A stretch of 53,319 bases of DNA from a virus. Its lineage: Duplodnaviria > Caudoviricetes. Made by a program: the position numbers and the translations under genes. The stretch covers positions 1 to 53,319 of the IMG/VR virus record IMGVR_UViG_3300030106_001611. One strand, written 5' to 3'. Below the pieces are notes generated by a model that was given only the letters and a program-made list of their open reading frames with translations, did not search any database and had not been told where the DNA came from. Each line of letters begins with the position of its first letter. Position 1 is the first letter of the stretch. This document shows positions 1 to 53,319 of this stretch, piece after piece.

Positions 1-80
1 GTGCTAAAACTGGGGATACCTTACGAGGTGTCGTGAGGTTGTTTCGTTCGTTGGTTGAGAAGCGGGGTTGGATTCATTTC
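1..80. repeat. 80-bp terminal direct repeat, left copy (circular assembly overlap)
   Basis: Bases 1-80 equal 53240-53319 except A60 vs G53299. Confidence 0.95.
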
Positions 81-99
81 CAGCCCCGTTTCTTTTTTT
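61..99 (+). terminator. Intrinsic terminator after the 53021-53275 gene (across the junction)
   Basis: GCGGGGTTGGA/TCCAGCCCCGT stem followed by a T-run. Confidence 0.8.
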
Positions 100-100
100 G

Positions 101-129
101 TTGACAAGGTATTTGGTTATCGATATTGA
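101..129 (+). promoter_or_regulatory. Putative sigma70 promoter for early genes
   Basis: TTGACA-17 bp-TATTGA directly after a terminator; -10 lacks the final T. Confidence 0.5.
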
Positions 130-136
130 TAAAGTT

Positions 137-358
137 ATGAAGATATCCCGACCCAAAGAAGCAACGTGGGACAACGCCAAACTATATCGCGTTGATTTCT
201 ACGACTTGCGACTACCAGTATCCGGCACACGGCTCGTGTGGGCTGTTGTCGGACACAAATGGGTTCGCATATGTACCCCTGTACAAAACAAAAAGTTTCG
301 TGTAAGACGGGGTGAATGGGACAAAATGTCAACACAGGAGATACCCGACGATGAATAA
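137..358 (+). CDS. Hypothetical early protein (73 aa)
   Basis: ATG at 137 preferred; the TTG at 68 lies inside the terminator. Confidence 0.65.
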   Translation: MKISRPKEATWDNAKLYRVDFYDLRLPVSGTRLVWAVVGHKWVRICTPVQNKKFRVRRGEWDKMSTQEIPDDE

Positions 359-545
359 TATTCGCAAACAACTTAAAAATGACACGAGTGAGGAAATTGA
401 CTTTCACTTATTGATTGCTGTTGTTAATGAAATCCTAGAAGATGTTAAACACGGGGACTACACCGCTATTGAGTGTTTGTTTCAATACTTGGACGACCCA
501 GAATATAGACTAAAACAATTTTTAAGAAACCCTAGTACAGATTAA
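351..545 (+). CDS. Hypothetical early protein
   Basis: AGGAG RBS before ATG 351; tightly packed with neighbours. Confidence 0.65.
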   Translation: MNNIRKQLKNDTSEEIDFHLLIAVVNEILEDVKHGDYTAIECLFQYLDDPEYRLKQFLRNPSTD

Positions 546-557
546 GGAGGGAGATTG

Positions 558-746
558 ATGATGCCAAAGTATGAAGTAATGCGAAGCTACACTGTATGTA
601 GCGTCGCCATTGTTGAAGCAGAGAACAGTGATGAGGCTATAGAAAAGGCCATAGTTGGAGACTGTATTACAGTCAAAGAATACGATTCTGATTATGATGA
701 GGACATTACTGTAGAGGAGATAAGCAGTGAACGTACCGACGTTTGA
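558..746 (+). CDS. Small acidic protein, DpnD/PcfM-like
   Basis: AAGGAGG RBS; VEAENSDEAIEKA motif. Confidence 0.6.
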   Translation: MMPKYEVMRSYTVCSVAIVEAENSDEAIEKAIVGDCITVKEYDSDYDEDITVEEISSERTDV

Positions 747-894
747 AGAATTAAAGCGGGATTTACAAATCCTAGAAATTGAACCAGAGTATGACCGCAT
801 AGGACGAATTAAATTGACAGGCAATCGTCCCGCCTCTATTAAAGTTACAAAGTTAATGTTAAAAAGAGCGAACGATGGAAAACAAAAAACGTAA
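727..894 (+). CDS. Hypothetical 55-aa protein (not in the ORF track)
   Basis: GAGGAG RBS, GTG start, fills the gap between neighbours (MNVPTFEELKRDLQ...). Confidence 0.55.
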   Translation: MNVPTFEELKRDLQILEIEPEYDRIGRIKLTGNRPASIKVTKLMLKRANDGKQKT

Positions 895-1063
895 ATTTGT
901 AGTCGAGGTGGTTGCATCTGTATGCCAAGAAATAATTGTTAGGGCTGATTCGGAAGAAGAAGCAAAAGAACAGGCACATGAAATATTTGCAGATGATTGG
1001 AGACAACTTGAAGGTGTGCCAGAAATATTTGAACAATACACATACGACATAGGCGAGGTGTAA
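875..1063 (+). CDS. Small acidic protein, DpnD/PcfM-like; probable paralog of 558-746
   Basis: VRADSEEEAKEQA motif. Confidence 0.6.
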   Translation: MENKKRKFVVEVVASVCQEIIVRADSEEEAKEQAHEIFADDWRQLEGVPEIFEQYTYDIGEV

Positions 1064-1065
1064 CA

Positions 1066-1275
1066 ATGGGAAAAGTTAAAGCATGGGCAATGGACAACGA
1101 AGACAAATGGTTCGACATTGCTAATTCAATAATTGGCGGTTGCGAAACTATAGCTGAATTTATCATAGCAATGGAACCACACAGTGACTTGATGGCGCAT
1201 TTCACAAGTGAGGAACTTAACGAACTGCAATGTGAAGCATGGGATGAATACTGGAGCGAGTACAATGTACGTTGA
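1066..1275 (+). CDS. Hypothetical acidic protein
   Basis: GAGGT RBS; operon packing. Confidence 0.7.
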   Translation: MGKVKAWAMDNEDKWFDIANSIIGGCETIAEFIIAMEPHSDLMAHFTSEELNELQCEAWDEYWSEYNVR

Positions 1276-1462
1276 ACCAGCGTACCCCAACTTGGCAAGC
1301 GACCCACGCTTAACAAATGTTACTGACAAATGGCGAACGTTAAACAGACAAATCAGTGACGCTGACTGGCATGGCAAGCCCGTGACAAAAGTAGAACATG
1401 ACAAATTATCCACGCTAAGACAAATGGTGCACGATGGCAAATTATACACACCAAAATTTTGA
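1265..1462 (+). CDS. Hypothetical protein
   Basis: GGAG RBS before ATG 1265. Confidence 0.6.
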   Translation: MYVEPAYPNLASDPRLTNVTDKWRTLNRQISDADWHGKPVTKVEHDKLSTLRQMVHDGKLYTPKF

Positions 1463-1616
1463 CAAACGAACCACATTAAACCCTAATTTCAAATGTATTA
1501 AGTGCGGCGAACCAGCAATGGTTTATGTAGATAAATGGCTTTACTGTCCAAAATGCTATCTAAAAGAACAGGGCGCGAAAATAAAACCGCTTGACCATCG
1601 CGGGTTTTATCCATAA
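1434..1616 (+). CDS. Small Zn-ribbon protein
   Basis: CIKC...CPKC. Confidence 0.6.
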   Translation: MANYTHQNFDKRTTLNPNFKCIKCGEPAMVYVDKWLYCPKCYLKEQGAKIKPLDHRGFYP

Positions 1617-1650
1617 GGTTCCAGAACAATCAACAAAAGGAACCAACCAG

Positions 1651-1884
1651 ATGAAAAAACGAATACATATAAACCAGCACGTGATTCGTGCAAATAAAAA
1701 GAACGGGGAAGCGAACCCGCCTATCACTGTCAAAACCAGTAAAAGCAATCATTATACCTATGCGGCAGAAATTGACGGGTTGTCGCGGGTTGTCTACTCA
1801 CCAGATAAACCGTTATCTTGTGGTGCTAAAGTTTGGATAGAAACCGACGCGCCAGTCTGGATTCACACGGGCGAGGTAATATGA
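1651..1884 (+). CDS. Conserved phage hypothetical protein
   Basis: AAAGGA RBS; KRIHINQH...KPLSCGAKVWIET pattern recognised from marine phages. Confidence 0.7.
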   Translation: MKKRIHINQHVIRANKKNGEANPPITVKTSKSNHYTYAAEIDGLSRVVYSPDKPLSCGAKVWIETDAPVWIHTGEVI

Positions 1885-2567
1885 TGAAAAAAGCAGATAT
1901 AAACAAGCCAGCCGTGACCATGTATCCAAAGAGCCGTCGCGCTGTTGCCGATTGCAAATCCGTTTTGAAACAATCCAAAAACAAAAAACTGTCAAAAGAT
2001 GACTTGCCCATAATTAAAAAAGGCAAGTTTAAAGGTTATATAATCTATACTCTGACGTTAGAAGAACGGGCAACTTGTCCTCGTTATTGTTATCACTGGG
2101 ATGACTGCTACGGTAACAATATGCACAGAGGGCACCGTATAGAGCACGGGCCGGAACTTGAAGCCGCATTACAAAAAGAAGTTGCGGAACTTTGCGGATT
2201 GTATCGCGGGGTTATTATCCGGTTACACGTGCTGGGTGATTTCTATTCGGTGGATTATGTCGAACTATGGCAATTTCTATTAGACAGGTTTGATAACTTG
2301 GCTATTTGGGGATTTACTGGGCACAAGCCATCTAGTGATATCGGGCTTGCTATCCGTGCCGTGCGGGGTGGATTCGGTGACCGATTCGCTGTCCGTTTTA
2401 GCAACGCGCCGGACTGGCAATTCAGCGCGAACAGTGCCGACCTATTCGAACCAGTCAAAAACAAATCGGTAATCTGTCCAGAACAAACAGGCGCGACCGA
2501 ATCGTGCGCGACGTGCACAATATGCTGGGCGGCAAAAGATATGCAGGTTTTGTTTCAAACCCATTGA
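1881..2567 (+). CDS. GP88-like Cys-rich (probable Fe-S) protein
   Basis: CPRYCYHWDDC, RLHVLGDF, CPEQ...CATCTIC; GAGGT RBS. Confidence 0.7.
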   Translation: MMKKADINKPAVTMYPKSRRAVADCKSVLKQSKNKKLSKDDLPIIKKGKFKGYIIYTLTLEERATCPRYCYHWDDCYGNNMHRGHRIEHGPELEAALQKEVAELCGLYRGVIIRLHVLGDFYSVDYVELWQFLLDRFDNLAIWGFTGHKPSSDIGLAIRAVRGGFGDRFAVRFSNAPDWQFSANSADLFEPVKNKSVICPEQTGATESCATCTICWAAKDMQVLFQTH

Positions 2568-2659
2568 TGACAAATTGCCCACGCTAAACTATTATTGGGG
2601 CTTGTGTGTGCTTTCGGTTTCCGTTGTTGGTTCGGGGGGCTGGGCACGGCACGGGCGGC

Positions 2660-2702
2660 GGGGTGTCGCGAGTCGCGGGGCGGCATCCCATTATTTTTTT
2701 TT
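2660..2702 (+). terminator. Intrinsic terminator
   Basis: GGGGTGTCGC/GCGGCATCCC 10-bp stem plus long T-run. Confidence 0.7.
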
Positions 2703-2780
2703 CGGGAATCGGGTTCCCATCTGGTCAATTCCGTGTATAGTTGTGTTATTGTTAATCAAACAACGAAAGGAACGAAACGA

Positions 2781-3794
2781 ATGTTTGATTTAATCCAGCC
2801 CGAATATCAGCGCGAGGGCGGCGCGACCTACTACCATCACAACGAAGTATCAGATACCCAGCTTTTCAAAGATATGGGTTCGGTGCGGCGGGTGCCAATC
2901 GAAGCCATCACAAGCCAAGATTATTCCGACATTGAATTGTGCGAATCAACACCAATGCCGAATTACTCAGCTTTGCAAAATACGGCAACGGGTGAGTTAC
3001 TGGATACGCGGCCAATCGGTAAAACCTACAAGCTTGTTCCGCATGATGAACTGTTCGCGAACCATGCCGATATCTTGGCGGGTTCAGATTTACCCGTCGG
3101 CAATGTAAAAGTGCTAGACCGAATATATGATGATGGATTGCGTGCCCATCGAACCGTCCATTTCATGGACTTACAACACAGCGTTGGTGAAAAGCAGGAC
3201 AACGTTGTCTGTCGCATGGACATATTCAACAGCATAGATATGTCTTGGGCTTTCCAGATATTCAGCGGGGCATATCGTGACTTGTGCCGCAATACGTTGG
3301 TGTTCGGTGGTGAGAAGGCGTATCACCAGAAATCAAAACACACTAAGAACCTCGAACCAGCGGCATTGATTAGCAAGGCGGCAATGGGTTTGAATATGTG
3401 GGAAACCCAGCTTGAGTTGATGAACCGTTGGCGGGGTGCCCGTTTATCAGATGAACAATTCGGGCAGATACTTGCCGAAACGGTCTGCCATAAATCCGGC
3501 GCGGCGGCTGAACAAGGCCATGCCAAGCCAGTGAATGAGCGGCTATTCAATTATCTGATGCACCAATTCAATGCCGAAAAGCAGGAATTGGGCGCGACTA
3601 TGTGGGCGGCCTATAATGCCCTGACGCATTGGTCAACGCACACAAACGTGACATGGCAGGATGCAAACGGGACCGAGCGGCAGACTGGCAAAAGCACAGC
3701 CAGCCAGCACTTGGTTCAGCGAACCCGTAACGATAAGGTACGCGACGTTATCACAAGCCCGTCATGGCAATATCTTGAATCACTGGCGGCGTGA
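2781..3794 (+). CDS. DUF932-family protein
   Basis: YKLVPHDELF, NSIDMSW, RDLCRNTL, HTKN, TMWAAYNALTHWSTH; AAAGGA RBS before ATG 2781. Confidence 0.75.
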   Translation: MFDLIQPEYQREGGATYYHHNEVSDTQLFKDMGSVRRVPIEAITSQDYSDIELCESTPMPNYSALQNTATGELLDTRPIGKTYKLVPHDELFANHADILAGSDLPVGNVKVLDRIYDDGLRAHRTVHFMDLQHSVGEKQDNVVCRMDIFNSIDMSWAFQIFSGAYRDLCRNTLVFGGEKAYHQKSKHTKNLEPAALISKAAMGLNMWETQLELMNRWRGARLSDEQFGQILAETVCHKSGAAAEQGHAKPVNERLFNYLMHQFNAEKQELGATMWAAYNALTHWSTHTNVTWQDANGTERQTGKSTASQHLVQRTRNDKVRDVITSPSWQYLESLAA

Positions 3795-3874
3795 TGGAAG
3801 CACTATACGTCATTTATCGCAGTCTGACGGTGCTGTTGATAATTGTATTCATTTACGCCGTTTTCATTCAATAA
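3794..3874 (+). CDS. 26-aa membrane peptide (not in the ORF track)
   Basis: TGATG coupling; MEALYVIYRSLTVLLIIVFIYAVFIQ. Confidence 0.5.
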   Translation: MEALYVIYRSLTVLLIIVFIYAVFIQ

Positions 3875-3895
3875 CTGGAAAAAGGAACCAGAACG

Positions 3896-4291
3896 ATGAC
3901 AACCAACAACGAACATATTAATGAGCTTTGCAACCAGCTTGTGGCGGCGGTGCGGCAGGATATCCGGCAGGAATTAACCGAAAAATTGCGCGAGGAATTC
4001 GCCACGGGTGTCGCAACTGGTATGCACGGCGAACCATTGGAACCAGTCGCACGGCGGCGCGGCGAACGGGGTGCCGATAAACGACCGTTTCGCCCTAATT
4101 CATCCCTTGCCAAGCTTTATCGGGTTTTGGCTAGTCGTAAGACTGGGGTGAATATCCAGACATTGGCGCGTGAAACCGGACTGACTAAAAAGGCGATTCA
4201 TATGGCAGTTTATAAGCTTCGCAAACATGGCTATAGCATTGTGGTAAAGCGCGAGGGATTCCAGCGGCCAAAATATAAGCTTGCCAGCTAA
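3896..4291 (+). CDS. Winged helix-turn-helix DNA-binding protein
   Basis: IQTLARETGLTKKAIHMAVYKLRKHGYSI. Confidence 0.75.
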   Translation: MTTNNEHINELCNQLVAAVRQDIRQELTEKLREEFATGVATGMHGEPLEPVARRRGERGADKRPFRPNSSLAKLYRVLASRKTGVNIQTLARETGLTKKAIHMAVYKLRKHGYSIVVKREGFQRPKYKLAS

Positions 4292-4362
4292 ACCAAAACC
4301 AACTATTAATAATGGGGACGGGGCACAGCTTGTCCTCATTTTTAACAGAAGGAACCAACGAT

Positions 4363-4608
4363 ATGAAAAGCACAATATCACTCAATAAGGATAATTTCGA
4401 TAGCGACGCTAAGCGGATGATAGTTTTAACCACAGTTGAAGCGGCGTTAATCTTGCAATCTATCGAAGCATTAGAAACACAGGCGGCGGCGTCAAAGGCG
4501 TTGCTCCGGTCTTTGGGTTTCGACCATTATACCCATGCAACCGACAACCCGCGAACCGTTGCCCGTCTAAATTTAGCGGTGAAAGAGGCCAGCGATGACC
4601 GCAACTAA
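4363..4608 (+). CDS. Hypothetical protein
   Basis: AAGGA RBS before ATG 4363. Confidence 0.65.
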   Translation: MKSTISLNKDNFDSDAKRMIVLTTVEAALILQSIEALETQAAASKALLRSLGFDHYTHATDNPRTVARLNLAVKEASDDRN

Positions 4609-4705
4609 TATCATTATGCTTGTATTGCTGGCATGGATTGTTATTGCTTGCTGGTGTTTGTGTGCCGCACTATACGACTTAGCGCGGGATGATTTGAACC
4701 GCTAG
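4595..4705 (+). CDS. 36-aa membrane peptide (not in the ORF track)
   Basis: GAGG RBS; hydrophobic IIMLVLLAWIVIACWCLCAALY. Confidence 0.5.
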   Translation: MTATNIIMLVLLAWIVIACWCLCAALYDLARDDLNR

Positions 4706-4752
4706 TTTATCCTCCACAGGGGCGGGCTTGCCTCCCTTTCCCGCTCCCACTT

Positions 4753-4786
4753 GACCTCGCTAGCTAGTCTGGCGGGGTTCTTTTTT
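4753..4786 (+). terminator. Intrinsic terminator ending the early operon
   Basis: ACCTCGCTAG/CTGGCGGGGT stem plus T-run. Confidence 0.8.
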
Positions 4787-5165
4787 GTCTGGACTTGTTT
4801 ATCGCCAGCACGGGATTGTAAAGCTTGTAGATATTTGGTGCGGGGATTGTGTGGGAAGGCATATATATTTTACCGTGAAGGCCATGCCACGGGATACCAG
4901 CATGACAAAACAATCATGGGCGCATACGTGCGTGCGGGATATTGCGGGGTTTAGTGTGTGTTCGCGGGGTTGCAACGACCAGCCATAAAGCCAGCGCGGG
5001 AACTATCACCGATGGTTTGTAAAAATATTTGGCTGTGCGCGGGTGCGCGAGGGACACCCCACCCCCCTGCCAATTGCTATGCAATCCCGACATATTTTTT
5101 GTATATTTAGGTTATCGACATGGGTTATTTGCAACCCGTTAGGGGACCCCAAGGTATTACCCAAC

Positions 5166-5195
5166 AAAAAAACCCCCCGGCTTGAACCGAAGGGT
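5166..5195 (-). terminator. Intrinsic terminator (minus strand)
   Basis: ACCCUUCGG-UUCAAG-CCGGGGGGU plus U-run; G-U pairs work only on the minus strand. Confidence 0.8.
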
Positions 5196-5255
5196 ATCAT
5201 TTTGCGAACCTTTAGGGAGACGGGGGGTAGATATGGGGTTTATCCCCGGCAGACC
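5166..5255 (-). ncRNA. Putative ~90-nt small RNA
   Basis: Bounded by a near-consensus minus-strand promoter and a minus-strand terminator; no credible ORF inside. Confidence 0.6.
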
Positions 5256-5261
5256 TAGTTC

Positions 5262-5290
5262 ATTGTATAGGTAAAATTCGCATTTGTCAA
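5262..5290 (-). promoter_or_regulatory. Leftward sigma70 promoter
   Basis: TTGACA (5290-5285)-17 bp-TACAAT (5267-5262). Confidence 0.75.
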
Positions 5291-5340
5291 CAAAAATCGA
5301 CCCTAAGTCAAATTTTTGACTCAATAACCCTCATAACGTG

Positions 5341-5369
5341 TTGACAACGGTTCCAAAACTCGCCATAAT
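5341..5369 (+). promoter_or_regulatory. Rightward sigma70 promoter of the packaging/structural operon
   Basis: TTGACA-17 bp-CATAAT. Confidence 0.75.
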
Positions 5370-5404
5370 AGAGGAATATTGCTTCTGGTTCGTGGAGAAA
5401 AGGA

Positions 5405-5605
5405 ATGTTCGAAGCTTGGATATTGATTTGTTTGGTTTCTAACCCATCAGAATGCACTGAAGCACAGGATATGTTGGGTCCCTACGCTACTGTAGAGCGA
5501 TGCGAAGCTCGTGCAGACGAAATGGTGACAAATTCTCTTAAAATAGTACCCTTCGAAACTACCGTTAAATGGAAATGTGTTGACGTAAGCGACAACTATA
5601 CCTGA
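5405..5605 (+). CDS. Small Cys-containing, probably exported protein
   Basis: Hydrophobic N-terminus; YATVERC...KWKC. Confidence 0.65.
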   Translation: MFEAWILICLVSNPSECTEAQDMLGPYATVERCEARADEMVTNSLKIVPFETTVKWKCVDVSDNYT

Positions 5606-5608
5606 TAT

Positions 5609-6016
5609 ATGAATTTACTTCCCCAAACTCAAGCCAAGAAACCTGCTTTGACCGAAAAACAGGAACAGTTCTTGGATGCGCTGTTCGAAAACGGCGGTAA
5701 TATGCGTCAGGCAGCAGAAGTTGTCGGCTATGCGTCCGGTTCTGTCAAATGGTTGAAGGACAGACTGGCTGACGAGATAGTAGAACGCACACGAACCATG
5801 TTAGCGGGACAATCCTTACAAGCCGCGAACAAAATAGCTAACCTCGTAACCGCCCCAGACATAGAACGGGGTGATGACCTGCGCCTACGAGCAGCGGAAG
5901 CCATCCTCAACCGTGTTGGGCTTGGTAAGCAGGAAACCATGAACCATAATGTGCAGGCAATCCACGGCGTAGTCCTGTTGCCGCCCAAAAAAGAAACTAT
6001 CATAGAAGGAAACTAA
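5609..6016 (+). CDS. terS: Terminase small subunit
   Basis: LTEKQEQFL...QAAEVVGY HTH; upstream of terL. Confidence 0.75.
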   Translation: MNLLPQTQAKKPALTEKQEQFLDALFENGGNMRQAAEVVGYASGSVKWLKDRLADEIVERTRTMLAGQSLQAANKIANLVTAPDIERGDDLRLRAAEAILNRVGLGKQETMNHNVQAIHGVVLLPPKKETIIEGN

Positions 6017-6019
6017 CCG

Positions 6020-6343
6020 ATGGAAATGGCCCGGAACGCAATAGCTTCACGATACGCAGGTATGAGTGAGGCTGAGTTTAATAAAGAAGTTAGTGATGTG
6101 GCTCGAACCGCGAGGAATGATTCCGAAGCTGCACAAGCTAGGGACCGGATGATTCGTCTAAGAGAAATGGGTATGGGAACCAAGCCCCCATCCGAAGTTG
6201 TGCAGGATGAAAAAAGGGGCGGTAAAAATCCACCCAGCGTCATGGCTCGTGGTGGCAAAGCCAAAGGCTATCGCTACGGCACACCCAAGGGTGGCGTAAG
6301 AAAGAAAGTTAAAGCTTGTCGCGGACGCAAAGCGAATTATTAA
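6020..6343 (+). CDS. Hypothetical protein with GG motifs (possible virion protein)
   Basis: RBS; MARGGKAK, RGRKANY. Confidence 0.65.
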   Translation: MEMARNAIASRYAGMSEAEFNKEVSDVARTARNDSEAAQARDRMIRLREMGMGTKPPSEVVQDEKRGGKNPPSVMARGGKAKGYRYGTPKGGVRKKVKACRGRKANY

Positions 6344-6354
6344 GGAGTAGGGAT

Positions 6355-6609
6355 ATGTCAGAAATAAGACAGCCTAGACATGGTGGGGATGATTATGACC
6401 CGGCTATGGAGGCGTTTAAAAAAAAGGTCCGTGATTGGATGGCGGGTGGCAGAAAAGGACCCGCACCGGAGTACGATTCTTCCGAAATGTATATGGGAGA
6501 AGGAGAAATAACTACTGCACGACAGATAAAAAATAGAGCCAATTTGATGAAGCTGAGAAGCAAAATAGCAAAGGGCCGTCAAGCTGCAAGCAGCACAGAA
6601 AAAGATTAA
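6355..6609 (+). CDS. Hypothetical protein
   Basis: TAAGGAG RBS; TAATG coupling to terL. Confidence 0.7.
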   Translation: MSEIRQPRHGGDDYDPAMEAFKKKVRDWMAGGRKGPAPEYDSSEMYMGEGEITTARQIKNRANLMKLRSKIAKGRQAASSTEKD

Positions 6610-8330
6610 TGGCTCCTCGCAAACGTGTCCTAGTCCCCCCGAACCCAGAGGACTTAGGTAAAGTCGGCAGACCGAAGAAGCGTCCCGGCGAATCTAAGAC
6701 AGAGTACAAGCTTTCGCCCCGCGAACGGGCAAGGCGTTCCGTACAGATGCGGTTGCAAAATGCCAAGAAGCAACAGAAGAAACAAGAGACACGAGTTGCT
6801 CGTAAACGAAAGAAGGTCAAAGACCTCACTGTTGCTGCCAGCAACATACAGAATGCTTTGAACGGTGAAAAGACCCGTGTTGTTGACCAAGCCGATTTAG
6901 ACATTCTACCCCCTGCTGTTACAGAACTGATAGATGATGCACCTATTATATTCAAACCCAATGAGGGTCCTCAAGAAGAGTTTTTGTCGGCACCTGAACA
7001 AGATGTATTATATGGGGGAGCGGCTGGTGGCGGCAAATCATTTGCTTTACTTGCAGACCCCTTACGCTATTGCCATAATGCCAACCATCGTGGCCTGCTT
7101 CTTCGGCGAACGTTAGACGAACTAACCGAACTTATTGACAAGTCAAAACAGCTTTACCCCAAAGCGTTTCCCGGTGCACACTTTCGTGAATCCAAATCTA
7201 CTTGGGTCTTTCCATCAGGTGCAACCATGTGGTTCACCTATCTCGACAGAGATAAAGATGTAACCCGTTTCCAAGGTCAGGCGTTTAACTGGATTGGGAT
7301 AGATGAAATAACACAGTACCCCAACAGCTACGTTTGGGACTACCTTCGTTCCCGTCTTCGTTCTACGGATGAGGAACTACAACAAAACCTAACCATGCGT
7401 TGTACAGCTAACCCCGGTGGTGTTGGCGGCTGGTGGGTAAAGAAGATGTACATAGATGCCAACGAACCAAACAAGGCATTTGGTGCAAAAGATTTAGAGA
7501 CGGGTCGTACCTTTGTATGGCCCGAAGGTCATCCGAAAGCAGGTCAACCTCTATTCTACCGCAAGTTCATTCCAGCGAGGTTGACTGATAACCCCTTCCT
7601 GATGGCAGACGGTCAATACGAGGCCATGCTTCGGTCGCTCCCAGAAGTCGAGCGTAGACGGCTTTTAGAAGGGGATTGGGATGTAGCGGAGGGAGCCGCC
7701 TTCCCAGAGTTTTCAAGGACACGCCATGTGGTCGAACATTTTGAGCTTCCCACGAACTGGCCCCGCATACGTGCCGCCGACTACGGCTACTCCAGCCCGT
7801 CGTGTGTTCTATGGGGTGCTATTGATTGGGATAATAATATTTGGGTTTATCGTGAATTATACGTAAAACACTTGACAGCAGAACAACTAGCTGATAAAAT
7901 ATTAGAATGTGAAGAACTAGACCCAACTCCTCATTACACGGTCTTAGATTCTTCCTGTTGGAACAAAACCGGATTCGGGCCATCTATAGCAGAGACTATG
8001 ATGCGCTGCGGTGTTAGGTGGATTCCCTCAGACCGCAACCGTCTTCAAGGAAAAATGGAACTTCACAGGCGGCTTGCTGATGACCCCTACTCTAACGAAC
8101 CACGGATGCGGATTTTTTCCACTTGTAAGCATGTTATTGCACAGCTATCAGGCATTCCACTCTCCAAAACAAACAGTGAAGATGTAGACACACGAGCAGA
8201 GGACCATGCCTACGATGCGTTGCGATACATGGTTATGACGCGAACCTCTGGTTACCACTCTATTCACAAGACCCTTCAAGGGATAAAAGACCAAACCTTT
8301 AAACCCTTCGATAATACCTTCGGATACTAA
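6609..8330 (+). CDS. terL: Terminase large subunit
   Basis: Walker A GGAAGGGKS, Walker B WIGIDE, coupling motif TANPGG, nuclease motifs ADYG and EDHAYDALRY. Confidence 0.95.
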   Translation: MAPRKRVLVPPNPEDLGKVGRPKKRPGESKTEYKLSPRERARRSVQMRLQNAKKQQKKQETRVARKRKKVKDLTVAASNIQNALNGEKTRVVDQADLDILPPAVTELIDDAPIIFKPNEGPQEEFLSAPEQDVLYGGAAGGGKSFALLADPLRYCHNANHRGLLLRRTLDELTELIDKSKQLYPKAFPGAHFRESKSTWVFPSGATMWFTYLDRDKDVTRFQGQAFNWIGIDEITQYPNSYVWDYLRSRLRSTDEELQQNLTMRCTANPGGVGGWWVKKMYIDANEPNKAFGAKDLETGRTFVWPEGHPKAGQPLFYRKFIPARLTDNPFLMADGQYEAMLRSLPEVERRRLLEGDWDVAEGAAFPEFSRTRHVVEHFELPTNWPRIRAADYGYSSPSCVLWGAIDWDNNIWVYRELYVKHLTAEQLADKILECEELDPTPHYTVLDSSCWNKTGFGPSIAETMMRCGVRWIPSDRNRLQGKMELHRRLADDPYSNEPRMRIFSTCKHVIAQLSGIPLSKTNSEDVDTRAEDHAYDALRYMVMTRTSGYHSIHKTLQGIKDQTFKPFDNTFGY

Positions 8331-8332
8331 AG

Positions 8333-10888
8333 ATGGCAGAATATAAAACAACCATAGTAAAAACAGATACGGGCACTCGTATTACTTCAGGTAATATGAC
8401 AGACGAAGAGGCCGCTCGTCTAGCTGCGGAAAGAGAACGCACTGAAGGTATGAATGTCCATGACAAAGCAGCCGCTGCACAAGATTCTTTAGACCAAGAA
8501 ATAGCAGCTAAAAATAGATTTATTGAAATACGAAATATGATTGCCGCAGGTGAACATAAAGATATGACGTTTGAAGAAAAAAAGGCGTTAGTAGAAGAAT
8601 ACAAGAAATTAAAAGCTGACTACAGTTTCAGTACGGGCGGCCCAGTTGATATAGGTAAAAATCTAACCACTGCTGAAAAAATGGTTAGAGACGCTACTTC
8701 AGTTTTCAGACAATATATGGAAATACCATTTATCCCTGAAGAAGAAGAATTTCTTTTTAAGGCTTTTGGTGGTAAGCCCGGTCAAGGAAGAGTAAAAACA
8801 CCTAAAAAACTAACTCCCGAACAGGCCATGGCATTTTTAGATTACTCTGGTTTTCCTCTGGCTGATGAAAATGCAAAATTTTCCATTGCGTCTTCTATTA
8901 AATTAGGGGCACCGGAACTGTTCGACGATGCCAGCTTTAAAGCTTACGAAAACAAATTCGGTAAAGTTATGGAGATGCAAGAAAAAGGTGCATCTGCATC
9001 CAAGAAGATAACCACAGCAAAAACCCCAGAGGCAGCAAACAAACCCGTGGCAGACGTAGATTATAACGCTAAAATACGAGATGGTAATATCACGGTTCGT
9101 GAAGCGTTCGAAGCTGTCTTAAATAAAAAACTTAAAGAAGATAACAAAAGAAATATTGAAGCCTTATTTAAACGACTTCCAGACGAAGGTATAGATTTAG
9201 ACGCTAACTATTTTGATGTGTACGATTCAAAAGAGTTTTACGAAGCTTTTGATTACACAACTAACAAAACAGGTGTCCACAGATATAAAGAATTTGGTGC
9301 TTTTGAAACGCAGTTTGAAGGTCTTATTCGTACCAGCAAACGTAACGAACCATACGCCCGTCTAACCGATTCTGGCGGCAAGCCCGGTATCGCTACAGAT
9401 AATGGACTTACTGGTAAGCAGCTTCGTGCAGCAGACCCTATGAGGGCAACTGTTTCGTCAGAAGCACTAGATAAAATATATCACGATGCACTTATTGCAC
9501 CGGGTGTTACAGAGACAGATACTAAACGCGGTATAGATAAGACAGTTATTATTGACCCTGAAGCACGAGACTACTTACTTTACGAAAAGTACACGGGACA
9601 GCGGGTTGAAAGTAACATAGGCCCTGACGGTTTAAAAATATCAGATTTCAACTTTTTCACAGACGAAAATGGACAGACTGTAGTTGAGGTAGCTTCTAAA
9701 AAGGTAGGAACCAAAACCCGTCCCGAAGCAACTTACACAGGAGAGTTTGCAGAGTTTCTTAGAAACAAGGTTGAACGTGCAAAAGCTACTCTTCCACCAG
9801 ACGCAGACCTTACAAAGGTCAATCTCTTCCAAACAAATTCTACTGCCGTTACTAAACTTTGGAATGACCGCATTCGTCCAGAGTTAGAAAAAAATCACAG
9901 GCAAGCACTCCCGGCACAAAAGGGGGGTTCTCACTCTTCTTTACGTAAAATTTTGGCCCGTCAACTTCAGGTTGAATTTAAATTTCCAAGAGATGCTGTC
10001 AAGGCGTGGATGGGTCATGCGGGTGCTGGGGTGGACGCAGCAGGAGACATCCTATCTGAAAGTTACGTTGGCACTGCTCCAGACGAACGTATTGGGGAAA
10101 TGACGAATACATTGATTCGTAACGATGCTCGTAACTCTGGTGCAAACAATGTAAACACGATGTTTGTAAATCGTGGTGCCGGATTCTCCCAAGAGATAAT
10201 ATTTGAAACTCCTAGTAACAAGGTTATGGGCACCGTAGACCTGCTGCAGTCCAACGTTGCCAGTCGCCCACCTACTGCTGGAGAACTAGAAGAATTGTCT
10301 GCAGCAGCATCTTCTCGCGCTGTAGAAACAGAGATTGTCACAGAAGGTCGTAGAAAATATCTCTCCAGAATACAGAGTGAAAGAGCGACTGCAAAAACTG
10401 TACCTACTGACGCTCCTCTTGAACCGGGGGAGGGCTTATCGTCATCTTTAGATGAAGCTTTACGAAGTGTAGGGTTTGATAATCCATCACAGACTATAGA
10501 TGATTTGTTTGAATCAATCAAGTCTGGAGTTGACAAAACACTTAAAGTAGGGGGGACTGCTTTAATTGGAGCAGGTCTTTATGAAGCTGTTCGCGACCCC
10601 ACAGGGGCTGGCGCAGCAATGGCGCGGGACTTGGCTATAGAAGGAGTAGGATTGGCTGCAAAGATAGGTACAGCCCCTGCAGCAGCCTTGCCGATGGTAC
10701 TGGAAGCTTCGCCAGCAGGAGAAGGGTCTACACGTGAAGAATTTGATTATCAAGATTATCAGTCAGTCGAAGAAACAGACGAAGACCGTATGGCACGTAT
10801 CGCCACAGAAGATGCGGGATTTATTCCCGAAGCTAGTAGGGTTCCTGAAGCCGCCCCTGCTACCGACCAAGGCTTCCTTTCTCGTTAA
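8333..10888 (+). CDS. 851-aa protein with a central tyrosine-recombinase-like domain
   Basis: YTGQR, LKISDF, GTKTR, HSSLRK, WMGH, SESY in canonical order. Confidence 0.65.
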   Translation: MAEYKTTIVKTDTGTRITSGNMTDEEAARLAAERERTEGMNVHDKAAAAQDSLDQEIAAKNRFIEIRNMIAAGEHKDMTFEEKKALVEEYKKLKADYSFSTGGPVDIGKNLTTAEKMVRDATSVFRQYMEIPFIPEEEEFLFKAFGGKPGQGRVKTPKKLTPEQAMAFLDYSGFPLADENAKFSIASSIKLGAPELFDDASFKAYENKFGKVMEMQEKGASASKKITTAKTPEAANKPVADVDYNAKIRDGNITVREAFEAVLNKKLKEDNKRNIEALFKRLPDEGIDLDANYFDVYDSKEFYEAFDYTTNKTGVHRYKEFGAFETQFEGLIRTSKRNEPYARLTDSGGKPGIATDNGLTGKQLRAADPMRATVSSEALDKIYHDALIAPGVTETDTKRGIDKTVIIDPEARDYLLYEKYTGQRVESNIGPDGLKISDFNFFTDENGQTVVEVASKKVGTKTRPEATYTGEFAEFLRNKVERAKATLPPDADLTKVNLFQTNSTAVTKLWNDRIRPELEKNHRQALPAQKGGSHSSLRKILARQLQVEFKFPRDAVKAWMGHAGAGVDAAGDILSESYVGTAPDERIGEMTNTLIRNDARNSGANNVNTMFVNRGAGFSQEIIFETPSNKVMGTVDLLQSNVASRPPTAGELEELSAAASSRAVETEIVTEGRRKYLSRIQSERATAKTVPTDAPLEPGEGLSSSLDEALRSVGFDNPSQTIDDLFESIKSGVDKTLKVGGTALIGAGLYEAVRDPTGAGAAMARDLAIEGVGLAAKIGTAPAAALPMVLEASPAGEGSTREEFDYQDYQSVEETDEDRMARIATEDAGFIPEASRVPEAAPATDQGFLSR

Positions 10889-10902
10889 TTAAGGAGACGA
10901 AT

Positions 10903-11115
10903 ATGCGTAACGAAACTATGGGTATGGGTGCTATTCTTAATAGCGACAAAACACCCGTTACTGACCAAGGCGGTGCAGCAAAGCTGTATCGTGAAGGTCT
11001 GGAGTTCGACACTCGCGTTAAGACTGGGCCTATTACAGAAGATATGCCAAAGAAACAGTCTAAGCCAACTGTCGAAGCTTCGTTGTTTAAGATGGCTGAC
11101 GAACGCGATTACTAA
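10903..11115 (+). CDS. Small hypothetical protein
   Basis: TAAGGAG RBS; precedes the portal. Confidence 0.7.
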   Translation: MRNETMGMGAILNSDKTPVTDQGGAAKLYREGLEFDTRVKTGPITEDMPKKQSKPTVEASLFKMADERDY

Positions 11116-11121
11116 AATCAT

Positions 11122-13242
11122 ATGTCAGAAGATAACTTTTTACAACCGGAAGACGACACGGTACTTCCTGTTCGCACCCCAGAAGAACAGATGCCGGGGC
11201 TTGCAGGGTATGTGACTTCTAAATTTAGAGATGCTGAAACAGGACGGTTCGCTCACGAACAACGATGGCTTCAGGCATACAAAAACTTTAGGGGCATATA
11301 TGACTCTACTACTCAATACAGGGATTCCGAACGGTCACAGGTGTTTGTTCGAATCACCAAGACTAAGGTTCTTGCAGCGTTTGGTCAAATTATTGACATA
11401 CTGTTCGCAAACAAGAAGTTTCCCCTCGTAGTAGAAGCCACTCCTGTACCTGAAGGTATAGCTGAATTTGCACATATGGAAACGCCTCTCGACCAGATGG
11501 AAGACCCTTTCGGGTTTAAAGGTGACGGAAGAGAGTTGTTACCGGGTGCTTTACGTGCAGAATCTAAAGGCGACTTCTTAGGTGGTTTGAAGAATGAAAT
11601 GGGCGGTCTGCCGCTGGCAGAGGGTCCTGCTCGTATGGGTGAACCGCAGATAAAGCCAGCCCAAAAAGCTGCTTTACGTATGGAAAAAGTTATTCACGAC
11701 CAACTTACTGACACAAACGCAGTTAATGTTATGCGTAATTCTGTGTTTGAATCTGCCCTTTTAGGGACTGGTATCGTAAAAGGACCATTCAACTTCTATA
11801 AACGTGTTCACAAATGGGAGCGTGATGAAGATGGTCAAAGGGTTTACAACCCAGAAGAAAAAATAGTGCCGCGCATTGAGATGGTATCTATATGGGACTT
11901 TCATCCCGACCCTTCTGCTACTAACATAAACGACTGTGAATACGTCATAGAACGTCACCGTATGAACAGGCAGCAATTACGTGCCTTAATCAAACGTCCA
12001 CATTTTATATCAGAAGCAATCGAAGAGTGTCTAGCCAAAGGTCCCAACTACGAAGACAAGTATTATGAAGATACTATTCGTGAAGATGAAACAGAACCAT
12101 TCTATCAAGGCAACCGTTATGAGGTTCTGGAGTATTGGGGTGTTTTAGACGCTAAACTAGCCGACGAAGTTGGTTTATTAGAAGCCGAAAACATGTCGGA
12201 GTTTGACGAACTACAAGTCAATGTATGGGTTTGCGGCAACATGGTTATCCGATGTGTGCTAAATCCGTTTACTCCGGCTCGTATCCCTTATCAAGTATTC
12301 CCCTACGAAGTCAACCCGTATCAGTTGTGGGGTGTTGGCGTAGCGGAAAACATGGAAGATGCACAGAAGCTGATGAACGGTCACGTTCGTATGGCAATCG
12401 ACAATCTTGCTTTAGCTGGTAACTTAGTCTTTGACGTTGATGAGGCTAGCTTAGTTCCGGGTCAGAACATGGACATCTTCCCCGGCAAGATATTCCGTCG
12501 TCAATCTGGTGTTACTGGGACAGCTATCAACGGCTTAAAGTTTCCAAACACAGCAGGTGAAAACTTGCAGATGTATCAGATTAGCCGTCAACTTGCAGAT
12601 GAAGAGACAGGCATACCTTCCATTGTTCATGGGCAAACAGGTGTTAGCGGGACGGGACGAACTGCTGCTGGTTTGTCGATGCTCATGGGTTCTGCTGGCT
12701 TGTCGATGAAAACAGTTGTCAAGAACATTGACGACATGTTGTTGAAGCCTTTGGGAGAGGCATACTTCCAGTGGAATATGCAGTTTAACGACGAAGCAGA
12801 GGACATCCAAGGGGACTTGGAAATCAAACCTCGCGGTGTTGCAGCCGTTATGCAAAAAGAAGTGCGGACACAGCGTCTGACTTCACTCTTACAGACTGTA
12901 GCCAACCCAATGCTTGCGCCATTCATCAAGATACCTAACCTGATGCGTGAACTGGCTATATCGCAAGACATAGACCCTGACAGCCTAGTAAATGATGCGA
13001 ACGAAGCTCAACTATATGCACAGATGCTAAAAGGAATGATGGCTAATGTACAGCAAGGAACAGGCGACGCTGGTGGGGCCGCTGCTGGCCCAGCCCAAGA
13101 TATGGCAGGGGTTGGAGGAGTACCTCCTAGTCCTGAAGGAACAGACGTACAGGGGTCTGGTAACGGCACAATCGGAGTCGGAACTGCGCCAACTGCAGGG
13201 GAAAGCGGCTTTACTGGAAACGCTCCTCAAACTGAAGGATAA
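11122..13242 (+). CDS. Portal protein
   Basis: 706 aa; SALLGTGIVK, WDFHPDPSA, WGVGVAE, ADEETGIP; position. Confidence 0.9.
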   Translation: MSEDNFLQPEDDTVLPVRTPEEQMPGLAGYVTSKFRDAETGRFAHEQRWLQAYKNFRGIYDSTTQYRDSERSQVFVRITKTKVLAAFGQIIDILFANKKFPLVVEATPVPEGIAEFAHMETPLDQMEDPFGFKGDGRELLPGALRAESKGDFLGGLKNEMGGLPLAEGPARMGEPQIKPAQKAALRMEKVIHDQLTDTNAVNVMRNSVFESALLGTGIVKGPFNFYKRVHKWERDEDGQRVYNPEEKIVPRIEMVSIWDFHPDPSATNINDCEYVIERHRMNRQQLRALIKRPHFISEAIEECLAKGPNYEDKYYEDTIREDETEPFYQGNRYEVLEYWGVLDAKLADEVGLLEAENMSEFDELQVNVWVCGNMVIRCVLNPFTPARIPYQVFPYEVNPYQLWGVGVAENMEDAQKLMNGHVRMAIDNLALAGNLVFDVDEASLVPGQNMDIFPGKIFRRQSGVTGTAINGLKFPNTAGENLQMYQISRQLADEETGIPSIVHGQTGVSGTGRTAAGLSMLMGSAGLSMKTVVKNIDDMLLKPLGEAYFQWNMQFNDEAEDIQGDLEIKPRGVAAVMQKEVRTQRLTSLLQTVANPMLAPFIKIPNLMRELAISQDIDPDSLVNDANEAQLYAQMLKGMMANVQQGTGDAGGAAAGPAQDMAGVGGVPPSPEGTDVQGSGNGTIGVGTAPTAGESGFTGNAPQTEG

Positions 13243-13276
13243 TCACGAAGCTGTGATAAAGGAATCTAATGGCTGA
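13046..13276 (+). CDS. Small helical protein overlapping the portal 3' end
   Basis: AAAGGA RBS; ELRQLQGKAALLETLL resembles post-portal proteins of podoviruses. Confidence 0.65.
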   Translation: MYSKEQATLVGPLLAQPKIWQGLEEYLLVLKEQTYRGLVTAQSESELRQLQGKAALLETLLKLKDNHEAVIKESNG

Positions 13277-15227
13277 CCGCGTATTACTTCAACTATTTGA
13301 ACAACCTGATGACTTTATAGGTGTTTCTCAAACGGCTCTGGACCGTGCAGAGTATTCCAGTAGGAATGTCAACTTCTTTAATTCGTTTTTTGGTTTAGGA
13401 GGTCTGGGAGAAACGGGTGTAGGCGTAGATAGAAAAGAGTATAAAGCTGCAACGGGTCCTGACATTACGACAGTTGGGATTCAAGATGACAAAGACGTAG
13501 ATGGGGTAGACTTAACTGAAGGAAGTTTCGAATCGGCTTTTCCCGGACAAACTATGGACGACATATCCTATGATTACTCCGGCGGCACTACTACATATAA
13601 CAGTTACTCCGATGCTCTAAAAGGAATAAATGTAGCAACAGACCGTGTTCCTATGGTGGAAAATCTGTTTGAACCCATGCTAACAAAAGATAGATTTGGT
13701 GCTCGTAATTTTAAGGATGTAGATATTGGTGCTGCTTTGTTCGGAGAATACGAACGGGCTGAAACCTTTGTAGAAGAAGCCCCCGGTAAAATTGGCGACA
13801 TATTTAAAAAGGGCCTTACAGACCCCCAGAAAAGGTCAGCAATAAGTGCTGCTGCACAGAATCTTACTAAAGGTGCCCCGATGATGGGTTTAATGATGGG
13901 GGCTGCTATTGACGGAAAAACCGTACAGAACGCATTTGGTAATGCTAGCTGGCGACCTAATGGTATTCTTGGGGTAGCAGCAGACTTAAATCACACAGTC
14001 CAGTTTAATGATATGGCTAACATTAGAGCGGCTCATGCTTCTAATGCGGCGCTTCAAAAATCTTTTGACACAGGCACTCTTTCTGATGAATTAACGACTG
14101 GCAGGATGATGGGTTTACAATCTTTTGCTCCCACCGGATTTGCTATGGAATTTAATACCGGATTTGGAGTTACTCGTAGTCCCGGTTCAGTGCACTACAA
14201 CGGTAACACTATGGGTATGTCCCGTAGCCAGCTTGAAGCATTTGACGCTCTTTCAAAGGGCATGGTTCCAAAAGGATATGACCCAGTATCAGAAAAAGGA
14301 ACCACAATTAACCAAGCAGGATGGTTAGCTACAGGAAATACAGGTCAAGATGGCAAGCCGGGTAAAGGTACAGGGTTCTACACCGACAAAGGAATGTTTT
14401 ATAGCCCTACCACAAATACCTATTCAAGATATGGTCTGGCGGAAAGCATCACTGCCGCAGCAGCTAAAGCAGGCATTACTGTTGATGAATATAGAAGTGC
14501 ACTAACGGATGCTCGTAAGGGAAAAGGTAAGCTGTCTAATCTTGTTAATGATATAAGGCAGACTAACCTTAACGCTGCAGAAGCTGCTAGAAAAGATGAA
14601 GCCGCAAAAGCAGCGGCGTATGCAGCAGAAATTGCAAAAATGGAAGCAGCGATTGCAGCAGGCGGTGGAAAAGACACCAGTCCCGGTGATGATGACTTTG
14701 ACACTAGAACAGGTGCAGAAGCTGTTGCTGCTGGAGGCGGTCCTGATAGAACAAGTGGTGGTATAGATTCACCTTACAGAAAGGGAGGGCGTGTTGGCTA
14801 CGCACTGGGAACTCCCCCACCGGGTGTTCAGGCACAGCAGAGCGGTTTTATTGATGCCCCACCCTCCCAAGTCTCCGAAGCTGGCAAAGTTGCTGATGAC
14901 CGCCCCTTGGATGTACCAGAAGGTACTTACATACTTAATGCGGCTGCTGTCGAGTTCGCAGGGGAGACAGACATTCGTAATATGATACTGGAGGCTCAGA
15001 AAGAAGCGGTTCGCAGAGGTATAGCACAGGGAGACGTTGCCCGTAGTTCTGAAATGGTGGACATAGCTGTATCCCGTGGTGAAGTAAAAATTGCTCCTTA
15101 TTTAGTGCCTATTATTGGCGAAGACCGCCTAGAGAAGATTAATAAAAGAGGATTACGTAAAACCGAACAGCGAATTGCAGCGACGCAACAGGAACCTGTA
15201 GCTGCACGACGCGGCGGTTTTATATAG
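13269..15227 (+). CDS. Putative virion/internal protein (652 aa)
   Basis: G/A-rich; C-terminal duplicated DxxPxxxxEGxYILNAAAV-type motif resembling tape-measure-like proteins. Confidence 0.6.
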   Translation: MADRVLLQLFEQPDDFIGVSQTALDRAEYSSRNVNFFNSFFGLGGLGETGVGVDRKEYKAATGPDITTVGIQDDKDVDGVDLTEGSFESAFPGQTMDDISYDYSGGTTTYNSYSDALKGINVATDRVPMVENLFEPMLTKDRFGARNFKDVDIGAALFGEYERAETFVEEAPGKIGDIFKKGLTDPQKRSAISAAAQNLTKGAPMMGLMMGAAIDGKTVQNAFGNASWRPNGILGVAADLNHTVQFNDMANIRAAHASNAALQKSFDTGTLSDELTTGRMMGLQSFAPTGFAMEFNTGFGVTRSPGSVHYNGNTMGMSRSQLEAFDALSKGMVPKGYDPVSEKGTTINQAGWLATGNTGQDGKPGKGTGFYTDKGMFYSPTTNTYSRYGLAESITAAAAKAGITVDEYRSALTDARKGKGKLSNLVNDIRQTNLNAAEAARKDEAAKAAAYAAEIAKMEAAIAAGGGKDTSPGDDDFDTRTGAEAVAAGGGPDRTSGGIDSPYRKGGRVGYALGTPPPGVQAQQSGFIDAPPSQVSEAGKVADDRPLDVPEGTYILNAAAVEFAGETDIRNMILEAQKEAVRRGIAQGDVARSSEMVDIAVSRGEVKIAPYLVPIIGEDRLEKINKRGLRKTEQRIAATQQEPVAARRGGFI

Positions 15228-15231
15228 AATC

Positions 15232-15298
15232 GCTGGCTACCCACGAACCCGTGGCCCCAGCACAACCGACGCGGCTACCCACAGCCATGTGGCACCGC
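15232..15298 (+). promoter_or_regulatory. Tandem structured RNA leader of the scaffold gene
   Basis: Two hairpins sharing GG-CUAC-CCAC...GUGG-C(C/A)-CC. Confidence 0.65.
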
Positions 15299-15315
15299 AA
15301 GTGAGGTAAATACCA

Positions 15316-16218
15316 ATGGCAAAAGCAAGAGGCCACCGTGCCAACAAAGTAAATGACTCTTTCGGAACAATCAATAATCACGCTCTCTACAAGGGAAAAT
15401 ACAGAGACGAAGTTTACAAAGATGAGGATGAAGAGTCAAACGTGGAAGCCCAAGACGCTGACCCCGTAGAAGAAACGGCTACTCAGCAAGAAGAACAGGG
15501 AAGTAGTTTCGTAGAGGCCAAGAAGGAATCTAACGAAGACCACGACTATAAGAAACGGTATGACGACTTGAAACGTCATTACGATTCTAAGGTAGACGAG
15601 TTCAAATCTGAAATCGAAAGCCTACGTAAAACAATGACAGACCGTGCAGTGGAGATGCCGCGAGGCGTAACCCCGCCACGAACACAAGAGGAACTAGATG
15701 AGTTCAAAGAACGTTATCCAGATGTCTTCGAAGTTGTTCAGACGGTTTCAAGTATGCAGACTGAATCTCAGGTTGCAAAACTACGTGAAGAACTTGGTAC
15801 TATTCAAGAACGGGAAAAGGAACTAGAAAAGCAGAAAGCATACGAACAACTGCTTCGCGCCCACCCTGACTTCTCTGAATTAAAGACCGATGAAAAGTTC
15901 CTATCATGGCTAGAAGAACAACCATCGTCCATTGCGGATGGTATTTATAAAAACAATACCGATGCAAAATGGGCGGCACGGGTCATAGACCTCTACAAAG
16001 CCGACACAGGCTTAACCAAAAAGAAGAAAACCAAAGACTCTTCAGCAGCAGATGCAGTTACTAAAAGTCCTGCAAGGGATGTAAAAACAGACGCTACTGA
16101 TGGAAAAAGGATTTGGAAATCTTCTGAAATTGCCCGGCTCAAGCCGTGGGAGTTCGAAAAGCTAGAAGCTGAACTCGACCAAGCACGGACTGAAGGGCGA
16201 ATCGACTTACAATCCTAA
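15316..16218 (+). CDS. Capsid scaffolding protein
   Basis: Acidic coiled coil, YKKRYDDLKRHYD; directly upstream of the capsid gene. Confidence 0.8.
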   Translation: MAKARGHRANKVNDSFGTINNHALYKGKYRDEVYKDEDEESNVEAQDADPVEETATQQEEQGSSFVEAKKESNEDHDYKKRYDDLKRHYDSKVDEFKSEIESLRKTMTDRAVEMPRGVTPPRTQEELDEFKERYPDVFEVVQTVSSMQTESQVAKLREELGTIQEREKELEKQKAYEQLLRAHPDFSELKTDEKFLSWLEEQPSSIADGIYKNNTDAKWAARVIDLYKADTGLTKKKKTKDSSAADAVTKSPARDVKTDATDGKRIWKSSEIARLKPWEFEKLEAELDQARTEGRIDLQS

Positions 16219-16245
16219 AACCTCAAACAGAGAAGGAATCGAACA

Positions 16246-17235
16246 ATGGCTTTCGGTACTGCTGCGGGTTATGGTAACCTGCCTTCCGGTAATTTTGCAC
16301 CGGAAATCTTTAGCCAAAAAGTTCTCAAATTCTTTCGTCGCGCTTCGGTTGTTGAAGACATTACGAACACTGACTATGCTGGCGAGATTGAGAACTTTGG
16401 CGATACGGTTCGTATCATAAAAGAACCTACCGTAACAGTTGCCTCGTACACACGAGGTTCTGTAGTGAACCCACAAGACTTGGCTGACGACCAAATTACA
16501 ATGACCGTTGACCAAGCTAATGCGTTCGCGTTCAAAATCGACGACATTGAAGAGCGTCATTCGCACGTAAACTTCGAGGCACTTGCCACCTCTTCGGGTG
16601 CATTTGCTCTGAAGCGTAAGTACGATAAGACTGTTCTTCAGGCTATGTCTGATGGTGCTGGTATTGCAGCTTCTGCTGTAACTGGCACAACTCTGACCAC
16701 GACTGCTGCTGCTGGTACTCTTGGTACTGCAAACGCACCTATCAACATTGAGACAGATGATAACGGCATCAACCTGATGCTTGCAATGGCCCGTCTCCTT
16801 GATGATGAGTCTGTGCCAGAAGAGAACCGCTGGTTTGTTGCACCTCCAATTTTCTACGAGAAGTGTTTCCAAGCCGGAAATAAAATTGCTGAAGTACAGG
16901 TTACTGGTGACGGTACATCTCCACTTCGCAATGGTCTTGCAACTGTTGGCACACTTGCTGGCTTCCGTTGCTACAAGTCAACTGCGCTTAACAGCACAGG
17001 CGGCACAGACCAAGTGACTTTGACTGACGCATCTGCAACTCTCGCAACCGACGGTTCTGAGAACATTGTTCTTGCTGGTCACATGTCATCCACCTCTACT
17101 GCTTCGCACATTGCGAAAACAGAAGTGGTTCGTTCAACTGAATCGTTCTCCGACGTTATTCGTGGACTGCATGTTTTTGGGCAAAAAGTATTACGCCAAG
17201 AAGCAATCGTTCGCGGCGTTGTAGACTTTGCGTAA
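16246..17235 (+). CDS. Major capsid protein
   Basis: NFAPEIFSQKVL...ITNTDYAGEI..FGDTVRI...RGLHVFG. Confidence 0.9.
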   Translation: MAFGTAAGYGNLPSGNFAPEIFSQKVLKFFRRASVVEDITNTDYAGEIENFGDTVRIIKEPTVTVASYTRGSVVNPQDLADDQITMTVDQANAFAFKIDDIEERHSHVNFEALATSSGAFALKRKYDKTVLQAMSDGAGIAASAVTGTTLTTTAAAGTLGTANAPINIETDDNGINLMLAMARLLDDESVPEENRWFVAPPIFYEKCFQAGNKIAEVQVTGDGTSPLRNGLATVGTLAGFRCYKSTALNSTGGTDQVTLTDASATLATDGSENIVLAGHMSSTSTASHIAKTEVVRSTESFSDVIRGLHVFGQKVLRQEAIVRGVVDFA

Positions 17236-17248
17236 GGGAGGCTGACTA

Positions 17249-17722
17249 ATGGCTACTATTGATAGAACTCCTAACGGTGGAACTGTTGGACATCCAGCAA
17301 ACGTTGCTGTTCCTTACGTGATGACTTCCCAAGTCCATGACACCGCTGATGGTGGTACAGGGGGCGACGTTGTTCAGTTGATTGACGTTCCTGCTGATAC
17401 CATGATTGTTGCTGGTGCTCTGGAAGTTTTGGAAGCACGTGGTAATGGACAGATTACTCTGGACGTTGGTTTCACTGGCGGTGATGTGGACTGTTTTGTT
17501 GACGGTTCTGCTTGCGCTGCTGGTTTCACACCATTTTTAGAGGCTGCAGTAGGTGCGTCTGGCTCCAACGCCCGTATCCTGACTTCTGCAGACACTATTG
17601 ACGCTCTCATTCTTGATGGCGGCTCTAGCGGTGAATCTGCATTGCGTTTCCGCATTCACGTGGTTCTTGCTGATATTTCCAAGAACCCTGTAGAATCTGC
17701 TACAGTTTCTACTGGAACATAA
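17249..17722 (+). CDS. Putative capsid decoration/minor capsid protein
   Basis: Beta-rich 157 aa after the capsid gene and before a terminator; strong RBS. Confidence 0.6.
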   Translation: MATIDRTPNGGTVGHPANVAVPYVMTSQVHDTADGGTGGDVVQLIDVPADTMIVAGALEVLEARGNGQITLDVGFTGGDVDCFVDGSACAAGFTPFLEAAVGASGSNARILTSADTIDALILDGGSSGESALRFRIHVVLADISKNPVESATVSTGT

Positions 17723-17729
17723 TACTATT

Positions 17730-17762
17730 GGGGGCAGGGCAGAATTTTGTTTTGCCCCCTTT
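17730..17762 (+). terminator. Hairpin terminator after the capsid genes
   Basis: 13-bp stem GGGGGCAGGGCAG/TTGTTTTGCCCCC, short T tail. Confidence 0.65.
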
Positions 17763-17788
17763 ACAACCCGGCGAAAATATGATATAAG
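17760..17788 (+). promoter_or_regulatory. sigma70 promoter
   Basis: TTTACA-17 bp-TATAAG with an extended TG. Confidence 0.55.
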
Positions 17789-17814
17789 CGTGTAAACCTG
17801 CCGGGAGATATACC

Positions 17815-18450
17815 ATGTTATTACAACTACTATCCGAACAAGAAGTACAATATTGCGTAGAAAACTGGGGCACTAAAGAGGATGGTGCGAAGACACAGCC
17901 TCTGTCAGACAGTGAAGATTTAAAAAAGAACACAGAGTCGCCTGACATGACACCCGAAGTAAGGCAACTCGTATCAACAAGAATATACAGCAACCCTTAC
18001 ATAGACTCAGTAGTTTGTCCAAACAAAGTATCGGTAAACTTTTACAATGAGTATGAAGAGGGGGGCTTCTACAAAAAGCATATAGATACGTTTCGTGCCG
18101 CACCTAGAAGCAACAACGTCTACTTTGATTACGGGTTTTCATTAGGTCTTAGTGACGATTACGAGGGTGGGGAGTTTGTTCTAAATAACGATGTGGGTGA
18201 AATAAACTACACAATTGGAAAGGGACAACTACTTATATTCCCGATTATATACCCTCACGGGGTAAAGCCGATAACAAAAGGTTCGCGTAAAGCAATCATA
18301 GGTTGGATGTCAAGCAACGTTTCTTACGAACAAAGCTACATACTAAAGAACTTGTTTGAAATAAACGCAAGCTTTTTAAAAGAAGAAAACCCGATGGCTC
18401 TCAAGTCAACATTGGTACAAAATTATTTAGCTAAACATTGGGGTAAATAA
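17815..18450 (+). CDS. 2OG-Fe(II) oxygenase, PKHD/PiuC-like
   Basis: HID, DYEGGEF, PHGVKPITKGSR. Confidence 0.85.
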   Translation: MLLQLLSEQEVQYCVENWGTKEDGAKTQPLSDSEDLKKNTESPDMTPEVRQLVSTRIYSNPYIDSVVCPNKVSVNFYNEYEEGGFYKKHIDTFRAAPRSNNVYFDYGFSLGLSDDYEGGEFVLNNDVGEINYTIGKGQLLIFPIIYPHGVKPITKGSRKAIIGWMSSNVSYEQSYILKNLFEINASFLKEENPMALKSTLVQNYLAKHWGK

Positions 18451-18629
18451 TGGCACCTAGAAAAAAAGCTACACCAAAAAAGAAATCAAAAAGCCCTACG
18501 CCAAAAAACAAGGCACTTTACGCACGAGTAAAGGCAGAGGCTAAACGTAAGTTTGACGTGTACCCAAGCGCATATGCAAATGCTTGGCTAGTTAAAACCT
18601 ACAAGAAACGTGGCGGGACGTATGCCTAA
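18450..18629 (+). CDS. 59-aa basic protein, DUF5872-like (not in the ORF track)
   Basis: TAATG coupling on both sides; NKALYARVKAEAKRKFDVYPSAYANAW...YKKRGG. Confidence 0.8.
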   Translation: MAPRKKATPKKKSKSPTPKNKALYARVKAEAKRKFDVYPSAYANAWLVKTYKKRGGTYA

Positions 18630-18883
18630 TGGCTAAACCAAAAGGTGGCTTAACTAAATGGTTCAAGGAAGATTGGCGGGATGTAAAGACTGGCAAGAAA
18701 TGCGGTCGCTCTGGTTCAGAGAAAAAGAAACGTCCTTATCCGGCCTGTAGACCCGCTAAAGTTGCTGGACGTATAAGTAAGAAAGAAGCGGCTAAAAAAA
18801 CAGGACCGCGCAAAGTAAAATGGTCTGTCACTGCTTCAGGAAGAAAAAGAAGTAGTGGACGAAAGTCAAAATCCAAGGCATAA
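18629..18883 (+). CDS. Basic protein, DUF5872-like
   Basis: GLTKWFKEDW...CGRS...YPACRP. Confidence 0.75.
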   Translation: MAKPKGGLTKWFKEDWRDVKTGKKCGRSGSEKKKRPYPACRPAKVAGRISKKEAAKKTGPRKVKWSVTASGRKRSSGRKSKSKA

Positions 18884-18904
18884 TGGCATCAAAGGAGATG
18901 CCTT

Positions 18905-19570
18905 ATGAATTATATTACAAGTAACATACCTTATTTTAAAGCTTGGGTACGTAGAGAATATACCACGAATTTTGACCGTTATCAAGGTGAATTTCTTCAC
19001 GCAATGGTGATAGCCGTCACCACACTACCCATGAAAACTCTGTCTTTTCAGGTTATGTTTACCGGATGTGAGGACGAAGAGAATAATGTACATGGTGGGG
19101 CTATGTGGGCACGGATGCCTCTAACGGCTCTTGTAGGTGACACACCCTTTGAAGAGTGGCCTACACCAATGCCAACCTACTTGGCTCAACCGTGGGATTG
19201 TCAATCACACCATCATTCGGTGTTTGTTTTGAATAGAGCTACTCCCTGCCCGTGGTTGGCTAAGATAGACGGGGAGTTCTACCCAGCAAAATACTACTTC
19301 ACAATCGACTATACAGATACAGAAGTAGCAGATGACCCAGCCCAACACAAACAAAGCCACGTGTTAGAATTGATGGATGCTGGTGAGTGGACAGGCAACA
19401 TAGTTGCACTGCCAAACAACAGAGTAAGGGTCACGAACCCTGCTTGGTTTGTAACGGGCGATGGCCCACCGGACTTCACTCCTAGTCAGTGGGTTCACCA
19501 TTCTAAACAAGACCCGAACTATGTAGAGGATACAGCGCGGGTATTTGATAATCTATACGCGGAGAAGTAA
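18905..19570 (+). CDS. Conserved marine phage hypothetical protein
   Basis: AAGGAG RBS; GGAMWARMP, QPWDC, QHKQSH, LPNNR. Confidence 0.75.
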   Translation: MNYITSNIPYFKAWVRREYTTNFDRYQGEFLHAMVIAVTTLPMKTLSFQVMFTGCEDEENNVHGGAMWARMPLTALVGDTPFEEWPTPMPTYLAQPWDCQSHHHSVFVLNRATPCPWLAKIDGEFYPAKYYFTIDYTDTEVADDPAQHKQSHVLELMDAGEWTGNIVALPNNRVRVTNPAWFVTGDGPPDFTPSQWVHHSKQDPNYVEDTARVFDNLYAEK

Positions 19571-19571
19571 A

Positions 19572-19931
19572 ATGGCAGAAGGTAAAGAAAAAGCTCTGAT
19601 GGGTATGAACGATGCAGCCCGAAATAGGATTGCTCGTGCTATGAAGAAAGCAGCAAAAGACGCTGCCCCTAGCGGAACAAGACTTAGTGACCAAGACATA
19701 ATGAATGCGCTAAAAGCTTTAGGACAAAATAAAGCTACAGGCGGCAAAATCAAAAAGGCTAAAGGCATGAAGCGTGGCGGCAAAATGAAAGCCAAAGGCA
19801 TGGCTAGAGGCGGCGCGGCTAAAAAAATGGCTAACGGTGGAAAGGCCATGATGAGAAAATCAAAGGGCATGAAGCGTGGCGGCAAAATGAAAGCTAAAGG
19901 CATGGCGCGTGGTGGTAAGGCAAAACGCTAA
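19572..19931 (+). CDS. Lys/Gly/Met-rich repeat protein
   Basis: GGAG RBS; six xxxGG(K/A) units. Confidence 0.75.
   Translation: MAEGKEKALMGMNDAARNRIARAMKKAAKDAAPSGTRLSDQDIMNALKALGQNKATGGKIKKAKGMKRGGKMKAKGMARGGAAKKMANGGKAMMRKSKGMKRGGKMKAKGMARGGKAKR
19764..19906 (+). repeat. 41-bp intragenic direct repeat (19764-19804 and 19866-19906)
   Basis: GGCATGAAGCGTGGCGGCAAAATGAAAGCYAAAGGCATGGC, one mismatch. Confidence 0.9.
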
Positions 19932-20215
19932 TGGCTCGTAAAGCCGATAAGATGCCAGCCCGTAACAAAAAGAACTTTCGTCCAACGAAAGCAGGGGCTG
20001 GTATGACTAAAGCTGGGGTTGCTGCGTATCGTCGCAAAAACCCCGGTTCTAAACTCAAGACTGCCGTAACAGGCAAAGTAAAGCCGGGAAGCAAAGATGC
20101 CAAGCGTCGTAAGTCTTTCTGTGCTCGTTCTGCTGGGCAGATGAAAAAGTTTCCTAAAGCAGCAAAGAATCCTAATAGTCGTTTGCGCCAAGCACGAAAG
20201 AGGTGGAAATGCTAA
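19931..20215 (+). CDS. Basic protein, DUF6321-like
   Basis: NPGSKLKTAV...RRKSFCARS...RKRWKC. Confidence 0.75.
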   Translation: MARKADKMPARNKKNFRPTKAGAGMTKAGVAAYRRKNPGSKLKTAVTGKVKPGSKDAKRRKSFCARSAGQMKKFPKAAKNPNSRLRQARKRWKC

Positions 20216-20592
20216 ACCTACTTGTTGGCCCAATAGCAGACCTAGCTGGGACTTGGTTAAACGGTAAGGTCGAAGAGAAGAAAGCCCAAGCAAAGACACG
20301 GGTAGCCAAAGCAGAAGCAGAGGCTGTCGTTATGCAGAAAAAAGCTACGGGCGAAATAGACTGGGATTTGAAGATGGCTGATGCTTCAGCGTCCAGTTGG
20401 AAAGACGAGTGGCTTGTAATTTTATTCAGCATACCTCTAATTTTAGCCTTCATTCCGGGGATGGAAGATATTGTATCGCGTGGATTTCAACAATTGGAAC
20501 AAATGCCTGAGTGGTACCAGTACAGCTTGGGCGTTATTGTTGCTGCAAGTTTTGGGGTCCGGTCAGCTACAAAGCTCTTCAGTAAGAAATGA
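20203..20592 (+). CDS. Putative holin (GTA 3TM-holin-like)
   Basis: SSWKDEW, TM segments, PEWYQY...ASFGVR; near the endolysin. Confidence 0.65.
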   Translation: MEMLNLLVGPIADLAGTWLNGKVEEKKAQAKTRVAKAEAEAVVMQKKATGEIDWDLKMADASASSWKDEWLVILFSIPLILAFIPGMEDIVSRGFQQLEQMPEWYQYSLGVIVAASFGVRSATKLFSKK

Positions 20593-20804
20593 GACAGTGG
20601 TTAAAAGCCATAATTGAGTACAATGCTATTGCTCGTCTCACTATGATTGCGAGTATAGCAATGTCTTGGCGATGTGCCGAATGGTTTATGAACCTTGAGG
20701 ACCCTACCATGCAACAGAGTGCGTTCGTCTCAGTTATCATGGGCGTGATGACTGGTATATTTGGTATCTGGATGGGGCAAGAAAACAGAGCAAAGAAACA
20801 ATGA
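20589..20804 (+). CDS. Two-TM membrane protein
   Basis: Two hydrophobic helices; ATGA coupling. Confidence 0.65.
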   Translation: MRQWLKAIIEYNAIARLTMIASIAMSWRCAEWFMNLEDPTMQQSAFVSVIMGVMTGIFGIWMGQENRAKKQ

Positions 20805-20995
20805 ACGTAATCATCTGGTCATTAGTGTTGACTATATGCACCGCTGATGGTAAATGTTTTAATCAAACGGTACAGTGGTTCGATAAAGAAAACGAATGTC
20901 TACGATACAAACAAATATATGAGGACATTCCAAAAGATGGCTCTTGGGCATCTGTCGAATACAAGTGCGGAATTATAGGGGCTATGGAAATATGA
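20801..20995 (+). CDS. Small Cys-containing, probably exported protein
   Basis: Hydrophobic N-terminus; FDKENEC...EYKC. Confidence 0.65.
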   Translation: MNVIIWSLVLTICTADGKCFNQTVQWFDKENECLRYKQIYEDIPKDGSWASVEYKCGIIGAMEI

Positions 20996-21477
20996 AGTAC
21001 AATACCTCGCATTTTTTAGATAAACTTATTGAACATGAAGGCATGGTTCTAACGGTATACCAAGATACCCTTGGCATAGACACTATAGGTATAGGTCGTA
21101 ACTTAAAAGACAGAGGTATTAGTAAAGAAGAATTAGACTATATGGATATACCCAGTATAGATGTGATATATGAGCATGGTATAACAGAGGCTGATGCAAG
21201 ATACCTCGCCATGAATGACATTAAAATTGTAGAAAACGAACTTTGTAAAGTCCACCCGTGCGTAGAAGAATTAGATGCGGTTCGTCAACTTATAGTTATG
21301 GACATGGCCTTCAACATGGGAGTTCCCCGCCTCTGTAAATTTAAGAAAATGTGGGCTGCAATAAAAGAACAAAAGTTTGAATCTGCAAGTCTTGAGATGA
21401 TGGATTCGCGTTGGGCACGTCAGGTGGGCCGACGAGCGAGTATACTTTCAGATGCTATGAAAGCAGGGGAATTTTAA
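20992..21477 (+). CDS. Endolysin, T4-lysozyme-like (GH24)
   Basis: HEG...YQDTLG..TIGIGRNL, MAFNMG, SRWARQVGRRA. Confidence 0.9.
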   Translation: MKYNTSHFLDKLIEHEGMVLTVYQDTLGIDTIGIGRNLKDRGISKEELDYMDIPSIDVIYEHGITEADARYLAMNDIKIVENELCKVHPCVEELDAVRQLIVMDMAFNMGVPRLCKFKKMWAAIKEQKFESASLEMMDSRWARQVGRRASILSDAMKAGEF

Positions 21478-21723
21478 ATGTCAAAGGAAATGGTTTGTGG
21501 TGGTAAGAGGTATCGAGTTAGTGATGATGCTAGATGCGTAGATGGTAAAGTAACAGGTTCAGCAAAAACATATTTGGGAAAAGCTGAGAGTCTGGCATCA
21601 CAAATAAATTTTGGGGGTTCTAAGGGTCGTAAAGCTTCCCCTAGCAGTGAAAAAAGTATAGCGGAGTATGCGTCTGACTTTGCCAAAGCAGGCATGAAAT
21701 TAATTACAGGCAAATCAGATTAG
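21478..21723 (+). CDS. Hypothetical protein
   Basis: Operon packing; KGRKASPSSEK motif. Confidence 0.6.
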   Translation: MSKEMVCGGKRYRVSDDARCVDGKVTGSAKTYLGKAESLASQINFGGSKGRKASPSSEKSIAEYASDFAKAGMKLITGKSD

Positions 21724-21915
21724 ATGGCTTTATCATCAAAAATACTACTGTTTTGCATAGTGCTTGGTGATTCGCCTGATAGGTGGGACATGGAAGCAGA
21801 GGTTGTTCAAGAACACGAGTGGATGTCAAGTTGCCATGTAGCAATAACTGAGAACGGGTTCAAAAACCCTAATGATGTTTGTTTTTGTGTTGAAACAGAA
21901 AGTATTAGACGCTAA
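21724..21915 (+). CDS. Small Cys-containing protein
   Basis: Hydrophobic N-terminus; WMSSC...CFC. Confidence 0.55.
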   Translation: MALSSKILLFCIVLGDSPDRWDMEAEVVQEHEWMSSCHVAITENGFKNPNDVCFCVETESIRR

Positions 21916-22997
21916 TGCCACCACGCAATCATAAAGACTGGATTAAGAAACCTAAAGTTGAACATGTTAACTCTTTAATTTATTCTGATTACGGTCTGTA
22001 CGTGCAAGAGTTAGAGAATATCTTTTCTAAAGTTTGGGTGCCTATGTGTCACATCAGTGAGATGCGAAACAAGGGAGACTTTAGAACAACACGCATTGCA
22101 GACAAAAGAGTTATTGCAATCAACATTGATGGTGAACATGTTCAAGCTTATTATAATACTAACGATATTGACCATCGTAAACCTGCTGGAACTATTACCT
22201 ATGATTTTGCTACCGTAGAAAAACCCTTACATTGTGAAGTAAAACATGGCGGTATGGTCTGGGTAACACTAGACCCTAATCCAACGCAGAGTGTAGAAGA
22301 GTGGACGTGCGGCGCATTTGATTGCATTGCAGATGCCATTGACGCAGAAGAACTGGAAGTATTTCACTATCACAAAGCTGTCATAGACACAAACTACAAA
22401 TTATGGCACGATACTAATTCAGAGTTCTATCACGACTTTATGCACTACTTTAATCGTGTTTCAGGATTTAATGATGAGTATTTCGCTAGAAAGAATATTC
22501 CTTTTGATAATGGTCATGTTAACGTCAGCAGCTTCACTGTTAACTATGAAGAGTATGACGGATTTGAAGATAGGGGGGAGTTATCTTTTCCCAATCTGCC
22601 GCCCAACCAGTGGTACATGGTTGACTTATTCCCCGGTTACAACTTTAACCTACGTGGCAGTGCCTATCGCAGTGACAGTGTAACACCACTAGGACCAAAC
22701 AAAGTATTGATTGAGTTCCGTGGTTACGGTTTGCGTAGGGACACAGAAGAAGAAAGACAGACTCGTATCAAGCATCATAACTCCATATGGGGTCCGTTCG
22801 GTCGCAACCTGCACGAAGACCTGATTGGTGTCACAGGCCAAGGTACAACAATGCGAGAGGGTACCGAACCGCGAAACATTTTACACGGACGACACGAAAA
22901 CAGTACAATCCACGATGAAGTAGGTATGCGTCACTACTACAACGAGTGGTCTGAGTGGATGCAGGTAGATGCAAGCAATCCAAAAATAGCGGCTTAA
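21915..22997 (+). CDS. msmA: Ring-hydroxylating oxygenase alpha subunit, methanesulfonate monooxygenase (MsmA)-like, lacking Rieske ligands
   Basis: ELENIFSKVW..MCH.SE...GDF, NYKLWHDTNSEFYHDFMH, LFP, NLHED; no CxH...CxxH. Confidence 0.75.
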   Translation: MPPRNHKDWIKKPKVEHVNSLIYSDYGLYVQELENIFSKVWVPMCHISEMRNKGDFRTTRIADKRVIAINIDGEHVQAYYNTNDIDHRKPAGTITYDFATVEKPLHCEVKHGGMVWVTLDPNPTQSVEEWTCGAFDCIADAIDAEELEVFHYHKAVIDTNYKLWHDTNSEFYHDFMHYFNRVSGFNDEYFARKNIPFDNGHVNVSSFTVNYEEYDGFEDRGELSFPNLPPNQWYMVDLFPGYNFNLRGSAYRSDSVTPLGPNKVLIEFRGYGLRRDTEEERQTRIKHHNSIWGPFGRNLHEDLIGVTGQGTTMREGTEPRNILHGRHENSTIHDEVGMRHYYNEWSEWMQVDASNPKIAA

Positions 22998-22998
22998 A

Positions 22999-23397
22999 AT
23001 GCCAACGAGAGTTAATGAAAATACGGAAGTTGCGTTACCACTACGTAACATAATAGGCATGGTTGCTGCTGCTTCTATAGCAACTTGGGCATACTTCGGT
23101 ATTATAGAAAGACTAAATCAGATAGAAACTAACATCACCATGATGGAATCTGATTTAGCACAGAATACAGAGTTTCGTATAAAGTGGCCTCGTGGCGAGA
23201 TGGGCAGTTTACCAGCGGACAGTGAGCAATTTATGCTTATTGAACATTTGGCTAGTGAACTAGAAAAACTGCAGACAGACATAGAAGGTGGTAAAGCTCC
23301 ATACGACCAGCAGCAGAAACTAACGCTGGAGTTTTATGAAAAGCGCATTACGAGCCTAGAAGAAAATATAGAGAAGCTGCGGAACGGCGATGATTGA
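22999..23397 (+). CDS. TM plus coiled-coil protein
   Basis: N-terminal TM, heptads, FRIKWPRG. Confidence 0.7.
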   Translation: MPTRVNENTEVALPLRNIIGMVAAASIATWAYFGIIERLNQIETNITMMESDLAQNTEFRIKWPRGEMGSLPADSEQFMLIEHLASELEKLQTDIEGGKAPYDQQQKLTLEFYEKRITSLEENIEKLRNGDD

Positions 23398-23596
23398 AGC
23401 TACCTTTGTATTATTACTGGTTATGGCTGGAGAACGGGTAGAATACACGCCTTATCAATCTCTGTCTGAGTGTTTGTCTGTACGCCGTAAAATAAAACGT
23501 AACGTGGGTCCAACCAATAACTTTGACCAAAAGTGGTCGTGTAAAGAGTTAAAGGTAAAAATAAAGGATGGAGAAATAATAGAATTTGTCAATTAA
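23390..23596 (+). CDS. Small Cys-containing, probably exported protein
   Basis: YQSLSEC...KWSC. Confidence 0.65.
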   Translation: MIEATFVLLLVMAGERVEYTPYQSLSECLSVRRKIKRNVGPTNNFDQKWSCKELKVKIKDGEIIEFVN

Positions 23597-23614
23597 ACAA
23601 ATAAGGATAAAATA

Positions 23615-23875
23615 ATGCCTATAACGGTAGAACCAAACGGAAAAAATTATTCTGATACGCCACGTAAAGCTGCTCCTAGTGAAGAACTAAAAGGGGATGA
23701 TGGTGCTAATTCCATGAACACCCGTATTCAAAAACAAAGAATGGACAATCGTGGAAGAATTGCTAAAGGCAGAGTAATAAGAATGACGCCGGGGTTTCCC
23801 TCTACAAGAGATGCTAGAAGTATGTTGAGGAAAAAAAGATTAGCTGAAAAACGTAATGACCCTGTTTCAACCTAA
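23615..23875 (+). CDS. Hypothetical basic protein
   Basis: TAAGGA RBS; PRKAAPSEE motif. Confidence 0.65.
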   Translation: MPITVEPNGKNYSDTPRKAAPSEELKGDDGANSMNTRIQKQRMDNRGRIAKGRVIRMTPGFPSTRDARSMLRKKRLAEKRNDPVST

Positions 23876-23895
23876 CCAACAAACGAGGACAACGA

Positions 23896-24375
23896 ATGAT
23901 TGCAGAAACCCTTGCGGGTATTGCTTTAGTAAAGAGTGCCGTAGACGGGATAAAATCTGCAATAGGAACAGCAAAAGATGTTGGTGAAATTGCAGGGCAC
24001 ATTGACAATCTCTTAACTGGTGAAAAACAAGTACAACAACAGAGGGCCAAGAAGTCTGGTGTCGGTGTAGGTGACCAGTTTGGTATCAAATCTGTTGCAC
24101 AAGAAATCATAGATGCACGACTTGCACAAGAACAAGTTCAAGAAATGCGAACCATGATTGACATGAGATTCGGTCCCGGCACGTGGCAATCCATAGTTGA
24201 CGAACGTGCACGTCGCATAAAAGAAGCAAAAGAAGCAGAGAGAGCGGCAAGGATTCAAGCAAGACGCGAACATGAAGAGTTCATGGAAGGTTTGAAACAG
24301 TCTGCTTTGGTTAGCTTAGTTATAGCAATAGCAATAGGTTTATTCTTTGCATTCCTTGTGTTTCTCCCAAAATAA
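23896..24375 (+). CDS. Membrane-anchored coiled-coil protein
   Basis: Amphipathic N-terminus, C-terminal TM. Confidence 0.7.
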   Translation: MIAETLAGIALVKSAVDGIKSAIGTAKDVGEIAGHIDNLLTGEKQVQQQRAKKSGVGVGDQFGIKSVAQEIIDARLAQEQVQEMRTMIDMRFGPGTWQSIVDERARRIKEAKEAERAARIQARREHEEFMEGLKQSALVSLVIAIAIGLFFAFLVFLPK

Positions 24376-24376
24376 C

Positions 24377-24405
24377 TTGACTAAACAAAGTTTTTAGATT
24401 ATAAT
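24377..24405 (+). promoter_or_regulatory. sigma70 promoter upstream of the tail genes
   Basis: TTGACT-17 bp-TATAAT. Confidence 0.75.
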
Positions 24406-24424
24406 ACTTTCAGGGGGAGAAACT

Positions 24425-24649
24425 ATGAAACAACTTGCAGTAGACGCTCTAAAACATAGATACGAAGGGCAAAAGAAAAGTGCGGAATATGTTATTAAAA
24501 ATTACTTCTTTCATCCGGCGGCAATTGGAGAGCATCCTGACTTGCTTGCAGAAATTGACAAGGCTCTTAAAGATTGGGACGAAGCAAATGGTAAATTGGA
24601 AGCCTTGGAAAACTTTGAAGATGACAGGTATGAAACGTTGTTTGATTAA
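24425..24649 (+). CDS. Conserved phage hypothetical protein
   Basis: GGGGAG RBS; IGEHPDL motif. Confidence 0.7.
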   Translation: MKQLAVDALKHRYEGQKKSAEYVIKNYFFHPAAIGEHPDLLAEIDKALKDWDEANGKLEALENFEDDRYETLFD

Positions 24650-24854
24650 GTACATTGGCTGGGGTTTGCTGTATTGCGGCAAGCCCTTTAGTGCTATTGG
24701 AAATTGGTTTTGGAAAAAACACAGAGCAGTATTAGATTTAAACAAATAATACGGCATCAACCAAAAAATACATTATATAAAAAAGACGACTTGGTTAAGG
24801 TTGCAAACTTACCCGGCGGCATGAAACGATATAAACTAAAAGGCAGTAAAGTAA

Positions 24855-25919
24855 ATGGCTAGTACATATCTGCAACTTGTAAATGAAGTCCTTCGTGACA
24901 TGAACGAAGTTGAGTTGACTTCTGCTACGTTCGCTTCTTCTCGTGGCGTTCAAACTACCGTAAAAGATTACATCAATCGCGCGATAGCAGATATTATAAA
25001 CTCTGATTTGAACTGGCCTTTTACTCATACAAAGGGTTCTGTAGACGTGATTGCGGGTAAAGCCCTTTACAGTCACGCTTCAATATCAACTACGTTAAAG
25101 TATGTAGATTACGACAATATGTTCTTACAGCCAAAGGACTATATTACTAATGGCATATATGAAGTAGACGGAACTTCAAGTATAGCAGGGTGGACAACAG
25201 TCGGTGGCACACCCGCTGCAAGCACAAAATTTGGTAACACACTTTTGCTTACGAGTGCTGAAGCTACTCAAGAAATATCAGACTTAATAGTAGGTCGTTC
25301 CTATACAGTTTTAACACAAACAAGCGGGGCTACTCTTACACTTGAAATTGGAACGAGTGCGGGTGGGGCACAAACAAAATCTAGTACCCTCACTGTAACC
25401 AATGCTAACGAAGTTTTACTTACAGAAACAACTTTTACAGCAACGGCAACGACACATTTTGTTAGTTTTACAGAGGCTGCAGGAAGTGCTGCATTTGTAA
25501 AGCTTGTAACCCTTAGTGAAAACCTTAATCCTGTGCCCTTAAAATATCTTTCTTACGAAGAATACACAGAAAGATTTAGAGAACGAGATTCCAAAGCTGA
25601 TGTTGATAAGTTTGGCGACCCTCAATATGTGTACACGACATACAATGATGAGATTGGACTCACCCCTATACCAGACACAAGCAACAGAACTCTTGAGTTT
25701 GACTACTATGTAACAAACACCGCTTTGTCTGCATCTACAGACACAAGCATTATACCCACACGGTTCGAACCTGTGATAGTATCACGAGCAAAATACTACA
25801 CGTACATGTTTCGTTCCGATACGCAGACAGCACAGTTTGCACTAAAAGAATACGAGGATAGCTTGAAGCGTATGCGGGTCGAGCTACTAAACAGAAAAGA
25901 TTATATGAGAGCAGTATAG
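24855..25919 (+). CDS. Head-tail adaptor (tail tubular protein A-like) with an inserted beta domain
   Basis: TYLQLVNEVL..MNEV, WPF, PIPD, IPTRF. Confidence 0.75.
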   Translation: MASTYLQLVNEVLRDMNEVELTSATFASSRGVQTTVKDYINRAIADIINSDLNWPFTHTKGSVDVIAGKALYSHASISTTLKYVDYDNMFLQPKDYITNGIYEVDGTSSIAGWTTVGGTPAASTKFGNTLLLTSAEATQEISDLIVGRSYTVLTQTSGATLTLEIGTSAGGAQTKSSTLTVTNANEVLLTETTFTATATTHFVSFTEAAGSAAFVKLVTLSENLNPVPLKYLSYEEYTERFRERDSKADVDKFGDPQYVYTTYNDEIGLTPIPDTSNRTLEFDYYVTNTALSASTDTSIIPTRFEPVIVSRAKYYTYMFRSDTQTAQFALKEYEDSLKRMRVELLNRKDYMRAV

Positions 25920-25920
25920 T

Positions 25921-27651
25921 ATGCCCGATTTAGAACTTCAGGGTGTATCCCCACTATCATTCAACTGTGAGGGGGGTCTTGTATTAAACAGGTCCACCTT
26001 TATCATGCAACCCGGTCAGGCACTTGAGTTGGAAAACTTTGAGCCAGATGTTGGTGGTGGATATAAACGCCTACTGGGGTTTAGACCTCTTGTAAATCAA
26101 ATTGTGCCTGAAACAAACGTTTCATCAGAAGCCGTGCTTCTATCAACCAAGTTTAGTAATTTTGTGTTGGCTGCTAGGGGGGATAAAATATTTAGCTCTG
26201 CATCGACAGAGTTATCAATAAAAATAGTTTCTACTACAGCCATGACGGGAGCAGGAACTATCACAGTTGACAGCACAGCAGGGTTTAGTGCTAGTGGCAC
26301 AATCCAAATAAATTCAGAAATATTCACATACACTGGTAAATCTGCAGGTGCATTTACAGGAGTTACACGAGCAACCGGGGGTACAACAGCAGCCAATCAT
26401 GCAGTTACAGATGTGGTTTCAGAAACATGGACAACTAGAGATACAGGAAGAACCAACGCTGCACGATACAACTTTGAGAAATACAACTTTGATGGTAACG
26501 ATAAAATAATTGTTGTTGACCAAACTAACGCCCCCACAATATTTAACGCCTCATTGACGGCCAGCGATGTAAGTGAGAGTTCTGTATCAGGGGCAAAACA
26601 TGTAGTTGCCTTTAAGAATCACATGTTTTATTCCGGCATGTCAGGCACACCACAAGAAGTTGTGTTTAGTGAGCCGTTCGACGAGGATGGTTTTAATGCT
26701 AGTGATGGTGCTGGAAGCATTAAAGTAGATGATACCATTGTCGGCTTGAAAGTCTTCCGTGACAACTTGTTTATCTTCTGTGAAAACAGGATATTTAAGT
26801 TAGGTGGTAGTAGCCTGAGTGACTTTGCTATTGTACCTGTTACTAGAAACATTGGTTGCATAAATGGGTTTAGTATTCTTGAATTTGCAGGTGACTTGGT
26901 ATTTTTAGGTCCAGACGGACTTCGTACTGTTGCTGGTACGGCTCGTATTGGTGACGTTGAGTTGGGAACAATAAGCACCAACGTGCAGCAGTTGTTTAGG
27001 GAAAACCTTGACGATGCTGATGCGTTTGTTTCTTTGGTTATACCGGACAAGACGCAATACAGAATATTCTTTTCAAAAGCTACAGGCATAGCTAGTGCGA
27101 CTATAGGCGTGATTGCAGTGATGAAAGGACAGGCGTTCGAGTTTTCTACGATGAAAGGCATACGCCCCTCCTGTGCAGACACTGTGATTGAAGATGGTGA
27201 CGTTGTTGTTTTACACGGCGGTTTTGACGGGTTTGTTTATAGGCAAGAAAAGGGCAACACGTTTGATGGCACCCTTATAAACGCAAAGTACAGAAGTCCC
27301 GACTTAAATATGGGGGACCCCGGCGTTCGCAAACATATGCAAAGAGTTAATATTAACTACGCACCGGAATCAACCATCGACGCTGATTTATTTGTACGAT
27401 ATGATTATGAATCAAACACATCAACAAGACCTGCTGCATATCCTTTAGATAGTACGAATGTTGCAGGTATTTATGGCACATCAGTTTACGGGAGTGCTGT
27501 GTACGGGGGGCCTTCGCAACCCATTGTTAGAAAAGCAGTGGAGGGTTCAGGGTTTGCAGTTGCTTTGCGGGTAGAAGACGGGGCAACCGCCACAGCCCCA
27601 TATACCCTAAAAGGGTTTCAATTAGAATTTCAAGTGGGAGCGAGAAGGTAA
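25921..27651 (+). CDS. Tail nozzle/stabilisation protein (tubular protein B-like)
   Basis: EGGLV, propeller-like AFKNHMFYS, FRDNLFIF, NIGCI, DLVFLGPDGLR. Confidence 0.8.
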   Translation: MPDLELQGVSPLSFNCEGGLVLNRSTFIMQPGQALELENFEPDVGGGYKRLLGFRPLVNQIVPETNVSSEAVLLSTKFSNFVLAARGDKIFSSASTELSIKIVSTTAMTGAGTITVDSTAGFSASGTIQINSEIFTYTGKSAGAFTGVTRATGGTTAANHAVTDVVSETWTTRDTGRTNAARYNFEKYNFDGNDKIIVVDQTNAPTIFNASLTASDVSESSVSGAKHVVAFKNHMFYSGMSGTPQEVVFSEPFDEDGFNASDGAGSIKVDDTIVGLKVFRDNLFIFCENRIFKLGGSSLSDFAIVPVTRNIGCINGFSILEFAGDLVFLGPDGLRTVAGTARIGDVELGTISTNVQQLFRENLDDADAFVSLVIPDKTQYRIFFSKATGIASATIGVIAVMKGQAFEFSTMKGIRPSCADTVIEDGDVVVLHGGFDGFVYRQEKGNTFDGTLINAKYRSPDLNMGDPGVRKHMQRVNINYAPESTIDADLFVRYDYESNTSTRPAAYPLDSTNVAGIYGTSVYGSAVYGGPSQPIVRKAVEGSGFAVALRVEDGATATAPYTLKGFQLEFQVGARR

Positions 27652-29685
27652 ATGGGCGCAAATTATACACGGCAGTCCACATACACTGACGGTGATACAA
27701 TCAGTGCTGCCGATACCAACGATGAATTTGACCAACTGCTTGCGGCGTTTGCAGCAAACACAGGACATACCCACGATGGTACGACAGGTGAGGGTGGACC
27801 AATTACAACGTTGGCTACAAACACGGTTACATTTGGAACTGGAGCAGACACTGATATATCTGTAACATTCGATGCAAATAGCAACGATGGTGTTATCACG
27901 TGGATGGAAGATGAAGATTACTTCCAGTTCTCAGATGAAATACTGATGACCACTACAGAAAAGATTTTGTTTCGTGACACGGCATTGTCCATAAGTTCGT
28001 CCACCGATGGACAGCTTGATATTGATGCCGATACAGAAGTTGAGATTACTGCACCTCTTGTTGAGATGTCTGCAGATGCAACAGTGGGGGATGACTTTAC
28101 GTTAAAGTCTGATGCCGCTGTTCTTGGTTTTGGGGCAGATACAGATACCACACTCACACATGTAGCCGATACAGGTTTGTTACTTAACTCTACCCGACAG
28201 TTACAGTTTGGTGATAGTGGAACATATATTCATCAATCAGCCGATGGTGTGCTTGACCTTGTATCTGATACAGAGATAGAGATTAATGCTACCACCATAG
28301 ATGTAAATGGTGCTATTGATGTTTCGGGTGCATCTACCCTTACGGGTAACGTAACTCTTGGCGGTCAGTTACGTATGCCAGACAACACAGCCAGCAAGTT
28401 GCTGATTGCAGATGGCACCAGCTTTGAAGAAAAGGCTGTTGGTGATTTATCAGAGATATCAACTGTAGCAAATGATGATGTATTTCTTGCCGTAGACACA
28501 TCCGGCGGTGGTCTTAAAAAGATTCAACGAAGTGCTATAGTTGCAGGGCTTGCAACATCAGGAGCGATATCCAACGTGGCTGAAGATTCGACTCCGCAGC
28601 TTGGTGGCAATCTCGATATGAATGGTAACGACATTGTTACCACATCCAATGCAGATATTGACCTTGCCCCTAATGGCACGGGTAAAGTTGTAGTTAAGGG
28701 TAACACTAATCCGGGCACAGTTGTTTTTAATTGTGAAAGCAACAGTCATGGTCAGACAGTTAAATCTCAACCCCACTCTGCATCAGTTACAAACGTACTA
28801 ACTCTTCCACCGGGTGGGGACCAAGAAATTGTCGGTACAACAGCCACTCAAACTCTAACCAATAAAACTATTGATGCCAGTCAGCTTTCTGGTACGGTCG
28901 CCAATGCACGTCTTGATGCACAACTGCAAGATGTAGCTGGTCTTGCTGTTACAGACGGTGGTTTTATTGTTGGCAACGGCTCAAACTTTGTGCTTGAAAC
29001 GGGTGCTACTGTACGTTCGTCTCTTGGATTAGCTGCCTCTGCAACGACGGATACAACTAATGCGAGTAACATTGGTTCAGGAACATTAGCCGCTGCTAGA
29101 ATGGCTGCTGCACAAACAGCTATCACATCTATCCTTGCAACAGATGTTAAAATTGGTGAAGACAATGAAACCAAGATTGACTTTGAGACTGCAGACGAAA
29201 TACATTTCTATGCAGCCAACGCTGAACAGGTATTTGTATCGGACGGTGTATTTGGACCCCAGACAGATAGCGATGTAGACTTAGGTACAACAGGTGCAAG
29301 ATTTAAAGATGCTTATATTGACAGCGCAACAATCACAGGTGATGTAGCTGTAGGTGATGACATCACAGTGGCAGGTAGAGCAGTTGGCACCATGACTACA
29401 GACAATGACGGTAGTTTTGATTTATCTGTAAGTAACGATTTTAAATGTACTCCTAGTGGTAACTTTACATTAACATTTACAAATGGTGATGAAGGACAGT
29501 CAGGAAATATAATACTCATAAATAGTGGTGGTCACACGGTTTCTGCTCATGCTGATATAGCAATCAATGCCACAACTTTAACCGCTTTGTCTACGGCTGG
29601 AACTTACCATCTCGCTTACTTCTGTAGCGCAGACAGCGGCACAGCTAATACAATAGCCGTATCCGCATCAGGGGCTTTGACTTAA
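27652..29685 (+). CDS. Tail fibre protein
   Basis: YTRQS...NDEF...GHTHDG N-terminus; DSTPQLGGNLD, TQTLTNKT. Confidence 0.8.
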   Translation: MGANYTRQSTYTDGDTISAADTNDEFDQLLAAFAANTGHTHDGTTGEGGPITTLATNTVTFGTGADTDISVTFDANSNDGVITWMEDEDYFQFSDEILMTTTEKILFRDTALSISSSTDGQLDIDADTEVEITAPLVEMSADATVGDDFTLKSDAAVLGFGADTDTTLTHVADTGLLLNSTRQLQFGDSGTYIHQSADGVLDLVSDTEIEINATTIDVNGAIDVSGASTLTGNVTLGGQLRMPDNTASKLLIADGTSFEEKAVGDLSEISTVANDDVFLAVDTSGGGLKKIQRSAIVAGLATSGAISNVAEDSTPQLGGNLDMNGNDIVTTSNADIDLAPNGTGKVVVKGNTNPGTVVFNCESNSHGQTVKSQPHSASVTNVLTLPPGGDQEIVGTTATQTLTNKTIDASQLSGTVANARLDAQLQDVAGLAVTDGGFIVGNGSNFVLETGATVRSSLGLAASATTDTTNASNIGSGTLAAARMAAAQTAITSILATDVKIGEDNETKIDFETADEIHFYAANAEQVFVSDGVFGPQTDSDVDLGTTGARFKDAYIDSATITGDVAVGDDITVAGRAVGTMTTDNDGSFDLSVSNDFKCTPSGNFTLTFTNGDEGQSGNIILINSGGHTVSAHADIAINATTLTALSTAGTYHLAYFCSADSGTANTIAVSASGALT

Positions 29686-32225
29686 TGAGTGTAATTAAAG
29701 GTAATCATGGCGGGTTAGGTGGCTCTGGTGCGCCCGGCGGTGCGTTAGGTTCGTTTTATAGTCACACTATTGACCAGTCTTTGCGTTTTAATCGTGGTGA
29801 TAGTGCAAAGTTAACTCGCACACCTTCTTCTGCTGGTAATAGAGCAACTTGGACTTGGAGTGCGTGGGTAAAAAGGTCTGGCTTAGGCACCATTCAACAA
29901 TTATTCTGCTCTACTGCCGGAGATTATAATTTAAGATTTAACACTGACGATACAATAATATTTGAGGGTGCTTTTGGGACAAACACTAGTGCTGCCGTTT
30001 TCAGAGATGTTTCAGCTTGGCTTAATATTGTGGCAGCCCATGATACTACAGAAAGCACTTCTTCTGACAGATATAAACTTTATGTGAATGGTACACAACA
30101 AACTGTATCTGGAGCGTATCCTTCTGGTGACGGCATTATTAACAATACTGTTGAACACGGAATAGGCGGTCAAAGCGCACACTATTTTGACGGTTATATG
30201 GCACAGGTCAATTTTATTGACGGCACTGCTTTAACTCCTACAAGTTTTGGCGAGACAAAAGACGGAGTGTGGATACCGAAATCATACAGTGGTAGTCATG
30301 GGACTAATGGGTTTTTCCTGCCGTTTGATGACTCTAGCGCAATAGGTGATGATGAAAGCGCAAACACAAATGACTGGACTGCCAGCAACCTAGCCGCAAC
30401 CGATGTCGTGCCAGATAGCCCGACTAATAACTTTTCTACGATGAATTCAATATATCACTCTTCATCACAGGCTACTTTGTCGGAAGGTAACTTAAAAGTA
30501 GATGGTGCTGGTTTTGTAAATGCGGCAGACGGGTATGGTGCAGTATCAACATTTTCCATACCGAAGGACAAAAAGATTTACATTGAAGTCGAGTGTACCG
30601 ATGGAACTAGTGACAACTGGTTTGCTGGGTTTGCTTCACAATCTGGCTTAGAAAGTGGCCCATCAAGTACAAGTGTTGGCGGCTCTAACGCTATCACAGT
30701 TTACAATCGTTCAGTTTATGTAAACGGTTCGGAAACTGATTATGGTTCAAGTGCTGGACTTGGTGGGCTGGGCGTTGCTAAGTTATCGGCTGGTGACATT
30801 CTTGGCTGTATGTGTGATGGGGCAACAGGCAAGGTTTGGTTTAGTCGTAATGGCACATATTTTAAGTCACCTAGTACAAATAACAGCGGAACCACTGGCG
30901 ACCCTGCTGGTGGAAATCACGAAATAGGCACGATTACCAACGGAACAACCGAAGATGTATTTTTTGTTATTGGTTCAAACACAAGCGTATCGTCTATATT
31001 CGTAAATTTTGGGCAAGACAGCGTAAACGTAGCCAGTGCAAGTGCGGATGGCGAAGGTATTGGCACCTTTGAGTATGCGCCGCCGACAGATTATCTTGCT
31101 CTCTGTGCCAGCAATTTAAGCGACCCAACAATCGGCCCCGGACAAAGCACTCAAGCCGATGACCATTTTAATACTGTGTTATACACTGGTGATGCTGACA
31201 ACGATGTAACGGCTACAAATACTTTTGCTGCGGATTGGGTTTGGTTAAAAAATAGGACTGATAGTTCTACTAATCATTACTTGCAAGACTCAGTGCGTGG
31301 GTTTGGTGCGTCAAAATCTCTAAGTAGTAACACTACCGGAACTGAAGGTTATAACGGTGGTGCGCCATCTAGTCATAATATTGTTACAAGTAGTAGTTCT
31401 TTAAGGCTTGTGTCATCAGATTTGGCAACAAATACCAAGAACTTTGTGGCTTGGACTTGGAAAGGTGGTGGTAATTCCAACACTTTTAATGTTGATGGAA
31501 CGGGGTACGGTTCTGCATCCGATGCAAGTCTTAGTGGCGGCAATGTCACTCCAACAGGAGCATCTATAAACACAACTTCTGGAATATCTATAATCAGTTA
31601 CACTGGAAATGGGTCTGCAAGTCAAACAATAAAGCATGGTTTATCCAGTGCGCCAGAATTTATAATTATTAAAGACAGAGACTCAAACAGTAGCAACAAT
31701 CAGTGGCAAATTTCTCATACGCCTCTTGGCGATGACTATGGGTATTTTACAACGGATGCGTTTGCTGGCGTAGCCCAAATGGTTCCTACAAGTGGAGATG
31801 CCACAACAAATACTATTGGTATTGATGGAACTGTTTTAACAAATGAAAGCGGTGATGATTTTATCATGTATAGTTTTCATTCAGTGGAGGGCTACTCAAA
31901 GGTTGGAACATATATAGGGAATGGTAATGCAGATGGTACGTTTGTCTACACAGGATTTAGGCCAGCTTGGCTTATAGTAAAGCGTTCAAGTGGCAGTGGG
32001 GGTTGGCATATGTTTGACAACAAACGGTCTACCTTCAACGAAATAGATGTTCGACTAGAGGTCGATAATAGTGATGCTGAAAATACAAGCGGCCCACCTC
32101 ATATGGATTTTGTTAGCAACGGATTTAAGATGAAGACTAGTTTTGATAATATGAACGCTAATGGTAGCACTTACATATACCTCGCCTTTGCCGAAGCCCC
32201 ATTTAAGTTCAGCAATGCCCGATAG
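29685..32225 (+). CDS. Receptor-binding/tail protein with LamG-like and SPRY-like domains
   Basis: SLRFN...TWTWSAWVKR, FDGYMAQVNFIDG, DSPTNNF, LSEGNL, YIYLAFAE. Confidence 0.75.
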   Translation: MSVIKGNHGGLGGSGAPGGALGSFYSHTIDQSLRFNRGDSAKLTRTPSSAGNRATWTWSAWVKRSGLGTIQQLFCSTAGDYNLRFNTDDTIIFEGAFGTNTSAAVFRDVSAWLNIVAAHDTTESTSSDRYKLYVNGTQQTVSGAYPSGDGIINNTVEHGIGGQSAHYFDGYMAQVNFIDGTALTPTSFGETKDGVWIPKSYSGSHGTNGFFLPFDDSSAIGDDESANTNDWTASNLAATDVVPDSPTNNFSTMNSIYHSSSQATLSEGNLKVDGAGFVNAADGYGAVSTFSIPKDKKIYIEVECTDGTSDNWFAGFASQSGLESGPSSTSVGGSNAITVYNRSVYVNGSETDYGSSAGLGGLGVAKLSAGDILGCMCDGATGKVWFSRNGTYFKSPSTNNSGTTGDPAGGNHEIGTITNGTTEDVFFVIGSNTSVSSIFVNFGQDSVNVASASADGEGIGTFEYAPPTDYLALCASNLSDPTIGPGQSTQADDHFNTVLYTGDADNDVTATNTFAADWVWLKNRTDSSTNHYLQDSVRGFGASKSLSSNTTGTEGYNGGAPSSHNIVTSSSSLRLVSSDLATNTKNFVAWTWKGGGNSNTFNVDGTGYGSASDASLSGGNVTPTGASINTTSGISIISYTGNGSASQTIKHGLSSAPEFIIIKDRDSNSSNNQWQISHTPLGDDYGYFTTDAFAGVAQMVPTSGDATTNTIGIDGTVLTNESGDDFIMYSFHSVEGYSKVGTYIGNGNADGTFVYTGFRPAWLIVKRSSGSGGWHMFDNKRSTFNEIDVRLEVDNSDAENTSGPPHMDFVSNGFKMKTSFDNMNANGSTYIYLAFAEAPFKFSNAR

Positions 32226-32236
32226 GAGAATATAAA

Positions 32237-32806
32237 ATGCCGTGGAAATATAACGGAGCAACACTTAAAGAAGGCCGTGAGTTTACTGGCACAGACGGTA
32301 CACAGTATCCAAAAGTTTGGATGCGGTATAGTGCTGACGAAAAGAAAGCTATTGGTATAACTTGGGAAAACCCAGCCGCAAGCGAAGCAGCTTTTGACAA
32401 TAGGTTTTACAGTGGCAGGCAAAGCGATGGTACATTAATTCCCAAAAGTTTAACTGACGTAAACGAAGTAGATTCAGACGGTAATCCTATAAATGGACTA
32501 GACGGTAATCAAATTGTAACACCCGGACTTAAGACTGTTTGGGTTGCACATACAAAGCGCACGGCAAACGAAAAACTTGCAGTGCATGATTGGTATGTTA
32601 CTCGCAAAGCTGAAAAGTCTACAGCCGTACCTAGTTCAGTGACCACATATAGGGATGCTGTTCGCACTAAATGCGGCGAGATAGAAACAGCCTTGAATGG
32701 TGCGGCAAACTTGACAGCGTTTATGGCTTTGTTTGATGACGAACGTAATTCAGACGGTACATTAAAGACGATTGCTAAAATTAATGACTGGCCTGATGAG
32801 ATATAA
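32237..32806 (+). CDS. Tail-fibre-associated protein/chaperone
   Basis: DGTQYP..W, DWYVTRKAE, YRDAVR, WP C-terminus. Confidence 0.65.
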   Translation: MPWKYNGATLKEGREFTGTDGTQYPKVWMRYSADEKKAIGITWENPAASEAAFDNRFYSGRQSDGTLIPKSLTDVNEVDSDGNPINGLDGNQIVTPGLKTVWVAHTKRTANEKLAVHDWYVTRKAEKSTAVPSSVTTYRDAVRTKCGEIETALNGAANLTAFMALFDDERNSDGTLKTIAKINDWPDEI

Positions 32807-32846
32807 TTATGAAATTTTCTAAAGGGCTTTACAAAAGGACTAGGCG

Positions 32847-34196
32847 ATGGCATTAAACATTCAAGCAGAAATGGAGAATATAGCGCAGGGACAGCCGACA
32901 ACGCAGCCTCCGCAGGTTACGCCTACGTTAGTTACAGAACAGCCGACTGAAATTCTGGGAACTGGTCTTGGGCAAGTAGGCACCGCCCCCACAATAACTA
33001 CCGCGCAGGCTCCCACAGCAGGCATAACAACAACAGCACCCACCGCACCGACTACACCCGTTGGTCAAGTTGCAGCCGTAGAGGACGTAACCACAGATTT
33101 ACAACAGCTAGGTGGAGCACAGGCTGCACAGCTAACCCCAGCCGCGAACTATGTAGACATGACAGGTGTTCAAGCAGGGCCATCAGCAGGTGCCCTAGCC
33201 ACTGCCGCTACACAACAGTTAGACCCCCAAGCTACCACACAGTATCAGCTTGGACAGATAATGTCTTCCCTGCAGGCTGGTGGACCTATGCCTGCCTTTG
33301 CTGCCCCAGCGGTTCGCAAAGTAAACGCCATCATGCAGGCTCGTGGTTTGGGAGCCAGTTCGATGGCATCCGCTGCTATAACACAGGCTCTTATGGAGTC
33401 TGGGGTTCAGATTGCACAACAGGATGCGAACAAGTATGCAGCTATTCAGTTGCAAAACTTGAACAACCAGCAGCAGACAGCTTTGGCTAACGCAACAACG
33501 TTCGCAGCGATGGACAAGGCAAACCTCAACGCACGGATGCAGGCTGCTGTTACAAATGCACAATCATTTTTATCTGTGGACTTAAAAAACCTTGACAATA
33601 AGCAGAAAAGTGATACACTTACATATCAGAGTCTTGTTCAAGGACTGTTCAAAGACGCTTCTGAAGAAAATGCGCGGCAACAGTTTAATGCAAAGAATGA
33701 CCTGCAGGTTGAAGAGTTCTTTGCGGAACTAGGTGCACAAGTAGACACAGCAAACGCGAACCGTCTTTCAGCTATGGAACAGTTTAATGTTTCTGAACAA
33801 AACGCAATGACGCAGTTTGATGTAAACGTAAGAGATAGTCGCGATAAATTCAATGCAAATATGAAGTTTGCGGTTGACCAGTCAAATGCGGTATGGCGTA
33901 GAGAGATTAATACTGCGAACACAGCCCTTCAGAACGAAACAAATCGTATTAATGTGCAGAATGCCTACGGTATGACCACGAATGCTCTAAACAGTCTTTG
34001 GCAATCATATCGCGACAACGCATCTTGGAACTTCCAGAAAAGTGAGAACGCCCTACAGCGTCAACACGATATTGGAACCATTGCAATGCAATACGCGAAC
34101 AGCAAGGACATGTATGACCAAGAGCAGAAGGACGAGATAGTCACAGGGGTTGGTAATTGGGTTATGACGTGGGCCGCTAATAAATTAAAATTTTAA
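32847..34196 (+). CDS. Internal virion (ejection) protein
   Basis: Q/A/N-rich helical; RGLGASSMA; position. Confidence 0.65.
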   Translation: MALNIQAEMENIAQGQPTTQPPQVTPTLVTEQPTEILGTGLGQVGTAPTITTAQAPTAGITTTAPTAPTTPVGQVAAVEDVTTDLQQLGGAQAAQLTPAANYVDMTGVQAGPSAGALATAATQQLDPQATTQYQLGQIMSSLQAGGPMPAFAAPAVRKVNAIMQARGLGASSMASAAITQALMESGVQIAQQDANKYAAIQLQNLNNQQQTALANATTFAAMDKANLNARMQAAVTNAQSFLSVDLKNLDNKQKSDTLTYQSLVQGLFKDASEENARQQFNAKNDLQVEEFFAELGAQVDTANANRLSAMEQFNVSEQNAMTQFDVNVRDSRDKFNANMKFAVDQSNAVWRREINTANTALQNETNRINVQNAYGMTTNALNSLWQSYRDNASWNFQKSENALQRQHDIGTIAMQYANSKDMYDQEQKDEIVTGVGNWVMTWAANKLKF

Positions 34197-34207
34197 GGAA
34201 TGGGTAA

Positions 34208-34750
34208 ATGAGTTTTTGGAGTACAGTTACAGATTATGCGAAAACGGCAACCGAATTTGTTTTGGGTACAGCACAGTACACAGAAGAAGGTGGAGAAGAC
34301 ATATTTACAGGAGAGTATGTCGGAGGTTTGGGATTAGGAAATGTTTATGAATTTGGAAAAAATATTCTAGGTAGCGATTTTGTAAAAGATGCGGCAGGCT
34401 CTTTTTTAACAATGGGTGATAGACAAGATATACCTCAGATACAAAAAGCTGCATTCAGAACTCCTGAAATTTCACGAACAGCATCAACTGTTAGTGTAGC
34501 GGCTTTAGCTAGCATGGCTAATTCCACAGGTGTAAATAACGCACGACTGCAGCAAGCATTATCCAGTGCTCGTGCACGACCCACTGGCAGCACTCCCCTT
34601 CAAAGAATGGTGGGTGGTAGTGCAGTCAATCCAACCTTACGTCAGGGTCGCCGTACACAAGGTTTGGGAACAACTAATGTTGCTCGTGTCGCCGCAGCAC
34701 CTGCAGCAACGGTTCGCAAAGAAGTAACTACAGCAACAACAACAACATAG
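34208..34750 (+). CDS. Putative internal virion protein
   Basis: TAAGGA RBS; position. Confidence 0.6.
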   Translation: MSFWSTVTDYAKTATEFVLGTAQYTEEGGEDIFTGEYVGGLGLGNVYEFGKNILGSDFVKDAAGSFLTMGDRQDIPQIQKAAFRTPEISRTASTVSVAALASMANSTGVNNARLQQALSSARARPTGSTPLQRMVGGSAVNPTLRQGRRTQGLGTTNVARVAAAPAATVRKEVTTATTTT

Positions 34751-34758
34751 GATAGGAA

Positions 34759-35289
34759 ATGGCGCAGCCCCCACAGAATGTAGGCGACAGGTTCGCAGTA
34801 GCTCCTCCGGGATTCTCCTTAACACAGGACAATTCGCAATGGCCTTGGGGAAGACCCCCACGGGATGCAGACCCTGAGATTGCCTTAGAAAACGCTGTTA
34901 AAAGCATTGAACAGCCAAAAACCCAGCAGGAAATGATAAAGCTGCTAATGGTTGGTGTATCCGTTGAGGTGCTTGTTGAGGGCATAATATTTGCCGGATT
35001 TCAAGAGGGTTTGTTCACCCCAGATGTAGGTATGCTTATAAAGCCAGCCTTAGCAATCATCATTGGCGATATGGCAGAAGAAGAAAATATTCCGTATCGG
35101 ATGTTTGAAAATGACGATGCCGAAACCGAAGGTGAGATGGATGATGAGACATTCTTCCGTATGATGAAAGCAAATAATCCTCGCATGTTCGAATTTGTTC
35201 AAGAAAATCTAAATGCTGCGTACAGAGCGGGAACGCAGCCACCAGAACCAGAACAGGAGCGCGGGTTTCTAACAGCGCGGGAGTCTTAA
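34759..35289 (+). CDS. Conserved virion-module protein
   Basis: PPGFSLT...WPWGRPP, GLFTPDV. Confidence 0.65.
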   Translation: MAQPPQNVGDRFAVAPPGFSLTQDNSQWPWGRPPRDADPEIALENAVKSIEQPKTQQEMIKLLMVGVSVEVLVEGIIFAGFQEGLFTPDVGMLIKPALAIIIGDMAEEENIPYRMFENDDAETEGEMDDETFFRMMKANNPRMFEFVQENLNAAYRAGTQPPEPEQERGFLTARES

Positions 35290-35290
35290 A

Positions 35291-37366
35291 ATGGGAATAG
35301 GATTTGCATTCGTTAAAGGTTTAGTTCAAGGTGCGAACGATTTTCAAGCGGCTAAAGCAGAGGAAAGGGCACAAAAAGCAGCAGATGAAAAAGAACGTCT
35401 GGACTCGTTAGGTAAACGTGTGTTTGAGGCAATTGAAGCGGGAACATTAGACCCCGCTAAAGCTGCCACTTTTTTTGATTTGGATAAAGACCAACAGACC
35501 TACGCATCTCTGGCTGGTATGATGGTACAGGCTCAAGACATAGCCAGTACAACTCAAGTAGGTAGTTTAGCTATGCCTTGGAACCATTCCGATATTACTT
35601 TTGACAAAGGCAGACCAGACTTAGAAATAACGTCTCTGGAAAGGCATCTGTCAGAGCCTAAAAATATGTTGGCTATGATTAATGAAGCTAAAGTAAACCC
35701 TGACGCTGTGTATAACTACTTTAATAGAACAAACCTTGGTTACCACGATTTTGTTGCTGCAACTAGAAGTGTTAGAGCAGAAGGGCCGGGTACTGAAATC
35801 AAACAACTGGCTGTCCCTAGCATGGAGAACTTTCCTAACTTTATGAAGGTATTTGATACTCTAAATGCCGCCAAAAATAACTCTAGTGCAATTGCTGCTG
35901 ATTCTGATAAGGTGATATCTGACGTTACAGAAGGTAAGGGAGTTCCTACTGATTCCGTTGTTGTAAAAATAGGCACTAGGGAATCTATTAATAATGATTT
36001 AGAGACTATTATTGTAGCTGACGCAGTTGTAATGCCTTTAAACACTGACGACAGTAACATAAAAGTAACGAGTGACGATTTTAACCTTTTTGCTACAACG
36101 GTAGGGCAGGGTAGGTATGAGTCCGGTAGTCACATGATGTTAGATACTGATTTTATAACGAGCATAACTTTATCTTCCGACCCTAAAGTTCAGTTTAAAA
36201 GCCTGAGAGACGCTGCATCTTTGACAAGATACTCCCCTCAGGATTTAGATACACCGAATGCAGTACCAACTAATAATAAAACAGAAATGGGTGTAAGACT
36301 AGAAGCAATATCAGGGTCCAACAGAAATAACTTCTATTCAGGGGACATTGGTGCCTCTGTACGTGCTATGGTCCCTCACGTGTATATACCACCCGAACCT
36401 GTATCTGGATTATTAGCACAATCTATGACTGGTGCACAGTTATTAGAATCTAAAGATATAGATTCAAAATCTATCACAGAAGGCTACACTGCAGCTAGTG
36501 ATGCTGAATTGATGATAATAGAACTTAATAAATTAGAAGCTAGTCTACTGACAACTCCCGGTTTTGTAAGAGGTTTGCAAAAAACTTTAAGCGGTATTGT
36601 CAGTGAAGGGGGCACACTTGACCAGATATTTGGTGTTACAGCAGGTTTTGAGGATGAGAATAGTCAATTTACAACAAACCTCAAAGAAGGAATTTCTATG
36701 GGGGAGAAAACAACCCCAGATTCTTTAAAAAGAATTGCTCTTTCTAACGGAATAGGGGAAGGAAGTTTTGAATCAACAGTAGGTAGAATTGACACTCTTA
36801 GAATAAACCTTGCAATGAAAATTGCTCGTGCTGCTGACCCTGCGGGACGTTTATCTAACCAAGATTTTGATAATGCTTTGAAAACTCTGGGCGATAGTGG
36901 GTTTTTCCAAACAAAAGACAGACAAATGGCAGGGTTAAATCAAACTTTAAGACATATGACAAGAAAGAGAGAAAGCTTAGAACCTTACTATAAGTTACTT
37001 TCAAAAGAGACTGTAACGATAGAAGACAGAAAGCAGCTAATTGCGTTCTCACGAGTTCGAAACCTCCAAGACCACATGAGTAGACTAAGAGGCCAATCTG
37101 CTGATGGCACAGTACCAGAAGCACCGGGAGACAAAGACCCACTTGTAAAACCAAATGCAATTGTCCCGCCTGATAATTGGAAGGGCATTAACCCTATAGT
37201 GTTACCTGATGAAGAGGGCGGTCCTGATAAAGATTATGTGTTTAGCATAGGAGGCGAGGGTGTTCCTATGGGCTGGTATCAGGAACAAGAAGATGGTACA
37301 TTAATTCCTGCTACACCTGAACAGTCAGCAGCTATAGCAAATATTCAAGCCGAAGAGGAAGACTAA
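35291..37366 (+). CDS. Putative internal virion (ejection) protein
   Basis: 691 aa; ARAADPAGRLSNQDF; position. Confidence 0.65.
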   Translation: MGIGFAFVKGLVQGANDFQAAKAEERAQKAADEKERLDSLGKRVFEAIEAGTLDPAKAATFFDLDKDQQTYASLAGMMVQAQDIASTTQVGSLAMPWNHSDITFDKGRPDLEITSLERHLSEPKNMLAMINEAKVNPDAVYNYFNRTNLGYHDFVAATRSVRAEGPGTEIKQLAVPSMENFPNFMKVFDTLNAAKNNSSAIAADSDKVISDVTEGKGVPTDSVVVKIGTRESINNDLETIIVADAVVMPLNTDDSNIKVTSDDFNLFATTVGQGRYESGSHMMLDTDFITSITLSSDPKVQFKSLRDAASLTRYSPQDLDTPNAVPTNNKTEMGVRLEAISGSNRNNFYSGDIGASVRAMVPHVYIPPEPVSGLLAQSMTGAQLLESKDIDSKSITEGYTAASDAELMIIELNKLEASLLTTPGFVRGLQKTLSGIVSEGGTLDQIFGVTAGFEDENSQFTTNLKEGISMGEKTTPDSLKRIALSNGIGEGSFESTVGRIDTLRINLAMKIARAADPAGRLSNQDFDNALKTLGDSGFFQTKDRQMAGLNQTLRHMTRKRESLEPYYKLLSKETVTIEDRKQLIAFSRVRNLQDHMSRLRGQSADGTVPEAPGDKDPLVKPNAIVPPDNWKGINPIVLPDEEGGPDKDYVFSIGGEGVPMGWYQEQEDGTLIPATPEQSAAIANIQAEEED

Positions 37367-37369
37367 TTT

Positions 37370-40300
37370 ATGGTAGACCCGTTAATTGATAATAATAACT
37401 CCTCAGAAGAAGATAACGAACAGCCCAAAGCAGATTCGCCTGTAATTGTTGAAGAGCCTCCTGTGAAGGACTTCGACCCAACTCCTACACAGCTAACTGC
37501 AACAGAAATAGCTACTCAAGCAGGCGGGTTGACAACGACTGATGAAGGCACTCCGCGTTTAGAAATTGCTCCTGTAAGCCCTGATAAACTTCCTGAAGCT
37601 ACAAAGGATGACGCGGTGGTGACGCCGCCTGCCTCAAACCAAGATATGTCACAGGCTAGCATGTCGATGGGACTTGAATCTGTTTTACCCCCAGCATTTC
37701 AAAGTGTTCGAAAAACGGAGCAAAAAGACCTAGAAGCTAGAAAAGCTGCTGCTGAATCAAAGCCAGACTTTACATCTTTTATTCGAAATATACAAACTAC
37801 AGGCAAGACTCAAACGTTGAAAGTGGGCAACAGAAGTTTGCCTATTACGAAAGGTATTGCTGATACCATAAAAATTGACGAACAGACTGGGGAACTTACA
37901 GGGGACCCCACCTTTATTCTTAATTTAAAAACTTTCTACAATCTGTCAGGTAAGGCTGCTGCTGATGGTAGAGGCCCCATAATAGCTTATGAAACAGCCG
38001 CTGGTCAATTTGATTTAGAGGCTGCAAACAAAACTGAAGAGCTAGTGCCTCCGTTGTTCAGGCAGTATAATGCAAGAAAAGAGATGCTAAAAAACTTGCA
38101 GGGCTTGCCTAAAGAAATTCAGGAAACAGTTGTTAACAACATAGACTTTAGTTTAAAATACAATGTGTCACAAAGATTAGCAGAAGCAGGCAGGTTCTTG
38201 GGCATAGAGGCACCTGACTTTTTGATTATGTTGAGAGGTGTAGACCCACAAACTGCGTTTAATCCTGAAATGAACCCTGTGATTGCTGCTATAAAAGAAT
38301 CAGGTTCGCTTCCCGGAACAGCGGAGTTTAAAGCAGAGTATGCTGTACAATCTCAAAAGTTTCGTGAGAAGTATTTAGATTTTAAAGGGTGGGTTAGAGA
38401 TAACATACCTGCCGCAACTTTAGGTCGATACTATGATGAGCACATTCATCGTATTTTAGAAAAACAATTGCCTCCTGAAGAGTACGAAAAGTACGCATAT
38501 GAAAGAGATGCAAACGGCGAAATCATTACCGCTCAAAATGGTGATAAAATAAAAGCATCATTTATAAGTGAAGATGTGGCTTATAACATTAACGATGCAA
38601 CTTTTGATGCAATGCACCCTGCTAAAAAGGCAGTAGCTCTTATCCTTGAAGAAGTAGCTTTTACAGCACCTTTTGGTTTTATACGAACGGCTGAAGGTCT
38701 TAGAAAAGTTGACGACATCTTGGCACTGGCGAAGACCGATAAGTACAAACACTTATTACAAGGTATTACTGAACCCCGCCAGATACAGGAGATTTTAGCA
38801 AAATACGAAAGCAGAGCCAAGGCTGACACCTTTTGGAGAGCAGGTATAGAACAGTACGAAACCAACCAAACATTAGCAAATATTGATGATAGGCTTCGTC
38901 AGATTAGAAATACTATAGATAACCTAAACACAAAATATCCAAACGACTCAGATATTGCCTCTGTCCCATCTTTGATAGGGGAGGGAACAGTTGACCTGCC
39001 TAAAGCAGACCACCTTAGACGTTTGAATGCAGAAGCAAAGCAACTAAAGGCAACTAAAACAAAGTTATTTATTACGGGGCAGACTCTTCCATACGTGCAG
39101 GATGTTACCGAAGCCAGTGTTGCCATAGGTCTTATGACGGCTGGGTTTCGCGAATATGGTCCTTTTGATGACCCTAACACAAACGAAGCTTTTGGAAATT
39201 TGTTTGCAAGTTTGGGCGGGTATCGACCTATTGTATACGGAACAAGGAACATAGCTGCCAAAGGTGCTGTAGCGGGAGCAAGCCGTATGTCTAATAAGGT
39301 TGCCATGCCTTTTACTATGATTCGTGATTTTATAGGCAGCATACCTGTAGCGGGTCCAATCTTGGTAGACAAAACGATAGAGAATGTTGAGCAGGTATTA
39401 GGAAAAACTTTAAGTCAAGATGAACGCCGTCATTTACGAACCGTTATAGAATTTTATAAAAAATTAAAACCGGAGGACCGTGCGGAAGCTCTTGCAAGTC
39501 AGCAAGAATCCTTCGAACTCATAGATAGGTACGCATCAAAGTTTTCGAACCCAGACCGTATGAGGGAGCTAATACTCGACACGTATGAACACACCAGCGG
39601 TATCATCAGTTTGGTTGCAGCAGGACAACTAAATAACATATCTCGACAGTTAGATTTAGATATGTTGAGCAAATATGATATTAAAGACATGGAATCAAAC
39701 TTCAAGTCTCAACAAAGTCATATCATACTAGCAGAGGAAGCCATAAGACAACTTAAAGAGGGGCTATCAGGTATAGAAAATCCTTTAGACAGAGCAGTTA
39801 TAGAAGAGTTTGTTGAAAGCAAGGCTAGAGGTTTAGAGGTTTTAAAAAATAAAGTTAATGAAGACAATCTTCAGAGACTACAGAATTTAGAAAATTTAGA
39901 ATCTTATGTACTCACTTTTGGTAAAAACGGTGCTGATATTGAGACTATAGAAAGCTTGTCTAAATATAGAGCAACATTGGAATCTACTGTTGAAGGAGCG
40001 GGGGAACTAGGAATAGTTTTAAATAAGGCTGAAAATGTAAAAGCCATGAAGCGTTCTTTAGATGCTCGTAGAGACAGAGCACTTAGAAAGGCGGCTGCTC
40101 TACGAGGTAAGCCCGGATATGAAGCTGCTTTGAATGAAGCTATTGAAGAACTTGTAAATTCAACACGAGCCGACAAGTATCTCATAGGCGATGAAATATA
40201 TAATGGAGTTCGCGAAATAGCAAAAGCAACAGGCCCTATTGATATAAAAGATGTTGTAATGGAACTTGCAGACGGCAGAGGCACTGATGGTCTTAAAGCT

Positions 40301-42274
40301 TTTTTCGGACCTGATTCAGCTTTATGGGATAGCGCGGACGCAGTAGACGCGGAACAGGCATTTACTAGAATATTGAACGATAATATAAGTGCGACAGACA
40401 TGGCTGATATACGTAGTCAGTTACTTAAAAAAGCAGAAGATGCTCCCGGTGCAGGCAAGATTAAAGATAAAATTAGAAACATGTCCGAATTGGATATTGC
40501 TATAGAGTTAATGGAAAAGAATCCTGACTTTAATCCTTTTCTAGTAGCTGACGCTTATGATTTGGAGTTGCTTAGAAGACACTTTAAACGTATGAAAACT
40601 ATGAAATCAAAAGCCGGAGAGGATACTACAGCCTATAGTAAGTTTATAAGAACATTAGATAACACCATAGCTAATCAAAGTGAAGATTTATCAAAGGCAT
40701 TTATTAATGCCCGTAAAGAGTACGAGATAAGAGTTGGGGTACCTACAACACGAGGTATGTATATAGACGAATTGATTTCTAAAAAAGATAGAGTGCTAGC
40801 TAAAGAAATCGACATAGACAAAGGCAGCTTAAAATCAATATACAAAGACGGCTTTGAACCTCGTCAAATGTTTAATAAATTGGGAGACGGTATATCTAGT
40901 ATATTGTCTCCTGTAAGGGACGCTGGAAAAGTATCTATAAAGAATGAAATAGATAAACTGGTGTATTCGTTTGGGGAGTTTCATAGCAAAAGTGGCAAGT
41001 TTGTATTCGATACCAGCACAGAAGCAGGAGCAGCTAGACTTGAAGACGTTAGAGCAGTAGTCAGAGAAGTTTTAATTAACAAAATGGGGCCTGACTTTTT
41101 AAAGAAGTACAAAAAAGTTAAGTCTAAAACAGTGCCTGAAGCTTTAGTTGGCGAACAATCTAAAGAACTGATGAATGATATAGATGCTATTATTAATGAG
41201 ATTAATATACCTGTTCTACAAGCAGATGGCACAATACTCAAAGAAGCTCTCATAGACCCTATGGAAATTCTGGAAGTTTCTAAGCCACTTCAACAAGTTA
41301 TGAAGGAACAGCCTAGAGTTGCACAAGCTTTTAGTCTACTAAAAGAAAGGTTTAAGAAGTTCAAACAAAAAGAAAAAGCAGCAATTGCCGCAAAAAAAGA
41401 CAGAGACGAATCCAGCATAAAACTAATGGAAAATGTTTTAGGCAACACAGACCCAAAGTCTTTCTTTGATAAGTATATATTGTCAGGCGAAGGCGGCAGA
41501 TTGCAGGCTGTAAAAGACGCTGTTGTTCGAATAGCAGAGGCTGAAGGTAGGGACCCTAAAGAAGCCTTAAAAGACCTTAATGATATAATGGCTATGTACA
41601 CTATACAAGGCTTGTTTAATCTTGCAGGTGTACAGGGTAAAAAGGGCAAAGTGATAAGACCGCCGGGAAAATCCCCGGAACTTGTTGCTATGGAAATAGA
41701 GGCCCCTCAAAGTGCCTTGGAAGTTTTGTCTGACCCCAACACAAGCAAAGTGGTAAGGGACCTCCTTGGAAATGAAACTTACGAGTTCCTAGAAGATACC
41801 CTTCGAATTATGAATGAAAGCACTCATGTTGTTAGGGCAGCGACTCAAACAAACGACTACAAAGGGATTAAAACGGCAGGTATTGTTAGTAGAATCTGGA
41901 ATGGTGTTAAAGGTTTTGTTAGTCCTGTATATATTGCCACAGAGTACCTTTTAACTACGGCAAAAGCTGGTAAAATTAATATTATGAAACTTGCAGTTCA
42001 AGATAGAGAGGCTGCGATAATACTTCACAAAATGTTAAAAAATCAAGTTACTAAAAAAGATATCGAAAAATTTGATATCATAGCAACTAACTATTTGTTC
42101 ACGGAGTTAGGTGTTCAAGGAATGGAAATGTCTTTAACAGGCGAAGAAATGCCAATAACGTCGGCAATGAAAGAAACTGTGCCTCAAGCTGTAGAAGCAG
42201 CCGTAGAAGGTGCTGAAACTATAATAGATGCAGGGCAATCTGCACTCGACTCAGCAGCGGAGATTATTAAATGA
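37370..42274 (+). CDS. Large internal virion (ejection) protein
   Basis: 1634 aa, helical, last large gene of the structural block. Confidence 0.65.
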   Translation: MVDPLIDNNNSSEEDNEQPKADSPVIVEEPPVKDFDPTPTQLTATEIATQAGGLTTTDEGTPRLEIAPVSPDKLPEATKDDAVVTPPASNQDMSQASMSMGLESVLPPAFQSVRKTEQKDLEARKAAAESKPDFTSFIRNIQTTGKTQTLKVGNRSLPITKGIADTIKIDEQTGELTGDPTFILNLKTFYNLSGKAAADGRGPIIAYETAAGQFDLEAANKTEELVPPLFRQYNARKEMLKNLQGLPKEIQETVVNNIDFSLKYNVSQRLAEAGRFLGIEAPDFLIMLRGVDPQTAFNPEMNPVIAAIKESGSLPGTAEFKAEYAVQSQKFREKYLDFKGWVRDNIPAATLGRYYDEHIHRILEKQLPPEEYEKYAYERDANGEIITAQNGDKIKASFISEDVAYNINDATFDAMHPAKKAVALILEEVAFTAPFGFIRTAEGLRKVDDILALAKTDKYKHLLQGITEPRQIQEILAKYESRAKADTFWRAGIEQYETNQTLANIDDRLRQIRNTIDNLNTKYPNDSDIASVPSLIGEGTVDLPKADHLRRLNAEAKQLKATKTKLFITGQTLPYVQDVTEASVAIGLMTAGFREYGPFDDPNTNEAFGNLFASLGGYRPIVYGTRNIAAKGAVAGASRMSNKVAMPFTMIRDFIGSIPVAGPILVDKTIENVEQVLGKTLSQDERRHLRTVIEFYKKLKPEDRAEALASQQESFELIDRYASKFSNPDRMRELILDTYEHTSGIISLVAAGQLNNISRQLDLDMLSKYDIKDMESNFKSQQSHIILAEEAIRQLKEGLSGIENPLDRAVIEEFVESKARGLEVLKNKVNEDNLQRLQNLENLESYVLTFGKNGADIETIESLSKYRATLESTVEGAGELGIVLNKAENVKAMKRSLDARRDRALRKAAALRGKPGYEAALNEAIEELVNSTRADKYLIGDEIYNGVREIAKATGPIDIKDVVMELADGRGTDGLKAFFGPDSALWDSADAVDAEQAFTRILNDNISATDMADIRSQLLKKAEDAPGAGKIKDKIRNMSELDIAIELMEKNPDFNPFLVADAYDLELLRRHFKRMKTMKSKAGEDTTAYSKFIRTLDNTIANQSEDLSKAFINARKEYEIRVGVPTTRGMYIDELISKKDRVLAKEIDIDKGSLKSIYKDGFEPRQMFNKLGDGISSILSPVRDAGKVSIKNEIDKLVYSFGEFHSKSGKFVFDTSTEAGAARLEDVRAVVREVLINKMGPDFLKKYKKVKSKTVPEALVGEQSKELMNDIDAIINEINIPVLQADGTILKEALIDPMEILEVSKPLQQVMKEQPRVAQAFSLLKERFKKFKQKEKAAIAAKKDRDESSIKLMENVLGNTDPKSFFDKYILSGEGGRLQAVKDAVVRIAEAEGRDPKEALKDLNDIMAMYTIQGLFNLAGVQGKKGKVIRPPGKSPELVAMEIEAPQSALEVLSDPNTSKVVRDLLGNETYEFLEDTLRIMNESTHVVRAATQTNDYKGIKTAGIVSRIWNGVKGFVSPVYIATEYLLTTAKAGKINIMKLAVQDREAAIILHKMLKNQVTKKDIEKFDIIATNYLFTELGVQGMEMSLTGEEMPITSAMKETVPQAVEAAVEGAETIIDAGQSALDSAAEIIK

Positions 42275-42525
42275 ACAAGAAGCTGAAGCCAATACCGAAG
42301 GACAATAAAGGACTTCCTAATTTACCCAAGTCCGTTCGTAACAATATGGGCTTCATGTCCTATGGTGGCAAAACTAAACGAAAGAGCTACGCGTATGGCT
42401 CTATGGTTCGAACACCAATGAATCCAGATACAAGCATGAAGTCCACTATGAACCCAATGATGCCCCGCGAACAAAGAGGCATGATGTCAGCACCAACTCC
42501 CATGTCAGATAAGATGAACAAATAG
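42271..42525 (+). CDS. Small basic protein with GG-type motifs
   Basis: GGAG RBS; NKGLPNLP, FMSYGGK, YAYGSMV. Confidence 0.65.
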   Translation: MNKKLKPIPKDNKGLPNLPKSVRNNMGFMSYGGKTKRKSYAYGSMVRTPMNPDTSMKSTMNPMMPREQRGMMSAPTPMSDKMNK

Positions 42526-42527
42526 GT

Positions 42528-42752
42528 TCAAATATATCTGCTAGACTTTTCTAGCATCTCGTTTCCGACAGACTTTAAATATCTAAGAAGACTTGCTACC
42601 TTGAAGGTTCCTTCATAGGATGGCAGGTCTTTTTCCATTACGCGAACAAATTGGTCAGGCTCTACGTAATCCATGTCCAGTTCTACACTACCTTTATCAT
42701 TTAATTTAGCTGTTATTTTGAACAGGTCCATTTTAAGATGCTTGTTGCTCAT
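42528..42752 (-). CDS. Hypothetical protein
   Basis: Last gene of the leftward operon. Confidence 0.65.
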   Translation of the reverse strand: MSNKHLKMDLFKITAKLNDKGSVELDMDYVEPDQFVRVMEKDLPSYEGTFKVASLLRYLKSVGNEMLEKSSRYI

Positions 42753-43158
42753 CCTTGTACGCCTTAATTACATCAGAAGAAAACAACTTCTGCAGGTTCA
42801 ATAGGTACATCCGGGAAGCGTTGTTGTCACCACCGCTAACAGATTTCTTGTAGTCTAGGTTTTCGATTATACGTTTCAGAGAAGGCACATCGAACACAAG
42901 GGTTGCAAAAGTCTCATCCCCGATACAAAGATTGTGGAACCAGTAGTCTGCTTCCGTAGCAGCGATGCCACTAGGCTTGCCATAGGACTCGTATTCAATG
43001 GCTATGTTGCCTGTTCGAACCCACATGTCCCGCTCTGACTTCACCTCTACCTTCTTATCTGTCAGCATGTCGGCAACTCGCTGTTCGCGAACTTTGCCGT
43101 ATGCTAAATCTAAATCAAACTTTTTGCGGTCACAAACCGCTGGCTCCATATTACTCAT
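42733..43158 (-). CDS. PD-(D/E)xK restriction-endonuclease-like protein
   Basis: KVEVKSE, TGNIAIEYE, GKPSGI..TEADYW. Confidence 0.6.
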   Translation of the reverse strand: MSNMEPAVCDRKKFDLDLAYGKVREQRVADMLTDKKVEVKSERDMWVRTGNIAIEYESYGKPSGIAATEADYWFHNLCIGDETFATLVFDVPSLKRIIENLDYKKSVSGGDNNASRMYLLNLQKLFSSDVIKAYKDEQQAS

Positions 43159-43163
43159 ATTTT

Positions 43164-43331
43164 TTACTCTCTATGGTCTTCATGTTCATGGTTGGGATAA
43201 TAAACCTCAACCCACGACTTACATTTTGGACACTCCAAACAACTAAGTATAGTGTATCGGTTATCCGTAAGTTCGTCTGCATCATGGTCTGCAGACCACC
43301 TTAACTCTGTATTACAGTGCCAACAATTCAT
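43164..43331 (-). CDS. 55-aa Zn-ribbon protein (not in the ORF track)
   Basis: ATGA overlap with the RNR stop; CWHC...CPKC. Confidence 0.7.
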   Translation of the reverse strand: MNCWHCNTELRWSADHDADELTDNRYTILSCLECPKCKSWVEVYYPNHEHEDHRE

Positions 43332-45277
43332 GCCGCATTCAAATCCACTACTTCACAAACACCTGCCGTGCAAGCCAGTTCCCTTGAACCCGTAGTATTA
43401 TCTTCTTTTTCGAAATCTGTCAACTTATTCCATTCGATGTTGACGTGTTTGTACATCTGTTCCCACTCAAGGTAGTCATCAGGTTCTATATCCTGATAGG
43501 GTGCTTGCTGATATGTATGGTCACTATGAGGCAGGAATGATACACCAGAAGCTACATCAAAGTTCTTATATACCCATGCACCAACTTCCATCCACTCGTG
43601 CTCCTTCACAGTCACCGTAATAGATGGCTTGTGTTCACACCAGTGTATAGCGTAGGTCTTCCATAACTCTAACTGCTCAATAGCCGTCATCTTAGTTCGT
43701 GTAACGGCACCTTTAGGTGACTTCATAGGAAAGCTGAACACAGTAACACTGTCAGGCTTCCCCATGTCACGTTCATTGTAAACACCCTCTTCAATCAAGA
43801 ATTGTGTCAGCGGGTCTTTGTTATCTCCGCGAACGGTTCTGATAAAGTAATCGTTGTGCCGTGCATGTATCCCGCTTGCTGCGTCCACCAGTTGAGACAC
43901 AGTACCCGACGGCTTTACACAAGTGATTGCAGTGCTCTGCGGGATTCCAAGCATGTTCGCAAACTTCAGATTTGTGTCCACTGCTGTTTGCCGCATCTCT
44001 TCTAGCCAACGCTTGCTGTCTATATTTTTGGATAAAACGGGATGGTCCATGATACCAGTTAAGGATACGCCTAACAAACGCTCTTCCTCTGTGTTGTCTT
44101 TCCATATCTTCCTCAAATACTTGAAGTCAGTCAAAGTAGATTGAAGGGTTCCAAGAATTGTAGCCACACGAACTTTACGATTCAAGTCATCCAAACTGTC
44201 TGATTCACGAACCACTACCTCTGACAAGTTACAGAATTGGTAACCCCGCAGGATAATTTCTGAACACGGGTTGGTTCCCCACATATATCCTGTCTCACGT
44301 CGCCCGTTACGAGCTACCTGCTTATCTGCAGCCTCACGATTAAAGATGCCACGCTCACCAGACTTACTGTCGTAGAGAGCAAGCCATTCACGCATGAACG
44401 TACCCATCTCTGGCTTATTCTTGTAGGCAACAGAGTTGTTCGCCAAAGCACGTTGACCATTACGGTATATCTGTTTGTCGGGTTCATCCCACCACTCGCC
44501 AGCTTTAGCGTGACGCATCTGGTCATCATTAAGATTAGACAGACTAATGAGTGCGCTGCGACGAACGCCCCCTACGACCACTACCTCGCCCACCTTACAC
44601 ATAAGGTCGTGACATTCAATGGGAAATAGTCTACGTCCGGCGGCTTTCTTAAAAATCTGAACTGTAAAGTTAAACAAATCTATCAAAGGTTGTGGACCGC
44701 TAGCTCTTCCACCCATGACTTTCAAACGAGAGCCAGAAGGTCTAATTGCAGACATATCCCACTTAGGAACCTGTCCAGCGTACAGTAATGCTATCAGTTC
44801 GCGAAATGATTTTGCCCATCCCGGCTTACTATCAGCTACCGTTATAACTATGTCAGAATCCCCAAAATTGTCAGAAATAACAGGAAGTCTATCAACATTC
44901 TCTCTCTCCACACTAAACCCTACACCCGTGCCGCACATCAAAATATACATGCACTCATCAAACGCACGAGGACTATCTACAGGTATATAACTACAGTTGT
45001 AACCACAGATGTTATCACGAGCAAGAGCCGGACCAGAAGTCATCATTGCTCTCATACTAGGCATAACTTGCAAACTCAAAATAGAATCTTGAATCTCCTT
45101 AACTGTACCGTCTTGCAACTTTACGTTGTGCTTCATAAGCACGTGGTCCTGCATAAACCGAATGTAACGGTCCACCGTCTCATCCCAGTTTTCTCTGCGA
45201 CCTTCTTCGTCTATCCAACGAGCGTATCTTGATTTGTGAATGAACTGTTGATACACGGTAGGTAGTAGGTTGTTCAT
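43328..45277 (-). CDS. nrdJ: Class II (B12-dependent) ribonucleotide reductase
   Basis: GYNCSY, GGVRRSA, TNPCSEI, KPSGT, C-terminal CTAGVC; no beta subunit gene. Confidence 0.9.
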   Translation of the reverse strand: MNNLLPTVYQQFIHKSRYARWIDEEGRRENWDETVDRYIRFMQDHVLMKHNVKLQDGTVKEIQDSILSLQVMPSMRAMMTSGPALARDNICGYNCSYIPVDSPRAFDECMYILMCGTGVGFSVERENVDRLPVISDNFGDSDIVITVADSKPGWAKSFRELIALLYAGQVPKWDMSAIRPSGSRLKVMGGRASGPQPLIDLFNFTVQIFKKAAGRRLFPIECHDLMCKVGEVVVVGGVRRSALISLSNLNDDQMRHAKAGEWWDEPDKQIYRNGQRALANNSVAYKNKPEMGTFMREWLALYDSKSGERGIFNREAADKQVARNGRRETGYMWGTNPCSEIILRGYQFCNLSEVVVRESDSLDDLNRKVRVATILGTLQSTLTDFKYLRKIWKDNTEEERLLGVSLTGIMDHPVLSKNIDSKRWLEEMRQTAVDTNLKFANMLGIPQSTAITCVKPSGTVSQLVDAASGIHARHNDYFIRTVRGDNKDPLTQFLIEEGVYNERDMGKPDSVTVFSFPMKSPKGAVTRTKMTAIEQLELWKTYAIHWCEHKPSITVTVKEHEWMEVGAWVYKNFDVASGVSFLPHSDHTYQQAPYQDIEPDDYLEWEQMYKHVNIEWNKLTDFEKEDNTTGSRELACTAGVCEVVDLNAA

Positions 45278-45570
45278 TGATTGTCTCCTTTAATCTTAAT
45301 CATCTTCTCTAAGTACCACTTAGCTTTTTCTAAATCTTCTACACCATTTTTGTAACGGTATCTCCACAAGTATTTTATTATGTTTCCCTGTAGGTAATAT
45401 TCGAATCCCTCTTCTGTAGCGGCTTGTATAGCGTCAACACACTCTATTCCCGCTTTGTTATAGTGGGGTGGAGAATTTACCATGTCTACGTTACCATACG
45501 TTTCTTTTCCAATACGCTCCAACTCTTCTTCTTTCATCCTACGCACCATGTACTGTTCGTATCTACTCAT
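45274..45570 (-). CDS. DUF3310 family protein
   Basis: VNSPPHY...IECVDAI...GNIIKYLWRY..KNGVEDLEKAKWYL. Confidence 0.85.
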   Translation of the reverse strand: MSRYEQYMVRRMKEEELERIGKETYGNVDMVNSPPHYNKAGIECVDAIQAATEEGFEYYLQGNIIKYLWRYRYKNGVEDLEKAKWYLEKMIKIKGDNQ

Positions 45571-45923
45571 TGCTTTGGTCCAAAATCCACTTTAATTACA
45601 TTGTTTTGTTTTTCTATTTTAGGAAACTGAGTTACGTTATCTATTTCTGATTCCAACTCTTCTAATAAAGATTCAGCTACTTCTTCAAAGGATATACGAG
45701 CTAATCCAGCTTGCATAACACGGTCTAAATCATTTTGCAACAATTCAATTAAACCTTGTTGTGCAACAAACCCTGCGTCTATATAATCCTCATCTTCTGT
45801 GTCTGTGCGTAAAGTAGTATCATATGCAGTCATACTAAAATTTTCATCATCTACCTTTTGCATAATTATATACCATCTGTCTTTCAATAGACTACCCTTT
45901 TCAAGTTCTTTCTCAGTCGTCAT
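45567..45923 (-). CDS. Hypothetical acidic protein
   Basis: Operon packing; NVIKVDF C-terminus. Confidence 0.7.
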   Translation of the reverse strand: MTTEKELEKGSLLKDRWYIIMQKVDDENFSMTAYDTTLRTDTEDEDYIDAGFVAQQGLIELLQNDLDRVMQAGLARISFEEVAESLLEELESEIDNVTQFPKIEKQNNVIKVDFGPKQ

Positions 45924-46287
45924 TTTTAAACCACTCCTCTGGCACACCCCCCTCTGACCAAGGAAACCCGTGTCGATTTGCCCAATCTGCGTAGCTGGTT
46001 TTACTGCCTCTGTATATCTTGTTTTGTGCCCTTACAAATACAAATCGTATATCTAAATCAGGGTACTGCTCTTTTATAAGCTGCATCTTTACCCTGTCTC
46101 CTTTATCAAGATGGCCCTTGGCTTCAATGTATATATCTTGTTCAGGAAGATAAAAGTCCGGCACGTAAGTTCGCGGCTTTGGTATGTAAGTTAATTTCTT
46201 TTTTTCATACTCAAAAGCAACTTTCTTATTAGCCAAAGACCTAGCCAAGCCTATTTCAAACTGCGACCTGTATTTTGTTCCTCTCAT
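45913..46287 (-). CDS. Endonuclease I-like Holliday junction resolvase (T7 gp3-like)
   Basis: YRSQFE, YE, YVPDF, IEAKG, DIRFVF. Confidence 0.85.
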   Translation of the reverse strand: MRGTKYRSQFEIGLARSLANKKVAFEYEKKKLTYIPKPRTYVPDFYLPEQDIYIEAKGHLDKGDRVKMQLIKEQYPDLDIRFVFVRAQNKIYRGSKTSYADWANRHGFPWSEGGVPEEWFKNDD

Positions 46288-46679
46288 AATCCTTGCAACG
46301 GAAACCCCGCCTTCACCCCTTCTAGCCTTTTTAATAGATACTGTTCTACTTTTGGTGATAATCTTTTTAAGTTGTCTAACTGCTGTGATATTTTTAGTGT
46401 CGGCAGACAAACGGTAACCCCCTGACGCAAGTTGTGAACAATATTTTGAAATTGAAGTTCTATAAGTTGTATATCTCTATACTCTGTTTCAGATTTAAGA
46501 GAGCCTTCCGTCGAAAAATTATCTACTAATGTTAGCGGCAGGGCTATTTCTAAATTTCTCAATCTAACAGTAGAGCGACCACCCCCACGGCACTCATGTG
46601 ATTCGACGAACACGCATCGTAATTCTGGATTTAATTCAAACAGTTCGTGAGGGTAGTCTCTCGTGTATATAATAGGCAT
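46284..46679 (-). CDS. Hypothetical protein
   Basis: Coupled to both neighbours. Confidence 0.65.
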   Translation of the reverse strand: MPIIYTRDYPHELFELNPELRCVFVESHECRGGGRSTVRLRNLEIALPLTLVDNFSTEGSLKSETEYRDIQLIELQFQNIVHNLRQGVTVCLPTLKISQQLDNLKRLSPKVEQYLLKRLEGVKAGFPLQGL

Positions 46680-47575
46680 CAGGCCACATCCCGTTTCACA
46701 AGCTTTGTGTACCACACATGAGGCTTAAAACGTGCCTTTGATGTAACCTTGGGTGCATATACGGCATTCTTCCAACACATGCTTTTGAAAGAACAGAACG
46801 AACAAGTTTTAGGCATGAGACGATTGCCCGTTTCTACCTTCTGCTTATCTATGGTAGTATACTCAGGCTCAGATTGAAATGGCACCTTGAAGGGGACATC
46901 TTCTGTGAGAGCCTTCACTCGTTTGTTTGCATCTGCAAGATATGCCTTGCGGTCTTCACTCTGTTCCTCTGGAGCTTCAACAAAATCCCATTCTCCATTA
47001 GATTTGTTAATTACAATCCAACCGCCGAATCGTTTGTTTTCCGATTCACCATACAGGTGTCCTTGCATAATATAACCAAAGGGGTCGTCCTCTTTAATTA
47101 CATCGTAACCGCCCCTGCCGGAGAACTTATTTTCAAATGACCACGGGCTTGCTGTTTTAATATCCCATACCTCTTCCTTACCATCCGTTTCCAGAATCAA
47201 ATCCAAGGTTCCCCTGACAGTCTCCCCGCCAAGTTCTAAGGTGCATTCTTTTTGTTCGTCAACAACATTTAGTCCAGCCGCTTTCATAACAAGAATAGCG
47301 AATGCTTCTAACAAGTCCCCCGTTGCGAACCTGACTATATCGTTGTATGCGACATCCTGTTTGTGTCCTTGCTTCTCTAGTTGCTGTTGGCACAAGGGAC
47401 GACCCACACCCGACATACGAATACGGTAGTCACCACGATTAGAAAATTGCTTACGCATAGCAGCTTTGCAATCTTCCCCAAACTGCTCTATCAAAGGTTC
47501 AAGGCGGGAAGAGTCTATCTCCCCCCGCCCTGCTCTCTGTAAGAAGTTTTGAACTTCAATGAGAGGTAGCATCAT
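46679..47575 (-). CDS. PD-(D/E)xK exonuclease (RecB/Cas4-like)
   Basis: RMSGVGRPLC, GTLD, WDIKT, YIMQ..LY, CSFCSFK..C. Confidence 0.8.
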   Translation of the reverse strand: MMLPLIEVQNFLQRAGRGEIDSSRLEPLIEQFGEDCKAAMRKQFSNRGDYRIRMSGVGRPLCQQQLEKQGHKQDVAYNDIVRFATGDLLEAFAILVMKAAGLNVVDEQKECTLELGGETVRGTLDLILETDGKEEVWDIKTASPWSFENKFSGRGGYDVIKEDDPFGYIMQGHLYGESENKRFGGWIVINKSNGEWDFVEAPEEQSEDRKAYLADANKRVKALTEDVPFKVPFQSEPEYTTIDKQKVETGNRLMPKTCSFCSFKSMCWKNAVYAPKVTSKARFKPHVWYTKLVKRDVA

Positions 47576-48444
47576 TAACCAGCCAATGGCACATCACTTA
47601 GACGAGCCGATAGGTTAATGTCCTCTGCAGTCGCCGTAGCTTTTTGTGCAGCCTTATACTCTGCAAAGACTGCTTCGTTTGACCCCTTCACTGTTTCGTG
47701 AAACTTCTTGGACAGGGCTTTCTCATCATCACCATAGGATGCTTCTTTTACAAACGCAAGATTCGGCACCCAATATATCACACCACCATTCTTTTTCTTT
47801 TCGGTGGTTAGCTCAATAACGCTCTTGTGCATCAAAACCTTTTTAACAGTCAAATCATGCTGGATAAAATTTGACACGGGAATGAAACCAGAACCTTTGA
47901 AGTATGCCACGAACGGCATGTTCTCTACAGGTGCCGCATCACCCCCAGCATAAGTAGCTGTGGCAGCATTAAGAATCCCGTAAATAACCTGATTACACTT
48001 TACTGATTTACTAAGTAGTGCTCGTGGGTCGTCTTGACTCATTGCATCAACTTCCTCTTTGGAGAGGCGACCACACTTGTTCCCCCCAGTGCTATCGGGA
48101 AATTCACCAGCAAGTTTTGGTTTTTGAATTGACTTAGACGAAAACTTACCTTCCTCTTGGTCCCACACAGACCATTCATACATGCGAAGAAGAGGTTGCA
48201 TCTGGACAGCATCTGCATAAACCATAGCCTTGCCATTCCAAACACTCCATGTGCCCCGCTTTAAAGGAACGCCATCGTCCGTTTCTTCTTTGTAATTAAT
48301 GTTCAAACGAGGAAGCCCCATTTGAGGTTTGCTGTTACTATCTGCCTGCCCAGTTATCTGCATAATGGCTTGGTCATCATCACCATCCATAGCAATCATC
48401 ATAGCATCTAGCTCATCACTAATAGTTTGTATTTCAGTACCCAT
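47575..48444 (-). CDS. Putative single-stranded DNA-binding protein
   Basis: Position between polymerase and exonuclease; aromatic/beta-rich; function inferred. Confidence 0.5.
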   Translation of the reverse strand: MGTEIQTISDELDAMMIAMDGDDDQAIMQITGQADSNSKPQMGLPRLNINYKEETDDGVPLKRGTWSVWNGKAMVYADAVQMQPLLRMYEWSVWDQEEGKFSSKSIQKPKLAGEFPDSTGGNKCGRLSKEEVDAMSQDDPRALLSKSVKCNQVIYGILNAATATYAGGDAAPVENMPFVAYFKGSGFIPVSNFIQHDLTVKKVLMHKSVIELTTEKKKNGGVIYWVPNLAFVKEASYGDDEKALSKKFHETVKGSNEAVFAEYKAAQKATATAEDINLSARLSDVPLAG

Positions 48445-48485
48445 AATTTTCATATTCCTTTTTAATAAGGGTTAACGTAAATGGA

Positions 48486-50030
48486 TTATACAGTAAGCAC
48501 TTCTTCCAAGTCAAGCCAATTTTTACCTATTTTTAATTCTATTCCAATTGGCATGTCATATTCCACACCATAACGGTTTTGAGTCTCTGTGGGTAGAGAC
48601 AGCATAGCATCTGATAAAAGATTGATACAAGCGTCTTTTTCATCAGGGTGAACATCTAGTACAATCGAATCATGCACAGTGTTGCAGATTACGGAATTTA
48701 ATTTTCTCCGACGCATCATCTTCTCTAAACGAACCAGAGCCATTGGCAGTAGGTCTGCGGTTGCAAACCCCTGAACTGGGTAGTTACATATAGCCGTCCT
48801 GTCAGTAGCAGTACCCCACTCTGTCCATCTAGCTTTAGGAAAAGCATACTGTCTGCCAGAAGGCAGTTGTATATACTTCTTAATCACTGCATCTTTTTGC
48901 AACCGCTCGTGCCACTTTGTAACCTGATTATACTTTTCTTTGAAAGCATTGTAATAACGCTTCTGGTCTTCCGTGCCAGACACGCCGCCATAGAGTGGTT
49001 TGAACGTATGCGCTTTGGCATCTTGCCGCGAACATCCGATAATACTGGCAGTATAGTTGTGAACATCTGTACCCTCTTCTACATCTTTACGTATAGCATC
49101 GTCACCTGCAAGAAACCCAGCAACCCGAAACTCTAGTTGTGAGTAGTCCCCTTCAAGTATGAAACCCCCCTCGAACCTACTTTCAACAGCCTTTCGTATA
49201 ATGAAGGTAGAGCCTCGTGGCATATTCTGAAAGTTAGGATTGCGAGACGAAAGACGACCCGTCGCCGTAACACACTGCATAAATTCTGTGTGGATGAAGC
49301 CCTCTGCGTCCATGTTGTTTTCCATACCCTCAACAAACGAACGAAGATAAGTTCGAACCGCACTATATCTGATGTAGGCTTCCGCAAACTCACGAGCTTC
49401 TCCTCTCAATGACGTGAACATACTTTCTAGCGTTTCTTTATCTGTCTTAAATCCTGCAGCCGCCACGTCATAAGGGTCGCGGGGAATTAGTTTGAAGCCT
49501 GCAACTTGATTGCTAGGTATATAGAGCACACCAGCCCCCTGACAGGTCTTACAGATTCGAATAGCCTTACCTAGTGTCCCGTCCTTCTTACGCGCTGTGT
49601 AGCGTCCTACGCCGCCGCAATTAGTGCACTGACTACCTTTGGTCTTATAAAGAACTTCAGTCTCATTGACAACGGTTCGTCGAAAGTCCGCACGACTCAT
49701 GCGGGTTCGTCTCTTGGGTTTCTTTCCTGCACCACGAATCTCATGCCCTAAATTAAATATGCCAGCCCACCTGTTTTTGCTGTGCACTTTGCAAGAATAG
49801 AATAGTTTGGAGCGGTCATCCGGGCTATCTAGGTTGATAGGGGTGTCTCCCATAGCTTCAGCAGCCAACCCATTTAGTCGTCGTTCCAAAGTAAATAGTT
49901 CATCTTCATACTCTCGCCGTATATCAGCAAGGGTCTGCTTATTTATCTTGATACCATCCCGTTCAATACGGGACAGGACATCAACCATTTCAAGTGATAG
50001 TCTTAATGTCGGTAGCAAAGTCCGCTGCAT
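48486..50030 (-). CDS. polA: DNA polymerase family A, polymerase part with DnaJ-type Zn-finger insert
   Basis: TGRLSS, motif A DYSQLEFR, motif B AKAHTFKPLYG, motif C VHDS; CTNCGGVG and CKTCQGAG; GAGGA RBS before ATG 50030. Confidence 0.9.
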   Translation of the reverse strand: MQRTLLPTLRLSLEMVDVLSRIERDGIKINKQTLADIRREYEDELFTLERRLNGLAAEAMGDTPINLDSPDDRSKLFYSCKVHSKNRWAGIFNLGHEIRGAGKKPKRRTRMSRADFRRTVVNETEVLYKTKGSQCTNCGGVGRYTARKKDGTLGKAIRICKTCQGAGVLYIPSNQVAGFKLIPRDPYDVAAAGFKTDKETLESMFTSLRGEAREFAEAYIRYSAVRTYLRSFVEGMENNMDAEGFIHTEFMQCVTATGRLSSRNPNFQNMPRGSTFIIRKAVESRFEGGFILEGDYSQLEFRVAGFLAGDDAIRKDVEEGTDVHNYTASIIGCSRQDAKAHTFKPLYGGVSGTEDQKRYYNAFKEKYNQVTKWHERLQKDAVIKKYIQLPSGRQYAFPKARWTEWGTATDRTAICNYPVQGFATADLLPMALVRLEKMMRRRKLNSVICNTVHDSIVLDVHPDEKDACINLLSDAMLSLPTETQNRYGVEYDMPIGIELKIGKNWLDLEEVLTV

Positions 50031-50574
50031 TGTGTAATTCCTCAAATGTAGTGCCAAAGGCGTGAAGCTGCTTACATGCAATTTGTTCAGTAGCAAGCAC
50101 GTCAGCCCGTCCATACTCGTCTACTATTCCCCACGGTATGTCGTAGAATGTCTTCCCCTCTTTAAGATACGGCGCAACGAGGTCCTTCTCCTTTTTGGTA
50201 ACGTCATACTTTTCTGCAAGAGCAGCAAGTCCAAGAGGCCAACGCTGCGCTTTGGATAAAACATATTCAGCCACCATCGTATCGTAGACATCACCATCAT
50301 AAACAAATCCACACTCCCGTATCCAAGATAAATCAAACTTTATGTTTTGTCCCACGACCATATCAGCTTCGTCAAGTGCAGATTGAAATAGCTCAAAAGC
50401 AAAGTCGTGAGGCTGTTTCTCAGAATGATAATAGCAATGGTACATAATCGTATTCATGTGCAACCACTTGTAACCTATTGAAACTAAAGAGTTTCCAAAG
50501 TATGGCAAAGCGGTTGTCGAACCATTAGGCTTATGTTTGTGGGTAGTTTCCACATCAAAGGTAAGTACGTTCAT
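49990..50574 (-). CDS. Stand-alone 3'-5' exonuclease domain of polA
   Basis: ExoI DVET, ExoII NIKFD, DTM, ExoIII YGRAD; TGATG coupling to the helicase. Confidence 0.85.
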   Translation of the reverse strand: MNVLTFDVETTHKHKPNGSTTALPYFGNSLVSIGYKWLHMNTIMYHCYYHSEKQPHDFAFELFQSALDEADMVVGQNIKFDLSWIRECGFVYDGDVYDTMVAEYVLSKAQRWPLGLAALAEKYDVTKKEKDLVAPYLKEGKTFYDIPWGIVDEYGRADVLATEQIACKQLHAFGTTFEELHNAADFATDIKTIT

Positions 50575-51815
50575 CAGTAGTACACCCCCCTCTGTATATC
50601 TATGTGACTGTTGAACATACCGTGCCACCCATTTAGTTTGTTTTTAGAAATACAAATGTGCCGCGTGGTGTTCTCTTCTTCTGATGTGCCTGTCTTGCCT
50701 ATACCTATGATAACGTCTGCTTCACCCGCCTTTCCTGTTCGCGAACCATCCAACATAGCATAGTCAATAAATTGACGGTCGTGAGCTTCAAAACTGGCTT
50801 GGCTGACAGACCACACTAACAACTTATTACGCTTGGCAATCTCTCGTGCAACAACATAAGTTTCTTTTAGGCGTTCATCACCACGGTTGAACTCCCCCGC
50901 AACTTTGAATTTGTCCAACTGGTCACAGAACATAACATCTGGTTCGTTTAACTGAGCATACTCGTTTAGTTCATCCATAGATGTGCCAACCGAATCCATG
51001 ACAACTAAGTAAGGTTCTATTTCTTGCTGGTAACGAAGAGACAAGGCATCTGCACCAGAGTCCATCTCTTCACGAGTGAACCCGAAAAAACTCTGTATTA
51101 TCCGTATCTTAATCTTCTCTGCTGGCTCCTCGTTAGCCCAGTATACAACCTTCTTCTTTTGCTTCACATAGCTAGCAGCAATAAAGGCGCAGAAAGTTGT
51201 CTTACCGACCTCTGGACGTGCAAAGATTATACCTAAGTTACCTCTATCCATACCCGCTAGATGTTCGCTTAGTAAGTCCCAAGTAAATGGGAAATCGGGT
51301 TCTCCAGTCTCATCTTCCATGAGTTGAGCAAAGTCTTTAGTTACTTCTGTGTAAGTAGTTTTGTCGGACATCCGACCGTCTTCTACCATATCAATTAAAG
51401 TCTTTAACTCCCCGAAGTGTTCTGATTCGCCAGTAAATATCGCGATGGCTTTCTCACCAATTTGTCTGGCACGGTCACGAACCCAAAAGTTGCGTACAAC
51501 ATCCGACTCCAACTCTTGTGTATCGGACATATGTGTGGATAGTTTATCTACAATATCGTATAGTTCCTGCATTGTTGACGCAGGTGTTGCAGGATTACGG
51601 TCAGCCATCACTGCCGCCAGTTGTCTGGGGTGCATCGTAACAGCGTATTTCCTATGCCCATACGTAATCGCATCGAAGATAGTGGTGTACCTACCCTCGA
51701 ACATATCCCGTGTTATGATGTTCTTTACGCTATTGTAGAAATCGTGGTTTAGTAGGAAACCAAGAACCTGTATCTCAATCGAGATACTTTTCGAATGTTC
51801 GTTTTCGTTCATCAT
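50574..51815 (-). CDS. Replicative SF4 (DnaB-like) helicase
   Basis: ARPEVGKT, NEE, CDQLD, SQA, ADVIIGI, KNK. Confidence 0.9.
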   Translation of the reverse strand: MMNENEHSKSISIEIQVLGFLLNHDFYNSVKNIITRDMFEGRYTTIFDAITYGHRKYAVTMHPRQLAAVMADRNPATPASTMQELYDIVDKLSTHMSDTQELESDVVRNFWVRDRARQIGEKAIAIFTGESEHFGELKTLIDMVEDGRMSDKTTYTEVTKDFAQLMEDETGEPDFPFTWDLLSEHLAGMDRGNLGIIFARPEVGKTTFCAFIAASYVKQKKKVVYWANEEPAEKIKIRIIQSFFGFTREEMDSGADALSLRYQQEIEPYLVVMDSVGTSMDELNEYAQLNEPDVMFCDQLDKFKVAGEFNRGDERLKETYVVAREIAKRNKLLVWSVSQASFEAHDRQFIDYAMLDGSRTGKAGEADVIIGIGKTGTSEEENTTRHICISKNKLNGWHGMFNSHIDIQRGVYY

Positions 51816-52569
51816 CTGACATATCTTTCACATCTTTGTTCAAAACAACTAAGCTTGTTGGCCTATGGGCCTGCAGTTGCCTGACAAGTTGCAACGCTTT
51901 CTTGGTTGCATCTTTATCCAAGGCAACAACTAATCTATCATATCTCCGTAAAAACGGCAAGTGACTGTCCTGTAAGTTTGTTCCCAGCAGGGCTATGCCC
52001 GACAAATAATCAGAAATACAACAAGCACTAGCACAATCTTCCAAAATAACTCCCACGGCTCCGTCACCGCAGGTAAAAGGACTACCTGAGTTAGCATATC
52101 TCCACCACTTTGGTTTGGTGTTAGTTAAACTACGACCCGCCGCATCAACAGTGTTACGCCCGTCCTTAATTAGATAGACAACACGATTCATGCGAAAGTC
52201 ATACCGAATATCAACACGCCCTGCAAGGTACGCATCGTAAGCATTAACCCGCTTGACATAAGATTCAGCAACGGGTTCACGAGAGAGAGCCACAAAAGTT
52301 TCTGGTAATTCAAAGGTTTGGTCTACATCAGGTTCGCGAACTGGTTGCATCTTTCTTAGTAAAGGATGATAGGGAGCATCTTTACGAACCCTAAATCCTG
52401 TTCTCCCGCGAACATTACAGTCCGCATGAAAACAAAACCACAGACGTTCCCCGCCCGTGTCGCTTACACTGAATGTGTTTTTCTTACCACACGCAGGGCA
52501 GTTCATCCGTAGACGACCTTCTGGTGCAATAGACAAACCTTCTACATATTCTTTCAACCACGCTGTCAT
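51775..52569 (-). CDS. DNA primase
   Basis: CPAC...CFHADC Zn domain; TOPRIM LED, LLGT, LDKD, KD. Confidence 0.85.
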   Translation of the reverse strand: MTAWLKEYVEGLSIAPEGRLRMNCPACGKKNTFSVSDTGGERLWFCFHADCNVRGRTGFRVRKDAPYHPLLRKMQPVREPDVDQTFELPETFVALSREPVAESYVKRVNAYDAYLAGRVDIRYDFRMNRVVYLIKDGRNTVDAAGRSLTNTKPKWWRYANSGSPFTCGDGAVGVILEDCASACCISDYLSGIALLGTNLQDSHLPFLRRYDRLVVALDKDATKKALQLVRQLQAHRPTSLVVLNKDVKDMSDDERKRTFEKYLD

Positions 52570-52590
52570 TGGCGTTCTCCTGTGTGACGA

Positions 52591-52649
52591 CAAATACGCC
52601 ACGACAAAATCAGTGTCAACTAAAATTTTTACTTGACGAACTGTTGACA
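52591..52649. promoter_or_regulatory. Divergent promoter region (replication vs early operon)
   Basis: Minus-strand TTGACA-17-TATTTG; plus-strand TTGACG and TTGACA; GTCAA-N13-TTGAC palindrome. Confidence 0.55.
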
Positions 52650-52694
52650 GGCATGATACCCAATACGAACAGTAACCCTTTAGGTAGCTATAAA

Positions 52695-52841
52695 ATGAAG
52701 ATAACTCCTATAAATCAATATGCTAAGTTACTTAGAGATAGACAGTACAAAAACAGAATTGTACCTGACAAGAGAAAAAGTAAATTAAATAAACTTGCAA
52801 AGAAGGAAATGAAGGATGGCAAGACCCGCCAAGATACCTGA
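52695..52841 (+). CDS. Small basic protein (48 aa)
   Basis: AGGT RBS; NQYAKLL...RIVPDKRK. Confidence 0.6.
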   Translation: MKITPINQYAKLLRDRQYKNRIVPDKRKSKLNKLAKKEMKDGKTRQDT

Positions 52842-53049
52842 ACCAACTAAGACATACAGTCTGCTGTTATCTGTCGAACAATATGACAGATTAGCAGAAC
52901 ACGCCAAGAAACTTGACAAAAAGAGTTACGAACAGGTCAGTGTTGGTGACCTAATCCGTGACGGGATTGAGCTATATCTTGAGGCATTAGATGACAATGA
53001 ATATTATCCAGAGGGACAAGATGAACTCTTTGAAAACGAAAAAGCTTGA
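52816..53049 (+). CDS. Ribbon-helix-helix DNA-binding protein
   Basis: TYSLLLSVEQYDRL...SVGDLIRDGIELYL. Confidence 0.7.
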   Translation: MARPAKIPEPTKTYSLLLSVEQYDRLAEHAKKLDKKSYEQVSVGDLIRDGIELYLEALDDNEYYPEGQDELFENEKA

Positions 53050-53275
53050 AATAGAAATTGTGGAACGGCCTGACTATAAGTGGGCATTGGTTGTTCCAGC
53101 ATCATCTGTTCGAATCGGGGAAACAGACCGCGAATTGGTGAAGAAGAAAGATTGCGTAGATTATCTACGGCACGTCACCCTGTTCGTTGCAAAAAGTCGA
53201 TGGGATTGTAAAATGTGGCTTGACAGGAACAAACAGGCGGTGCTAAAACTGGGGATACCTTACGAGGTGTCGTGA
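53021..53275 (+). CDS. Hypothetical protein
   Basis: GAGG RBS; followed by the terminator across the junction. Confidence 0.65.
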   Translation: MNSLKTKKLEIEIVERPDYKWALVVPASSVRIGETDRELVKKKDCVDYLRHVTLFVAKSRWDCKMWLDRNKQAVLKLGIPYEVS

Positions 53276-53319
53276 GGTTGTTTCGTTCGTTGGTTGAGGA
53301 GCGGGGTTGGATTCATTTC
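53240..53319. repeat. 80-bp terminal direct repeat, right copy
   Basis: Matches 1-80 with one mismatch. Confidence 0.95.

Follow-up and report, generated by a model that had tools for sequence, protein, structure and literature searches.

In the 53.3-kb genome of IMGVR_UViG_3300030106_001611, an HMO-2011-type marine podovirus whose full 53,319 nucleotides are here called the window, the palindrome GCWGC is absent from one segment that holds 15% of the genome and occurs at neutral frequency over the other 85%. We show that this kind of depletion is limited to a segment, is specific to palindromes, recurs among relatives, and has a sharp boundary. We suggest below that the segment may be the part of the genome that enters the host first.

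The GCWGC gap in the window

A pattern search found 147 GCWGC sites in the window and zero in the stretch that begins at 51180, crosses the contig junction, and ends at 5710, the last and first of the bordering sites being 51175 and 5711, exactly as the initial annotation had read them by eye. That reading had also placed about 14 sites in 42528-51180; the region is right, and the count is 15. As the terminal 80 bases at start and finish are identical save for 1 mismatch, the contig closes into a circle in which the gap measures 7775 bp, the runner-up being 2071 bp. By largest-spacing probability (1.4e-8), GCWGC is the most extreme specific word of 3472 tested, with only the degenerate class WWWWWW below it. 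Scaling from the remaining genome predicts 25.1 sites in the segment (Poisson 1.3e-11) and makes GCAGC/GCTGC its most depleted 5-mer class, while Markov models (orders 1 to 3) trained on its own sequence expect 11.5, 13.2, and 9.0 sites versus 0. Dinucleotide shuffles of the segment (n = 1000) had a mean of 11.5 and a minimum of 4 sites, with zero reached in 0/1000, and synonymous-codon shuffles (n = 2000), the null originally proposed as a check, gave 11.4 ± 2.6 with a minimum of 3 and zero in 0/2000, so that the depletion is significant. The claimed confinement to one segment also stands, since GCWGC beyond it is neutral (144 observed vs 141 ± 6.4 in codon shuffles), and the segment has more of the sister motif GCSGC than expected (29 observed vs 14.2 expected). 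Several nulls thus confirm that the depletion is real and local, and exclude chance.

Local base composition was considered together with chance, as the stretch from 2 to 5.7 kb is higher in G+C (0.49) and some non-palindromic words (GAAGA, AGAG) are missing too. Both were rejected and have a negligible probability in our view, given the shuffles, the GCSGC excess, the concentration of depletion in palindromes, and the flat boundary controls described below.

The depletion acts on the DNA as such: GCAGC and its reverse complement GCTGC are both missing, over genes of both strands. It can be traced in codon choice, where the initial annotation had held that Ala-Ala pairs of the segment start with GCG or GCC and those of structural genes freely with GCA or GCT. 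This is borne out for 15 of the 16 pairs in the segment gene set (14 GCG-first, 1 GCC-first, 1 GCT-first) versus GCA- or GCT-first in 120/166 elsewhere in the genome, and the lone GCT-first pair is presumably the flanking site 51175, which falls immediately beyond the gap, within the helicase gene. GCA and GCT together make up 93 of the 189 Ala codons of the same gene set, and positions 1762, 3501, 4441, and 4483 are all GCSGC sites.

Cleared palindromes among relatives

The early region of the window is also cleared of CCSGG and GGSCC, and the original idea of a GCWGC-specific effect, with one inhibitor directed against one GCWGC enzyme, is therefore too narrow. Across the early regions of 10 genomes, with a local Markov model as the null and a threshold of p < 1e-3, 22 of 296 interrupted-palindrome 5-mer classes are depleted, compared with 28 of the 4493 remaining classes, and most non-palindromic entries among the six most depleted classes per genome contain GATC. 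The early-region depletion is palindrome-specific. A second group of motifs, namely GATC, CCWGG, and many 6-bp palindromes, is cleared genome-wide, with 0 GATC observed against 91.5 expected and 0 CCWGG against 54.3 in the late region. The late region can therefore be cleared where selection acts, and this genome-wide loss counts against late DNA being shielded from every enzyme, so the general protection of later DNA that was first supposed does not hold.

We compared the early regions of 34 dereplicated relatives, and at least one of GCWGC, GGSCC, CCSGG, and GGWCC is cleared in 22 of them (GCWGC in 12, GGSCC in 14, CCSGG in 9, and GGWCC in 7). The clearing extends in part into the adjoining replication genes, and structural genes keep the expected frequency. 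Pooled observed/expected counts for the early region, replication module, and late region, respectively, are 10/150, 104/174, and 616/461 for GCWGC, 12/158, 19/124, and 184/251 for GGSCC, and 23/126, 14/61, and 197/184 for CCSGG, where the early values were selected for being low and the other two columns were not. Early proteins of the cleared lineages share 47-93% identity with those of the window, a divergence which indicates that the absence of sites is maintained rather than inherited and that selection is ongoing. The recurrence of the zone in diverged relatives with different palindromes leads us to favor, from sequence comparison, a position-dependent cause, which would be a leading segment.

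Among the cultured relatives, HMO-2011 has a 10,151-bp zone free of GTAC (local expectation 37.9) that starts in the late/early intergenic junction and spans the early genes, integrase, primase, and helicase, and HTVC033P has GCWGC and CCWGG gaps starting at the equivalent junction; three of the five show no clear zone. The early genes of HMO-2011 are directed away from the junction and those of the window towards it, and the pattern thus holds regardless of the orientation of the early operon.

The boundary at the late-operon junction

The zone and its neighboring features are listed in Table 1. It covers the early operon, as the description of an early segment implied, but it also takes in, on the opposite strand, the primase gene and ~640 nt of the helicase gene.

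Table 1. Features in and beside the GCWGC-free zone of the window
Feature	Position	Strand	Remarks
GCWGC-free zone, left part	51180..53319		First ~640 nt of helicase gene, whole primase gene (both -), divergent region, first + early ORFs
GCWGC-free zone, right part	1..5710		+ early operon, non-coding junction, first 102 nt of terS
DnaB-type helicase	50574..51815	-	Contains GCWGC site 51175
DNA primase (Toprim)	51775..52602	-	First gene of minus-strand replication module
Early ORF, 77 aa	52816..53049	+	Acidic (pI 4.5); in 10/10 relatives compared; no match in Pfam or PHROG
Early ORF, 63 aa	555..746	+	Strongly acidic (pI 4.05, net charge -12); without a relative among genomes compared
Early ORF, 69 aa	1066..1275	+	Acidic (pI 4.16, net charge -11); in 7/10 relatives
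GP88-like protein (PF17338), 228 aa	1881..2567	+	Invariant Cys triad CX3CX5C
DUF932 protein (PF06067), 337 aa	2781..3794	+	Likely start 62 codons into longest ORF
Helix-turn-helix protein (HTH_11)	3896..4291	+	Basic
Terminator-like hairpin then T run	4753..4779	+	Likely end of early operon
Conserved non-coding element	5063..5116		Wider block about 5041-5135; from blastn and site-density step; predicted genome end or packaging site
Terminator-like hairpin	5172..5195	-	Would stop short (~90 nt) leftward transcript
Predicted sigma-70-type promoter, near-consensus	5262..5290	-	11/12 matches; points left; pattern in 5/10 genomes
Predicted sigma-70-type promoter, near-consensus	5341..5369	+	11/12 matches; rightward into ORF 5405-5605, terS, and late operon; pattern in 6/10 genomes
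Small terminase subunit, terS (weak match)	5609..6016	+	Contains GCWGC site 5711
Large terminase subunit, terL	6609..8330	+	

The boundary facing the late operon coincides with the conserved non-coding element, which lies ~0.5 kb upstream of terS and within the 4.8-5.4 kb interval proposed earlier for a genome end. Pooled over 17 lineages, the density of cleared motifs rises from ~0.1 to ~2 per kb within ~100 bp of the element, with 0-0.39 sites per kb from -3000 to 0 and 1.8-2.2 from 0 to +3000. The left/right ratio is 0.08, compared with 1.16 for 27 other W/S palindromes used as a control, and G+C is flat across the element (0.482 left, 0.485 right). The step falls upstream of both the late promoter (+256) and terS (+390 to +650), and across the non-coding spacer (-500 to -250) the count of cleared-motif sites is 0, where ~15 would be expected at late-region density. 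The step thus coincides with the element instead of a gene or promoter, which a transcription-unit boundary fails to predict. In blastn searches, the element had hits in 51 of 139 relative loci and none in the 5 cultured genomes that were included; when 10 genomes (the window among them) were oriented and their junction regions compared, 7 had a clear match and 2 more a match of only 15-17 bases. The cleared zone always ends at the late-operon junction, while its opposite boundary is ragged (-241 to -9028 from the primase start), which fits a time-dependent limit.

These boundaries bear on an alternative in which the whole genome enters at once and cuts in late DNA are tolerated via early products that re-join or shield it (for example, by ligase-dependent repair or nuclease inhibition), whereas cuts in early or replication genes block those very products. 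The cleared zone is exactly the non-structural genes, as this would require, and ligase-dependent repair is described as mitigating DNA-targeting nucleases in PhiKMV-like phages (preprint, bioRxiv 10.64898/2026.09.21.753257). However, a step at a non-coding element and a spacer as clean as the genes do not follow from it, relatives do without many of the cleared early ORFs, scanning of the ORFs revealed no ligase domain, and reassembly of a genome cut at ~130 sites is unlikely. We therefore give this explanation only a small chance.

Another possibility is that the structural module was recently swapped in from phages of enzyme-free hosts, so that only the older, host-adapted early and replication module is cleared. 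Phages of this kind are modular: those of the HTVC103P type are reported to pair a structural module resembling that of HMO-2011 with another replication module (bioRxiv 10.1101/2019.12.14.876532). In addition, variants of the contig from two runs break or switch sequence at 5078 and 5109, and in three relatives (G002, G006, and G010) the GCWGC gap ends 2-4 kb before the junction, partial gaps that resemble recombinants. Yet the late module also avoids GATC, CCWGG, and the same 6-bp palindromes, which points to the same host regime, and the zone of HMO-2011 takes in the core primase and helicase genes. Since removing a site would be equally beneficial anywhere, a recent swap would be needed in each of the 22 lineages and for four motifs, and we consider such mosaic ancestry unlikely.

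Proposed entry order and comparison with known systems

From these patterns we infer in what order the DNA enters, that one end is fixed, and that some early function is protective; we lean somewhat towards reading the zone as first-entering DNA and the element as a fixed genome end. An end at the element is hinted at by the relative G005, where a 91-bp terminal repeat spans it (IMG/VR class, direct terminal repeats), and by PhiM6, whose packaging start according to PhageTerm is given as position 1 of its record (PMC6256558) and whose terL match begins at 1541, the same relative position upstream of terL. On the other side, no molecule ends are visible in the assembled contigs of 4 runs (contig-level data), contig ends of relatives are not enriched at the element (2/62 within 300 bp), and PhiM6, the sole relative with a termini prediction, is called headful and terminally redundant (PMC6256558). 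Widely permuted ends would leave no fixed leading segment possible, and headful packaging would suit the explanation based on tolerated late cuts, which needs no fixed end. The GCWGC gaps of G002, G006, and G010 that end before the junction and the three cultured relatives lacking a clear zone also weigh against a leading segment.

If the segment is indeed a leading one, it would be the stretch of phage DNA exposed to host restriction enzymes at a time when these still work, most likely the first to enter. The fixed end would lie at the element, with the terminator of the early operon on one side and the late (terS) promoter on the other. From this end packaging would proceed through the late genes, leaving the replication module and, after it, the early region to be packaged last and to leave the capsid first. 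For some time before the late genes arrive, the cell would contain the ~6 kb of the early region plus a stretch of replication module that varies in length, and a site for a resident enzyme in this zone would be lethal and would be purged by synonymous changes, such as Ala-Ala encoded as GCG-GCN in place of GCA/GCT-GCN. Late-region sites would be met only once restriction had been weakened by an early function, and would drift at neutral frequency. The cleared palindrome would vary by lineage, presumably from differing host enzymes. In the clade of the window, the early operon faces the proposed end, and its promoter would enter only after ~6 kb; transcription could therefore not pull that ~6 kb in, unlike in T7.

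As to the protective function, DUF932, the GP88-like protein, and the small acidic proteins had been put forward, and none is singled out by our analysis; DUF932 is also carried by relatives without a cleared zone. DUF932 genes sit beside anti-restriction genes in enterobacterial islands. The GP88-like protein has four more invariant Cys at its C-terminal end and weakly resembles radical-SAM enzymes in structure, and the 77-aa ORF is a candidate early effector. Among the window ORFs scanned, we recognized no anti-restriction gene (Ocr relatives included), methyltransferase, or phage RNA polymerase. Several early ORFs lack a known function and could in principle encode a nuclease that cuts these palindromes in host DNA, so that phage DNA then present must lack them, which is Davison's hypothesis for T5 protein A1, as laid out in bioRxiv 10.1101/866236. 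We consider this very unlikely, as the site-rich late region would also be cut unless protected, again needing staged entry or a protection of its own, close relatives with similar early genes have different cleared motifs, and the early region yielded no nuclease domain.

Experiments give precedents for a leading segment, and among the closest known systems is the first-step-transfer region of T5 and other Tequintavirus phages. T5-like phages are described as resisting restriction of Types I, II, and III except where a site falls within this region, the first-entering 8% of the genome, and sites elsewhere as tolerated through pre-early functions that cover several enzyme types (PMC10644984; bioRxiv 10.1101/866236). 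In T5 and the window alike, the site-free segment adjoins a repeat-rich non-coding region. However, T5, a siphovirus, has terminal repeats of 10 kb, a fixed far boundary, and a defined stop signal for injection, whereas the window is a 53-kb podovirus in which no large repeat was found and the far boundary is ragged; two-step transfer has been shown experimentally for T5, whereas staged entry of the window is read from its sequence. The T7-like phages (T7 with its Ocr, and the Marinomonas Murciavirus) are podoviruses like the window. T7 encodes its internal core proteins at the end of the late operon, a place where the window has large proteins of no known family. Marinomonas T7-like phages are reported to suffer Type I restriction only with a motif in the first-injected region, which is variable and thought to encode anti-defence functions (PMC12455610). 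The motif in that case is a bipartite Type I one, in contrast to the 4-5-bp Type II-like palindromes here, and T7-like phages have their own RNA polymerase and inward early genes, whereas the early operon of the window clade points outward. In conjugative plasmids, too, the leading region is first-entering DNA described as bearing anti-defence genes (PMC11541004) and said to be depleted in restriction targets (PMC12455610), though single-stranded transfer from oriT is a different entry mechanism.

The window also displays the classical palindrome avoidance of phages, in that GATC, CCWGG, and many 6-bp palindromes are absent throughout; motifs of the GCWGC type differ in being neutral over most of the genome and absent from one segment. 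Against a dinucleotide null, GCWGC is over-represented in the window as a whole (147 observed, 95 expected), and segment-limited clearing is thus invisible to whole-genome statistics. Site clearing that stops sharply at one element is the pattern that would be expected of DNA entering the host first, as in T5 and T7.

The GCWGC-free segment and its genomic setting

GCWGC occurs 147 times in the window, and a pattern search finds no copy between 51175 and 5711, which leaves a circular gap of 7775 bp against a next largest of 2071 bp. The largest-spacing probability of this gap, 1.4e-8, makes GCWGC the most extreme specific word of the 3472 tested. Within the segment, 9.0–13.2 sites are expected under Markov models of orders 1–3 built from its own composition, 11.5 from dinucleotide shuffles (minimum 4, zero in 0 of 1000) and 11.4 ± 2.6 from synonymous-codon shuffles of its genes (minimum 3, zero in 0 of 2000). 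The pattern search and the codon-shuffle null bear out the initial annotation, in which a GCWGC-free stretch from 51180 across the contig junction to 5710, flanked by sites at 51175 and 5711, had been read by eye. Outside the segment, 144 sites are observed against 141 ± 6.4 from codon shuffles, and GCWGC is therefore neutral there. The sister word GCSGC is in excess within the segment (29 against 14.2; shuffle maximum 24, n = 2000).

How GCWGC was removed from the segment is visible in codon choice. GCA and GCT make up 93 of the 189 alanine codons of the segment's gene set, and of its 16 Ala-Ala pairs 14 are GCG-first, one is GCC-first and one is GCT-first, the last being, we infer, the flanking site at 51175 in the helicase gene, just beyond the gap. 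The earlier observation that such pairs begin with GCG or GCC in the segment thus holds for 15 of 16, and so does its counterpart, the free use of GCA and GCT elsewhere, where 120 of 166 pairs begin with one or the other; 120 of the 146 in-gene GCWGC sites elsewhere are Ala-Ala pairs. GCAGC and GCTGC, which are reverse complements, are both absent from the segment (about 12 of each expected by scaling), in genes of either strand, which makes double-stranded DNA the target. A cause at the RNA level, such as a ribonuclease site, was rejected, since both words are gone from genes of both strands and from the non-coding spacer.

The window, a complete IMG/VR virus record, is 53,319 bp long and has a CheckV completeness of 100. 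Bases 1–80 repeat 53240–53319 with one mismatch, at position 60, and the contig junction lies inside an ORF (52991–53275) that runs on into bases 1–36; the contig is therefore self-closing, and the record ends are most likely an assembly cut rather than physical ends. The overlap partly covers a strong terminator-like hairpin at 57–94, and its mismatch position is polymorphic in two other public runs.

HMO-2011-type podoviruses are among the most abundant marine phage groups and are mostly uncultured; of the cultured members, HMO-2011 infects SAR116 and HTVC033P infects SAR11. The window's terL shares 47–56% identity with Roseobacter CRP phages, Pelagibacter phage HTVC033P and Puniceispirillum phage HMO-2011, which places the window as an HMO-2011-type marine podovirus; its portal and terS also match isolates of this type, and it has both the related terminase, portal and capsid proteins and the genome size of about 53–55 kb that define the group. 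A megablast of both zone ends against cultured phages gave no match and thus no close DNA relative in culture. The layout tabulated here comes from Pfam and PHROG scans, with 78 ORF translations scanned against Pfam. The replication module encodes a class II ribonucleotide reductase, DUF3310, endonuclease I, a Cas4-like exonuclease, a split family-A polymerase with a DnaJ-type zinc insert, DnaB helicase and primase. The PF00684 and PF08273 matches inside the polymerase ORF correspond to this CXXCXGXG insert, and HMO-2011 gp12 carries the same polymerase annotation. The exonuclease and polymerase ORFs overlap by about 125 nt, with the zinc-ribbon or DnaJ-type insert in the latter; in HMO-2011 the same polymerase is a single gene. 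The late operon holds an SU10-type portal and adaptor, capsid, lysozyme and tail proteins, and proteins of 691 and 1634 aa, which are like T7-like internal core or ejection proteins by position alone. Of its two auxiliary oxygenases, one is a 2OG-Fe(II) enzyme and the second is similar to the alpha subunit of ring-hydroxylating oxygenases; the HMO-2011 counterpart of this second protein is annotated as methanesulfonate monooxygenase.

Features of the window, with coordinates and strand
Feature	Position	Strand	Remarks
Replication module	42528-52602	-	Pfam/PHROG
Polymerase ORF	48486-50114	-	family A
Exonuclease ORF	49990-50628	-	family-A polymerase part
Early region	~52570 across the contig junction to ~4780	+	~16 small ORFs, GP88-like protein, DUF932, HTH protein
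Small acidic protein	52816-53049
Basic neighbour	52991-53275
GP88-like protein	1881-2567
DUF932 (PF06067)	2781-3794
HTH protein	3896-4291
Terminator-like hairpin	4753-4779	+
Conserved block	~5041-5135, core 5063-5116		non-coding
Terminator-like hairpin	5195-5172	-
Leftward promoter, near-consensus sigma-70 type	5290-5262	-	11/12 positions, 17-bp spacer; kept in 5/10 genomes
Rightward promoter, near-consensus sigma-70 type	5341-5369	+	11/12 positions, 17-bp spacer; kept in 6/10 genomes
Late operon	from terS 5609, terL 6609	+	long operon
Two auxiliary oxygenases	17815-18450 and 21915-22997		within late operon
Direct repeat, 45 bp	19761-19804 and 19862-19906		95.6% identical, ~100 bp apart; late region
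Proteins of 691 and 1634 aa	35291-42274		end of late operon; no Pfam match

Local and genome-wide clearing across the group

Two classes of words can be told apart in the window. GATC (0 against 150–200 expected), CCWGG (0 against 65–69), GGTCTC (0 against 13–19) and CCGAG/CTCGG (one site, at 3673, against 27–69) are lost from the genome as a whole, and many 6-bp palindromes are missing from the late region, CAGCTG, GCATGC, TGCGCA, ATGCAT and CTTAAG, for instance, each having 0–1 sites there against 7–14 expected. The second class, GCWGC, CCSGG and GGSCC, is cleared locally alone. The late region can be cleared under selection, as GATC and CCWGG show, yet it keeps these three words, and their recogniser therefore acts on the early side only. 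A leading segment should lack sites in one contiguous stretch and be neutral elsewhere, and this is the pattern of all three.

Observed/expected sites by zone: E, primase start to terS start; R, replication module, 10 kb; L, late region. Pooled rows cover only lineages with the motif cleared, so that E is selected for low counts and R and L are unselected
Motif	Set	E	R	L
GCWGC	window	0/11.6	15/16.6	132/92.9
CCSGG	window	2/11.3	3/7.1	47/36.4
GGSCC	window	1/10.1	2/7.6	29/39.3
GCWGC	pooled	10/150	104/174	616/461
GGSCC	pooled	12/158	19/124	184/251
CCSGG	pooled	23/126	14/61	197/184
GGWCC	pooled	8/70	7/46	28/41

Loci of relatives were gathered around DUF932 (59) and around the helicase (the best 80 of 279 confirmed), and ten long or complete relatives were taken whole. 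CCWGG is absent from all ten except for 2 sites in one (G003), and GATC is all-or-none, with 0 sites in 6 of the 10 genomes (window included) and 117–193 in the other 4. Under local Markov nulls, interrupted-palindrome 5-mers are depleted in early regions (p < 1e-3) in 22 of 296 tests, other 5-mer classes in 28 of 4493. Where non-palindromic words appear among a genome's six most depleted classes, most of them contain GATC. The motif cleared differs between genomes, as the gaps tabulated below show. The 51 early regions that span primase and terS were dereplicated at 95% identity to 34 lineages, of which GCWGC is cleared in 12, GGSCC in 14, CCSGG in 9 and GGWCC in 7, with at least one of the four cleared in 22. 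The early proteins of cleared lineages share merely 47–93% identity with those of the window, and the absence of sites is therefore actively maintained.

Site-poor zones in related genomes (replication-side limits from primase start, late-side limits from terS)
Motif	Genome	Replication side	Late side	Remarks
GCWGC	G001	-2545	terS+279	one site between
GCWGC	G007	-241	terS+96	none between
GCWGC	G009	-2107	terS+99	one site between
GCWGC	G002, G006, G010			partial zones
GCWGC	G003, G005			no zone
GGNCC	G003	-6203	terS-437	p = 3e-10
GGNCC	G006, G010, G002			overlapping ground of G003 gap
CCSGG	G002	-7999	terS-653
GCSGC	G004	-9028	terS+784

Cultured members give a parallel. In HMO-2011 (NC_021864.1), GTAC occurs 217 times, with a gap of 10,151 bp (53595–55282 and 1–8464) in which 37.9 sites are expected locally (p = 2e-17 by spacing). 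This gap begins in the intergenic junction between late gp71 (end 53175, minus strand) and early gp72 (53665, plus strand) and covers the early genes, integrase, primase and helicase; an 8481-bp GCWGC gap (15.1 expected) lies at the same place, and GATC and CCWGG are absent genome-wide. From its terS junction onwards, HTVC033P lacks GCWGC over 9.4 kb and CCWGG over 11.8 kb, although only about 6 sites are expected locally in each case, and three other cultured relatives (CRP-2, CRP-3 and CRP-13) show no clear site-free zone. The early genes of HMO-2011 and HTVC033P are collinear with their replication genes and directed away from the early-late junction; the window's clade has an inverted early operon, which in the window lies on the plus strand and is directed towards the junction. 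Since the zone is kept despite the opposite orientation, it depends on position beside the start of the late operon rather than on which way transcription runs.

The late-side limit and the conserved non-coding element

The limit of the zone is ragged on the replication side, from -241 to -9028 relative to the primase start, and sharp on the late side. All remaining early-region CCSGG sites of the window (5176, 5245) and two of its three remaining GGWCC sites (5144, 5477) lie at most 470 bp before terS. Between about 4780 and about 5400 the window has no coding sequence, and within this stretch the conserved block, which is more conserved than the early genes around it, matches 51 of 139 relative loci at 77–96% identity, with a clear match at the junction in 7 of the 10 oriented genomes (window included) and no match in five cultured genomes searched alongside. 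Its core contains an inverted repeat, TTGC-N3-GCAA, beside a run rich in A+T; a C-rich tract lies to its left, and the HTH protein of the early region is a candidate that could bind it. On the minus strand between 5290 and 5165, the leftward promoter is followed some 70–90 nt on by the terminator-like hairpin. From its sequence, this unit could specify a small transcript between the element and the late promoter; an Rfam scan of the whole window, the unit (~5255–5170) included, returned no family at gathering score.

With the core as origin and the cleared motifs pooled over the 17 lineages that have the block, six 500-bp bins on the left hold 0.19, 0.19, 0.06, 0.00, 0.19 and 0.39 sites per kb and six on the right hold 1.81, 2.20, 2.20, 2.14, 1.92 and 1.96, a left/right ratio of 0.08. 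The last 250 bp left of the core contain six sites, every one within 35 bp of it, and the non-coding spacer bin from -500 to -250 contains 0. The controls are flat, with a left/right ratio of 1.16 for the 27 other W/S palindromic 5-mers and a G+C content of 0.482 against 0.485; the four motifs in genomes not called cleared give a ratio of 0.58. These densities and controls therefore place the step at the conserved element, and not at the late promoter (+256) or at terS (+390 to +650).

Proposed genome ends, order of entry and protection

The initial annotation had proposed that the zone enters first and encodes an inhibitor shielding the later GCWGC-rich DNA. On balance we lean towards the first part of this proposal, in which the zone is the DNA that is first into the cell and exposed to active host restriction enzymes, with the element as a fixed genome end. 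The principle itself, restriction pressure limited to first-entering DNA, is already known from experiments: two reports on T5-like phages describe Type I, II and III systems as effective only where a site falls within the first-step-transfer region (PMC10644984; bioRxiv 10.1101/866236), and a recent study shows the same leading-region logic for a Type I system and T7-like Marinomonas phages, its authors stating that the effect requires fixed ends (PMC12455610).

Two observations hint weakly at a genome end at the element. G005, a relative to which IMG/VR assigns direct terminal repeats, carries a 91-bp repeat that contains the element core, an overlap with a chance of about 1% by our own post hoc estimate over the four end-overlap contigs examined. 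For the relative PhiM6, PhageTerm gave position 1 of the record as the packaging start (PMC6256558), and the terL match begins at 1541, so that the start lies ahead of terL at a place corresponding to the element. A step this sharp argues against a large terminal redundancy extending beyond the element. Against fixed ends stand the description of PhiM6 as headful in the same paper (PMC6256558) and the contig ends of relatives, which do not cluster at the element (1 of 62 within 150 bp, 2 of 62 within 300 bp). Contigs from four public runs (X5, X6, X7 and X9) show no molecule ends over 1–12000, with loose ends at 5078, 5109 and 2704 alone. Distant terL relatives (Arthrobacter, Pseudomonas and Felixounavirus phages, among others, at 24–37% identity) are uninformative on packaging type. 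The record ends of HTVC103P, about 1.5 kb from terL, were rejected as termini and reflect convention, given the start at an ATG, assemblies that are circular according to their authors and the lack of a shared repeat.

The same runs bear on variation in the early region. In an X7 contig, 20 other letters replace 390 bp (337–728), and at 2704 contigs of both X5 and X7 continue into dissimilar sequence; these changes indicate mosaic early-region variants in the natural population.

As for how the DNA would enter, T7-type entry is driven by transcription, whereas the window has no RNA polymerase family among its 78 ORF translations (Pfam). The early genes of T7 point inwards, whereas those of the window point towards the junction and those of HMO-2011 away from it, and pulling of the T7 kind does not suit the outward-pointing early operon of the window's clade. 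That GATC, CCWGG and 6-bp palindromes are lost across the whole genome shows the immunity of the late DNA to be incomplete. A gradient in selective strength, strong in the zone and weak but nonzero elsewhere, would reconcile these losses with a leading segment.

Shielding of the later DNA would call for a protective function, and none of the zone's genes matches a known anti-restriction family in Pfam or PHROGs; the case for each candidate gene is circumstantial. A methyltransferase was rejected, with none among the 78 ORFs scanned. DUF932 scores 70.7 bits, above the Pfam gathering threshold of 23, and occurs in each of the ten relatives; one of these, G005, shows no clearing limited to zone E. 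The structural model of DUF932 (pLDDT 81.8) has no Foldseek match in the PDB at E <= 0.001, in the Atlas it meets DUF932 clusters only, and tblastn against cultured phages gave no match.

The GP88-like protein, found in 6 of 10 relatives, has invariant cysteines at 66, 70 and 76 (CX3CX5C) and at 199, 209, 212 and 215. Radical SAM enzymes carry a CX3CX2C cluster motif after the first strand of a partial TIM barrel, and the triad C66, C70, C76 was rejected as this motif on its spacing. Foldseek found nothing at E <= 0.001 for its model (pLDDT 87.6); a structural comparison ranks spore photoproduct lyase first (Z 6.0, rmsd 4.4, 160 aligned), with about ten radical-SAM entries behind it (Z 4.3–5.6), all below the tool's reliable level. 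This weak resemblance in the predicted structure may serve as a lead, not an assignment. Four small early proteins are acidic (pI 4.05–4.5), with acidic ORFs at 555–746, 875–1063 and 1066–1275 besides the one listed in the feature table; of the four, only the listed one is kept in every one of the ten relatives, and its basic neighbour likewise. HMO-2011 and HTVC033P share none of the early genes, so the protective function, if any, is not one group-wide conserved protein.

More tentatively, HMO-2011-type podoviruses might combine unit-length genomes, whose ends are fixed at a conserved non-coding element of about 50–90 bp upstream of terS, with a polar, staged delivery of early, then replication and then late DNA, and with an early function that blunts several Type II enzymes at once. 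Among the papers listed in searches on the HMO-2011 group and on leading-region restriction avoidance we found no description of this pattern, and the main text of the principal comparative paper on the group (PMC9038755) does not contain the words "restriction", "terminal repeat", "circular", "early" or "methyl". What is new is the occurrence in an abundant marine group, read here from sequence alone, of a signature involving at least four Type II-like palindromes that vary by lineage, with a sharp step at a non-coding element, and the predictions that follow for the location of the genome end, the end that enters first and an early, broad anti-restriction function. Cultured members such as HMO-2011 and HTVC033P would permit direct tests. 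Whole-genome avoidance statistics overlook such local adaptation, and a search of metagenomic phage genomes for steps in palindrome density could show where their leading regions and termini lie. If this is true, the restriction footprint, that is, where lineage-specific palindromes vanish and reappear, would give genome ends, injection polarity and the restriction repertoire of the host straight from the metagenomic contigs of uncultured phages.

Follow-up and report, generated by a model that had tools for sequence, protein, structure and literature searches.

The scaffold leader and the three hairpins

The window, by which we mean the whole stretch of 53,319 nucleotides that was analysed, is a complete genome of an HMO-2011-type marine podovirus. 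On its + strand, a gene for a 652-residue protein of unassigned function (13269 to 15227; no family matched) has its stop codon 4 nt 5′ of a first hairpin (hairpin 1, 15232 to 15261). This is followed by a 9-nt linker (15262 to 15270), a second hairpin (hairpin 2, 15271 to 15298), the ribosome binding site (RBS) TGAGGT (15302 to 15307) and a scaffold-like gene of 300 residues that starts with the ATG at 15316 (15316 to 16218). The GAGG of the RBS (15303 to 15306) is separated by 4 nt from the foot of hairpin 2 and by 9 nt from the ATG. The major capsid protein gene (+ strand, 16246 to 17235; phrog_267, E 2.7e-60; PF19821) begins 27 nt past the scaffold stop and probably shares an mRNA with the scaffold gene.

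The product of 15316 to 16218 matched phrog_13678, a family of unknown function (E 1.1e-57), and no Pfam family. We refer to it as a putative scaffold because its gene directly precedes the major capsid gene, its predicted structure is all-helical and elongated, and its N-terminal part is acidic and disordered. Its size and composition would likewise suit a scaffold. The AlphaFold2 model (pLDDT 69.7) contained helices only, with no recognisable RNA-binding fold, and a fold search of the model against the PDB gave no match (best E 4.6). A Pfam scan of the 62 open reading frames of the window likewise did not find a recognisable RNA-binding protein.

All three hairpins were found exactly as the initial annotation had described them, including the end of hairpin 2 at 3 nt ahead of TGAGGT. 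In hairpin 1, a 5-bp outer stem and a 5-bp inner stem, the latter capped by a variable apical loop, are separated by an internal loop in which CUAC (15237 to 15240) faces CC (15255 and 15256). The stems of hairpin 2 are 4 bp (outer) and 5 bp (inner) long, its apical loop is GCCA (15284 to 15287), and its internal loop consists of CUAC at 15275 to 15278 and CA at 15293 and 15294. The third hairpin (15457 to 15487, + strand) starts 141 nt inside the scaffold coding region, spans codons 48 to 58 and carries the unit in inverted orientation, with CC on the 5′ strand (15462 and 15463) and CUAC on the 3′ strand (15479 to 15482). The unit common to the three is thus an asymmetric 4x2 internal loop, CUAC facing CC.

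When folded in isolation, each hairpin gave the proposed structure as both the minimum free energy and the centroid fold. The energies were −13.6 kcal/mol for hairpin 1 (z −3.88; equalled or bettered by 1 of 200 shuffles), −11.2 kcal/mol for hairpin 2 (z −1.60; 15 of 200) and −8.5 kcal/mol for hairpin 3 (z −2.21; 6 of 200), while the entire leader had a z of −1.67 (11 of 200). Thermodynamic stability by itself is therefore unremarkable and does not single out the hairpins (z −1.6 to −3.9), and it was the comparative evidence that was decisive.

Covariation and re-use of the internal-loop module

In 79 of 80 IMG/VR relatives belonging to the window's clade, all three hairpins, including the one in the coding region, were kept with compensatory changes. 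In an alignment of 47 distinct leaders, 99.0% of the cells were paired and 8 of 17 pairs had changed on both sides, although cell counts of this kind, here and below, overstate the number of independent events because related sequences share ancestry. The covariation score of the leader was reached by none of 500 shuffles, slid controls paired at only 25 to 43%, and RNAalifold independently recovered the same structure. The clearest switches were in the outer stem of hairpin 1, where pairs 16/44, 17/43 and 18/42 had changed type on both sides in 19 to 21 of the 47 sequences; both-side switches in its inner stem were seen in 12 of 47, and 27 sequences have U-A at pair 64/77 of hairpin 2 where 20 have C-G. 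For hairpin 3 (30 distinct sequences), 94.5% of the cells were paired and 5 of 9 pairs were compensatory, with a covariation score reached by 0 of 500 shuffles and slid controls pairing at 16 to 41%. One outer-stem switch of this hairpin entails a Gln-to-Pro change in the protein, and its loop length varies along with amino-acid indels. The initial annotation had named an absence of covariation in relatives, together with a lack of effect of loop mutations, as speaking against its proposal; compensatory changes are present in both the leader and hairpin 3.

The unpaired nucleotides behaved differently from the stems. The CUAC and CC columns were invariant in 47 of 47 leaders, the only exception being the window's own CA in hairpin 2; the other 46 leaders have CC there, and position 15294 is C in RNA-library contigs of relatives. 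The AACCG core of the linker (15264 to 15268) was likewise invariant in all 47. As for the apical loops, that of hairpin 1 varied in both sequence and length, and that of hairpin 2 was invariant (47 of 47). Guanidine-II (mini-ykkC) RNAs consist of two hairpins whose conserved apical tetraloops pair together upon ligand binding, and a sensor of a small molecule or ion built in this style from tandem mini-hairpins would share the gross layout of the leader, i.e., two small, similar hairpins just 5′ of an RBS. The resemblance ends there, with conservation located in the internal rather than the apical loops, copies that may be nested, single or placed in a coding region, no match in Rfam even at E up to 10, and no metabolic logic for ligand sensing at a scaffold gene. 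We consider such a sensor highly improbable. Membership of the guanidine-II type itself was rejected, given the variable apical loop of hairpin 1 and the absence of an Rfam match.

The module is re-used in other clades of the scaffold family, namely in HMO-2011, CRP roseophages, SAR11 pelagiphages, Sinorhizobium phage phiM6, and Vibrio and Aeromonas phages, and its arrangement differs among them. Tandem hairpins occur in the window's clade and in HTVC103P; in HMO-2011, the CRP-212 clade, CRP-1, phiM6 and L312, a single hairpin contains two head-to-head units related by pseudo-twofold symmetry (the nested form); and L294, L302, CRP-2, CRP-9 and HTVC033P have a single unit only. Over the clades, the loop consensus is N-N-A-C facing CC, with variation in the 4-nt strand confined to its first two positions. 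In the AT-rich SAR11 phages, the stems turn A-U rich while the loops are unchanged, and in some roseophage leaders (CRP-2, -9 and -603) the outer helix consists of just two G-C pairs. In every clade, the 3′ base of the element lies 0 to 7 nt from a purine-rich RBS box or overlaps the RBS, as does the 3′ strand of the outer stem in HTVC103P and CHOED. Together with the covariation, this re-use in different arrangements bears out the view that a single asymmetric internal-loop module is present in three copies in the window, the third of them inverted.

For the nested form of the HMO-2011 clade, 91.4% of cells were paired on a plain MAFFT alignment, and 92.6% were paired, with 10 of 16 pairs compensatory, on a model-fitted alignment that is biased towards the model. 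RNAalifold run on the plain alignment did not recover the nested structure and proposed a 4-pair invariant hairpin instead, and the named structure was therefore counted on both alignments. G-U pairs were frequent, one closing pair in this clade, for example, being U-G in 40 of 64 distinct sequences, and since such pairs would mismatch on the opposite strand, they support a structure in the sense-strand RNA. This bears on whether the element might act as DNA, for instance as part of a promoter, as an inverted repeat bound by a protein or as a hairpin in single-stranded DNA, as could be imagined from the ability of both strands to fold. Sequence-specific DNA sites conserve sequence and not pairing, whereas here the stems covary and the loops change length; the G-U pairs would read as A-C mismatches in the complementary strand, the element keeps its place next to the RBS, and the coding-region copy is kept at the price of an amino-acid change. 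A role at the DNA level is hence barely credible to us.

We also considered whether the element could be a self-contained RNA that works without a specific protein, the leader tuning initiation as a rigid RBS platform, a standby site or a fold switch. In the switch variant, the invariant apical loop of hairpin 2 would pair with the start-codon region, and 15284 to 15287 is indeed complementary to 15317 to 15320, which overlaps the start codon. The RBS overlap in HTVC103P and CHOED would also fit such a role. However, the complementarity never varies, so that covariation speaks neither for nor against it, and an equivalent was not seen in the HMO-2011 clade. A self-contained RNA would moreover leave unexplained why the same six unpaired bases recur in every arrangement and orientation, and we regard this possibility as improbable.

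Gene specificity and the fate of the scaffold message

A covariance model of the module, R1, matched only the two leader hairpins when run on the whole window, with 46.1 bits for hairpin 1 and 38.1 bits for hairpin 2; the next-best match reached 12.3 bits (E 0.37). A 10-mer that hairpins 1 and 2 have in common has exactly two copies in the 53-kb window, one in each of them. Looser searches of the window stayed at background: a mismatch-tolerant motif search gave 28 matches versus 30 expected, adding nothing past the two exact copies, and a loose structural descriptor gave 44 matches versus 40.8 ± 7.6 in shuffles. When R1 was run on five near-complete relatives, matches were found at the scaffold leader only, with one of the five giving none. 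Across the six near-complete genomes scanned, the module was found nowhere but at the scaffold gene, and other highly expressed late genes were without it.

Homology among relatives begins approximately 8 nt 5′ of hairpin 1 and breaks down further upstream, where the 45-nt flanks of the 47 leaders comprise 40 distinct sequences of many unrelated kinds. That homology starts so close to hairpin 1 despite unrelated flanks indicates that the leader and the scaffold gene travel together. The scaffold family is encoded in more than 1,100 IMG/VR stretches (527, at least 588, 11 and 31). When 185,579 prokaryote genomes were scanned for the pattern of the tandem leader, 107 matches were obtained, and none of the 80 examined fitted the covariance model R2, so that these pattern matches are due to chance and a prophage copy was not seen among them. 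We note that any cis-acting role would yield equal gene specificity and linkage.

An Rfam match, according to the initial annotation, would remove the novelty of the motif. Rfam 15 gave no match in the whole window at gathering thresholds, and at E up to 10 the region 15150 to 15550 matched only IMES-1 (15.6 bits versus 81 needed) and the hairpin ribozyme (15.2 versus 65), both off the hairpins, so the novelty with respect to Rfam held.

In the window, a scan of the + strand upstream of hairpin 1 found no sigma-70-like promoter, and the upstream flanks contained no conserved −35 box; outside the element, sequence conservation was confined to a short A/U-rich run immediately preceding hairpin 1. 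In L312 and L313, of a distant clade, a clear promoter lies approximately 35 nt upstream, placing the element in the 5′ UTR, and a separate 5′-terminal hairpin precedes it. A stabiliser of the ompA type is a hairpin no more than a few nucleotides from the mRNA 5′ end, a place taken in L312 and L313 by that other hairpin. An intrinsic terminator, which would be a G+C-rich hairpin with a U run directly after it, was rejected: between 14900 and 16400, the terminator scan found nothing terminator-like at hairpins 1 to 3. A/C-rich or purine-rich sequence rather than a U run lies downstream of hairpins 1 and 2, and the sole + strand site was a weak one (15201 to 15215) upstream of the element.

Parts of the region were present as contigs in 24 RNA runs from 14 metatranscriptome studies (best share, 0.37). 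Among the 4 runs mapped, contigs from one study began at 15249, 15250 and 15264, positions to be read with the caveat that contigs show neither ends, strand nor level, and contigs of relatives from a second study extended 31 and 49 nt further 5′. In the 4 mapped runs, the stretch from 13400 to 15248 had no contig cover; DNA carry-over is possible in these libraries.

These observations have to be weighed against the possibility that some other factor, such as a host RNase or RNA chaperone, the capsid or the portal, binds or processes the element, whose main role would then be to set the fate of the mRNA. As an example, cleavage of the upstream polycistronic RNA immediately ahead of hairpin 1 could leave a structured 5′ end that stabilises the scaffold-capsid message. 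The conserved A/U-rich stretch at this very place would be in line with such processing, as would the lack of a promoter match upstream in the window, which makes a processed 5′ end plausible there, and the location of the element in the 5′ UTR of L312 and L313. The hosts of the isolates that carry the element (SAR11, SAR116, Roseobacter, Sinorhizobium, Vibrio and Aeromonas) are diverse, which is compatible with a universal host factor. On the other hand, a plain stabiliser requires neither kept unpaired bases nor extra copies, a copy in a coding region or a fixed distance to the RBS, and in the six near-complete genomes no other gene has the module, not even the other highly expressed late ones. 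The window hairpins, at 9 to 10 bp each, would also be too short for an RNase III substrate by the size we take such a substrate to require. Overall, we consider a main role in mRNA fate unlikely, though worth keeping in mind. In T7-type RNase III sites, an internal loop interrupts a double-stranded RNA of roughly two helical turns, and a site of this type was rejected for the 9- to 10-bp hairpins of the window; the nested form of other clades, at approximately 16 pairs, is longer.

A possible scaffold operator and its counterparts in known systems

The reading we favour, with a probability of roughly 0.45, is that scaffold synthesis is controlled post-transcriptionally, and probably autogenously, through the element as a multivalent operator bound by protein. 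The reasons are that the module is multivalent, that the stems change around constant unpaired bases, and that it sits tight to the RBS and is exclusive to the scaffold gene. The breadth of hosts among the isolates favours a partner borne by the phage, or else a universal host one. Both the conserved unpaired nucleotides within a fixed structural frame and the conserved RNA structure adjoining or overlapping the RBS are features of autogenous translational operators. The operator unit would be a two-strand internal loop of four unpaired bases (N-N-A-C, mostly CUAC) facing two (mostly CC), flanked by one helix that ends in two successive G-C pairs and by a second helix of free sequence. In the window phage, two such units would stand in tandem, ending 4 nt 5′ of the RBS, and a third, inverted unit would follow within the coding region, 141 nt from its start. 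The loops may be recognised by a protein that forms dimers or oligomers, the most economical candidate being the scaffold itself when free, i.e., when not consumed by procapsid assembly. Units occupied beside the RBS could then block 30S binding and/or expose the mRNA to decay, and the synthesis of scaffold, and perhaps of capsid, would thereby track assembly demand. The initial annotation had arrived at the same kind of operator, and the multivalency, kept loop bases, RBS proximity and scaffold exclusivity speak for it, while we infer that a protein binds, which protein this would be, and the autoregulation with its negative sign.

Its suggestion that the basic N-terminus of the scaffold might be the binding part has been weakened, because this extension is confined to the window's clade, being missing in the HMO-2011 and CRP-212 clades, and the module is family-wide. 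Sequence comparison showed that scaffolds from different clades are only about 30% identical, yet retain invariant blocks, and these blocks could form a candidate RNA-binding surface.

A further possibility, which we consider a long shot, is that the assembly machinery includes the structured scaffold mRNA, with the loop modules recruiting scaffold and/or portal to the nascent message and nucleating procapsids coupled to translation of the scaffold-capsid mRNA. A related proposal is mentioned in the introduction of PMC5529062, which cites Bazinet et al. 1990, and a role of this kind, if true, would make that proposal testable with a defined RNA.

Fremin et al. (2023; PMC10690425) have catalogued 8,495 candidates for structured RNAs in the intergenic regions of IMG/VR. 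The catalogue draws on the same data source and kind of evidence, and contains many unnamed candidates from marine Caudoviricetes directly upstream of genes; its main text does not use the word "scaffold", and the supplementary tables compared hold no sequences. With respect to Rfam 15, the element would constitute a new RNA family, while the kind of regulation proposed for it is a known one. HMO-2011-type phages and their relatives are described as among the most abundant groups in ocean viromes (bioRxiv 10.1101/2019.12.14.876532), and the element is present in cultured systems, namely CRP roseophages, HMO-2011, pelagiphages and Sinorhizobium phage phiM6.

The targets of T4 gp32, gp43 and RegA are described as autogenous translational operators (PMC535899, PMC3014915). 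The likeness lies in a structured RNA beside the RBS that is bound by the gene's own product and limits translation; the T4 operators differ in being a pseudoknot or simple hairpin bound by replication proteins, and a repeated internal-loop module is absent. The coat-protein operators of the single-stranded RNA phages MS2 and PP7 are small start-site hairpins with a few unpaired bases, including an essential A, that bind a dimeric structural protein. They resemble the present element in having a hairpin at the translation start, and in these phages the assembly state is coupled to translation; they differ in consisting of a single hairpin recognised through a one-base bulge and apical contacts, compared to a 4x2 loop with free apical loops in one to three copies here. 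The U1A pre-mRNA element and the RAT hairpin recognised by antiterminators of the LicT/SacY type carry two asymmetric loops on opposite strands of one helix and bind two protein copies. This pseudo-twofold site matches the nested form in HMO-2011, the CRP-212 clade and phiM6, and U1A is also autoregulatory, but the systems have nothing in common in loop sequence, protein, organism or regulated step, and the units in the window lie on separate hairpins. Should the element be an operator, it would represent a compact, portable RNA-protein recognition module whose 4x2 loop works in either orientation.

The closest functional parallel is P22, whose scaffolding protein reportedly autoregulates its gene, free scaffold lowering its own synthesis post-transcriptionally. 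To our knowledge, this is the only precedent of scaffold autoregulation, and we know of no RNA operator that has been defined for it. The putative scaffold gene would belong to the same class, the coat is of the P22 type (PF11651 is given in the record of HMO-2011, and "p22 coat protein" in those of CHOED and Aeromonas), and the proposed logic, free scaffold lowering its own synthesis, is shared. As a precedent, which is how the initial annotation had used it, P22 stands as a functional parallel and not as a structural one: its portal-scaffold gap is only 13 nt, an R1-type match is absent at the start of the scaffold gene (gene 8), the best match of the module model in 8 kb of P22 was 10.3 bits (E 0.21), and the local fold at the scaffold start was unremarkable (z −1.07). 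If it does act as an operator, the element would be the first RNA site controlling a scaffold protein to be defined at the molecular level in any tailed phage, and it would open a direct way to study the feedback of capsid assembly on gene expression, a question that dates from the P22 work of the 1980s. In P22 it is the regulation that was reported, and here it is the RNA element that has been defined.

Three hairpins at the start of the scaffold gene

At 53,319 bases, the window is a complete virus record, most closely related among named phages to Puniceispirillum phage HMO-2011 and Roseobacter phage CRP-212. Its structural block (large terminase, portal, a 652-aa gene of unknown function, a 300-aa scaffold-like gene, the major capsid gene, and adaptor and tail genes) lies on the + strand and its replication block on the - strand, and no RNA polymerase gene was found by ORF annotation or family searches. 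Two auxiliary-looking genes sit within the structural block, one encoding a 2OG-Fe(II) oxygenase (17815-18450) and one a ring-hydroxylating oxygenase alpha-subunit catalytic domain (21915-22997). Side by side at 18450-18629 and 18629-18883, two small and very basic ORFs (59 and 84 aa) match the two halves of DUF5872 and seem to represent a single function-unknown family in split, or two-gene, form.

Hairpins 1 (15232-15261) and 2 (15271-15298) lie in the 88 nt that separate the 652-aa gene from the scaffold-like gene, while hairpin 3 (15457-15487) occupies codons 48-58 of the scaffold-like gene. The structures drawn in the initial annotation were each recovered when the hairpins were folded alone, and have a common plan of outer helix, internal loop, inner helix and cap, with CUAC on one loop strand and CC (CA in hairpin 2) on the other; hairpin 3 carries its four-base strand on the 3' side. 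A 10-mer common to hairpins 1 and 2 occurs in the window exactly twice, at those sites. Folding z-scores were -3.9, -1.6, and -2.2 for hairpins 1 to 3 and -1.7 for the whole leader; stability on its own is little evidence, and the case for the element leans mainly on relatives.

Conservation of the pairing in relatives

Searching IMG/VR with the scaffold protein gave 527 relatives, of which the best 80 (69-91% identity) were analyzed. Both leader hairpins were present at 79 of these loci, the exception having only 19 nt of upstream sequence. After two truncated sequences were left out of the 49 distinct leaders (window included), 47 were aligned, and the covariation that had been proposed as a check was found: 99.0% of 799 cells were paired, 8 of the 17 pairs showed two-sided changes (99 cells), and none of 500 column shuffles reached the covariation score. 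Pairing fell to 25-43% when partners were slid by 1-3 columns, and RNAalifold, unprompted, returned the identical 17 pairs. The CUAC and CC columns (the window's CA apart) were invariant, as were the linker core and the hairpin 2 apical loop; that of hairpin 1 varied in sequence and, in steps other than multiples of three, in length. Homology among relatives starts abruptly about 8 nt 5' of hairpin 1, beyond which the 47 leaders have 40 distinct 45-nt flanks, indicating that the leader belongs to the scaffold gene.

Several details of this region were also noted. The stretch upstream of hairpin 1 (about 15150-15231, which takes in the C-terminal end of the 652-aa gene) is mosaic: across the clade it exists in many unrelated versions, several with a small hairpin of their own. 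The linker core (15264-15268), the same in 47/47 distinct leaders, has no obvious pairing partner. Position 15294, which is A in the window and gives hairpin 2 its CA, is C in every aligned relative and in RNA-library contigs of relatives, so that on these alignments the CA is a private variant of the window within its clade; the single module of SAR11 phage HTVC033P likewise has CA. Finally, four bases at 15317-15320, which overlap the start codon, are complementary to the invariant apical loop of hairpin 2 (15284-15287), and the complementarity is five bases long in the window and its closest relatives. The two could form a pseudoknot hiding the AUG, on which covariation is uninformative since neither side ever varies.

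The initial annotation had also placed a third, inverted module inside the gene, and this too was borne out. Among 30 distinct sequences, 94.5% of hairpin 3 cells were paired and 5/9 pairs were compensatory; 0/500 shuffles reached the covariation score, and slid controls gave 16-41%. In a codon-aware alignment, the hairpin was kept despite amino-acid change: one outer-stem switch couples a synonymous Ala codon change to replacement of Gln by Pro, five different inner stems occur, and cap length follows amino-acid indels. RNA pairing within the reading frame is thus under selection.

Re-use of the module across scaffold clades

Three other clades (HMO-2011, at least 588 relatives; CRP-212, 11; and a fourth, 31) have scaffolds only about 30% identical to that of the window. 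Leaders of the HMO-2011 and CRP-212 clades fold as a single long hairpin carrying two modules, in the order outer helix, CUAC, middle helix, CC, inner hairpin, CUAC, middle helix, CC, outer helix, ribosome-binding site. Both strands read alike, which gives the site pseudo-twofold symmetry. Among 47 distinct leaders from the HMO-2011 clade, 34 parsed perfectly, 11 had one middle-helix mismatch, and 2 were aberrant. The plain alignment gave 91.4% paired cells and 6 compensatory pairs for this structure, with the covariation score reached by 0/500 shuffles and the compensatory-pair count by 53/500; a model-fitted alignment of 64 distinct sequences, biased towards the model, gave 92.6% and 10/16. 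RNAalifold did not recover the nested structure from the plain alignment, which counts against the nested reading and which we attribute to register shifts. The covariance model R3 matched 79/80 HMO-2011-clade loci (the exception lacking upstream sequence), 9/11 CRP-212-clade loci, and the window, each once, at the scaffold leader.

Fourth-clade leaders have a single module, the second loop base of which can be U, C, A, or G. In L175, a module in the leader is joined by another in the coding region. One fourth-clade subgroup combines a nested two-module hairpin with a clear promoter about 35 nt upstream; in two of its loci (L312, 1240-1350; L313, 1040-1150), a TATAAT and matching -35 box are followed by a 5'-terminal hairpin and then the element, which places it in a primary 5' UTR in that distant group. 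In HMO-2011 (L083, 3255-3496) and CRP-212 (L084, 3252-3505), a separate near-consensus sigma-70 promoter serves the coat gene, which has a 5' UTR of roughly 200 nt, whereas the coat gene of the window lies 27 nt after the scaffold gene, so the two genes belong to differently organized expression units between clades.

Among cultured isolates, tblastn for the scaffold family found 27 phage records. By eye, 11 of 12 inspected leaders carry the module: SAR11 phages HTVC033P (single) and HTVC103P (tandem), Roseobacter phages CRP-1, CRP-2, CRP-3, CRP-9, CRP-603, and CRP-738, Sinorhizobium phage phiM6 (nested), Vibrio phage CHOED, and one Aeromonas phage; it is absent from the 25-nt spacer of Pseudoalteromonas phage Slicky01. 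The module model R1 gave E ≤1 in 7 of the 12, each time immediately 5' of the gene. Helices are A-U rich in AT-rich pelagiphages, with loop bases unchanged, and CRP-738, CHOED, and the Aeromonas phage have A as the first loop base. With the first and second positions variable, the family-wide consensus is N-N-A-C facing two bases, mostly CC.

Possible function and comparison with known systems

Run unfiltered on the window, R1 found only hairpins 1 (46.1 bits) and 2 (38.1 bits), both expected of a model partly built from them, and nothing elsewhere above 12.3 bits. In five near-complete relatives, it matched scaffold leaders only, with no match in the CRP-212-like record among them. G-U pairs are common, placing the structure on the sense RNA, and a site acting at the DNA level is accordingly highly improbable. 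A terminator was ruled out by a scan around the element. The element is almost certainly real and functional as an RNA structure.

Its anatomy (a gene-specific, sense-strand element with conserved unpaired bases in a fixed helical frame, in 1-3 copies of either orientation, always tight against the ribosome-binding site) is, by analogy, what protein-binding translational operators look like. The nested and tandem forms would suit a dimeric or oligomeric ligand recognizing the modules. No gene other than the scaffold gene is found with the element in every case, and the hosts come from two proteobacterial classes, which makes the scaffold protein the most economical ligand; its binding would couple scaffold synthesis to assembly. 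We give this reading a probability of about 0.45, and from the binding of a protein onward it is what we infer. The multivalent operator proposed initially fits the copies, conserved loops, ribosome-binding-site position, and gene specificity; the protein ligand and the regulation stay conjectural. Recognition by some other factor, or a signal for mRNA processing or stability, is the foremost competitor, though an unlikely one. In HTVC103P (L321, 430-539) and CHOED (L326, 500-593), the last module has an outer-helix 3' strand that overlaps the ribosome-binding site, so folding alone could mask it there. A protein-free translational device is rather improbable. Nucleation of assembly on the mRNA seems quite improbable, and a ligand sensor is about as remote as a DNA-level site.

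In phage P22, scaffold synthesis is reportedly coupled to assembly; P22 itself lacks the element, so that its relation to the window phage is one of proposed logic, not membership. Some autoregulatory sites have a pair of asymmetric internal loops to which two copies of a protein bind, and the nested form of the HMO-2011 and CRP-212 clades seems to resemble these in architecture. The Rfam search suggested initially returned no family for the element in Rfam 15, and we found no published description of it in the literature on HMO-2011, scaffolding proteins, and phage structured RNAs. It may be among the 8,495 unnamed IMG/VR structured-RNA candidates of a 2023 catalogue, the text of which never mentions scaffold genes (PMC10690425). 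That catalogue aside, we rate the element as a new RNA family of a regulatory kind that is already known.
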